64,000 nt of DNA from Macrostomum lignano (GCA_002269645.1 NIVC01000355.1:1-64000); one strand, 5' to 3'; counted from the first letter of the stretch, positions 1 through 64,000 are shown. Numbers and translations: made by a program. Notes: generated by a model not told the origin, from the letters alone.

Positions 1-3440
<3,440 letters not shown>

Positions 3441-3689
3441 TAATCTCTCACTTGTCGAACTTTCCTGTTGTGCCAAATTTGGAAAGCGCCAAGAAGAGTT
3501 TTTTGATTGGCACAATTCGCTGCAATGCACGATTGATGAAGTGAGTTGCCCCAATCAGTCCAAAAACATTTTTGGGATTGCCTTCTTCAGTTGACGTCTT
3601 TTAGACTCGTGAACGTGACGGTAACGCCTTGCAACTTTGTGAAAGTTTCGCTATGAAGGAGAAGGCCAGTTCACAGTTGAAGCTCTTCT

Positions 3690-5340
3690 CATTACTAGTA
3701 AGTTCTCAGCCGGAAAGCACTACTCTCTCTAGGTGCCATATTGACGGAAGGACCTTGGCGACCGCAGTCTTCCACAAAGCACGGTCCTTTGAGGCGTGGA
3801 GTCTTTCCAGGCTGTTCATGTTCATACATCGAGACAGAAAGGTGATTCGCTGTCTCCTTAAATTTTTGTTCAATCTTCCCAGTCTTACTCATCATAGGGC
3901 CAAAGAGCACCACTTGCAGTCTCCGAATGTTCGCCATCAAGTTTCTTCTGCAGAGCATCTTCACTCGGTGTGTGACTGGTCCAGCTCACTCTCAGGATGC
4001 GCTTCAAGATCCACAACTCCATTGTCTCGACTCTTCACTCTTCTATCCATTGCTGATGATATTGTCCAGCATTCTGAGCCGTAGTTCAGAACAAGGAGAA
4101 CACAGCAGTCAAGGATTCTTAACTTGGTCTTCAGATTGACTTTCCTGTTTTTCAGGATTTTGTTCAGCTGTTGGAAGGAATCCCATGCTATTCTGATTCT
4201 TCATTTGATTTTCTGTTCACCTTTTCCTTTCGAAGTAATCACACTTCCCAAATATAGTTGAATTTTTTGCTTCCTTGAATGGTTCTCTCTTCTGTTTGGG
4301 AACAAACCATGCAATCCTTGAACACATCTTCTTACTTTCCAATACCGCTCACCCTGTTCAGAATTTCTTGCAACTTCTCTGAGCTTAATTTCTTAAGAAC
4401 AACTGTCTTAATCTGCGCAAACTTTGACATTCTTACAGCAGTACCTTGCTTCTAATACAGATTATTGAGAACTCAAGTGTCTTTTCCATTAATGTAAATT
4501 TATTCTAACATCTTCATCAGTTCTTTGTGTCTGACACTGTCGAAAGCTCTTACTTAGTATAGATAGCTCAAAGAAAAATACAGATTCTTCTTCATTTCAA
4601 CAGCTCTTTCACTAAGCATTCGAACAATTCGAAGATGGCAGTTCGTGTTTCACAGTCTCCAGCAAAAGCCGCACTGAACTTCAAAGACTTCTGGACGCAC
4701 GTCGTAATCTACTTCACGCTCCCATCATCAGAACCCTTATCAGCACCTTGGTAACGTGGCTCATTCGCATTCAGTTGCTCCCGTCTTTTTGGCATGGCAA
4801 TGAAGCTTGGCTGACTCATATCTTTTGTTCAATTTGTTCAATTACATGCTCACAATGGCATCTCTCTGACTTCCGATTTCCAGATTGCTGGTCCACGTGG
4901 CTCCTTTCTGAGGTTGGGCTGCTCACTGCTGTGATCATGGAAGAGATCGGTGACAGATCAGACCATTGCTTCAGCACCTTCTCGTTTCCAATGCTGCAAC
5001 CTGATGCAGCTACATTGGAATGCATATCAGTCAGGTTTCTGTCCTTCTGCTTCTCAATCTCTTCACATCTCTAATTTAGCCAATTGCCCATTATTCTTCA
5101 GTGCACATTGCGGCCTAATTCTTCAGTCTAGCTTCATGTACACTTTTGTCTTCCATGAGCAGAAGGATTTCGTCTGTCATCCACTTCTTGCATTTCTGCT
5201 TCGTCTTCAATGGAATGGCTTCTTTTGCACCTTCGTTCACTCCCACTTGGTCTTAGTTTGTTCGACTTCTTGTTGTCGAAATCGCGATTCCTGACTTTCA
5301 CATTGAACTTTGCCTTGACTGGTTCATCTTGTTGTTAGAC
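3690..5340 (-). mobile_element. Degenerate RTE-clade non-LTR retrotransposon (LINE) ORF2 remnant
   Basis: Manual minus-strand translation across frameshifts and stops gives KKWMTDEILLLME, SHVTKVLIRVL, QCGF, LRMLSERAVEMKKNLY, RAFDSVRHKELMKML, YLGSVITSKG, RIRIAWDSFQQLNKILKNRKVNLKTKLRIL, LNYGSECWT and MELWILKRILRVSWT. These are typical RTE RT and C-terminal blocks. The central RT (YADD region) appears deleted. Confidence 0.85.
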
Positions 5341-5344
5341 TGGT

Positions 5345-5550
5345 AGAAGATCCAAAAATCAAACGCAGCATTGTTGTAACAAAAGATTTCGCCAGACAGA
5401 GCGGCTGTGTTAGCAAAGCCCGAAGGCAGCCAGCCTCACACGGCAGACAGATTCTGCAGCGATGTCGAGGACCTGCTCAGGGACAGTTCGACTTGCTTTT
5501 GCACTGCGGGCATAAAAATAAGAAACTCTTGTTCGATTCCAGATTTACAG
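5345..5550 (-). repeat. Dispersed ~200 bp repeat, copy 1 (copy 2 at 60661-60885)
   Basis: Shared sequence such as gattctgcagcgatgtcgaggacctgctcagggacagttcgacttgcttttgcactgcgggcataaaaata is present at both loci. Confidence 0.85.
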
Positions 5551-5959
5551 GCAGGTGTTTTCATTCTTGGTCTAAAACTAATTTGGCAAATTTTAATCGG
5601 ATTCGTTAAAGAATCAGATTCCTGTATTCGCACTACACCTGGGTTTGTCATGTGAGGTTGAACTTCATCAGAGTTCATGAGGTTGAACTCACAGCTAGCC
5701 ACCGCCATGCACATGAGCTGCATACTTGATAAATACGTTCCTCCTACTGGCATCAAGCTGCTACTTTAAGTAGCAAAGCAGCAGCTACGATAGCAATTAG
5801 TCTGTAGCCAAGCCGAACCGCACCCAAACCTCATTTATTTCAATTGGACGGTGGCAGCGCTGCCAATGGCAGTCAATTGTGACGCAAATGAGCAAAAATA
5901 GATAAATACCAGCAAAATGCGGCGCTCTCCGCATTCCACAGCACCGATACCGAGCCGAA

Positions 5960-6658
5960 ATGGAAGCTCTTTGGAGAATTCTGACAGCGATTGCAGCAGT
6001 TCTGATGCAGAACTTCGGCAGGTCCGCAAGCCAAAGCGAGGGCCTCGATGGCACTGAGCAGGAGATACTGGAAGCCATTATGCTCGAAAATGAAACTAAA
6101 ATTTCACGATACCTGCAGATGGCTTCTAACGTTGATAGGCTCTTCAGTATCAATGAGATGACATTCTCATCGCTTCACATTGCATGTGAAATGGGAAAAG
6201 TCAAAATTATCGAAATGTTCATTCAAGCCAGAGCTGACGTCAATCTTCAACGAAGCGATGGCTGCTCACCTCTCTACATTGCATCAGCGAAGGGTCACCA
6301 CCAAGTTGTGAGCTCACTCATCAAAGCACAAGCTGACGTCAATCTTCAAGAAGTCGATGGCTGCTCACCTCTCTACATTGCATCACAGAATGGTCACCAC
6401 CAAGTTGTGAGCTCACTCATCAAAGCAGAAGCTGACGTCAATCTTCAAGAAAATGTTCATGGCTGTTCACCTCTCAACATTGCATCACAGAATGGTCACC
6501 ACAAAATTGTGAACCTACTCACCAAAGCACAACAAGATGACGCCAATTCTGAGTATATTGGGAGTCAAAACTCCAGTGTACTTTGTTGTTGTTGTTGGAG
6601 TAAAAAAGTAACTAAGTTCATCTGCTTTGGAAAAACCACCGAAAGAGCCAGAATTTGA
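5960..6658 (+). CDS. Ankyrin-repeat protein (about 4 ANK repeats, 232 aa, apparently single exon)
   Basis: Repeats SSLHIACEMGKVKIIEMFIQARADVN, SPLYIASAKGHHQVVSSLIKAQADVN, SPLYIASQNGHHQVVSSLIKAEADVN and SPLNIASQNGHHKIVNLL match the ANK consensus. ATG start, TGA stop. Confidence 0.85.
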   Translation: MEALWRILTAIAAVLMQNFGRSASQSEGLDGTEQEILEAIMLENETKISRYLQMASNVDRLFSINEMTFSSLHIACEMGKVKIIEMFIQARADVNLQRSDGCSPLYIASAKGHHQVVSSLIKAQADVNLQEVDGCSPLYIASQNGHHQVVSSLIKAEADVNLQENVHGCSPLNIASQNGHHKIVNLLTKAQQDDANSEYIGSQNSSVLCCCCWSKKVTKFICFGKTTERARI

Positions 6659-6870
6659 GTAAGTTTCAATCATTAGATTTGCTTTTTTCTCTTTAATTTT
6701 TGCTCGTTTTTTAATAGCATTTATCTTTTAGTTTTTTCGGGATTGAAAAAGTTCGTGCAATTTTCGGCGGCCAAACAAATAATTTTTGTTGAAATTTTAA
6801 CAGAAACAGCACAAAAACAGCGAAAGGCAAAAGAGAGAGTTTTGAATATGGTTTTGAAATTATCCTTAAG

Positions 6871-6981
6871 ACAGCCTGGCGTAATGACAAACTCAACTGG
6901 CCATTATTTCAGCTTTAGCAGGCGTTTGAACCATAGACGATTAGTTAACTATGCATTTATTAACTGACATAAGGGAATAAT
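6871..6981 (+). repeat. Left arm of ~110 bp inverted repeat (right arm 11293-11404)
   Basis: acagcctggcgtaatgacaaactcaactggccattatttcagcttt...aagggaataat is the reverse complement of 11293-11404 with a few mismatches. Confidence 0.9.
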
Positions 6982-7301
6982 CGCAAACAGTCTACATGGA
7001 ATTCTGGAATACACTGAAAAAGGATAGTCCAGACATTTTAGCTAACAAACAATGGATAAATAATCAGCGGTCCCAGTGCGTGGCAACGATTGTACATATA
7101 CTTTCCTTCAGACGCAATGAAGTTTAATTTAGGCCATTATTCCACACTTTTGGAACTTTCCATAGACAAAAGAGTCAATCAGTATATTTTAACCAATAAG
7201 CAACGGATGCAAATACGAGAACTCGTATAAATGAAAAGATATCAGGGCCTCACGGCTAGTAGTCTATGGCCAAAACTGTGTCAAACAAGAAAAACATGTA
7301 C

Positions 7302-7528
7302 TACACCTTTTCACGTTCAATTTTGATCAAAGTCCAGTTCTAAAAAAACTAGCGGAAATTCAATTCAGATAATTCAGACTTGGGCAACAAACCCCGTTCA
7401 AAACATTATGCAACCGAAGCAAGTTTTAGCCATAGACAAAATTGTCCCCAGTCTGAATCGTCTGAATTGAATTTCCGCTAGTTTTTTTAGAACTGGAGTT
7501 TGTTCAAAATTGAACGTGAAAAGGTGTA
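7302..7528. mobile_element. Palindromic MITE, ~85 bp TIRs, TA at both ends (Tc1/mariner-like)
   Basis: tacaccttttcacgttcaattttg...ctagcggaaattcaattcaga pairs with tctgaattgaatttccgctag...caaaattgaacgtgaaaaggtgta. Confidence 0.7.
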
Positions 7529-7805
7529 AAAGCTGCATTCATCCATGCATTAAATAAACGTGAACACAAAACCAGAACAGGAGCAATTAAATGTCACTGT
7601 CTATCAACGTTACTGCAGATGTCAAAGACGCCTATTACTTACCCCCAAAATTAAATGTACAGTTTTCAAAGCGGCAATTTTCGAAAATACGGGACACTTG
7701 TGCCTGGGCGTTCATCACTGCAATAATTTAAAGCGAAACTGTTTTTACACCAAAGGAACATTTATTCACCAACAAACATTTTCTGATAAATAGACATTCA
7801 TTTAG

Positions 7806-9167
7806 TTACTCAAACTTACCACTTGAAACTTGCACTTCATTAGCCGGCTTGACTTCGACAGGTGAGATACCGTCGACACCTGTCTCAATGCATGGCATGT
7901 TTACGCCGTTCGATTGCTTGGGCACCTCGATAGGACGATCTAAGGCCGTGCTTACAGCCGTCGACGCTTCAAAAACTGCGCGGTCGCGCTTCCTTGATAG
8001 ATATCGGCGCACCGTTTTTTCGCTCTTCTGACCGGTGATGCACATGATATCATTCATTCCATGGCCAGTCTCGTGCAAGTCCGCGATTCGCGTCACCCGT
8101 ATACAATGATTTGTATACTCTCGAGATAGATTGCATTGCTTGCTAAGCCGTTTCATCAATGAGGTGAACCAATTGATGCCTCGTACCTGCTGAGATAAAA
8201 AACGCAAACAACCCGTTATCTTGTCATTCGGTAGTGCTCTTGAGAACAAGCAGTCGTCCTTGCGATCCGATGGGAGCAGCGAAATGTTTTTATTGACCAG
8301 GTCCCGCTGCTTCCCATACAGCCTAGCTTGCTTCGGGCGGTCGTCCTTACAACGCGTAGGATCGGAAATTTGATTCTTCGTAGGCAGTATTGGAAGCGAC
8401 ATATAGGGTCTGCCATCAGCATCCACCTTTGTCAACAGACTGCTTGCTGCCTTCAATGCCGGCAGGTGCTCTTGCCCACGCTCTCCAAAAACGTAAAAAA
8501 TGGTGAACAATACCTCATCCTGCAACTTCTCAGCGGTACTTCCGTCGAAATATGCTCGCAACTTTGTTAGATCAGCGTCCTCGATAGCTTCAAATTGCTT
8601 GGTAACGCCTCCAGCATTGTGGAATTCCCTCACCTTCACTCTTAGCATGCGATTGGAGCTCGCAAACTCTTCTCCGTCAATGAAGTTGATAGAGCGCTTC
8701 AGAATTAGGTTAAAGTACCGGTGTATCCCAGCTCTAATGCACACAAGACTTGACGGCGAATACTTTTCACCGTTCGTCCTCTGCAGACCGAAATAATAAT
8801 AGCGCAAGTACTCATTCAGCTTCCACACTTCCATCGTCACAGGCGACTCCTTGGTTGTCTCAGAGAGAAACTTCACGAAAGCCTGCCCATGCCGATTCAT
8901 CTGGTCCACCGTTGACTTTGGCAGTGACTGAATTTCTACACCATCCATTCTCGAACTCAGGTCCATGTCGTCGCCCGCCACCTCCGGAAGTTCGGGCAGT
9001 TCTTCAGTGCCATGATCGTTCTCAAGCCACTTAATGAAATCACTCAGGGCCTGGTCATCGTGATGTTCTCCATGCATGCTTGTATCCGACAAAAGTTGCA
9101 GCTCGTCCATCTTGACACCATTGAGCGAGTCGACCGGAATATTTTTCCAATTGATAAATGCAGGCAT
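7806..9167 (-). CDS. Crypton-type tyrosine recombinase (DUF3504/ZMYM-QRICH1-like family), 453 aa, intact ORF
   Basis: LNEYLRYYYFGLQRTNGEKYSPSSLVCIRAGIHRYF is a Crypton/DUF3504 N-terminal block. Catalytic-type motifs: FGERGQE (R), PTKNQ (K), YTNHCIRVT (HxxR), ITGQKS (H position is Q), TVRRY (Y). Confidence 0.88.
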   Translation of the reverse strand: MPAFINWKNIPVDSLNGVKMDELQLLSDTSMHGEHHDDQALSDFIKWLENDHGTEELPELPEVAGDDMDLSSRMDGVEIQSLPKSTVDQMNRHGQAFVKFLSETTKESPVTMEVWKLNEYLRYYYFGLQRTNGEKYSPSSLVCIRAGIHRYFNLILKRSINFIDGEEFASSNRMLRVKVREFHNAGGVTKQFEAIEDADLTKLRAYFDGSTAEKLQDEVLFTIFYVFGERGQEHLPALKAASSLLTKVDADGRPYMSLPILPTKNQISDPTRCKDDRPKQARLYGKQRDLVNKNISLLPSDRKDDCLFSRALPNDKITGCLRFLSQQVRGINWFTSLMKRLSKQCNLSREYTNHCIRVTRIADLHETGHGMNDIMCITGQKSEKTVRRYLSRKRDRAVFEASTAVSTALDRPIEVPKQSNGVNMPCIETGVDGISPVEVKPANEVQVSSGKFE

Positions 9168-9690
9168 TTTGAAGCTACAAAAAAGCGTCCCTTAATATGT
9201 CAAGAGTGATAAGAAATGGACATCAATATTGCAAGTTTTCTGTCTATGGTCCAGGTAACCTCTGAAGACAACATAGCGAGCAACGTTTAGTCTATGGTCA
9301 AGAGAAAAGTGTGGAATAATGACCGCGACAAAAGTGTGGAATAATGGCCGCAAAAGTGTGGAATAATGACTGCGCGCTGAGTGAAAGTATAAATACAATG
9401 CACTTGTGTAGTATGCAACTTCGTTGAATAATGGCATAGACACTCGTGCGCTACGCGCACTCGTGTTTTGGCCATTATTCAACTCAGTGCAGTTGCATAC
9501 TATACAATTTACCATTGTTTGGCGAGCGCCGGTAGGCGCGAGCCATAGACAAATCGTTGTCACGCACTGGGACCGCTGATTCTTTGCATTGTTTTTCTGT
9601 TTGAGGATCCTAAAAACAATGCATTGTTTGTAGTAATGTATTGTTCTGCATAAAAAATGCGAATAATGATCGTCAAATTGCTAAACAATG

Positions 9691-9892
9691 CAATGGGCCG
9701 TATGCAGAAAGCTTAGTCCAGACTAGCTAGTCCAGACTTGGGTAGTTCAGTCTATAGTCTATGGTCTAGCTACCCTTGTTCTGTCTATAGTAGACCGGTC
9801 TAACTTTGTGTTTCTGCATACCAAATCCAAGTCCAGGCTGGCTTTTCAAGACCGGACTACCCTAGACAGAGCTTTCTGCATACGGCCCATTG
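9691..9892. mobile_element. ~200 bp MITE with 23 bp perfect inverted ends (GGGCC core, PIF/Harbinger-like)
   Basis: caatgggccgtatgcagaaagct (9691-9713) is the reverse complement of agctttctgcatacggcccattg (9870-9892). No clean TSD. An adjacent second IR pair lies at 9890-9905 / 10046-10061. Confidence 0.6.
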
Positions 9893-10192
9893 TGTCTAGT
9901 TTCGTTTGGGCCACAAATGGGCCACTATGGCCATCATCTGGCTTGCGCCAAGTGGAAAATGCCTATGACACAAATCCCTAGAATCGCTTAGTGAACAATT
10001 CCCGTCTGGGAAGTTGTGTCCTAGCCGTTTTGAATTGGTTTTTGGACGAAACTAGACACAATTCCACTATCAAGAGGTCACGCTTCACACACAACTGCCT
10101 TACCGCGTCTCGGCCTACCGGCCTCGACGCTATGGCAGTTGTATGTGAAGCTTAACCTCTTGATAATCATACATTGTAATTATACTTTTACC

Positions 10193-11200
10193 CAGACGCA
10201 ATGAAAAAAATATTTAGGCCATTATTCCACAGTTTTGATGTGTACCATAGACATTTGGATTGAAAAAATCCATCGCACAGTATTTTTGTTAATAAATACA
10301 GAACAACAAGAAGTAAATGAACAAAAAGGAAAAATCATTAAAACTAAAGTACCAGCTACACGAAAAGGGTTAATAATAAATGTCACAGCTAGTGCAGTTC
10401 ATCAGTTTGTAGTCGAAATTTGACAATGTAAAAATCAATTTGTCACCCAAAGTGAAACATGCAGTTCTCAAAGCCGCAGTTCCCAAAGATGCTCGACACT
10501 TTAGCCTGATGATTTGGCACTGCAAAAGGAGTTGGTCTATTTTGAATGTTTTCTATGAAAGAGAAATACAGGTGCTCAAGTATAGTTGCCGAACTTACCA
10601 TTTGAAAGATGCACGTCTTGGTTAAGTTGGCATGCGACTGATGAGCTTCGTCTGATGAGCCTCTTTGGTACCGCAGTATCCAAGCTGGGATTCTTTGGGA
10701 CTGGCGGCTGCTCGACTGAATCGATTGGCCGCTTTCAGGCATCGTTTATAGCCGTCGAGGCGTTGAAGACTGCATGGTCGCGTTTTCTTCCTAGGTAGCG
10801 CCGCACGGTTCGTTCAGTCGTCGACAGGAAGATTTTTTCAATTAATAAGCGCGGCTGTTTGACGAGATGCACTATAGCCATAGTTGTTTGACAAGACAAA
10901 TAGCTTTTTCTCCCACTACTCGCTTTCCTGATTTCTTGCAAGACGCAAGCAAAATCAGCACTCATCACAGTGTTGTCTATGGTCAAACTAAGCCACATAA
11001 CTCAGTCGTCTATGGGTAAAACAACTCTTAAAACAGCCAATTGAAGCATGATAAAAAGTATGGAATAATGACAGCGACAAAAGTGTGGAATAATGGCCGC
11101 AAAAGTGTGGAATAATGGCCGCAAAAGTGTGGAATAATGGTAGATTGCGTAGTAGGTAAGGGGCTGAAATAATGGCCAAACACGAGTGCGCGTAGCGCGT
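10193..11200 (-). mobile_element. Non-autonomous internally deleted Crypton derivative
   Basis: 10193-10255 resembles 7109-7165. 10735-10820 encodes ERTVRRYLGRKRDHAVFNASTAINDA, matching YR C-terminus KTVRRYLSRKRDRAVFEASTAVSTA. 11050-11150 carries the same aaaagtgtggaataatggccgc tandem motif as 9305-9370. Confidence 0.75.
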
Positions 11201-11292
11201 TTTCTGCTAAATAGTTTTGTGGCTAAATAGTTTTGACTATCATTTTTCTTCTCACTAATATTACTATTGTTATGATTATCATTACTGTGAAC

Positions 11293-11404
11293 ATTATTCC
11301 CTTATGCCAGTTAATATATGAATACTTTAACTAATCGTCTATGGTTCAAACGTCTGTTAAAGCTGAAATAATGGCCAGTTGAGTTTGTCATTACGCCAGG
11401 CTGT
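11293..11404 (-). repeat. Right arm of ~110 bp inverted repeat (left arm 6871-6981)
   Basis: Reverse complement matches 6871-6981. Confidence 0.9.
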
Positions 11405-11454
11405 GTCTTCTGGACAATGACTGAGCGCTGAGTGAAAGTATAAATACAATGCAC

Positions 11455-11554
11455 TTGTATAGTATGCAACTGAGTTGAATAATGGCCATAGACACTCGTG
11501 CGCTACGCGCACTCGAGTTTTGGCCATTATTCAACTCAGTTGCATACTATACAA
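11455..11554. repeat. 34 bp perfect inverted repeat around a 32 bp spacer containing a GTGCGC-TAC-GCGCAC hairpin
   Basis: ttgtatagtatgcaactgagttgaataatggcca / tggccattattcaactcagttgcatactatacaa. Diverged copy at ~9405-9505, half-site at 11165-11200 (minus), variant at ~51050-51120. Confidence 0.9.
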
Positions 11555-11949
11555 TCTACCATTGTTTGCAGTCATGTATTGTTCTGCATAAAAATGCGAA
11601 TAATGATATATTCTTCTGCACTATTTTCGAGTGTTAATGTTATTAGCGCGCCAGCGCGAATGATCGTCAAATTGCTAAACAGTGGAAAACGCGCACATTA
11701 AGCACAAAAACAACACGGTAGTCATAGACTGTTCATCAGAAGTTGCTCATTATAACTGAAACGTGCAATCCTTGAAGTGGCAGTTCTCGAAGAAGCGAAC
11801 TGCGCGTTCCGAATCCATCCAACCCGCAGATTAATGGACAATGTAAAAAATTCACAGTTTCTATATGTTCATTAGTATAGCCACTAATTTACTTACAATG
11901 TTGACATATTATACTTACCCGCATCTCCTGTGTCATCTCCACTGAAGCA

Positions 11950-12260
11950 TAGGTCGCACGGTTCGTTCAGTCGTCGACAAGAAGATTTTTTCCAATTAAT
12001 AAGCGGTGCTGTTTCACGATATGCACTAGCCATAGTTGTTGTTTGACAAGACAAATAGCTTTCTTTCACTCGTACTACCCGCTTTCCTGATTTCTTGCAA
12101 GACGCAAACGAAATCAGCACGCATCACAGTGTTGTCTATGGTCAAACTAAGACGTATCTCAGTCGTCTATGGGTAAAATAATTCTCTCAAAACAGCCAAT
12201 TAAAGCGTGATAAAAAAGTGTGAAATAATGACCGCTTCCGGCACACTGAAATAATGGCCG
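11950..12260 (-). mobile_element. Second short Crypton-derivative fragment
   Basis: Diverged copy of 10800-11070 (cgcacggttcgttcagtcgtcgaca...ctatggtcaaacta...aaaacagccaatt). Confidence 0.7.
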
Positions 12261-12264
12261 CCAG

Positions 12265-12634
12265 ACTACGCTATCAGCTGCAGCCCCAGGCAGAGTGGCC
12301 AACGAAGGTTATTGAGGGTTTAAAAAGCAGTTTTCTGCTTTTTTAGGGATATTAAAATGTGAAAATTAAAAATTAAAATAGCCTAAAGACTGATCCGGAA
12401 AATTTGCAATTTTTCCCATATAAGTTTCGACGCTGACTTGGCAGTATTTTAGGAGTTCACTTACAACATACATACACACAAACAACGCACCAGTTTTAGC
12501 ATTAGGAGATAGAAGAGAGAGAGAGAGTATTAGGATAGAAGAGAGAGAGAGAGAGAGAAAGAGAGAAGAGAGAGAGAGATAATAGGAGTTATCGAACAGA
12601 CACACAAACAACGCACCAGTTTTAGTATTAGGAT

Positions 12635-12707
<73 letters not shown>

Positions 12708-12759
12708 GAGGAGTTATCGAACAGACACACAAACAACGCACCAGTTTTAGTATTAGGAT

Positions 12760-12818
<59 letters not shown>

Positions 12819-12887
12819 GAGAGAGAGAGAGATAATAGGAGTTATCGAACAGACACACAAACAACGCACCAGTTTTAGTATTAGGAT

Positions 12888-12944
<57 letters not shown>

Positions 12945-13010
12945 GAGAGAGAGAGATAAGAGGAGTTATCGAACAGACACACAAACAACGCACCAGTTTT
13001 AGTATTAGGA
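12265..13010 (-). mobile_element. Short Helitron-like element followed by a tandem array of its 5' terminus separated by (AG)n
   Basis: Five repeats of ggagttatcgaacagacacacaaacaacgcaccagttttagtattagga (minus strand TCCTAATACTAAAACTGG...TTTGTGTGTCTG) interleaved with variable (AG)n. The array abuts a CTAG+hairpin end at 13011. Confidence 0.6.
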
Positions 13011-13506
13011 CTAGCAATCTAGTGCCCCCCTTCGGGGTGGCCAATAAGCAAGGGACGAATCCTTTAAAATGAAAAGAATTCTTAGGGAGGGGGCTAGGAA
13101 TCGAATTCTCATTTTAATTCTGGGGCTTATGTACCAATAAAACATGCTTGTTTAGAATTTTAAAACTGACAATTCAACCTACTTGCCTTCTTTCAGAGCA
13201 ATAGCGTACTACTTCTGTTGCGGTGCAAGCAGTACGCTCTGCAACGACTGGAAAAGCAACTACAGCTAAAAAAAGTCTATTAAACTGAACAATATTGTCT
13301 TTATTAATTTCCAACGAATTATCGAATAAAGACAGAACAGTTCAAAGCTATAGTCAAAAGGATAAGAACTAAGATGTTTTTGCAGAAGGCTTCGCCAACA
13401 AGATTGGTAAAATTAATAAACAGACGAGAAAATATAGCTTTCACAAAGATCACAGTCACTACCCCTAAATAGAAAATATTCCCAAGACAGCAAGCATCCC
13501 CCCAGT

Positions 13507-16500
13507 AGCAAGCACCCCCTAATACTCCTAGCAAGCATCCACCCAGATAGCAAGCATCCCCTAATACTCCTAGCAAGCATCCACCCAGATAGCAAGCCTC
13601 CCCTAATACTCCTAGCAAGCATCCACCCAGATAGCAAGCATCCCCTAATACTCCTAGCAAGCATCCACCCAGATAGCAAGCCTCCCCTAATACTCCTAGC
13701 AAGCATCCACCCAGATAGCAAGCATCCCCTAATACTCCTAGCAAGCATCCACCCAGATAGCAAGCATCCCCTAATACTCCTAGCAAGCATCCACCCAGAT
13801 AGCAAGCATCCCCTAATACTCCTAGCAAGCATCCACCCAGATAGCAAGCATCCCCTAATACTCCTAGCAAGCATCCACCCAGATAGCAAGCATCCCCTAA
13901 TACTCCTAGCAAGCATCCACCCAGATAGCAAGCATCCCCTAATACTCCTAGCAAGCATCCACCCAGATAGCAAGCATCCCCTAATACTCCTAGCAAGCAT
14001 CCACCCAGATAGCAAGCATCCCCTAATACTCCTAGCAAGCATCCACCCAGATAGCAAGCATCCCCTAATACTCCTAGCAAGCATCCACCCAGATAGCAAG
14101 CATCCCCTAATACTCCTAGCAAGCATCCACCCAGATAGCAAGCATCCCCTAATACTCCTAGCAAGCATCCACCCAGATAGCAAGCATCCCCTAATACTCC
14201 TAGCAAGCATCCACCCAGATAGCAAGCATCCCCTAATACTCCTAGCAAGCATCCACCCAGATAGCAAGCATCCCCTAATACTCCTAGCAAGCATCCACCC
14301 AGATAGCAAGCATCCCCTAATACTCCTAGCAAGCATCCACCCAGATAGCAAGCATCCCCTAATACTCCTAGCAAGCATCCACCCAGATAGCAAGCATCCC
14401 CTAATACTCCTAGCAAGCATCCACCCAGATAGCAAGCATCCCCTAATACTCCTAGCAAGCATCCACCCAGATAGCAAGCATCCCCTAATACTCCTAGCAA
14501 GCATCCACCCAGATAGCAAGCATCCCCTAATACTCCTAGCAAGCATCCACCCAGATAGCAAGCATCCCCTAATACTCCTAGCAAGCATCCACCCAGATAG
14601 CAAGCATCCCCTAATACTCCTAGCAAGCATCCACCCAGATAGCAAGCATCCCCTAATACTCCTAGCAAGCATCCACCCAGATAGCAAGCATCCCCTAATA
14701 CTCCTAGCAAGCATCCACCCAGATAGCAAGCATCCCCTAATACTCCTAGCAAGCATCCACCCAGATAGCAAGCATCCCCTAATACTCCTAGCAAGCATCC
14801 ACCCAGATAGCAAGCATCCCCTAATACTCCTAGCAAGCATCCACCCAGATAGCAAGCATCCCCTAATACTCCTAGCAAGCATCCACCCAGATAGCAAGCA
14901 TCCCCTAATACTCCTAGCAAGCATCCACCCAGATAGCAAGCATCCCCTAATACTCCTAGCAAGCATCCACCCAGATAGCAAGCATCCCCTAATACTCCTA
15001 GCAAGCATCCACCCAGATAGCAAGCATCCCCTAATACTCCTAGCAAGCATCCACCCAGATAGCAAGCATCCCCTAATACTCCTAGCAAGCATCCACCCAG
15101 ATAGCAAGCATCCCCTAATACTCCTAGCAAGCATCCACCCAGATAGCAAGCATCCCCTAATACTCCTAGCAAGCATCCACCCAGATAGCAAGCATCCCCT
15201 AATACTCCTAGCAAGCATCCACCCAGATAGCAAGCATCCCCTAATACTCCTAGCAAGCATCCACCCAGATAGCAAGCATCCCCTAATACTCCTAGCAAGC
15301 ATCCACCCAGATAGCAAGCATCCCCTAATACTCCTAGCAAGCATCCACCCAGATAGCAAGCATCCCCTAATACTCCTAGCAAGCATCCACCCAGATAGCA
15401 AGCATCCCCTAATACTCCTAGCAAGCATCCACCCAGATAGCAAGCATCCCCTAATACTCCTAGCAAGCATCCACCCAGATAGCAAGCATCCCCTAATACT
15501 CCTAGCAAGCATCCACCCAGATAGCAAGCATCCCCTAATACTCCTAGCAAGCATCCACCCAGATAGCAAGCATCCCCTAATACTCCTAGCAAGCATCCAC
15601 CCAGATAGCAAGCATCCCCTAATACTCCTAGCAAGCATCCACCCAGATAGCAAGCATCCCCTAATACTCCTAGCAAGCATCCACCCAGATAGCAAGCATC
15701 CCCTAATACTCCTAGCAAGCATCCACCCAGATAGCAAGCATCCCCTAATACTCCTAGCAAGCATCCACCCAGATAGCAAGCATCCCCTAATACTCCTAGC
15801 AAGCATCCACCCAGATAGCAAGCATCCCCTAATACTCCTAGCAAGCATCCACCCAGATAGCAAGCATCCCCTAATACTCCTAGCAAGCATCCACCCAGAT
15901 AGCAAGCATCCCCTAATACTCCTAGCAAGCATCCACCCAGATAGCAAGCATCCCCTAATACTCCTAGCAAGCATCCACCCAGATAGCAAGCATCCCCTAA
16001 TACTCCTAGCAAGCATCCACCCAGATAGCAAGCATCCCGTAATACTCCTAGCAAGCATCCACCCAGATAGCAAGCATCCCCTAATACTCCTAGCAAGCAT
16101 CCACCCAGATAGCAAGCATCCCCTAATACTCCTAGCAAGCATCCACCCAGATAGCAAGCATCCCCTAATACTCCTAGCAAGCATCCACCCAGATAGCAAG
16201 CATCCCCTAATACTCCTAGCAAGCATCCACCCAGATAGCAAGCATCCCCTAATACTCCTAGCAAGCATCCACCCAGATAGCAAGCATCCCCTAATACTCC
16301 TAGCAAGCATCCACCCAGATAGCAAGCATCCCCTAATACTCCTAGCAAGCATCCACCCAGATAGCAAGCATCCCCTAATACTCCTAGCAAGCATCCACCC
16401 AGATAGCAAGCATCCCCTAATACTCCTAGCAAGCATCCACCCAGATAGCAAGCATCCCCTAATACTCCTAGCAAGCATCCACCCAGATAGCAAGCATCCC

Positions 16501-17631
16501 CTAATACTCCTAGCAAGCATCCACCCAGATAGCAAGCATCCCCTAATACTCCTAGCAAGCATCCACCCAGATAGCAAGCATCCCCTAATACTCCTAGCAA
16601 GCATCCACCCAGATAGCAAGCATCCCCTAATACTCCTAGCAAGCATCCACCCAGATAGCAAGCATCCCCTAATACTCCTAGCAAGCATCCACCCAGATAG
16701 CAAGCATCCCCTAATACTCCTAGCAAGCATCCACCCAGATAGCAAGCATCCCCTAATACTCCTAGCAAGCATCCACCCAGATAGCAAGCATCCCCTAATA
16801 CTCCTAGCAAGCATCCACCCAGATAGCAAGCATCCCCTAATACTCCTAGCAAGCATCCACCCAGATAGCAAGCATCCCCTAATACTCCTAGCAAGCATCC
16901 ACCCAGATAGCAAGCATCCCCTAATACTCCTAGCAAGCATCCACCCAGATAGCAAGCATCCCCTAATACTCCTAGCAAGCATCCACCCAGATAGCAAGCA
17001 TCCCCTAATACTCCTAGCAAGCATCCACCCAGATAGCAAGCATCCCCTAATACTCCTAGCAAGCATCCACCCAGATAGCAAGCATCCCCTAATACTCCTA
17101 GCAAGCATCCACCCAGATAGCAAGCATCCCCTAATACTCCTAGCAAGCATCCACCCAGATAGCAAGCATCCCCTAATACTCCTAGCAAGCATCCACCCAG
17201 ATAGCAAGCATCCCCTAATACTCCTAGCAAGCATCCACCCAGATAGCAAGCATCCCCTAATACTCCTAGCAAGCATCCACCCAGATAGCAAGCATCCCCT
17301 AATACTCCTAGCAAGCATCCACCCAGATAGCAAGCATCCCCTAATACTCCTAGCAAGCATCCACCCAGATAGCAAGCATCCCCTAATACTCCTAGCAAGC
17401 ATCCACCCAGATAGCAAGCATCCCGTAATACTCCTAGCAAGCATCCACCCAGATAGCAAGCATCCCCTAATACTCCTAGCAAGCATCCACCCAGATAGCA
17501 AGCATCCCCTAATACTCCTAGCAAGCATCCACCCAGATAGCAAGCATCCCCTAATACTCCTAGCAAGCATCCACCCAGATAGCAAGCATCCCCTAATACT
17601 CCTAGCAAGCATCCACCCAGATAGCAAGCAT
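13507..17631. repeat. 42 bp minisatellite, ~98 nearly identical copies
   Basis: Unit agcaagcatcccctaatactcctagcaagcatccacccagat. The 14 aa periodicity in the 1490 aa and 1443 aa ORFs is an artefact. Confidence 0.97.
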
Positions 17632-17808
17632 CTGCAGATAGCAAGCATACCCCAAATAATGTAGAAGCATCCTTCCAGATAGCAAGCATCCCCCAAATAA
17701 TGTAGAAGCATCCTTCCAGATAGCAAGCATCCTGCACAAAGCAAGAATCCCTAAATAGCAAGCATCCCTGGATAGAAATAATCCTATACATGTAGCCAAG
17801 CTTATCAA

Positions 17809-20800
17809 GCGCAGTAATCCTTGGCTATCGAGTGCAGTAATCCTTGGTTTATTAATAGCAGTAATCCTTGGCTTATCGAGTGCAGTAATCCTTGGTTTAT
17901 TAATAGCAATAATCCATGGCTTATCGAGTGCAGTAATCCTTGGTTTATTAATAGCAATAATTCTTGGCTTATCGAGTGCAGTAATCCTTGGTTTATTAAT
18001 AGCAATAATTCTTGGCTTATCGAGTGCAGTAATCCTTGGTTTGCCAAGTGCAGTAATCCTTGGTTTATTAATAGCAATAATCCTTGGCTTATCGAGTGCA
18101 GTAATCCTTGGTTTATTAATAGCAATAATCCATGGCTTATCGAGTGCAGTAATCCTTGGTTTATTAATAGCAATAATCCTTGATTAATCAAGTGCATTAA
18201 TCCTTGGTTTATTAATAGCAATAATCCTTGGCTTATCGAGTGCAGTAATCCTTGGTTTATTAATAGCAATAATCCATGGCTTATCGAGTGCAGTAATCCT
18301 TGGTTTATTAATAGTAATAATCCTTGATTAATCAAGTGCATTAATCCTTGGTTTATTAATAGCAATAATCCTTGGCTTATCGAGTGCAGTAATCCTTGGT
18401 TTGCCAAGTGCAGTAATCCTTGGTTTATTAATAGCAATAATCCTTGGCTTATCGAGTGCAGTAGTCCTTGGTTAATTAATAGCAATAATCCTTGGCTTAT
18501 CGAGTGCAGTAATCCTTGGTTTATTATTAGCAATAATCCATGGCTTATCGAGTGAAGTAATCCTTGGTTTATTAATAGCAATAATCCTTGGCTTATCGAG
18601 TGCAGTAATCCTTGGTTTATTAATAGCAATAATCCTTGATTAATCAAGTGCAGTAATCCTTGGTTTGCCAAGAGCAATAGTCCTTGGTTTATTGAGTGCA
18701 GTAATCCTTGGTTTGCCAAGAGCAATAGTTTTTGGTTTAATGAGTGCAGTAATCCTTGGTTTATTAATAGCAATAATCCTTGGCTTATCGAGTGCAGTAA
18801 TCCTTGGTTTGCCAAGTGCAGTAATCCTTGGTTTATTAATAGCAATAATCCTTGGCTTATCGAGTGCAGTAATCCTTGGTTTATTAATAGCAATAATCCA
18901 TGGCTTATCGAGTGCAGTAATCCTTGGTTTATTAATAGCAATAATCCTTGGCTTATCGAGTGCAGTAATCCTTGGTTTATTAATAGCAATAATCCATGGC
19001 TTATCGAGTGCAGTAATCCTTGGTTTATTAATAGCAATAATCCATGGCTTATCGAGTGCAGTAATCCTTGGTTTGCCAAGTGCAGTAATCCTTGGTTTAT
19101 TAATAGCAATAATCCATGGCTTATCGAGTGCAGTAATCCTTGGTTTATTAATAGCAATAATCCATGGCTTATCGAGTGCAGTAATCCTTGGTTTGCCAAG
19201 TGCAGTAATCCTTGGTTTATTAATAGCAATAATCCATGGCTTATCGAGTGCAGTAATCCTTGGTTTATTAATAGCAATAATCCTTGGCGTATCGAGTGCA
19301 GTAATCCTTGGTTTATTATTAGCAATAATCCATGGCTTATCGAGTGCAGTAATCTTTGGTTTATTAATAGCAATAATCCTTGATTAATCAAGTGCAGTAA
19401 TCCTTGGTTTGCCAAGAGCAATAGTCCTTGGTTTATTAATAGCAATAATCCTTGGCTTATCGAGTGCAGTAATCCTTGGTTTATTAATAGCAATTATCCA
19501 TGGCTTATCGAGTGCAGTAATCCTTGGTTTATTAATAGCAATAATCCTTGATTAATCAAGTGCATTAATCCTTGGTTTATTAATAGCAATAATCCTTGGC
19601 TTATCGAGTGCAGTAATCCTTGGTTTGCCAAGTGCAGTAATCCTTGGTTTATTAATAGCAATAATCCTTGGCTTATCGAGTGCAGTAATCCTTGGTTTAT
19701 TAATAGCAATAATCCATGGCTTATCGAGTGCAGTAATCCTTGGTTTATTAATAGCAATAATCCATGGCTTATCGAGTGCAGTAATCCTTGGTTTATTAAT
19801 AGCAATAATTCTTGGCTTATCGAGTGCAGTAATCCTTGGTTTGCCAAGTGCAGTAATCCTTGGTTTATTAATAGCAATAATCCTTGGCTTATCGAGTGCA
19901 GTAATCCTTGGTTTATTAATAGCAATAATCCATGGCTTATCGAGTGCAGTAATCCTTGGTTTATTAATAGCAATAATCCTTGATTAATCAAGTGCATTAA
20001 TCCTTGGTTTATTAATAGCAATAATCCTTGGCTTATCGAGTGCAGTAATCCTTGGTTTATTAATAGCAATAATCCATGGCTAATCGAGTGCAGTAATCCT
20101 TGGTTTATTAATAGTAATAATCCTTGATTAATCAAGTGCATTAATCCTTGGTTTATTAATAGCAATAATCCTTGGCTTATCGAGTGCAGTAATCCTTGGT
20201 TTGCCAAGTGCAGTAATCCTTGGTTTATTAATAGCAATAATCCTTGGCTTATCGAGTGCAGTAGTCCTTGGTTTATTAATAGCAATAATCCTTGGCTTAT
20301 CGAGTGCAGTAATCCTTGGTTTATTATTAGCAATAATCCATGGCTTATCGAGTGAAGTAATCCTTGGTTTATTAATAGCAATAATCCTTGGCTTATCGAG
20401 TGCAGTAATCCTTGGTTTATTAATAGCAATAATCCTTGATTAATCAAGTGCAGTAATCCTTGGTTTGCCAAGAGCAATAGTCCTTGGTTTATTGAGTGCA
20501 GTAATCCTTGGTTTGCCAAGAGCAATAGTTTTTGGTTTAATGAGTGCAGTAATCCTTGGTTTATTAATAGCAATAATCCTTGGCTTATCGAGTGCAGTAA
20601 TCCTTGGTTTGCCAAGTGCAGTAATCCTTGGTTTATTAATAGCAATAATCCTTGGCTTATCGAGTGCAGTAATCCTTGGTTTATTAATAGCAATAATCCA
20701 TGGCTTATCGAGTGCAGTAATCCTTGGTTTATTAATAGCAATAATCCTTGGCTTATCGAGTGCAGTAATCCTTGGTTTATTAATAGCAATAATCCATGGC

Positions 20801-21826
20801 TTATCGAGTGCAGTAATCCTTGGTTTATTAATAGCAATAATCCATGGCTTATCGAGTGCAGTAATCCTTGGTTTGCCAAGTGCAGTAATCCTTGGTTTAT
20901 TAATAGCAATAATCCATGGCTTATCGAGTGCAGTAATCCTTGGTTTATTAATAGCAATAATCCATGGCTTATCGAGTGCAGTAATCCTTGGTTTGCCAAG
21001 TGCAGTAATCCTTGGTTTATTAATAGCAATAATCCATGGCTTATCGAGTGCAGTAATCCTTGGTTTATTAATAGCAATAATCCTTGGCGTATCGAGTGCA
21101 GTAATCCTTGGTTTATTATTAGCAATAATCCATGGCTTATCGAGTGCAGTAATCTTTGGTTTATTAATAGCAATAATCCTTGATTAATCAAGTGCAGTAA
21201 TCCTTGGTTTGCCAAGAGCAATAGTCCTTGGTTTATTGAGTGCAGTAATTCTTGGTTTATTAATAGCAATAATCCTTGGCTTATCGAGTGCAGTAATCCT
21301 TGGTTTGCCAAGTGCAGTAATCCTTGGTTTATTAATAGCAATAATCCTTGGCTTATCGAGTGCAGTAATCCTTGGTTTATTAATAGCAATAATCCTTGGC
21401 TTATCTAGTGCAGTAATCATTGGTTTATTAATAGCAATAATCCTTGGCTTATCGAGTGCAGTAATCCTTGGTTTATTAATAGCAATAATCCTTGATTAAT
21501 CAAGTGCAGTAATCCTTGGTTTTCCAAGAGCAATAGTCCTTGGTTTATTGAGTGCAGTAATCCTTGGTTTGCCAAGAGCAATAGTCCTTGGTTTATTGAG
21601 TGCAGTAATCCTTGGTTTGCCAAGTGCAGTAATCCTTGGTTTATTAATAGCAATAATCCTTGGCTTATCGAGTGCATTAATCCTTGGTTTAATAATAGCA
21701 ATAATCCATGGCTTATCGAGTGCAGTAATCCTTGGTTTATTAATAGCAATAATCCTTGGCTTCTTGAGTGCAGTAATCCTTGGTTTGCCAAGAGCAATAG
21801 TCCTTGGTTTATCGAGTGCAGTAATC
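17809..21826. repeat. 24 bp-monomer satellite (mostly 48 bp dimers) with an 1800 bp higher-order duplication
   Basis: Alternating gcagtaatccttggtttattaata / gcaataatccttggcttatcgagt. Identical variant patterns at 18665-19387 and 20465-21187. Confidence 0.95.
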
Positions 21827-21900
21827 TAAGTGTTTTTATTTAGTTCTTTAATAAAAGCTTTTAATAAAAAATTTTACACTACTACTTTTAAGCTACTTAG

Positions 21901-21960
21901 ATTCGAACCCAGTTCGCTGCATTAGCAGTCTGGTCTGTTCAGCTCTAGGCTAGCTCTCAT
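21901..21960 (-). other. tRNA-derived (Ser-GCT-like) relic / SINE-like head; second copy 25139-25197
   Basis: Minus strand agctagcctagag...gactgctaat...gggttcgaat gives A-box-like, CTGCTAA loop-like and B-box-like motifs, but the stems do not fold as a functional tRNA. Confidence 0.3.
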
Positions 21961-22482
21961 CGAAGTTATCAGTGATTCAACAACACTCACACCAAGTCAG
22001 GTAGAGTAAAAAGTCACACGAAGCAGTTATGACATAATCAATTTCTTAGGCAAGTCAGTACCAGTGTCTATGAAAGTTAACAATATGGTTACGTAATATA
22101 AATTCAGTACTGCGCTATGCTTTCACACTCAAAGCTGTGACGCAATTCAATTGAGTGTCAAATTCAGCCAGTACACAGACGATAAATAAAGTGTATTGTG
22201 ATGCAATCTATTTCAGAATCAGAATTCAACCAGTCAGTTTTTCTGCTAGCATTCTTACAATGCATTTCAAGTCGAAAGAGCTGCTTGACCTTTGCAAAAA
22301 AGCATGTTTTTCGAATATTTAATCCCTTTAATATTGAGCAATTTCTTAGCCAAGATGCATGTACCGTCACGGAAAAATTTCTGATTGAACAGTGCAAGTT
22401 CGAACAAAATCGGTTGAGCCGTTTTTGCTAAAATCGATCACACACACACACATATACCGACAGACCATTTTTAGTATATGGA

Positions 22483-25400
22483 CTAGCCAATTCCAACCCC
22501 CGTTGGGGCTTTCCGTCAGAACTCCTACCAAAGTTTTCCCACGCAAAAGAAATTCACCCAACTGAACCCCCCATCCAAAGAATCTCTCTGATGCAAATAA
22601 TCTCACATGCAAAAAACCCTCATCCAAAGAATCCCCATACAAAGAACCCCCCATCGACAGAATCCCCGAATCCGAAGAATTCCCCATTCAAGGAATCCTC
22701 TATCTGTAGAATTCCCTATTTAATGAATCGCCCATCCATAGAATCTCACATGCAAAGAATACCAATCCTTCCCGTCCCATCCCCATCCCATCCCATTGAT
22801 AGAATCCCCGATCCGAAGAATTTCCCATTCAAGGAATCCTCCCATCTGAAGAATTCCCCGTCCAATGAATCCCTTATTCAAGAAATCCCCCATCCACAGA
22901 AACCCTCTATCCAAAGAATCCCCCCACCCATCCCTATCCAAAGAATCGCCCATCCATCCCTATCTAAAGAATCCCCATCCATCCCTATCCCAAGAATCCT
23001 CCTATTCATCCCTATCCAAAGAATTTCCCCATCCATTCCTATCTAAATAATCCCCCTAACCATCCATATCCAAAAAATTCCTTCTCTAAAAAATCCCCCC
23101 TCTAAAGAATTCACATCCTTAAATAATCCCCCATCAAAAGAATAATTGGCCAAAGAATCCAGAATCCCCTCATCTAAAGAACACCCGTTCAAATAACCCC
23201 CATCTAAAGAATCATTTATCTAAAGAACCCCCCATTCAAAAAACCCTCCATCGAAACAATGCCCCACCGAAGAAATTGCCCAAAAATTTATCCATTAGAA
23301 GCATCCCTCATCCAAAGAATCATCAATCCATAGAATTCCCCCAAGACTTAACATCTCAGCAATTTCCCCAAGCCTCGACACCTCAGAAATTTTCCCTAAG
23401 CATTGACATCTAAGCAATTCCGGCGCAAGCCTTGACATGATACCAATTTCTCCCCGTCCAAAGCCTTGACATCTCAGTAATTCCCCTCCCCAAGCCTTGA
23501 TATCTCAGTAATTCTCCCAGTAAGCCTTGATATCTCAGTAATTCCTCCAGTAAGTCTTGACATCTCAGCAATTTCTCCCCGTCCAAAGCCTTGGCATCTT
23601 AGCGATTCCCCTCCCCGAGACTTAAGACCTCAGCAATTCCTTTTTAAGCCTTCACACCTCAGCAATTCCCCCCACAAGCCTTGACATCTCAGCGATTCCC
23701 CCACAAGCCTTGGCATCTCAGCAAGTCCCTCTTAAGCCTTCACATGTCATTAATTCCCCAAGGTAAGATTTTATACATGTATCTCAATAATTCCCCTTGT
23801 AAATCTTTACATCTTAAAATTCTCTTCCGAGCAAGCATCCCCCAAGAGCAAGCGTCCTTCCGATAGCAAGCATCCCCTGACAGAAAGTACCCCCAGCAAG
23901 ATTAGTGAAGCAATTTCCTCAGCTAGCCAATTCAACTCCCATTGGGGCTTTCCGTCCAAACTCCAGCCACAGTTTTCCCACGCAATAAAATTTCACCCAA
24001 CTGAATCTCCCATACAAAGAATCCCTCATCCAAAGAATACACCACCCATAAAATCCACGATACAAAGAATCTCACATGCAAAGAAGCCGCCATCCAAAGA
24101 ACCCCCATCGATAGAATCCCCGATCCAAAGAATCCCCCTATCCATCCCTATCCAAAAAATCCCCGACCTCCATCCATATAAAAAAATCCCCCATCCAAAG
24201 AACCCCTATCAATAGAATCCCGGATCCAAAGAATTTCCCATTCAAGGAATTCTCCTATCTGAAGAATTTCCCATCCAATGCATTGCCAATCCATAACATC
24301 TCACATGCAAAGAATCCCATTCAAAAGAATCCCTATTTAAAGAATCCCTCATTCACAGAATCCCCATCGAAAGAATCCTCCACCCATTCATATCCAAAGA
24401 ATCCCCCATCCATTCCTAACTAAAGAATCTCCCTCCAAAGAATCCCCATGCAAATAATCCACGTCCAAATAATCCCCATCCACAGAATCTCCATCCACAT
24501 TATCCATTGATTCTCCCATCAAAAGAATAACTGGCCAAAGAATACCTTCATCTAAAAAACCCGTTCAAAAAATTCACGTCCAAATAATCCCAATCAACAG
24601 AATCCCCCATTCAAGGAATCCAAAGAATCTCCCATCCAAATAATCCGCCCATTAATAGAATTCTTGGCCAAAGAATCCCCTCATCTCCTCGAGATATCCA
24701 TTAGAAGCATCTCTCGTTCAAAGATTCCCCAATCCATAGAATTCCCCCCCAAGACTTAACATCTCAGCAATTCCCACCAAGCCTTGACACCTCAGAAATT
24801 CCCTCCAAGCCTTGACACCTCAGAAATTCCCTCCAAGCCTTGACATCTCAGCAATTCACTCTTAAGCCTTGGCATCTCAGTAATTCTCTCAGTAACCCCT
24901 TATATCTCAGTAATTCCCCCAGTAAGTCTTGACATCTCAGCAATTCCCCTCACGTCTTGATATTTCAGCAATTCCCTCTCAGCCTTGGCATCTCAGTTTA
25001 ATAAAAATTTTTGAATATGGACTACATGAATACTCGTAGCTTCTCTTCTACCTGATTTACCTGACGTTTTTTTAGTTTTCTTTAGCTAAAAAGTTTAAAA
25101 TTAATTTTTTTAATAAAAAAGCTTTTACAAATTAAAATTTCGAACCCACGTCGCTGCATTAGCAGGTCAGTCTGTTTACCTCTAGGCTAGCTCTCATCGT
25201 TTTGATAACATAAATCGTCGCACTTATATAATTCAACACTTTCAAAACTCCACACACAGAGTAAATCACGCGAAGCAGTTATGACATAATTTCTCAGCCA
25301 GTCTATCAGTTTCAAATAAAGTCACCAATATGGTTACGCAATCTAAATCTAAATTCAATGGCGCTGGCTTGAATGTATCAGTTTCAAATAAAGTCACCAA

Positions 25401-26219
25401 TATGGTTACGCAATCTAAATCTAAATTCAATGGCGCTGGCTTGAATGTATCAGTTTCAAATAAAGTCACCAATATGGTTACGCAATCTAAATCTAAATTC
25501 AATGGCGCTGGCTTGAATTGTGGAGTTGCGATAAAGTAGGGGTTTGCGATATTGGAGAGCGTACAATGAGTATATAAAGTAAAGTTCATAGGAATCTGCT
25601 TTTTAATGATGTGCTTTTAATTTTTCGAATCTAAGCAAAAAATTATATTCCCGAACTCAGCGTTTCAAGCTCTTTCTAGCAATACAAGGCTCTCTTCTGA
25701 AAGTAAAAAACTCGAAGCACAAACAACGATTGAACATTCCTGCTATAAAGCATTCAAATTCATAAGGTGTACATTCAGCGCTAGCTACAGTGAGAGGCCT
25801 GCAAGTTGATGCATTTGAAATTAACAACCAAGCCAGCCCATGAATAATTGAATAGCGACACCCGCCCCTCAATTAAAATGTGTTGCGCAACCTTTCAACG
25901 CTTGTAGCTCTCCACGCGAGTGTAGAGAACCAATGCTATAGTTGGCACTGAGTTATGATGCAATACAATTCCATCGGCAGTCAGACTGCTTCTCAATCGG
26001 AAAGAACTGTTTGAACTTTAAAAAACAGGGAGAAAATCGAGTTTTTCGAATATTTAAGCCCGAAAAAATGAAGCAATTTCTTAGCAAAATTTTGTGTACC
26101 AGCGCACCATCAATACGCATCGAATGCAGAAAACCCCACGAAATTCCGACTATGTAGAGTCAAGTTAAGCAAAGGTTCCTATAGGTACATAGTTTTGATT
26201 TTTAGTATATTGGATTGGA
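22483..26219 (-). mobile_element. Non-autonomous Helitron-like element (~3.7 kb) with internal degenerate repeats
   Basis: 3' end: hairpin (aaccccgttggggctt) plus CTAG at 22483. 5' end: TCCAATATACTAAAAATC near 26214-26219. Internal aagaatccccatcc and agccttgacatctcagcaattcccc arrays; 22490-23900 is internally duplicated at ~23920-25000. Confidence 0.55.
25304..25518. repeat. 72 bp tandem repeat, 3 copies
   Basis: tatcagtttcaaataaagtcaccaatatggttacgcaatctaaatctaaattcaatggcgctggcttgaatg at 25304, 25376 and 25448. Confidence 0.95.
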
Positions 26220-26568
26220 CTAGCTAATTAGAGCTGGCTGCCAGCAGCCAGAATAATTTTTTATTGCCCCCCTTTACGTGGGGTCCAGTGAGTTTTCTTA
26301 TCAGTTGGCTCTGGCGCAATCAATTAAAATTGGCAGTGAAGTTTCTGGCTGATAAAATTTGCATTGAAAAAGGCCATTTAAAACAGTTTTTCGAATATTT
26401 AATCCCTTAAGCATTGAAGCAGATACAAGAAATTTTAACCATACAATCCCAGGCTGATTACAAATCTTTTGGCGAAAACGCGATCAAAATCGGTCGAGAA
26501 TTGCAATCTCTAGAGCGTTATGGACAAGCATACAAACAAACAAATATTAGAGATTTAGTATATTTAGA
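26220..26568 (-). mobile_element. ~350 bp non-autonomous Helitron-like element (family A), copy 1
   Basis: Minus strand starts TCTAAATATACTAAATCTCTAATATTTGTTTGTTTG and ends with a GGCTG-CTGG-CAGCC hairpin, then AGCTCTAATTAG-CTAG. Confidence 0.7.
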
Positions 26569-26801
26569 TTATGGACAAACATACAAACAAACCTTAGAGA
26601 TTTAGTATATTTAGATTTTCGAATATTTAATCCCTTAAGCATTGAAGCAGATACAAGAAATTTTAACCATACAATCCCAGGCTGATTACAAATCTTTTGG
26701 CGAAAACGCGATCAAAATCGGTCGAGAATTGCAATCTCTAGAGCGTTATGGACATTCAAACATACAAACCTTAGAGATTTAGTATATTTAGATTAGATAG
26801 A

Positions 26802-29800
26802 CTAGCCATTTAGCCCCCCGCTGGGGAGCCTTGAAAATGACACCAATTGGTTTTTATTTTTGCACAAGAGTAACTTTACTATTATCGTCCAAAATATTGA
26901 TTTCCATTAATCAAAAATTACCTTTTCTCATTTTGGCAGAAATAAATTGCCATTAATCCAAACTTTCATTAGCCAAAAAAGTTTCCTTCATCAGCCCAAA
27001 ACTAAATCAGCAAATAGTGCTTATCCGTTCAAGCACAAACTCTTGATGGATATCGTCAATGGCCGGGGCATATTCTGATCCGCAGCAGGAGCTCAATATG
27101 CAAATCCCTGACGCCCTTAGACCCTCTCTCTATATTAGCCTAAATCAAAGGATCAAACCTTTAATGAATGCGCTGGTATTTCCTATTAGCAGAAATCAGC
27201 ATCACTTGTGTGTACTTTTTCATTATCTGAATTACATGAGCTACTTGAGCCGTACTACCTGACTATCTGACAATCGCCCAATAACCTAGTAACCCCCCCC
27301 CCCCCAAAATTCAGCCATCGTCCATGAGCCTTGACATATCAGCGATTCCCCTGTAAGCCTTGACATCTCAGCAATTCCCGCAGTAAGCCTTGGCATATCA
27401 GCAATTCCCCCAGTAAGCCTTGAAATCTCAGCAATTGCCCCAGTAAGCCTTGACATCTCAGCAATTGCCCCAGTAAGCCTTGACATATCAGCAATTCCCC
27501 CAGTAAGCATTGAAATCTTAGCAATTCCCAGTAAGACTTGACATCTCAGCATTTCCCCAGTAAGCCTTGACATATCAGCAATTCCCTTAGTAAGCCTTGA
27601 GATCTCAGAAATTCCCCCCATAAGCTCTGAGATCTCAGCAATTGCCCCGGTAAGCCTCGACATCTCAGCAATTCCCCAGTAAGCCTTGACATCTCAGCAG
27701 TTATCATATTAAGCCTCGACATCACAGCAATTAAACTCGAGCCTTGACATCACGCAATTCTCCCAGCGCAGTAAGCCTTGACATACCAACAACCCAACTC
27801 CCTTTTCCCAAGAATTCAGCAATACCCTTATAAGCCTTGATAACTCAGCAATTTCTTTATGACCTTTGTCAACAGAGCGATTCCACAATGAACTTTGATT
27901 ATATCTAAACAAGTCTTTAATTAATGGTCACCCTAACCCATAAGTGAGTCTTGGCGTGTTGGCAATTTCCACCATAAGCCTTGAGCCTCAGCATTAAAGT
28001 AACTTCCTCATAAATAAGCTTTGTAATCAGAATTTCACCGAAAGCCTTGACCTGTCAGCAATTCCCCGTAGTAGAGCCAAAGCATTTAAGTTTTCCCCCC
28101 AAGAGCATTTAATCTTAGCAACTCCTCGATGGATCATTAATGATTGTCACGACGATCGCTCTATAATTGAACCAAAACCATAACCCTTGTAGTAGAATTT
28201 CAGCAATTCCCCAATGAGCTTTGGAAATGTTAGCAATTTCCCCATGAGCCTGAAAATTGAGTGACTAACCTTTTGATATCTTGGCACTTGCATTTCAACA
28301 ATTTATTTCTGCAATTTCACAAATGAACCTTGAAATCAAAGCAATTCTCCGCAGAATGACATAATTATAGCAATTCCCCCTGAGCCTTGAGATCTTATAA
28401 ATTCTACCGTGAGTCTTGATATCACAGCAATTTCCCATACCAGTATTATGCTCGTAGCAATAGTCTTAGCAGTCTTAACAGTCTAAGCAATTCCCGATGA
28501 GACTTTTACGTTCGACAGGGCGCTTCATTTATGATTGATATGATGATTCTTGTTCGCTTTTTCTTGCGTTACGTTTTCTTCTCTTTAAAAGTTTTTATTA
28601 AAAAAATTTCAATATTTTACCATAGCTTTCCGCAGTTTAGCAATGGTTCACCAGAATTTCAGCAATGGTTCACCAGCATTTCAGCAATTCTTCACCAGCA
28701 GTTTAGCAATGGTTCACCAGCATTTCAGCAATTCTTCACCAGCAGTTTAGCAATGCTTCACCAGCATTTCAGCAATGGTTCACCAGCATTTCAGCAATGA
28801 TTTACCAGCATTTCAGCAATGGTTCACCAGCAGTTTAGCAATGCTTCACCAGCAGTTTGCATTAGCTATGGTTCACCAGCATTTCAGCAATGCTTCACCA
28901 GTAGTTTAACAATGCTTCACCAGCAGTTTAGCAATGGTTCACCAGCAGTTTAGCACTGCTTCACCAGCAGTTTAAAAATGCTTCACCAGCAGTTTAGCAA
29001 TGATTCACCAGCACTGTTTTGCACAATCAGTGAGCAGATGGCCACTAATCTTTGCTTATTGCCATATTGCTTCTGGATAATCGAAACTATATGAAATGCT
29101 TTGTCAACTTGCAGGTTAAAGTTGATATGTAATCCCCTTACATATTTATTATTTTTATTTTATACATCAGATTAGCACTGCTCTCCCCGATTAGCGCTGC
29201 TCTTAAAGCTTAGCGTAGCCCCAGCAAAAGTATCTACAAAATGAAAATACTAAAAATTTGCATGAATCCTCATAGGAAACAATGATTATTGTCACAAAGA
29301 TAAATTCGCTGCTTCATTACAGACTCGAACTGCCGACCTTCTGCTAAAAGCCTTATACTATTCAAGAAGTTTAGTAACTTCGGCAGTTACTAAAACTTCT
29401 AATTCAAGATTCAAGATTCAAACTAAATTCAAGAAGTTTAGTAACTTCGGCAGTTTGAAGTTAACCCCCCCCCCAGAAATCGGCAGTTATCTCCACAACA
29501 TCCTGAAATTAGCTATCACTTCTAATCCCACAAACAGACTGCAGTCATACTCTTAGCAGCCTGCAGATATCCACTGTGCCGTCTACAACTTTCATTAACA
29601 TCAGCAAACTACAATACTTCACTCAGCAGTCCGCAGTTATCCACTCAACAACTTGCACTTAATACTTCACAGCTATTATCCACTTTAAACTCTGTAGATA
29701 GTTATCCCCTCAACAGTTTGCTGCTATGCACTCATAAGTGTGGAGGAACTACCTCAGCAGTTTGTTCCATTTTTCCCTTTGCAGTCTGCATGAATGATCC

Positions 29801-31106
29801 CTTTGACAATCTGCAGTTCCCTCAGCATCTTCTGTTCTCCTTTCCAATAATCTTCCAATCCTCCAATAATCTAAAAATGTGCTCAGCATTTTACGGCTCA
29901 CTAAACAATTTTCAGTACATATCGGCATTCTTAAAAAGCTCAAAATTTAGCACAATACCTTTAAGCAATTTTAACAGCATGGTCTGCAGTTTAATAGCAA
30001 TTTCATACTTTCATGGTGCGAGGCAGTACTCGTTGATGGGATCAGTAATGCACGAAGCAGTTTTTTAAAATCAAATTTTATAAGTGGCTTGTGCCAAGTA
30101 GCAAAAATTATTTGCTAATTAATAAAAAATGTTGCAATTAAAATTAATAAAAAATATGTTATATTTAGTCGAGTCACAAGTTACAAATGAATGAATTTAC
30201 TTATTTTAATTATCCACCAGGGAGGCCTATTCCGCCTACTGATGGAAGGGCGCAAAAATCAGACATATATGCTTCGGCACTGCAGTCAAATACATAGCAG
30301 TGATAGCCTGCTCAGTGTGCACAGTTTTGGTGCTGGCAGAGCCATTGCACAGTTAAGTAAATCTCTCAATTTCAATACTTTTAAAATGCACTGGCTGATT
30401 TCTCTCTCCCTCCAGAGTGCCTGCGCAATGCTTGGCACACTGCCTCCTGCTGAAAAGCTCAGAGTCAGTTTATAGCGAGACTATGCAGTACGCAGTTGTG
30501 GCGCAATCATTTAGAATTGGAATTCAGCCAGTCAAGAATTCAACGCTGCTTGGCCTTCCATTAAAAGCATTTAGATAAACTTGTTTTTCGAATATTTAAT
30601 ACCTTTAGCATTGAAGCAGATAAAAGAAATTTTACCCCTGGTAGCTGTCCTCTTTCCAGATAATTACAAAACTTTTGGCGAAAACGCGATCAAAATTGGT
30701 CAAGAATTGCAGTCTGTAGAGCGTTACGAAAAACAGATCTTTGACGCTTAAAGAGCTCGCTGTAACCTCCAGAATAATTTTATTTTTGACCCCTGGTATG
30801 GTTGTGCAATTTAAATAGAGTAATAATCTGGGCAGTTTTCTGATCAGTTGGCTCTGGCGCAATCAATTAAAATTGACTGTGAAGTTTCTCGCTGATAAAA
30901 TTTGCATTGAAAAAGGCCATTTAAAACAGTTTTTCGAATATTTAATCCCTTTAGCATTGAAGCAGATACAAGAAATTTTAACTGTCTTCTTTCCAGACAA
31001 TTTTGAATCTTTTGGCGAAAACGCGATCAAAATCGGTGAAGAATTGCAATCTCTAGAGCGTTATGGACAAGCATACAAACAAACAAATATTAGAGATTTA
31101 GTATTT
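26802..31106 (-). mobile_element. ~4.3 kb composite Helitron-like element, copy 1 (copy 2 at 42812-47080)
   Basis: Family A 5' end; distinct 3' end (gctccccagcggggggc hairpin, then taaatgg-CTAG). Internal ~29-30 bp and ~22 bp minisatellites. Near-identical to 42812-47080. Confidence 0.6.
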
Positions 31107-34100
31107 ATGATTGATATGATGATTCTTGTTCGCTTTTTCTTGCGTTACGTTTTCTTCTCTTTAAAAGTTTTTATTAAAAAAATTTCAATATTTTACCATA
31201 GCTTTCCGCAGTTTAGCAATGGTTCACCAGAATTTCAGCAATGGTTCACCAGCATTTCAGCAATTCTTCACCAGCAGTTTAGCAATGGTTCACCAGCATT
31301 TCAGCAATTCTTCACCAGCAGTTTAGCAATGCTTCACCAGCATTTCAGCAATGGTTCACCAGCATTTCAGCAATGATTTACCAGCATTTCAGCAATGGTT
31401 CACCAGCAGTTTAGCAATGCTTCACCAGCAGTTTGCATTAGCTATGGTTCACCAGCATTTCAGCAATGCTTCACCAGTAGTTTAACAATGCTTCACCAGC
31501 AGTTTAGCAATGGTTCACCAGCAGTTTAGCACTGCTTCACCAGCAGTTTAAAAATGCTTCACCAGCAGTTTAGCAATGATTCACCAGCACTGTTTTGCAC
31601 AATCAGTGAGCAGATGGCCACTAATCTTTGCTTATTGCCATATTGCTTCTGGATAATCGAAACTATATGAAATGCTTTGTCAACTTGCAGGTTAAATTTG
31701 ATATGTAATCCCCTTACATATTTATTATTTTTATTTTATACATCAGATTAGCACTGCTCTCCCCGATTAGCGCTGCTCTTAAAGCTTAGCGTAGCCCCAG
31801 CAAAAGTATCTACAAAATGAAAATACTAAAAATTTGCATGAATCCTCATAGGAAACAATGATTATTGTCACAAAGATAAATTCGCTGCTTCATTACAGAC
31901 TCGAACTGCCGACCTTCTGCTAAAAGCCTTATACTATTCAAGAAGTTTAGTAACTTCGGCAGTTACTAAAACTTCTAATTCAAGATTCAAGATTCAAACT
32001 AAATTCAAGAAGTTTAGTAACTTCGGCAGTTTGAAGTTAACCCCCCCCCCAGAAATCGGCAGTTATCTCCACAACATCCTGAAATTAGCTATCACTTCTA
32101 ATCCCACAAACAGACTGCAGTCATACTCTTAGCAGCCTGCAGATATCCACTGTGCCGTCTACAACTTTCATTAACATCAGCAAACTACAATACTTCACTC
32201 AGCAGTCCGCAGTTATCCACTCAACAACTTGCACTTAATACTTCACAGCTATTATCCACTTTAAACTCTGTAGATAGTTATCCCCTCAACAGTTTGCTGC
32301 TATGCACTCATAAGTGTGGAGGAACTACCTCAGCAGTTTGTTCCATTTTTCCCTTTGCAGTCTGCATGAATGATCCCTTTGACAATCTGCAGTTCCCTCA
32401 GCATCTTCTGTTCTCCTTTCCAATAATCTTCCAATCCTCCAATAATCTAAAAATGTGCTCAGCATTTTACGGCTCACTAAACAATTTTCAGTACATATCG
32501 GCATTCTTAAAAAGCTCAAAATTTAGCACAATACCTTTAAGCAATTTTAACAGCATGGTCTGCAGTTTAATAGCAATTTCATACTTTCATGGTGCGAGGC
32601 AGTACTCGTTGATGGGATCAGTAATGCACGAAGCAGTTTTTTAAAATCAAATTTTATAAGTGGCTTGTGCCAAGTAGCAAAAATTATTTGCTAATTAATA
32701 AAAAATGTTGCAATTAAAATTAATAAAAAATATGTTATATTTAGTCGAGTCACAAGTTACAAATGAATGAATTTACTTATTTTAATTATCCACCAGGGAG
32801 GCCTATTCCGCCTACTGATGGAAGGGCGCAAAAATCAGACATATATGCTTCGGCACTGCAGTCAAATACATAGCAGTGATAGCCTGCTCAGTGTGCACAG
32901 TTTTGGTGCTGGCAGAGCCATTGCACAGTTAAGTAAATCTCTCAATTTCAATACTTTTAAAATGCACTGGCTGATTTCTCTCTCCCTCCAGAGTGCCTGC
33001 GCAATGCTTGGCACACTGCCTCCTGCTGAAAAGCTCAGAGTCAGTTTATAGCGAGACTATGCAGTACGCAGTTGTGGCGCAATCATTTAGAATTGGAATT
33101 CAGCCAGTCAAGAATTCAACGCTGCTTGGCCTTCCATTAAAAGCATTTAGATAAACTTGTTTTTCGAATATTTAATACCTTTAGCATTGAAGCAGATAAA
33201 AGAAATTTTACCCCTGGTAGCTGTCCTCTTTCCAGATAATTACAAAACTTTTGGCGAAAACGCGATCAAAATTGGTCAAGAATTGCAGTCTGTAGAGCGT
33301 TACGAAAAACAGATCTTTGACGCTTAAAGAGCTCGCTGTAACCTCCAGAATAATTTTATTTTTGACCCCTGGTATGGTTGTGCAATTTAAATAGAGTAAT
33401 AATCTGGGCAGTTTTCTGATCAGTTGGCTCTGGCGCAATCAATTAAAATTGACTGTGAAGTTTCTCGCTGATAAAATTTGCATTGAAAAAGGCCATTTAA
33501 AACAGTTTTTCGAATATTTAATCCCTTTAGCATTGAAGCAGATACAAGAAATTTTAACTGTCTTCTTTCCAGACAATTTTGAATCTTTTGGCGAAAACGC
33601 GATCAAAATCGGTGAAGAATTGCAATCTCTAGAGCGTTATGGACAAGCATACAAACAAACAAATATTAGAGATTTAGTATTTATGATTGATATGATGATT
33701 CTTGTTCGCTTTTTCTTGCGTTACGTTTTCTTCTCTTTAAAAGTTTTTATTAAAAAAATTTCAATATTTTACCATAGCTTTCCGCAGTTTAGCAATGGTT
33801 CACCAGAATTTCAGCAATGGTTCACCAGCATTTCAGCAATTCTTCACCAGCAGTTTAGCAATGGTTCACCAGCATTTCAGCAATTCTTCACCAGCAGTTT
33901 AGCAATGCTTCACCAGCATTTCAGCAATGGTTCACCAGCATTTCAGCAATGATTTACCAGCATTTCAGCAATGGTTCACCAGCAGTTTAGCAATGCTTCA
34001 CCAGCAGTTTGCATTAGCTATGGTTCACCAGCATTTCAGCAATGCTTCACCAGTAGTTTAACAATGCTTCACCAGCAGTTTAGCAATGGTTCACCAGCAG

Positions 34101-36258
34101 TTTAGCACTGCTTCACCAGCAGTTTAAAAATGCTTCACCAGCAGTTTAGCAATGATTCACCAGCACTGTTTTGCACAATCAGTGAGCAGATGGCCACTAA
34201 TCTTTGCTTATTGCCATATTGCTTCTGGATAATCGAAACTATATGAAATGCTTTGTCAACTTGCAGGTTAAATTTGATATGTAATCCCCTTACATATTTA
34301 TTATTTTTATTTTATACATCAGATTAGCACTGCTCTCCCCGATTAGCGCTGCTCTTAAAGCTTAGCGTAGCCCCAGCAAAAGTATCTACAAAATGAAAAT
34401 ACTAAAAATTTGCATGAATCCTCATAGGAAACAATGATTATTGTCACAAAGATAAATTCGCTGCTTCATTACAGACTCGAACTGCCGACCTTCTGCTAAA
34501 AGCCTTATACTATTCAAGAAGTTTAGTAACTTCGGCAGTTACTAAAACTTCTAATTCAAGATTCAAGATTCAAACTAAATTCAAGAAGTTTAGTAACTTC
34601 GGCAGTTTGAAGTTAACCCCCCCCCCAGAAATCGGCAGTTATCTCCACAACATCCTGAAATTAGCTATCACTTCTAATCCCACAAACAGACTGCAGTCAT
34701 ACTCTTAGCAGCCTGCAGATATCCACTGTGCCGTCTACAACTTTCATTAACATCAGCAAACTACAATACTTCACTCAGCAGTCCGCAGTTATCCACTCAA
34801 CAACTTGCACTTAATACTTCACAGCTATTATCCACTTTAAACTCTGTAGATAGTTATCCCCTCAACAGTTTGCTGCTATGCACTCATAAGTGTGGAGGAA
34901 CTACCTCAGCAGTTTGTTCCATTTTTCCCTTTGCAGTCTGCATGAATGATCCCTTTGACAATCTGCAGTTCCCTCAGCATCTTCTGTTCTCCTTTCCAAT
35001 AATCTTCCAATCCTCCAATAATCTAAAAATGTGCTCAGCATTTTACGGCTCACTAAACAATTTTCAGTACATATCGGCATTCTTAAAAAGCTCAAAATTT
35101 AGCACAATACCTTTAAGCAATTTTAACAGCATGGTCTGCAGTTTAATAGCAATTTCATACTTTCATGGTGCGAGGCAGTACTCGTTGATGGGATCAGTAA
35201 TGCACGAAGCAGTTTTTTAAAATCAAATTTTATAAGTGGCTTGTGCCAAGTAGCAAAAATTATTTGCTAATTAATAAAAAATGTTGCAATTAAAATTAAT
35301 AAAAAATATGTTATATTTAGTCGAGTCACAAGTTACAAATGAATGAATTTACTTATTTTAATTATCCACCAGGGAGGCCTATTCCGCCTACTGATGGAAG
35401 GGCGCAAAAATCAGACATATATGCTTCGGCACTGCAGTCAAATACATAGCAGTGATAGCCTGCTCAGTGTGCACAGTTTTGGTGCTGGCAGAGCCATTGC
35501 ACAGTTAAGTAAATCTCTCAATTTCAATACTTTTAAAATGCACTGGCTGATTTCTCTCTCCCTCCAGAGTGCCTGCGCAATGCTTGGCACACTGCCTCCT
35601 GCTGAAAAGCTCAGAGTCAGTTTATAGCGAGACTATGCAGTACGCAGTTGTGGCGCAATCATTTAGAATTGGAATTCAGCCAGTCAAGAATTCAACGCTG
35701 CTTGGCCTTCCATTAAAAGCATTTAGATAAACTTGTTTTTCGAATATTTAATACCTTTAGCATTGAAGCAGATAAAAGAAATTTTACCCCTGGTAGCTGT
35801 CCTCTTTCCAGATAATTACAAAACTTTTGGCGAAAACGCGATCAAAATTGGTCAAGAATTGCAGTCTGTAGAGCGTTACGAAAAACAGATCTTTGACGCT
35901 TAAAGAGCTCGCTGTAACCTCCAGAATAATTTTATTTTTGACCCCTGGTATGGTTGTGCAATTTAAATAGAGTAATAATCTGGGCAGTTTTCTGATCAGT
36001 TGGCTCTGGCGCAATCAATTAAAATTGACTGTGAAGTTTCTCGCTGATAAAATTTGCATTGAAAAAGGCCATTTAAAACAGTTTTTCGAATATTTAATCC
36101 CTTTAGCATTGAAGCAGATACAAGAAATTTTAACTGTCTTCTTTCCAGACAATTTTGAATCTTTTGGCGAAAACGCGATCAAAATCGGTGAAGAATTGCA
36201 ATCTCTAGAGCGTTATGGACAAGCATACAAACAAACAAATATTAGAGATTTAGTATTT
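28531..36258. repeat. Three tandem near-identical 2576 bp units (further copies at 39349-41930 and 44541-47080)
   Basis: The same short ORFs recur at 29718/32294/34870/40536/45687 etc. Unit starts (atgattgatatg) at 28531, 31107 and 33683. Confidence 0.95.
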
Positions 36259-36369
36259 ACGAGTGGAACTCCTCCTTCGGAGGAGAAAGGGGAAGAACTC
36301 CCATCACCGGAATTCTATTCCCTGTAATATCCATCAACTGAAATTCCATGTCTTTAACCCTATCTTCCA

Positions 36370-37130
36370 AATCGTCTCCAAATTCTTTACAAAATCTTTC
36401 AAAGACCATAGCTCAAAGACTCTCAAGTCTCTCATATCTCCTCTCTCCTCTCTCTCATCTCATCTCTACCCCTGCTCCCTTATTTATCTCTTCTCCCTCG
36501 TCTTTCGTCTGTACCTTCTCCTGTCTTCTGTCTCCTCTCTTCACTCTTATCTCTCCCTCTTCTCTCCTCTCTCATATGTCATCTCTACTCACTTATCTAT
36601 CGTCTCTCTTAACCCTCTCTCTCTCTTCTCTTTTCTCTTCTCTCTGCTCTCATTTCTCATATTTCATATACGCTCTGACACTACTTTCTTGTCTCCCATC
36701 TTTCTTCCTCCTTTTCACTATCCCCTGTCTCTTCTCTTCTCTCTTTTCTATTCTCTCCATTCTCTCTTTTCTCCTTTCCTTGCTCCTTTCATCTCTCTCC
36801 TCTCTCCTCACTCTCTTCTCCTTTCGCTTCTCTCTCCTCTCTCTCCTCTCATCTTTACTACCTTATTTATATCTTCTCCCTAGTCTTTCGTCTGTACTCT
36901 CTCCTGTCTCCTCTCTCCCCTCCTCTCTCATCCCTCATCTCCTCATCTCACTCTTTCTTTCTCCTCTACTCTCCCCTCTCTTCTATTGCCTCTGTACGCT
37001 CTTATCCCTCATCTATTCTCTCTCCTATCATCTCCAATCTGTCATGTCTAATCTCTCCACTCAATTATACTCTGTTTTCTATCATCTCTTCTCTCTTCTC
37101 TTTTCAGTCTTCTCTTTACTCTCTTCTCTG
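36370..37130. repeat. Pyrimidine-rich (CT) low-complexity tract
   Basis: Degenerate ctctct/tctcct sequence; the Leu/Ser-rich ORFs are artefacts. Confidence 0.9.
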
Positions 37131-37522
37131 ACTGATTGAAGATGCCAAATCCATCAAGATCCTCTCCGCGAAGCAAAAATCCTGTCTGTGCAACTAAAAA
37201 CCATCGAAATCCTCTCAGTGAAACTGGACTCCTTCGAAATCCTCTCCTTGAAACCTGAATCCATCAAAATTGTTTCCATAAAACAGAAATCAATCATAAA
37301 TTATCTCCGAGAAACAGAAAGCCTCTCCGTGAAGCTGAACATGATCGAAATCCTCTCCGTGAAACTGAACACCATGGAAATCCTTTCGTGAAACTGAACA
37401 CCATCGAAATCCTCTCCACGAAACAGAAATCTTCTCCGTCAGAATTTAAACATTGAAATCGTCTCCGCTAAACTTGACTTAATCGAATTTTTTCCGTCAA
37501 ACAACTCAACCCGCCAGATTCA

Positions 37523-37562
37523 TTAGGGTTAGGCTTAGGGTTAGGGTTAGGGTTAGGGTTAG
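37523..37562 (+). repeat. Interstitial (TTAGGG)n telomere-like repeat, ~6.5 units
   Basis: ttagggttaggcttagggttagggttagggttagggttag. Confidence 0.85.
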
Positions 37563-40500
37563 AACTACGCACAGCTTCGTGTTAAAAGGCACAGATAAAA
37601 ATATTGAACTAATTGAATCAATTCATTGCGCAACCGATTTCACAGTCAGTCAGTATCAGCCTCAGGTAAAGTTAACAAAAACATTGCGCAATCTAAATCA
37701 ACCCTCTAATACACAGCAGCAGTGAGAAGTTGAACCCTCCCCCCAACAATCTTTGCAGATTAAAGTACAATCTTTGCAGAAAGTTAAAAGTATGGAAATC
37801 GTTTTTCAAATGCTGTGCTTTTTCTTTTCATATTTAAAGCAAACAACTTATATCCCCGAACTCAGTGTTGCAAGATCTTTCCAGCAATATAAGTTTCTCC
37901 TCTCAAAGTTTAAAACTCGAGGAACAGTTAGCGTTTGAAACTGTCTGATTTATAGCATTGAAGTATCGAGTGTACGTTCACTGCCTGCTTGCAAGTTGAT
38001 GCATTGAATTTCAATGTCCAACAAATACACAGGGCTGCCCATTGAGAGGCAGGAAAACTTATCAGTAGCCATATCATTGCGCAATTATCTATAAAGTCAG
38101 CCAGTGAGCCAGGGTCCAAGTGTACACACGCAGCCACTGAGAACGCTCCCACCCCCCACTGGAAAGAAAATACACTACAGAGATAGGGAAAAGTTGTGGC
38201 GCAATCACTAAAAATTCATGCATTTTTCAGCTCCAAGCAGAAAGAGGGGACAATTAAGATTATCAAAGGTCAAGATTCAAGTTTTCTGCTTTTTTGAGGA
38301 TCTTAGAAATTAAAATTTCAAAATTAAAATAGCCTATAGCCGACCTCGGATAATTTCCAATCTTCCCATGCTCGTATAAGTTTCAACGCTGAGTTGCCAC
38401 TATTCAAGGAGGAGTTGTCGAAATGACAGACAAACAACACGTGAACTTTAGTATATGTAGAATTTATGAAGACTTTGACTTGAGAAGCATCAGTTTATAT
38501 GGAATTCAATCATAGGAGAGTTGAAAAATCAATGAGCTTTCGCTATTTGGACTGTGTACACTGCGGTGATTCATTTATTTAATCTCAATATTATCTCCAG
38601 CCAATCACTCAATATGAAAATCAGTCTATAGCCCATGCACCTCCCCAAATGCACAGGGAGAGTCTAGGCTTGTGCATTGCACAGTCAGAATTGAAATTAA
38701 TGAAACCCCTCCCCAGCCACTTAACGTTTTCACAATTGAAATCAAGAAATTTTCTATGACAAATTGCTCTGATGCAGTTGAGATTTCGGAACAGAAAATT
38801 ATACCATTCTGTTCAGTTTTTCAAACTCTTTCCAACGGTGTGATTCACTTTTCTGTAGCTTGAAAATTAAAAGCAGAAATTAAGGTGCAACTTTTCCCGT
38901 TTCTTACTTGCAGAGCGCAATGTACACTCTGTGATGAGTTAAAAAATCAAGCCATCCATTCTCGCGCAGTGTGCACCTCCACCCCTTTTTAACACTGAGC
39001 AAGTAGGCCGCCAATTCTCAAGTGCCGGCGACCCTCCCCCAGCTGAAATGAAATACACTGCAGAGATAGGAGAAAAGTTGTGGCGCAACCATACAAAATA
39101 GCGTCAAGTGGGAAGTCCATGGAATGCGATAGACATAGACATCTGGTTTGTGCTGTTTTCTGCTTTTTTGAAGCACTTAAAATTGAAATTTGAAAATGAA
39201 TTTTAAATTGTAGCATCGTCGGGACATTTGACATGTTTTGGTACCGGTTTGAAAGTTGAGTTGCAAGAATCCTAGGAGGAGATCGTCGACAAACCCGGCC
39301 CACCGGCCCACCCTACCACCGGACCACGACGTCAGCTTTAGTATATAGATGATTGATATGATGATTCTTGTTCGCTTTTTCTTGCGTTACGTTTTCTTCT
39401 CTTTAAAAGTTTTTATTAAAAAAATTTCAATATTTTACCATAGCTTTCCGCAGTTTAGCAATGGTTCACCAGAATTTCAGCAATGGTTCACCAGCATTTC
39501 AGCAATTCTTCACCAGCAGTTTAGCAATGGTTCACCAGCATTTCAGCAATTCTTCACCAGCAGTTTAGCAATGCTTCACCAGCATTTCAGCAATGGTTCA
39601 CCAGCATTTCAGCAATGATTTACCAGCATTTCAGCAATGGTTCACCAGCAGTTTAGCAATGCTTCACCAGCAGTTTGCATTAGCTATGGTTCACCAGCAT
39701 TTCAGCAATGCTTCACCAGTAGTTTAACAATGCTTCACCAGCAGTTTAGCAATGGTTCACCAGCAGTTTAGCACTGCTTCACCAGCAGTTTAAAAATGCT
39801 TCACCAGCAGTTTAGCAATGATTCACCAGCACTGTTTTGCACAATCAGTGAGCAGATGGCCACTAATCTTTGCTTATTGCCATATTGCTTCTGGATAATC
39901 GAAACTATATGAAATGCTTTGTCAACTTGCAGGTTAAAGTTGATATGTAATCCCCTTACATATTTATTATTTTTATTTTATACATCAGATTAGCACTGCT
40001 CTCCCCGATTAGCGCTGCTCTTAAAGCTTAGCGTAGCCCCAGCAAAAGTATCTACAAAATGAAAATACTAAAAATTTGCATGAATCCTCATAGGAAACAA
40101 TGATTATTGTCACAAAGATAAATTCGCTGCTTCATTACAGACTCGAACTGCCGACCTTCTGCTAAAAGCCTTATACTATTCAAGAAGTTTAGTAACTTCG
40201 GCAGTTACTAAAACTTCTAATTCAAGATTCAAGATTCAAACTAAATTCAAGAAGTTTAGTAACTTCGGCAGTTTGAAGTTAACCCCCCCCCCAGAAATCG
40301 GCAGTTATCTCCACAACATCCTGAAATTAGCTATCACTTCTAATCCCACAAACAGACTGCAGTCATACTCTTAGCAGCCTGCAGATATCCACTGTGCCGT
40401 CTACAACTTTCATTAACATCAGCAAACTACAATACTTCACTCAGCAGTCCGCAGTTATCCACTCAACAACTTGCACTTAATACTTCACAGCTATTATCCA

Positions 40501-41930
40501 CTTTAAACTCTGTAGATAGTTATCCCCTCAACAGTTTGCTGCTATGCACTCATAAGTGTGGAGGAACTACCTCAGCAGTTTGTTCCATTTTTCCCTTTGC
40601 AGTCTGCATGAATGATCCCTTTGACAATCTGCAGTTCCCTCAGCATCTTCTGTTCTCCTTTCCAATAATCTTCCAATCCTCCAATAATCTAAAAATGTGC
40701 TCAGCATTTTACGGCTCACTAAACAATTTTCAGTACATATCGGCATTCTTAAAAAGCTCAAAATTTAGCACAATACCTTTAAGCAATTTTAACAGCATGG
40801 TCTGCAGTTTAATAGCAATTTCATACTTTCATGGTGCGAGGCAGTACTCGTTGATGGGATCAGTAATGCACGAAGCAGTTTTTTAAAATCAAATTTTATA
40901 AGTGGCTTGTGCCAAGTAGCAAAAATTATTTGCTAATTAATAAGAAATGTTGCAATTAAAATTAATAAAAAATATGTTATATTTAGTCGAGTCACAAGTT
41001 ACAAATGAATGAATTTACTTATTTTAATTATCCACCAGGGAGGCCTATTCCGCCTACTGATGGAAGGGCGCAAAAATCAGACATATATGCTTCGGCACTG
41101 CAGTCAAATACATAGCAGTGATAGCCTGCTCAGTGTGCACAGTTTTGGTGCTGGCAGAGCCATTGCACAGTTAAGTAAATCTCTCAATTTCAATACTTTT
41201 AAAATGCACTGGCTGATTTCTCTCTCCCTCCAGAGTGCCTGCGCAATGCTTGGCACACTGCCTCCTGCTGAAAAGCTCAGAGTCAGTTTATAGCGAGACT
41301 ATGCAGTACGCAGTTGTGGCGCAATCATTTAGAATTGGAATTCAGCCAGTCAAGAATTCAACGCTGCTTGGCCTTCCATTAAAAGCATTTAGATAAACTT
41401 GTTTTTCGAATATTTAATACCTTTAGCATTGAAGCAGATAAAAGAAATTTTACCCCTGGTAGCTGTCCTCTTTCCAGATAATTACAAAACTTTTGGCGAA
41501 AACGCGATCAAAATTGGTCAAGAATTGCAGTCTGTAGAGCGTTACGAAAAACAGATCTTTGACGCTTAAAGAGCTCGCTGTAACCTCCAGAATAATTTTA
41601 TTTTTGACCCCTGGTATGGTTGTGCAATTTAAATAGAGTAATAATCTGGGCAGTTTTCTGATCAGTTGGCTCTGGCGCAATCAATTAAAATTGACTGTGA
41701 AGTTTCTCGCTGATAAAATTTGCATTGAAAAAGGCCATTTAAAACAGTTTTTCCGAATATTTAATCCCTTTAGCATTGAAGCAGATACAAGAAATTTTAA
41801 CTGTCTTCTTTCCAGACAATTTTGAATCTTTTGGCGAAAACGCGATCAAAATCGGGGAAGAATTGCAATCTCTAGAGCGTTATGGACAAGCATACAAACA
41901 AACAAATATTAGAGATTTAGTATATTTAGA

Positions 41931-42630
41931 CTAGCTAATTAGAGCTGGCTGCCAGCAGCCAGAATAATTATTTTTTTGCCCCCCTTTAAGTGGAGCGGAG
42001 TGAGTTTTCTTATCAGTTGGCTCTGGCGCAATCAATTAAAATTGGCAGTGAAGTTTCTGGCTGATAAAATTTGCATTGAAAAAGGCCATTTAAAACAGTT
42101 TTTCGAATATTTAATCCCTTAAGCATTGAAGCAGATACAAGAAATTTTAACCATACAATCCCAGGCTGATTACAAATCTTTTGGCGAAAACGCGATCAAA
42201 ATCGGTCGAGAATTGCAATCTCTAGAGCGTTATGGACAAGCATACAAACAAACAAATATTAGAGATTTAGTATATTTAGACTAGCTAATTAGAGCTGGCT
42301 GCCAGCAGCCAGAATAATTATTTTATTGCCCCCCTTTAAGTGGAGCGGAGTGAGTTTTCTTATCAGTTGGCTCTGGCGCAATCAATTAAAATTGGCAGTG
42401 AAGTTTCTGGCTGATAAAATTTGCATTGAAAAAGGCCATTTAAAACAGTTTTTCGAATATTTAATCCCTTAAGCATTGAAGCAGATACAAGAAATTTTAA
42501 CCATACAATCCCAGGCTGATTACAAATCTTTTGGCGAAAACGCGATCAAAATCGGTCGAGAATTGCAATCTCTAGAGCGTTATGGACAAGCATACAAACA
42601 AACAAATATTAGAGATTTAGTATATTTAGA
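41931..42630 (-). mobile_element. Two exact head-to-tail 350 bp family A Helitron-like copies (41931-42280, 42281-42630)
   Basis: Junction tatatttaga|ctagctaattag reads CTAG|TCTAAATATA on the minus strand at 41930/41931 and 42280/42281. Confidence 0.75.
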
Positions 42631-42811
42631 TTTTCGAATATTTAATCCCTTAAGCATTGAAGCAGATACAAGAAATTTTAACCATACAATCCCAGGCTGA
42701 TTACAAATCTTTTGGCGAAAACGCGATCAAAATCGGTCGAGAATTGCAATCTCTAGAGCGTTATGGACATTCAAACATACAAACCTTAGAGATTTAGTAT
42801 ATTTAGATAGA

Positions 42812-45800
42812 CTAGCCATTTAGCCCCCCGCTGGGGAGCCTTGAAAATGACACCAATTGGTTTTTATTTTTGCACAAGAGTAACTTTACTATTATCGTCC
42901 AAAATATTGATTTCCATTAATCAAAAATTACCTTTTCTCATTTTGGCAGAAATAAATTGCCATTAATCCAAACTTTCATTAGCCAAAAAAGTTTCCTTCA
43001 TCAGCCCAAAACTAAATCAGCAAATAGTGCTTATCCGTTCAAGCACAAACTCTTGATGGATATCGTCAATGGCCGGGGCATATTCTGATCCGCAGCAGGA
43101 GCTCAATATGCAAATCCCTGACGCCCTTAGACCCTCTCTCTATATTAGCCTAAATCAAAGGATCAAACCTTTAATGAATGCGCTGGTATTTCCTATTAGC
43201 AGAAATCAGCATCACTTGTGTGTACTTTTTCATTATCTGAATTACATGAGCTACTTGAGCCGTACTACCTGACTATCTGACAATCGCCCAATAACCTAGT
43301 AACCCCCCCCCCCCCAAAATTCAGCCATCGTCCATGAGCCTTGACATATCAGCGATTCCCCTGTAAGCCTTGACATCTCAGCAATTCCCGCAGTAAGCCT
43401 TGGCATATCAGCAATTCCCCAGTAAGCCTTGAAATCTCAGCAATTGCCCCAGTAAGCCTTGACATCTCAGCAATTGCCCCAGTAAGCCTTGACATATCAG
43501 CAATTCCCCCAGTAAGCATTGAAATCTTAGCAATTCCCAGTAAGACTTGACATCTCAGCATTTCCCCAGTAAGCCTTGACATATCAGCAATTCCCTTAGT
43601 AAGCCTTGAGATCTCAGAAATTCCCCCCATAAGCTCTGAGATCTCAGCAATTGCCCCGGTAAGCCTCGACATCTCAGCAATTCCCCCAGTAAGCCTTGAC
43701 ATCTCAGCAGTTATCATATTAAGCCTCGACATCACAGCAATTAAACTCGAGCCTTGACATCACGCAATTCTCCCAGCGCAGTAAGCCTTGACATACCAAC
43801 AACCCAACTCCCTTTTCCCAAGAATTCAGCAATACCCTTATAAGCCTTGATAACTCAGCAATTTCTTTATGACCTTTGTCAACAGAGCGATTCCACAATG
43901 AACTTTGATTATATCTAAACAAGTCTTTAATTAATGGTCACCCTAACCCATAAGTGAGTCTTGGCGTGTTGGCAATTTCCACCATAAGCCTTGAGCCTCA
44001 GCATTAAAGTAACTTCCTCATAAATAAGCTTTGTAATCAGAATTTCACCGAAAGCCTTGACCTGTCAGCAATTCCCCGTAGTAGAGCCAAAGCATTTAAG
44101 TTTTCCCCCCAAGAGCATTTAATCTTAGCAACTCCTCGATGGATCATTAATGATTGTCACGACGATCGCTCTATAATTGAACCAAAACCATAACCCTTGT
44201 AGTAGAATTTCAGCAATTCCCCAATGAGCTTTGGAAATGTTAGCAATTTCCCCATGAGCCTGAAAATTGAGTGACTAACCTTTTGATATCTTGGCACTTG
44301 CATTTCAACAATTTATTTCTGCAATTTCACAAATGAACCTTGAAATCAAAGCAATTCTCCGCAGAATGACATAATTATAGCAATTCCCCCTGAGCCTTGA
44401 GATCTTATAAATTCTACCGTGAGTCTTGATATCACAGCAATTTCCCATACCAGTATTATGCTCGTAGCAATAGTCTTAGCAGTCTTAACAGTCTAAGCAA
44501 TTCCCGATGAGACTTTTACGTTCGACAGGGCGCTTCATTTATGATTGATATGATGATTCTTGTTCGCTTTTTCTTGCGTTACGTTTTCTTCTCTTTAAAA
44601 GTTTTTATTAAAAAAATTTCAATATTTTACCATAGCTTTCCGCAGTTTAGCAATGGTTCACCAGAATTTCAGCAATGGTTCACCAGCATTTCAGCAATTC
44701 TTCACCAGCAGTTTAGCAATGCTTCACCAGCATTTCAGCAATGGTTCACCAGCATTTCAGCAATGATTTACCAGCATTTCAGCAATGGTTCACCAGCAGT
44801 TTAGCAATGCTTCACCAGCAGTTTGCATTAGCTATGGTTCACCAGCATTTCAGCAATGCTTCACCAGTAGTTTAACAATGCTTCACCAGCAGTTTAGCAA
44901 TGGTTCACCAGCAGTTTAGCACTGCTTCACCAGCAGTTTAAAAATGCTTCACCAGCAGTTTAGCAATGATTCACCAGCACTGTTTTGCACAATCAGTGAG
45001 CAGATGGCCACTAATCTTTGCTTATTGCCATATTGCTTCTGGATAATCGAAACTATATGAAATGCTTTGTCAACTTGCAGGTTAAAGTTGATATGTAATC
45101 CCCTTACATATTTATTATTTTTATTTTATACATCAGATTAGCACTGCTCTCCCCGATTAGCGCTGCTCTTAAAGCTTAGCGTAGCCCCAGCAAAAGTATC
45201 TACAAAATGAAAATACTAAAAATTTGCATGAATCCTCATAGGAAACAATGATTATTGTCACAAAGATAAATTCGCTGCTTCATTACAGACTCGAACTGCC
45301 GACCTTCTGCTAAAAGCCTTATACTATTCAAGAAGTTTAGTAACTTCGGCAGTTACTAAAACTTCTAATTCAAGATTCAAGATTCAAACTAAATTCAAGA
45401 AGTTTAGTAACTTCGGCAGTTTGAAGTTAACCCCCCCCCCCCCAGAAATCGGCAGTTATCTCCACAACATCCTGAAATTAGCTATCACTTCTAATCCCAC
45501 AAACAGACTGCAGTCATACTCTTAGCAGCCTGCAGATATCCACTGTGCCGTCTACAACTTTCATTAACATCAGCAAACTACAATACTTCACTCAGCAGTC
45601 CGCAGTTATCCACTCAACAACTTGCACTTAATACTTCACAGCTATTATCCACTTTAAACTCTGTAGATAGTTATCCCCTCAACAGTTTGCTGCTATGCAC
45701 TCATAAGTGTGGAGGAACTACCTCAGCAGTTTGTTCCATTTTTCCCTTTGCAGTCTGCATGAATGATCCCTTTGACAATCTGCAGTTCCCTCAGCATCTT

Positions 45801-47080
45801 CTGTTCTCCTTTCCAATAATCTTCCAATCCTCCAATAATCTAAAAATGTGCTCAGCATTTTACGGCTCACTAAACAATTTTCAGTACATATCGGCATTCT
45901 TAAAAAGCTCAAAATTTAGCACAATACCTTTAAGCAATTTTAACAGCATGGTCTGCAGTTTAATAGCAATTTCATACTTTCATGGTGCGAGGCAGTACTC
46001 GTTGATGGGATCAGTAATGCACGAAGCAGTTTTTTAAAATCAAATTTTATAAGTGGCTTGTGCCAAGTAGCAAAAATTATTTGCTAATTAATAAAAAATG
46101 TTGCAATTAAAATTAATAAAAAATATGTTATATTTAGTCGAGTCACAAGTTACAAATGAATGAATTTACTTATTTTAATTATCCATCAGGGAGGCCTATT
46201 CCGCCTACTGATGGAAGGGCGCAAAAATCAGACATATATGCTTCGGCACTGCAGTCAAATACATAGCAGTGATAGCCTGCTCAGTGTGCACAGTTTTGGT
46301 GCTGGCAGAGCCATTGCACAGTTAAGTAAATCTCTCAATTTCAATACTTTTAAAATGCACTGGCTGATTTCTCTCTCCCTCCAGAGTGCCTGCGCAATGC
46401 TTGGCACACTGCCTCCTGCTGAAAAGCTCAGAGTCAGTTTATAGCGAGACTATGCAGTACGCAGTTGTGGCGCAATCATTTAGAATTGGAATTCAGCCAG
46501 TCAAGAATTCAACGCTGCTTGGCCTTCCATTAAAAGCATTTAGATAAACTTGTTTTTCGAATATTTAATACCTTTAGCATTGAAGCAGATAAAAGAAATT
46601 TTACCCCTGGTAGCTGTCCTCTTTCCAGATAATTACAAAACTTTTGGCGAAAACGCGATCAAAATTGGTCAAGAATTGCAGTCTGTAGAGCGTTACGAAA
46701 AACAGATCTTTGACGCTTAAAGAGCTCGCTGTAACCTCCAGAATAATTTTATTTTTGACCCCTGGTATGGTTGTGCAATTTAAATAGAGTAATAATCTGG
46801 GCAGTTTTCTGATCAGTTGGCTCTGGCGCAATCAATTAAAATTGACTGTGAAGTTTCTCGCTGATAAAATTTGCATTGAAAAAGGCCATTTAAAACAGTT
46901 TTTCGAATATTTAATCCCTTTAGCATTGAAGCAGATACAAGAAATTTTAACTGTCTTCTTTCCAGACAATTTTGAATCTTTTGGCGAAAACGCGATCAAA
47001 ATCGGTGAAGAATTGCAATCTCTAGAGCGTTATGGACAAGCATACAAACAAACAAATATTAGAGATTTAGTATATTTAGA
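42812..47080 (-). mobile_element. ~4.3 kb composite Helitron-like element, copy 2
   Basis: Matches 26802-31106, with small indels in the internal minisatellites. Confidence 0.6.
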
Positions 47081-47148
47081 TAGACTAGAGCGTTATGGAC
47101 AAGCATACAAACAAACAAATATTAGAGATTTAGTATATTTAGATTAGA

Positions 47149-47498
47149 CTAGCTAATTAGAGCTGGCTGCCAGCATCCAGAATAATTTTTATTGCCCCCA
47201 CCCTTTAAGTGGGTCCAGTGAGTTTTCTTATCAGTTGGCTCTGGCGCAATCAATTAAGATTGACTGTGAAGTTTCTCGCTGATAAAATTTGCATTGAATT
47301 CGCCCATTTAAAACTGTTTTTCGAATATTTAATCCCTTTAGCATTGAAGCAGATACAAGAAATTTTAACCGTCTTCTTTCCAGACAATTTTGAATCTTTT
47401 GGCGAAAACGCGATCAAAATCGGTGAAGAATTGCAGTCTCTAGAGCGTTATGGACAAGCAAGCAAGCATACAAATATTAGAGATTTAGTATATTTAGA
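47149..47498 (-). mobile_element. 350 bp family A Helitron-like element, diverged copy
   Basis: Same TC 5' end and hairpin+CTAG 3' end. Confidence 0.65.
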
Positions 47499-47509
47499 AG
47501 AAGATTAAG

Positions 47510-48030
47510 ATGGATAGAAGAGAGAGAGAGAGAAAGAGAGAAGAGAGAGAGAGAGATAAGAGGAGTTATCGAACAGACACACAAACAACGCACCAGTTTT
47601 AGTATTAGGATAGAAGAGAGAGAGAGAAAGAGAGAAGAGAGAGAGAGAGATAAGAGGAGTTATCGAACAGACACACAAACAACGCACCAGTTTTAGTATT
47701 AGGATAGAAGAGAGAGAGAGAGAAAGAGAGAAGAGAGAGAGAGATAAGAGGAGTTATCGAACAGACACACAAACAACGCACCAGTTTTAGTATTAGGATA
47801 GAAGAGAGAGAGAGAAAGAGAGAAGAGAGAGAGAGAGATAAGAGGAGTTATCGAACAGACACACAAACAACGCACCAGTTTTAGTATTAGGATAGAAGAG
47901 AGAGAGAGAGAAAGAGAGAAGAGAGAGAGAGATAAGAGGAGTTATCGAACAGACACACAAACAACGCACCAGTTTTAGTATTACTCGTAGGATAGAAGAG
48001 AGAGAGAGGGAGAGAGAGAGAGAGAGAGAG
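47510..48030 (-). repeat. Tandem array of Helitron-like 5' module plus (AG)n (continues at 50090-50530)
   Basis: Same module as 12510-13010. The array is interrupted by the Penelope-like element. Confidence 0.85.
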
Positions 48031-50085
48031 GAGGGCGCCTCCAATCTCAGGCACGGACGCGGTACATGTAAAAAGGACAAACAAGTCAAGTTGATTTAAG
48101 TTGCCGATATTTCGAATTAGGTAAATTCTTCGTCAGGGCAAGTGAAAAGTAGCGACAAGTGGTGTTGTAAAAGTTATTAAATAGGCGGGTTAGAGGGGAG
48201 AGAGAGTAGACAGGTAGATAGAGAGCGTACGGTATGTACACTTGGTGTGAGTCGATAAAACACTATTAGAGTTGAAAATGCAAAATAAAAAACAGTGCAC
48301 AAATAGAGTGAACCGCACGTGGACTGCAGCGATCCTACACACGAAATAAATAATGGAGTGGTGCAACTGCCCCGGTGTCTAAAAAGGGGAAAGAGTGACT
48401 CTAAGCACTTTACAAAATGGACCTCAATAAATAAAAAAGGTGAAAAGGCCCTCAAAAACTAAAAAGAGCAATTGTACGATAAGCAAAAGAGTAAAAGTTA
48501 AAAGTGTAGTAAAAAAGTACAGGGTGTCAAGAAACAATAGAAATGTTGATGCAGAATAAATGCTGAGAATAAACAAAAGCTGTGCTTGGGCTAGCGATAA
48601 GAAAAAAAAAATTTTCAAGAAAGGAGCAATAAAAGGCTTGGTAGGTACCGGCAGGGTCTGACAAAGGTAAGTAGTAGGGAAAGTGAAGTAAAAAATCAAA
48701 AGGAAAAAAAATTTTTAAGAAAATTCAATCAGTGGTGGACTCCAGTCGACTGGGACAGAGCAGCTGCCGGAGGTTCCGCCCTTTGGTGTAGGCGGGCAGC
48801 ACCGGGGCCTCGCAGCACCGGGCCACGCGGTCCTTCACCGCGGCCACCAGGGCGTCCGACCTCGCACAATGGGGCAGGATCAGCGGGATGGCCGGGTTGT
48901 GCAGCGTGCCAGCAAGCTCGTTGACGCCGTGCGGGGTTCGAGTCTTTAACACCTCGATGAGCTTGGCGGCCTCGTGGCGCTGCCGCCGCTCGTTCGCTCT
49001 GGGTCCCGTGCTGTCACGAGACCAGATGCCGGTGAAGGCGAAGTCCGCCAAACTGTGGCCATCACTGGTGAAATGGCGGGCCACCGGAGTGTCATGGGCG
49101 TGCCGGATGTCGCCTATGTGCGCCAGCATGCGGCCGCGGATGCTGTTGGCGGTCTCGCCTACGTAGACCGTGTGGTCGCACCGGCGGCAGAACACGGCAT
49201 AGACGGCGTTGGTGGCGTTGCAGTCGATCCGCTGACTGATGATGAGCTGGACTGTCGTGGCTGCTGATCCGGGGCAGACGGAGGCGAACCTGGCGTGCGC
49301 CTGGCAGCACCTGCACAGCCGGGTCGGGTTGCACGGCAGAAAGCCGAATTCCCACCGTCTCGTCGGTAGAAGCCCAGCTCCGTCAGCATCTCGTACTTGA
49401 TCGTGCGCAGGAACCGCCGATTGTAGCCCTGGTGTTGCACCAGACTTGAAAACAGCCCGGTGCACGCTGCGTCGAAATCGGCCATCCGGGAACACCGCCG
49501 GGTGTATCTGAGGAGCTGGGACTTCACCACGCCCCGGAACGTCCGCTTCGGGTGGAAAGAGTCGCGGTGAATGAGCGTTCGGCTGTCGGTCGCTTAAAAT
49601 ACACCTTAGTTGCCAGGCGCTTAACGTCACCCTCGCGGTCCCAGAAGACGGTGGTATCCAGGAAGTTGACCTCGGTGCTGCTGTAGCTCAGCTGCAACCT
49701 GATGTTCGGGTCGAGGCCATCCAGGAGCTCGTGGAAGCAGACCAGCTCGTCTCTCGTTCCGTGCCAGACGCCGAAGATGTCGTCGATGTAGCGCAGCCAC
49801 AGGGCGGGCTTCTGCGGGCTGAGCTCCAGGCCCCGCTGCTCCCAGTAGCCCATGTAGATGTTACTGTAGCTGGGCGCAAACGATTTTCCCATGGCCGTGC
49901 CTTTCACTTGCAGAAAAAATTTGCCATCGAACTCGAAGTCGTTGCGCTCCAGGTTCAGCTTGAGCAAACTGAGGAGGCTCGCGTCCGGGCGCCGGGCGTC
50001 CGGGTGCTCTCTGAAGGCCCTCTGTATGCACTCGAGTCCGGCCGCGGTCGGGATGATAGTGTAAAGGCTGGCGACGTCCATGGTT
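48030..50085 (-). mobile_element. 5'-truncated Penelope-like retroelement (RT + Cys linker + GIY-YIG endonuclease), two frameshifts
   Basis: RT motifs DVASLYT, QVKGTAMGKSFAP, RYIDD, VNFLD, VYFK(P)TDS and GYNRR; linker CNPTRLCRCC; EN AVYAVFCRRCDHTVYVGET, VARHF, PHGVN. Frameshifts near 49592 and ~49360. GC-rich relative to flanks. Confidence 0.92.
48101..48141 (-). ncRNA. Minimal type I hammerhead ribozyme in the PLE 3' pseudo-LTR
   Basis: Minus strand UUGCC-CUGACGA-A-GAAUU(UACCU)AAUUC-GAA-AUAU-C-GGCAA: stem I UUGCC/GGCAA, CUGAnGA core, stem II GAAUU/AAUUC, GAAA, palindromic loopless stem III AUAU, AUC cleavage triplet. Confidence 0.82.
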
Positions 50086-50089
50086 ATTA

Positions 50090-50530
<441 letters not shown>

Positions 50531-50721
50531 CAACGCACCACTTTTAACACAGAAGACATAGAAGAGGGATGAAGAGGGACTCAGATAATGCCATAGACAA
50601 TTAAAATTTGACCCAGAAAACGAAGTGGGTAGTGTTAGACTAAAAATAAGTAGGATTCAGCAGAGAATTCGTTTTCATTTACCCAGTGATCGTTCGACTG
50701 CAATATCTAGATACTTAAGCT

Positions 50722-50979
50722 ATGTCTATTGCACACCTTATCAACTGGTCCCATCTGCCAGTGGATAGTCTCGACGGCGTTACATCTACCGAATATTCTT
50801 TCCTTGCGGAGCTGAGCAGTGTTGATCACCGAGAAGATGCCCAACTGGAGGACTTTATCCATTTCATTACCTATCATTCACGCTCTGAAGATCAGCTGCT
50901 TGGTGTCGTTCTACCGGACGTCGAAGAAGGAAAAGATTTAATTGCTACGGACAGCATGGATTGTCATTGCTTAACTTAA
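50722..50979 (+). pseudogene. Truncated N-terminal fragment of a diverged Crypton recombinase paralog
   Basis: INWSHLPVDSLDGV...HREDAQLEDFIHFI aligns to INWKNIPVDSLNGV...HHDDQALSDFIKWL of 7806-9167. Upstream ccatagac (50591); downstream taatggccatactcgtgttatggccattatt motif. Confidence 0.7.
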
Positions 50980-51409
50980 ATTAAATTATTATAATTGGCT
51001 ACTAGTATGCTTTATATACAATGCAATTAGATAGTATGTTACAGCGTTACTCGTAATGGCCATACTCGTGTTATGGCCATTATTTTACTCCGTAACATAC
51101 AATATAATCTACCATTGCTGATTTCAGCACACTGGTAGGAAAAATGTTGACTGCCCTGCCGATTGGCCATTTAGCGAGGGGGAGGCCGCTATCTCAATAA
51201 ACGCTCAGACCAAGACCGTTCGCCTAATAAAGTTGAACCAACCATACTACAGACACTCTGCGTGGACAGTCAGAGGAATTGGACCATTTTCAAGAACAAA
51301 CCATGCAGACATTTGCTTTGGACACTTGTACTCTAAACACTTGCCCCTGGATCGTGGACACTCAGCGCCGAGTCAATGCTCACCCTATGGACCCAACTCC
51401 GGCCTGTTA

Positions 51410-54400
51410 AACCTCACCTCCAGCCTGCACCACCCCACTAGCCTGCACCACCCCACCTCCAGCCTGCACCACCCCACCAGCCTGCACCACCCCACCTCCA
51501 GCCTGCACCACCCCACCTCCAGCCTGCACCACCCCACCAGCCTGCACCACCCACCTCCAGCCTGCACCACCCCACCAGCCTGCACCACCCCACCTCCAGC
51601 CTGCACCACCCCACCAGCCTGCACCACCCCACCTCCAGCCTGCACCACCCCCACCTCCAGCCTGCACCACCCCACCTCCAGCCTGCCCTACCCCACCTCC
51701 AGCCTGCACCACCCCACCTCCAGCCTGCACCACCCCACCAGCCTGCACCACCCCACCTCCAGCCTGCCCTACCCCACCTCCAGCCTGCACCACCCCACCT
51801 CCAGCCTGCCCTACCCCACCTCCAGCCTGCACCACCCCACCAGCCTGCACCACCCCACCAGCCTGCACCACCCCACTAGCCTGCACCACCCCACCTCCAG
51901 CCTGCACCACCCCACCAGCCTGCACCACCCCACCTCCAGCCTGCACCACTCCCACCTCCAGCCTGCCCTACCCCACCTCCAGCCTGCACCACCCCACCTC
52001 CAGCCTGCACCACCCCACCAGCCTGCACCACCCCACCTCCAGCCTGCACCACCCCACCTCCAGCCTGCACCACCCCACCTCCAGCCTGCCCTACCCCACC
52101 TCCAGCCTGCACCACCCCACCTCCAGCCTGCACCACCCCACCAGCCTGCACCACCCCACCTCCAGCCTGCACCACCCCACCAGCCTGCACCACCCCACCT
52201 CCAGCCTGCACCACCCCCACCTCCAGCCTGCCCTACCCCACCTCCAGCCTGCACCACCCCACCTCCAGCCTGCACCACCCCCACCTCCAGCCTGCACCAC
52301 CCCCACCTCTAGCCTGCACCACTCCCACCTCCAGCCTGCACCACCCCACCTCCAGCCTGCCCTACCCCACCTCCAGCCTGCACCACCCACCTCCGGCCTG
52401 CACCACCCCACCAGCCTGCACCACCCCACCTCCAGCCTGCACCACCCCACCTCCAGCCTGCACCACCCCACCTCCAGCCTGCCCTACCCCACCTCCAGCC
52501 TGCACCACCCCACCTCCAGCCTGCACCACCCCACCAGCCTGCACCACCCCACCTCCAGCCTGCACCACCCCACCAGCCTGCACCACCCCACCTCCAGCCT
52601 GCACCACCCCCACCTCCAGCCTGCCCTACCCCACCTCCAGCCTGCCCTACCCCACCTCCAGCCTGCACCACCCCACCTCCAGCCTGCACCACCCCCACCT
52701 CTAGCCTGCACCACTCCCACCTCCAGCCTGCACCACCCCACCTCCAGCCTGCCCTACCCCACCTCCAGCCTGCACCACCCCACCAGCCTGCACCACCCCA
52801 CCTCCAGTCTGCCCTACCCCAACTCCGGCCTGTTAAACCCCACCTCCAGCCTGCACCACCCCACTAGCCTGCACCACCCCACCTCCAGCCTGCCCTACCC
52901 CACCTCCAGCCTGCACCACCCCACCTCCAGCCTGCACCACCCCACCAGCCTGCACCACCCCACTAGCCTGCACCACCCCACCTCCAGCCTGCACCACCCC
53001 ACCAGCCTGCACCACCCCACCTCCAGCCTGCACCACCCCACCTCCAGCCTGCACCACCCCACCAGCCTGCACCACCCCACCTCCAGCCTGCACCACCCCC
53101 ACCTCTAGCCTGCACCACTCCCACCTCCAGCCTGCACCACCCCACCTCCAGCCTGCCCTACCCCAACTCCGGCCTGTTAAACCCCACCTCCAGCCTGCAC
53201 CACCCCACTAGCCTGCACCACCCCACCTCCAGCCTGCCCTACCCCACCTCCAGCCTGCACCACCCCACCTCCAGCCTGCACCACCCCACCAGCCTGCACC
53301 ACCCCACCTCCAGCCTGCACCACCCCCACCTCCAGCCTGCACCACCCCACCTCCAGCCTGCCCTACCCCACCTCCAGCCTGCACCACCCCACCTCCAGCC
53401 TGCACCACCCCACCAGCCTGCACCACCCCACCTCCAGCCTGCACCACCCCCACCTCCAGCCTGCCCTACCCCACCTCCAGCCTGCACCACCCCACCAGCC
53501 TGCACCACCCCACCTCCAGCCTGCACCACCCCACCTCCAGCCTGCACCACCCCACCTCCAGCCTGCCCTACCCCACCTCCAGCCTGCACCACCCCACCTC
53601 CAGCCTGCACCACCCCACCAGCCTGCACCACCCCACCTCCAGCCTGCACCACCCCACCTCCAGCCTGCCCTACCCCACCTCCAGCCTGCACCACCCCACC
53701 TCCAGCCTGCACCACCCCACCAGCCTGCACCACCCCACCTCCAGCCTGCACCACCCCCACCTCCAGCCTGCACCACCCCACCTCCAGCCTGCCCTACCCC
53801 ACCTCCAGCCTGCACCACCCCACCTCCAGCCTGCACCACCCCACCTCCAGCCTGCACCACCCCACCTCCAGCCTGCACCACCCCACCAGCCTGCACCACC
53901 CCACCTCCAGCCTGCACCACCCCACCAGCCTGCACCACCCCACCTCCAGCCTGCACCACCCCACCTCCAGCCTGCACCACCCCACCTCCAGCCTGCACCA
54001 CCCCACCTCCAGCCTGCCCTACCCCACCTCCAGCCTGCACCACCCCACCAGCCTGCACCACCCCACCTCCAGCCTGCACCACCCCACCTCCAGCCTGCAC
54101 CACCCCACCAGCCTGCACCACCCCACCTCCAGCCTGCACCACCCCCACCTCCAGCCTGCACCACCCCACCTCCAGCCTGCACCACCCCCACCTCCAGCCT
54201 GCCCTACCCCACCTCCAGCCTGCACCACCCCACCAGCCTGCACCACCCCACCTCCAGCCTGCACCACCCCACCTCCAGCCTGCACCACCCCACCTCCAGC
54301 CTGCACCACCCCACCTCCAGCCTGCCCTACCCCACCTCCAGCCTGCACCACCCACCTCCGGCCTGCCCCACCCCACCTCCGGCCTGTCCCACCCCACCTC

Positions 54401-54430
54401 CCACCCTACCCCTGGCCTGCCACACCCCAT
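51410..54430. repeat. C-rich ~18-22 bp minisatellite (ccagcctgcaccaccccacct and variants), ~3 kb
   Basis: Visible tandem array with ccctacccc variants and a recurring ccaactccggcctgttaaac interruption. All overlapping ORFs are artefacts. Confidence 0.95.
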
Positions 54431-54688
54431 CTCCAGTCTGCCCCACTTCAGCTCCACTGCTTTAAAACTCAAGTCTAAGTCCTCGTCGCTTAAAGTGGAC
54501 CCTTTAATTCCTTTTACTCACACAGATTAGATAATTTCTGTGCTGATAGTTTTAGCTATCTTACTGCTTTTTGATCAACTGGTTACAATCAGTTCATACA
54601 CTGTTCGGGACAGCTGCCCTATGCTACACAAATTAGTCAGTTAACTCTTCTAAAACTGCACGTTTTTCACCAACAACTCACATTTCAG

Positions 54689-57435
54689 ATGCAGTCTCAG
54701 CGACTCAGAGCTGAGCGAGCAGCTGCACTCAGCACTGGAGCAGCCAGGCTTCACCGAATCCCGAGCCGCATTGCAGAGCGCGGCTGCCGATGTCCTGCAG
54801 CAGATTCTGAGAAGTCGACTCAGATACGATGACTTTTTTATCGTCGGCAGCTACTCAGAAGGCTGGGGCAACAGCCTGACGACACTGGACGGCAGAACTG
54901 ACGCCAATTCCGACATTGATGTGATGATGTTGCTTCCCGGCCGAGAATACCACCAGAGAGGCCTGTGCGAGTGCGATGGAGCTCCGGAGCAGCACGAGTT
55001 GGTGAACGGGCACATTCAGTGCTCAGGATTCGGTGAGTTCTCTCTTGGGGGTGAAATGGTCTGTGAGTTCTGTTATTAGAATTATTCTGTTATTCCGCTA
55101 GAGATTCTGGCAGTGCAGACGTTTGCTTTTTGCGCGTAAGGCATTGGTGCAGAAAATATTCTGTACGCGATGGCTGAGCTCAGTAAGCAGATCTAAACAA
55201 GAGCCTGACTGTCCTGACAGTCTGGGTTGGCAAATTCCATTTATTATGCACAAGCTGTTGAAACCTGCGGATTATTAACCCGCTGAAATTCAATCTCCAC
55301 TGGAGCCCCAGAAACCAAATTTACTCAAAGCTCGTTTCACATCTATCCTAACTATTAACAAGTTTAGTTTGAGCTTGACTTCAGATTTCAGAAACTGTTT
55401 AAAGTGTTCACAGCAACTAAGCAGAGTAGGCATGCAAAACATCAGCAAAACCAATAAGCAACATATGTGAGGAGTGATAAAATATAATTTAGTATTGAAA
55501 GTGCAAATTGACAGTAGAAGTTCCTGTTTCAGAAGGTTCTCAACAAATGGTTCAACCATATCCTTGAGTTCCGTGTGCTGGGGTTGGTCTATTCTGACAA
55601 GAATGTAAGAAAACTCGACAAGATTGTTGGTGTCAAATTTGAGTAGCATTGGTAAAAGTGGAGCAACGCTATGGAGGGTTAAGTGAAATATTACGCACTT
55701 TAGCAGTTTTTGCACTTTTAGGTAAGAGGACTCAAATTAAGGGAATTCTAAGGTAGTCTGAGACCTCCGCAGTGAGTTTAGGGTGCAAAATATCGAGTCA
55801 TTTGGTTGAGCGGTTTGCGTGTCCATAGCAAAGTTTCACAACAAATTTCACATACTCAGACAGACAGGGTTCTTTCCTAATTATTCCAAACTAAAACTAA
55901 TTATTCCACTGCACAGACTCAAAGCTGCATATTGCTCAATCGGGAACCAAATCGTTTTTACAGCCTCCAATCCTGCTCATGCGACACGCGGATGCACACT
56001 GAGGCCAGCGCTGGACGATGTCTCCGCATGCCGTCTCTGCCGCTACCCGCCCATCGCGCCGCTGCTGCCAAACCGCGTCTCCAACATCCCCCATCCGGTG
56101 CTGGAGGCCCTCCGCAAGGCTCTCACCTCCGCCTCATCGCCCTGCCACGTGGTGCACGCAGCCTCTCCTGACCGAGGCGGCGAAGAGCTCCGCGTGAGCA
56201 CCAGCTTCCTGGAGAACCGGATGCTGCGAAGTCTCTCTACCCTGCAAGGTCAACTGTTTGTCACGCTGAAATACCTGGTCAAGAAGGTCATCTGTCACAA
56301 GAATGGCTTCAATCAGCAAGGCTTGAAGTCCTACCACGTGAAGACCATCACCTTCCGAATGGTGGACGACACGCCGGTCGAGCAGTGGAAGAAGGAGAAC
56401 CTCGTGAGTCTCACGAGACAGTCGCTGCAGATGCTGCTCGACTGTGTGGAGAAGAGCCGAGAGCAGGACAGACAAACACCTGACACACCTGACCGATCTC
56501 GGGGTCGCATCATGAATCATTTCTTTCTCAGCGATGCGGCCATCTACCTCAAGGGTGCGGACAAGGAGAGAGTGGACCAGCATTTGGACGGCATCATGAG
56601 CACACTGAGAACAGTAATCGATCGGCTGCCCCAACTGCTGCAGCAGTTCATCGGCAGTCTCAGACCTGTGAGCGACTCAGGCACATTCTACTTCCACCCG
56701 TTCCAAATCCTGCCGGATCTGAGTCCGATGCCACTCACAGAGTCCAGTGCTCTCGAGTACTATCAGATCTACGACGTGGTGAGAGAGTGTCTGGTGCGTC
56801 TCTCTTGCAGTGACTGCAGCCCGCGATCTCAGGAGTCGCTCACAGAGCTGATTGCCAGACTGTCAGACTGCGCCCTCTCAGCACGGGAGGCTCTCAGAGC
56901 GCTGGCTTGCCTGAAGTTCGGCTACCGAGGAACTGCAGAGAGAGTCGTGAGCTCGTGCTCAGGTCACTCGGTTAGCAGAGGCATCGCTTGGTCTCGTGAG
57001 AAGTCGGCGACTGAAGCGACTGAGGAGTTCGTGATGCGGCATCTGAGGAGCCACGACACGGCATGGAAGTTCTGCTTCAAGTTCGACCAGCGACCGAAAC
57101 TCGAATTCTTGCCAGGAGCTCTGAGGGAGTGCTTTCCCCTCCGGTTGTCGGGCAGTACTGACAATTTCTACATGAACTTCGACGCTCTGCTGTGGGCTCT
57201 GCGGCTCGAGCTGCGGACTGATGGAGAAGCGCGCGCTCAGGACTGGATCCGGGATGTGGCTGAGAGAGAGGACTCGGATGAGCAGGAGCTGCAGGTTGCC
57301 TCTTTTTATGCTTCGAATCGGGAGCAGCTTCAGGAAATATTAAAGAAGCTGAAGATGATGGAAGCAGTTCTTCCTGATGGGCTGAAGAAGAGACTGCTGG
57401 AAAAATGGCAGTTTTTAAGGGCTGTTTGGCAGTGA
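54689..57435 (+). CDS. Mab-21/cGAS-like nucleotidyltransferase (cGLR-like); exons 54689-55032 and 55964-57435, ~604 aa, 5' start not found
   Basis: Exon A: FIVGSYSEGWGNSLTTLDGRTDANSDIDVMM (hGS...DhD). Donor GTGAGT at 55033 (phase 1); acceptor TTTTTACAG at 55963 restores frame (F|ASNPAH). Exon B: LDDVSACR (third acidic residue), ELRVSTSFLENRML, LKYLVK, LKSYHVKTITF, QWKKENLVSL, MNHFFL, all Mab-21 C-lobe motifs. Confidence 0.88.
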
Positions 57436-58064
57436 AAACTGTAGGAAGTTTTTTTAGTACATAAAAACTTTTTTGGCCCAGATGATGAGCTGGTAATTAA
57501 TATATCTTATTTATGAACTCTTTTTCATCCTTAATAGCTTTAACTAAAACTGTTTTACTTGTGAGCTGGTGGTTAATTAGCTACGAGTATCTAAAGAATT
57601 CTAAAGCATTCTACTACTGAAGCCACTGAAGCCAATTATGAAGCCACTGAAAAGTTTCACTAATGAACAATAATGGCAGTGCCATTGTCGTTGAATTCGT
57701 TGGAAATTCCGATGTTTATAACAAAGTTGTCAGTTCAACCTTATTTGAGCCAGAATATGTACATAAATTTTCTCATTAATAAATTTATCCAATTCCGCTT
57801 TCGTTTGCAGTTCACTGACGGCTTTGGCTACTCAATATTCACAGTTTCAAGTCTTTTAAATATTGTTCTGTGTTAGTTTAAATGCTTGGTAATCATATAC
57901 AGAAGCTGGAGATGATGAGAGCCCATTAGAGACCTCCTGCTCATGCTCATTGTCTGCGGGACAAGTGCAAGTGAAAATGTGGCCCAGATTAGCAAGTCTT
58001 TATTCTCTCAGTCCTTGGCTCGCTGTGTCAGAGGGCGTCATGCAGGCACAAAGGCCCAAAACAG

Positions 58065-60620
<2,556 letters not shown>

Positions 60621-60660
60621 GCATAACAGGGAGGTAAAATTGTGCAGATAAGGCTATAAA

Positions 60661-60885
60661 AGAAGATCCAAAATAAAGTTATTAATAATCGCTGTAAAAA
60701 TCAAACGCAGCATTGTAGCAAAAGATTTCGTGAGACAGAGCAGCTGTTTAGCGAGCCCGAAGTCAGCCAGCCTCACACAGCGGATAGATTCTGCAGCGAT
60801 GTCGAGGACCTGCTCAGGGACAGTTCGACTTGCTTTTGCACTGCGGGCATAAAAATAGAAAATTCTTGTTTGATTCCGGATTTGC
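60661..60885 (-). repeat. Dispersed ~200 bp repeat, copy 2; minus frame reads CVRLADFGLAK (kinase subdomain VII-like)
   Basis: Homologous to 5345-5550. The DFG-like motif is intact only in this copy. Confidence 0.6.
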
Positions 60886-61129
60886 AACAGCTGTTGCAAG
60901 TTTGGTCTGGGGACAAATTAGACAATTTAATTGCATCTTGTATTCGGCGCCACACCTGCGGTTCTGTTACCCCCCCCCCATGAGGTGGAAATTCAGGAAG
61001 CGTTCAGGAGGCTCCAGGAAGCATCAACTCGTCAGAGTTTTCGGGGCGTTGAGGAATTTTTGAAGAACGGAGTGATTTCCCCGGACACAGTTCTTCTCAA
61101 AACTTCACAGATGCTATGCCTCGTATACT

Positions 61130-61513
61130 CACCGGACACAATCCCCGCCGGACAGCCCGCACTCACCGGACACAATCCCCACCGGACAGCCCGCACTCAC
61201 CGGACACAATCTCCGCCGGACAGCCCGCACTCACCGGACACAATCCCCGCCGGACAGCCCGCACTCACCGGACACAATCCCCACCGGACAGCCCGCACTC
61301 ACCGGACACAATCTCCGCCGGACAGCCCGCACTCACCGGACACAATCCCCGCCGGACAGCCCGCACTCACCGGACACAATCCCCACCGGACAGCCCGCAC
61401 TCACCGGACACAATCCCCACCGGACAGCCCGCCCTCACCGGACACAATCCCCGCCGGACAGCCCGCACTCACCGGACACAATCCCCGCCGGACAGCCCGC
61501 ACTCACCCGACAC
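61130..61513. repeat. 34 bp GC-rich minisatellite, ~11 copies
   Basis: Unit ccggacacaatccccgccggacagcccgcactca. Confidence 0.95.
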
Positions 61514-62652
61514 TCGGACGCCGCGGCCAACCGTGTCAATCAGGGTGTACCGGTCCAGATGCCGGCTAATGGAAATCCCAGACCGGTGGAATCCCCTCCT
61601 GGCCAGGCTATCCATCCGGCAGTGCTCCGGCCAGGCCAGCCGGTGCTCTCCGGACAGGGCCGGCAGTCCGTCCTTGCCGCCACCGCCGCCGGCCGCCCCG
61701 GACAGTCGAGCCCAGTCGCGGCTGCCGATGTAGCTTGGCCGGCCGCCGGCCGAGGAGGCGGCGAGTTTCGGCTCGGTTCTCGACCGAGTCATGAAGCTGA
61801 ACGGGGCGGGTACCTCGACTGCTCGGCAGCTGGTTCGACGGCCAGGAGGTCGTCCGGCGCCGTGGGGTCAGTATCGTCACCCGACGCTTTCCGGAGGCTT
61901 TCGCGGGCGCTGCTGCGTCGGCTCCGGCCGAGCCGTGTCGCTGGTCGATGGCCAGCAGCAGGGCGGGGCTGCGGCTGGAGCTGCCGCCGGGTGTGCAGAT
62001 GACGTTGTCGCGTCCGGGCACGAACTCTCTGTGGGTTGGGGAGTTCGGCAGCTTGTTGCAGTGCTGGGATGTGGGGTGTGGGAGCTTTAGTTCGTCTGTT
62101 TGTTTTGTTGTGGTTGCTGCCCGGTTGACTATGAGAGAGCGGACGGGTATGTGAGGATAGGTAGATAGACAGGTAGATCGACAGGTAGATAGACAGGTAG
62201 ACAGACAGGTAGATAGACAGGTAGAGAGACAGGTAGAGAGATAGGTAGACAGACAGGTAGATGTTTAAACGGGATATACAGATAGGTGAACGGACAAGTA
62301 GGTGGACAGGTAGGCACAGCAGGAGAGAACGGCGTAGTGAAAATGTTGATGGAGGTGAGGCACCGGGATGCAGGCAAGATCGAAATCAGAAACAAAAATA
62401 TAACACCAGATTCATCCTAATCTCAAAAAAGATTCTGCAACATCTGTTATCTAAGAAATCATCTTTGCCACACAGATAAACCGTTTACTCAACTGAGATA
62501 TGAAGGGTAAATGGCAAGACCTATATTGTATCAGACAAAGCCCAGATGTTAATATTGTGAATCGATTTTTACACGTAACTCTGGCAATCGTTAAAGGTGT
62601 GGTACGTAAGGTACCAAATAACTTCTGTGTTAAGTGAATTTATGAGCTCAGC

Positions 62653-64000
62653 TCAATACAATTTGGTGACAAAAAACCGACTAGAATTTGTTAGAACATT
62701 CGCAACTCGATTATAAAAGTGCTTGATGTACTTTTCTCCTGTTTCAAGCCGATTCAGGCCATAGACTATCTGTCTAGCCCGCCTGTTAGCTGGCTCAGTA
62801 TCAACTGGCTGAATTTTCGGCAGATTTAGCAGCATCTTTAGAATCCGATGATCGTCTAGGAGGCTGTGAAATTCGATTCCAGTTTCAGTTAAAAAATTGG
62901 ACTCAAGACCCACCACCCCATTTTCTCCACTCCAGACCCACCACCAAATTTTCTCCAACCCAGACCCACCACCCATTTTCGTCACCCCAGACCCCACCAT
63001 CCCATTTTCCACTCCAGACCCACCACCCCATTTTCTGCACCCACACCCAGCACCCCATTTTCTGCACTCCAGACCCACCACCCCATTTTCTCCACTCCAG
63101 ACCCACCACCCATTTTCTGCACTCCAGACCCACCACCCCATTTTCTCCAACCCAGACCCACCACCCCATTTTCGTCATCCCAGACCCCACCATCCCATTT
63201 TCCACTCCAGACCCACCACCCCATTTTCTCCACTCCAGACCCACCACCCATTTTCTGCACTCCAGACCCACCACCCCATTTTCTCCAACCCAGACCCACC
63301 ACCCCATTTTCGTCATCCCAGACCCCACCATCCCATTTTCCACTCCAGACCCACCACCCCATTTTCTGCACTCCAGACCCACTACTTTGTCTTCACCCTA
63401 GACCCACCAGCCCATTTTCTTCTCTCCAGACCGACCACCCCATTTTTCCGACAGCCACTGTTACTTACTCGTACAATCCAGTGTGCTGCGGCAGCAGCGG
63501 CTGTCGTCCACTCTGCTGACTCAACCGGCCTCCTTTGTCCAAGCGACTGTCAACTAAGAGCACATCGGGCAGCTGCTGCAGTGGAGACTTAAATGTAAGA
63601 AAGGGAAGAAGTACTGCAAATTTTATCTTTTTTACTTCAAAATTCACACCTATCTACTATTAGTATTCTAGGTGATAAGAATTTACCAGACACTGGAAAT
63701 TAAAACTCAAATTCACTCAGACTCATTCACAGACTGGTCACACCTTGATGCTCACCTGTCTCCAAGTGCCAGTGCTGCTACTTCTGCTATCAGTTCTGAT
63801 GTCGCTCCGTCCACTGTGATTGGCTGATCGATTTGTCCTCACTGATGCCGTGATTGGCCGGGCTCTGAGTTCCACGGTGACGCTGCCGCTGTCGGGCGCT
63901 CCTTCGGCGCCACGGCTGCCACCTGCGCTGCCACTGCCGCTGCCGCTGCCGCTGCTGCTGCCGCTGCTGTCGCTGCGCTGTTGCTGCTCTTCGCTGAGCA
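62653..64000 (-). CDS. 3' part of an unidentified spliced gene; exons <64000-63756, 63587-63469, 62863-62653
   Basis: Donors GTGAGC and GTAAGT, acceptors TTTAAG and TTTCACAG. Phases 0 and 2 join without stops: Ser/Gly-rich...TWRQ|SPLQQLPDVLL...GLYD|LLDDHRILKMLLNLPKIQ...VTKLY*. No recognisable domain. Confidence 0.5.
62905..63450. repeat. ~26-28 bp C-rich minisatellite lying in a predicted intron
   Basis: ctccagacccaccaccccattttct(c/g)ca and variants. Confidence 0.9.

What the first reader, a model, noticed from the sequence alone, without database searches (positions are those of the whole stretch)
54689..57435. cGAS-like receptor (Mab-21 NTase) with intact catalytic triad and long C-terminal helical extension
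Seen: a two-exon frame with GS..EG, SDID and a third Asp (LDDV), plus the SYHxKT C-lobe motif, and a further ~230 aa predicted helical tail after the Mab-21 fold. Established: animal cGLRs are pattern-recognition enzymes that make cyclic dinucleotides for STING-type signalling, and most invertebrate members are uncharacterised. Inference: a possibly active innate-immune or transposon-sensing nucleotide second-messenger synthase with a lineage-specific tail, located in a transposon-saturated region. No STING or effector gene is visible in this window.
Basis: partly seen in the sequence, partly recalled or inferred. Interest (0 to 1): 0.8.

Follow-up and report, generated by a model that had tools for sequence, protein, structure and literature searches.

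The report
Flatworm ankyrin-fused cGAS-like enzyme gene
The finding is real: these are the last two exons of a flatworm (Macrostomum) gene for a cGAS-like signalling enzyme with ankyrin repeats in front and a family-specific tail. The family was already catalogued in 2023, and this copy is split by 48 kb of satellite DNA and is one base out of frame.

Summary
Window 54689-55032 and 55964-57435 (+) form a GT-AG spliced, 604-codon open frame ending at TGA 57433-57435.

**Fold and active site.** An AlphaFold model (pLDDT 91) best matches oyster Cv-cGLR1 and human and mouse cGAS. Profile-profile alignment to canonical Mab-21/cGLR proteins (E 2.8e-31) places G53-S54, D75-x-D77 and D132 on the GS, DxD and third-Asp positions.

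**Tail.** About 255 residues after the fold form a conserved, mostly helical domain with no PDB match.

- ATG 54689 is out of frame. Position 54688|54689 is a splice acceptor.
- The true first exon (ATG 5960-6658, four ankyrin repeats) lies 48 kb upstream, across mostly satellite and macro-repeat DNA rather than transposons.
- As assembled, that exon carries one extra base near 6617, so it stops at its last codon. This is either an assembly error or a recent pseudogenising frameshift.

**Novelty.** The family is a large expansion found only in Macrostomum lignano among named hits. Li et al. 2023 classed it as cGLR and put five members in their in-vitro screen. None is among the 15 active enzymes they describe. 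This is a new member of a known kind, of moderate-to-low interest.

The parts
5960..6658 (+). Exon 1: start codon, conserved family N-terminus (MEALWRIL...), four ankyrin repeats (aa ~70-198 = 6167-6553) and a linker. Ends at the donor TTTGA|GTAAGT.
   Evidence: ORF list and sequence. Pfam Ank_2 E 6.6e-47. tblastn of family proteins. The N-terminus resembles P0008/P0021. P0002 reads ...EPEFE|CSLSDSEL across the junction.
6617..6617 (+). Apparent frame break. One extra base relative to an intact ORF (equivalently, 2 bases missing relative to paralog P0002's K-T-S-S). In the ATG frame the exon ends in TGA at 6656-6658.
   Evidence: tblastn places P0002 aa 1-45 and 46-60 in different frames. Sequence read. 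Exon lengths 699+344+1472 = 2515 = 3x838+1 (arithmetic).
6659..54688 (+). Putative intron 1, 48,030 bp. It holds 42-bp, 48-bp and 21-bp satellite arrays, a ~2.58-kb macro-repeat in at least 5 copies, a Crypton-like ORF and a Penelope-like RT fragment (both on the - strand).
   Evidence: TRF. Coverage and self-BLAST. ORFs. Weak Pfam hits. Family genes are normally compact: P0006 is 890 aa in 2858 bp.
54689..55032 (+). Exon 2: N-terminal spine helix plus the NTase N-lobe, with the GS motif (54846-54851) and D75-I-D77 (54912-54920). Preceded by the acceptor CATTTCAG|.
   Evidence: Same exon boundary in paralog P0001 locus L002. hhalign motif alignment. D75 conserved in 25/25 and D77 in 22/25 family members.
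55033..55963 (+). Intron 2 (931 bp, GTGAGT...TTTTTACAG, phase 1).
   Evidence: The homologous intron is 370 bp in L002.
55964..56667 (+). Exon 3, first part: third catalytic Asp D132 (56014-56016), LRVSTSFLE, the Mab-21_C helices (Pfam aa 215-279 = 56263-56457), SYHVKT (56329-56346) and MNHFF (56512-56526).
   Evidence: Model secondary structure.
56668..57435 (+). Exon 3, second part: family-specific C-terminal domain (aa ~350-604, mostly helices plus three short strands) and the stop codon TGA 57433-57435.
   Evidence: Model pLDDT 85-98 over most of it. Conserved across the family. No Pfam hit. No significant PDB or BFVD structural match.

Best explanation
The finding covers exons 2 and 3 of a three-exon gene from Macrostomum lignano or a very close relative. 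The gene belongs to a large, lineage-specific family of cGAS-like receptors.

**Shown**
- The encoded protein has the bilobal cGAS/Mab-21 nucleotidyltransferase fold.
- The Gly-Ser loop and the three metal-binding acidic residues are intact.
- The fold is followed by a conserved domain of about 255 residues that is known only in this family.
- The family's normal architecture puts ankyrin repeats in front. The cognate ankyrin exon, carrying the start codon, sits 48 kb upstream on the same strand with matching splice phase.

**Inferred mechanism**
- Like other cGLRs, the protein rests inactive.
- A ligand is sensed through the ankyrin repeats and/or the C-terminal domain. It is probably not long double-stranded nucleic acid, given the near-neutral charge.
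- Ligand binding orders the activation loop. The enzyme then condenses two NTPs into a cyclic or linear oligonucleotide second messenger that switches on a downstream receptor.

**State of this copy**
- The NTase-tail frame is perfectly preserved.
- The assembled sequence has one base too many at the end of the ankyrin exon.
- The copy is therefore either intact with an assembly indel or a very recently disabled paralog.
For: **Family identity**
- 35-39 M. lignano homologs; the best are 88-92% identical.
- 86 clusters at 50% identity reach E<=1e-30.
- All 15 tail-bearing representatives that carry a source name are M. lignano.

**Fold**
- AF2 model with pLDDT 91.4 and pTM 0.91.
- Foldseek PDB hits: Cv-cGLR1 8gjw (E 7.4e-8), cGAS (E ~2e-7, TM to target 0.5-0.57), MAB21L1, MB21D2, MiD51 and bacterial CdnD.

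**Active site**
- hhalign against 23 canonical Mab-21/cGLR proteins: probability 99.9%, E 2.8e-31. It aligns GS, SDxD, the third Asp, WRxSFS/LRVSTS and SYHxKT.
- The canonical proteins carry PF03281 plus PF20266.
- P0145's third Asp aligns with cGAS 'VDITLA' in PDB 8ol1, and the family HMM aligns D132 to it.
- Conservation in the family: G53 25/25, S54 24/25, D75 25/25, D77 22/25, D132 21/25.

**Preservation of this copy**
- It keeps 40/40 highly conserved family positions and 68/70 subfamily positions.

**Ankyrin exon**
-. Paralog P0002 spans the same junction.

**Prior classification**
- Li et al. 2023 list five M. lignano proteins of this family (#89-93) among 140 cGLRs cloned for their screen. 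They define the motif [DE]h[DE]h-X50-90-h[DE]h, which D75-I-D77-V ... L-D132 fits with 52 residues between.
Against: - The NTase half does not reach any Pfam Mab-21 (PF03281) score. Mab-21_C is only 24.4 bits against a cut-off of 24.1.
- The third motif reads L-D-D rather than h-D-h in this copy.
- No enzymatic activity is known for any family member. The 15 active enzymes described by Li et al. come from insects, anemones, molluscs, hydras and corals, not flatworms.
- The ankyrin exon is out of frame by one base and is separated from the rest by 48 kb, whereas paralog P0006 fits 890 aa into 2.9 kb.
- The closest paralog with DNA (P0001) also lacks a nearby 5' exon and is annotated as partial.
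- dN/dS against that paralog is high: 0.73 overall and 0.94 in the tail.
- No transcript evidence could be consulted.
- No receptor for the presumed signal is known in this animal.
Confidence: 0.72

Rival explanations
1. This copy is a pseudogene or decaying duplicate. A frameshift at the end of the ankyrin exon, together with expansion of satellites between the exons, has already disconnected the start codon from the NTase frame. The intact-looking NTase-tail ORF is then a young relic.
For: - There is one extra base near 6617, so the ATG-5960 frame ends at TGA 6656-6658.
- No in-frame ATG lies upstream of the catalytic motifs in exons 2-3.
- SL trans-splicing at 54688|54689 would put the leader's terminal ATG (SL sequence from PMC8629364) in the wrong frame.
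- The gap is 48 kb, against compact paralogs.
- dN/dS is 0.73 against the nearest paralog, which is itself annotated partial.
Against: - There are 604 codons without a stop or frameshift, and 40/40 conserved family positions are kept.
- Both splice sites of both introns are canonical and phase-compatible.
- With about 118 substitutions separating it from P0001, roughly five nonsense changes would be expected under neutrality. That estimate is my own; none is seen.
- A single-base indel is a common long-read assembly error.
Confidence: 0.35
2. It is a catalytically silent Mab-21-fold protein that acts as a scaffold or adaptor, like MAB21L1 or MiD49/51. In that case the ankyrin repeats and the tail do the work.
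For: - MAB21L1, MB21D2 and MiD51/49 are among the structural matches.
- No family member is reported active.
- PF03281 does not hit.
Against: - The GS loop and all three acidic residues are present here and conserved in 21-25 of 25 divergent paralogs down to 27% identity. That level of conservation is not expected without catalysis.
- Li et al. note that Mab21L1/2/3 lack a predicted functional active site, unlike this protein.
Confidence: 0.12
3. One reading: a self-contained two-exon gene starting at ATG 54689.
For: - An ATG sits exactly at 54689.
- A public gene model (P0005) of a near-identical copy starts there.
Against: - That ATG is in another frame and stops after 47 codons at 54832.
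- P0005 reaches the Mab-21 frame only by skipping sequence, and it runs on into downstream repeat DNA.
- Paralogs continue upstream into ankyrin repeats at exactly this boundary.
Confidence: 0.02

Closest known systems
Macrostomum lignano cGLRs in the Li et al. 2023 screen (PAA86972.1, PAA45980.1, PAA57558.1, PAA93208.1, PAA68676.1; PMC9980059, supplement 3, #89-93)
   Same: Same family. They share the GSxxEGWG loop, SDID, LRxSTSFLE, SYHAKT, MxHFF and FxFHPF motifs and the same C-terminal domain.
   Different: They are different paralogs, roughly 30-40% identical to the window protein by comparison with the related representatives in A3. They were expressed as truncated constructs. They are not among the 15 active enzymes the paper describes.
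Crassostrea virginica Cv-cGLR1 (PDB 8gjw) and Drosophila cGLR1 (8gjy)
   Same: Best structural match (E 7.4e-8). Same bilobal NTase fold and the same catalytic motif positions.
   Different: - Only about 16% identity.
- Cv-cGLR1 is a stand-alone basic dsDNA sensor.
- The window protein is near-neutral (pI 6.4-6.9), has a longer loop between the GS and DxD motifs, and has a short 52-residue spacer before the third Asp.
- It also carries ankyrin repeats and a tail of about 255 residues.
Human/mouse cGAS
   Same: Same fold (TM to target 0.52-0.57). The Mab-21_C helices align by sequence (E 1.2e-5). The third Asp aligns transitively with cGAS 'VDITLA'.
   Different: There is no zinc-thumb or basic DNA-binding surface evident from the sequence. 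There is no disordered basic N-terminus. Ankyrin and tail domains are present instead.
ANK- or TPR-fused cGLRs of corals and molluscs (minor architectures in Li et al. 2023)
   Same: A cGLR core fused to repeat modules that presumably bind a ligand or partner. Distant hits such as bivalve P0128 carry TPRs after the Mab-21 fold.
   Different: hhalign aligns only residues 7-304 with those proteins. The flatworm tail is not detectably related to their extensions.
Bacterial CD-NTases (CdnD, CdnG)
   Same: Weaker structural matches (E ~1e-3). Same catalytic chemistry is expected.
   Different: Much more distant. No Mab-21_C-type helices by sequence.

Membership tests
cGAS-like receptors (cGLR; Mab-21 superfamily NTases) | Bilobal cGAS/Mab-21 nucleotidyltransferase fold | tested here: met
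   AF2 model with pLDDT 91.4. The 29 Foldseek PDB hits with E<=0.001 are all cGLR1, cGAS, MAB21L1, MB21D2 or MiD51.
cGAS-like receptors (cGLR; Mab-21 superfamily NTases) | Active-site motif: GS loop plus [DE]h[DE]h - X50-90 - h[DE]h (as defined in Li et al. 2023) | tested here: met
   G53-S54; D75-I-D77-V; 52 residues; L131-D132. The positions align to canonical cGLRs by hhalign (E 2.8e-31) and to the cGAS third Asp transitively. Caveat: the residue after D132 is Asp here and is hydrophobic in most paralogs.
cGAS-like receptors (cGLR; Mab-21 superfamily NTases) | Pfam Mab-21 NTase domain (PF03281) match | tested here: not met
   No hit for the window protein or for any of 25 family members. 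The N-lobe is too divergent for the model.
cGAS-like receptors (cGLR; Mab-21 superfamily NTases) | Pfam Mab-21_C (PF20266) match | tested here: met
   24.4 bits against a cut-off of 24.1 for the window protein. 23 of 25 family members hit, best E 7.5e-10.
cGAS-like receptors (cGLR; Mab-21 superfamily NTases) | Ligand-dependent synthesis of a nucleotide second messenger | not testable with these tools
   Needs biochemistry. Five paralogs were in the Li et al. screen and are not among the 15 active enzymes described.
cGAS-like receptors (cGLR; Mab-21 superfamily NTases) | A cognate downstream receptor (STING or other) in the same genome | not tested
   None is present in the window. The literature at hand only says that S. 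mansoni lacks cGAS and STING.
Macrostomum ANK-cGLR-tail family | Family-specific C-terminal domain with FxFHPF, DSAWKFCF and NFDAL motifs | tested here: met
   Alignments A1-A3. 40/40 conserved positions are kept.
Macrostomum ANK-cGLR-tail family | N-terminal ankyrin repeats in the same reading frame as the NTase | tested here: inconclusive
   The ankyrin exon is present on the same strand with a matching donor and phase. It lies 48 kb away and is one base out of frame as assembled.

The most novel reading that the evidence does not exclude
The Macrostomum ANK-cGLR-tail family could be a flatworm-specific innate-immune sensor system. In this reading the novel C-terminal domain or the ankyrin repeats recognise a non-nucleic-acid ligand, and the nucleotide signal acts through a receptor other than canonical STING. 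In some paralogs the sensor is wired directly to cell death by fusion to a caspase. The window copy would be a working member whose huge satellite-filled intron is tolerated.
Probability: 0.2. Interest if true: 0.7.

Novelty: new member of a known kind. Interest (0 to 1): 0.33.

Why it matters
Most flatworms are reported to have lost cGLR signalling (Li et al. 2023). Macrostomum lignano, a laboratory model amenable to RNAi and transgenesis, carries dozens of divergent cGLR genes with ankyrin repeats and a C-terminal domain of unknown fold. None has a known ligand, product or receptor.

The family is therefore a tractable place to look for new cGLR ligands and new downstream pathways. The caspase-fused paralogs hint at a direct link to cell death.

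The particular copy in this window adds little beyond one more paralog. It also shows how satellite expansion and single-base errors confuse gene models: the public model of a near-identical copy starts at an out-of-frame ATG.

Tried and rejected
- **Start at ATG 54689.** Rejected because it is in the wrong frame.\n- **SL trans-splicing at 54688|54689 or nearby AGs supplying the start codon.** The M. lignano leader ends in ATG and the acceptor fits the TTNCAG motif. However, the leader ATG falls in the 47-codon frame. Rejected by reading the sequence.\n- **A rescuing alternative donor.** AA|GTTCAT at 6615/6616 would restore the frame, but it is a poor donor. Kept only as a remote possibility.\n- **A 17-nt mini-intron at 6600-6616.** Rejected as too short.\n- **Single-sequence PDB search.** Found nothing.\n- **First AF2 run with 10 close paralogs.** It left the NTase core at pLDDT below 50. 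BFVD gave none.

Full report
**What is in the sequence.**
- On the + strand, 54690-55032 and 55964-57435 form one open frame of 604 codons ending at TGA 57433-57435.
- They are joined by a canonical phase-1 intron: TTCG|GTGAGT ... TTTTTACAG|CC.
  - GSYSEGWG at aa 53-60.
  - SDIDV at aa 74-78.
  - ALDDV with D132.
  - LRVSTSFLE.
  - SYHVKT at aa 237-242.
  - MNHFF at aa 298-302.
- The ATG at 54689 is not part of this frame. It opens a 47-codon ORF that stops at 54832.
- In the Mab-21 frame the first Met is M79, after the DxD motif.
- The bases before 54689 read CATTTCAG, a splice acceptor.

**Whose gene it is.**
- The translation hits Macrostomum lignano proteins at E=0. The best are 88-92% identical, and none is identical. 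The window therefore comes from that flatworm or a very close relative, or from a copy that is not in the databases.
- Full-length paralogs (P0006, P0008, P0015; 870-930 aa) carry ankyrin repeats in front of the NTase.
- tblastn of the family against the window finds one ankyrin exon at 5960-6658 (+) and nothing else.
- That exon starts with the family's conserved N-terminus and has four ankyrin repeats (Pfam Ank_2, E 6.6e-47). It ends in TTTGA|GTAAGT.
- Paralog P0002 reads ...EPEFE|CSLSDSEL... across exactly this junction. The GA left by the donor plus A54689 make that Glu codon.
- The gene is therefore three exons: 5960-6658, 54689-55032 and 55964-57435.

**Two anomalies.**
- The first intron would be 48,030 bp, whereas P0006 packs 890 aa into 2,858 bp. 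The gap contains:
  - 37% short-period tandem arrays (42-bp x99, 48-bp x84, 21-bp x146).
  - A 2.58-kb unit present at least five times at 99.5-100% identity.
  - A Crypton-like ORF and a Penelope-like RT fragment on the other strand, supported only by weak Pfam hits.
- The three exons sum to 2,515 nt, one more than a multiple of three.
  - P0002's residues 1-45 and 46-60 map to different frames of exon 1.
  - The shift is at about 6617: AAG-T-TCA here against K-T-S in P0002.
  - In the ATG frame, exon 1 therefore ends in TGA at its last codon.
  - I cannot tell an assembly indel from a real frameshift.
- SL trans-splicing does not rescue the frame. The leader ends in ATG (PMC8629364), but that ATG would fall in the 47-codon frame.

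**Is it a cGAS-like NTase?**
- Pfam gives only Mab-21_C, at 24.4 bits against a cut-off of 24.1. It gives no PF03281 hit. 23 of 25 family members hit Mab-21_C.
- An exhaustive profile search finds 1,058 proteins. The distant ones (E about 1e-12 to 1e-15) carry both Mab-21 Pfam domains.
- Of the five distant hits looked up, one had no source name and one only 'hypothetical protein'. The three with an organism name are from bivalves (Sinanodonta, Mytilus) and an annelid (Lamellibrachia).
- hhalign of the family against 23 such proteins gives probability 99.9%, E 2.8e-31 over 281 columns. It aligns the GS loop, SDxD, the third Asp, the (W/L)RxS(F/T)S strand and SYHxKT.
- One of those proteins (P0145) aligns its third Asp with 'VDITLA' of human cGAS in PDB 8ol1. 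The family HMM puts D132 on the same column.
- A first AlphaFold run with 10 close paralogs failed in the core. With 25 diverse paralogs the model reached pLDDT 91.4 and pTM 0.91.
- Foldseek against the PDB returns Cv-cGLR1 (E 7.4e-8), many cGAS entries (TM to target 0.5-0.57), MAB21L1, MB21D2 and MiD51. Bacterial CdnD follows more weakly.
- Across paralogs down to 27% identity, conservation is G53 25/25, S54 24/25, D75 25/25, D77 22/25 and D132 21/25.
- The fold and the catalytic set are therefore confirmed. Activity is not.

**The tail.**
- Residues about 350-604 are modelled with high confidence as helices plus three short strands.
- The tail is conserved throughout the family.
- It has no Pfam hit.
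- It is not aligned by hhalign to the extensions of mollusc cGLRs.
- It gives no significant structural match in the PDB or BFVD.
- Every tail-bearing representative that carries a source name (15 of the 16 I looked up) is from M. lignano. The exception in the wider hit list is a 1-kb contig binned as a 'Kangiellaceae bacterium' (P0030), which is most likely eukaryotic contamination.

**State of this copy.**
- The NTase-tail frame keeps 40/40 highly conserved family positions and 68/70 subfamily positions.
- Against the nearest paralog with DNA (P0001, locus L002; same exon layout, intron 370 bp), dS is 0.088. dN/dS is 0.73 overall, 0.56 in the NTase half and 0.94 in the tail.
- That is compatible with relaxed constraint or with the fast evolution typical of immune gene families. 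Both ORFs are nevertheless intact.
- P0001 also has no ankyrin exon within 10 kb and is annotated as partial.

**What is already known.**
- Li et al. [quoted passage not shown]
- Their list of 140 cloned cGLRs nevertheless includes five M. lignano proteins that plainly belong to this family.
- The 15 active enzymes they describe come from other phyla.
- They also note ANK- and TPR-fused cGLRs as minor architectures, and they report that nucleic-acid-sensing cGLRs have pI above 8.5.
- The window protein has pI 6.4 (NTase part 6.9), and the family median is 6.4.

**Verdict.**
- The gene model, the start codon and the description of the neighbourhood need correction.
- Whether this copy is intact is unresolved.
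- The family is already catalogued, so this is a new member of a known kind.

Noticed in passing
L003 3001-6651 (NIVC01002235.1; protein P0076 = PAA59752.1); also P0177, P0095: Some paralogs of this family are fused to ankyrin repeats and a caspase domain (Pfam Peptidase_C14, E ~1e-25). In L003 most of the cGLR-tail part (from about residue 130) and the ankyrin repeats share one uninterrupted 680-codon ORF. The caspase is joined by two short introns (68 and 87 bp), so the fusion looks genuine.
   Followed up: partly
window 54689-54832 and 61582-63580; protein P0005: The public gene model of a near-identical copy (P0005) starts at the out-of-frame ATG and skips sequence to reach the NTase frame. 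It then runs on into downstream repeat DNA. This is a mis-annotation caused by the missing 5' exon.
   Followed up: partly
window 28527-47000: A ~2.58-kb unit is repeated at least five times at 99.5-100% identity. Each copy contains a 22-bp microarray (GCAGTTCAGCAATGCTTCACCA). This is either a very young macro-satellite or an assembly artefact.
   Followed up: partly
window 13489-17632, 17802-21826, 51411-54401: Three large satellite arrays: 42 bp x99 at 99% match, 48 bp x84 (higher-order 264 bp), and a GC-rich 21 bp x146. Together with other arrays they cover 37% of the putative intron.
   Followed up: no
window 1-3439 and 58561-60621: Very long tetranucleotide microsatellites, (AGAT)n of 3.4 kb and (CAGA)n of about 2 kb. 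They flank the locus at the start of the window and downstream of the gene.
   Followed up: no
window 48725-50129 (-): Two overlapping ORFs carry a YIDD reverse-transcriptase motif (weak RVT_1, E 0.016) and a GIY-YIG-like segment. From motifs alone this looks like a Penelope-like retroelement fragment.
   Followed up: partly
window 7806-9167 (-): An intact 453-codon ORF with weak Phage_integrase and QRICH1 hits (E 0.02-0.04). It resembles a Crypton-type tyrosine-recombinase gene and sits just downstream of the ankyrin exon on the opposite strand.
   Followed up: partly
window 6232-6532: The ankyrin repeats are themselves a 99-bp tandem repeat (3 copies, 90% match), which indicates recent repeat duplication within the exon.
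   Followed up: no
protein P0030 (NCBI 'Kangiellaceae bacterium' MAG, 1,065-bp contig): A 347-aa fragment 41-44% identical to the flatworm NTase-tail is deposited under a bacterial MAG. It is almost certainly animal DNA mis-binned, and it hints that the family exists in another marine animal.
   Followed up: no
protein P0036 (M. lignano, 1346 aa): A gene model with two complete cGLR-tail units in tandem separated by ankyrin repeats. It parallels the multi-cGLR fusions mentioned by Li et al.
   Followed up: no
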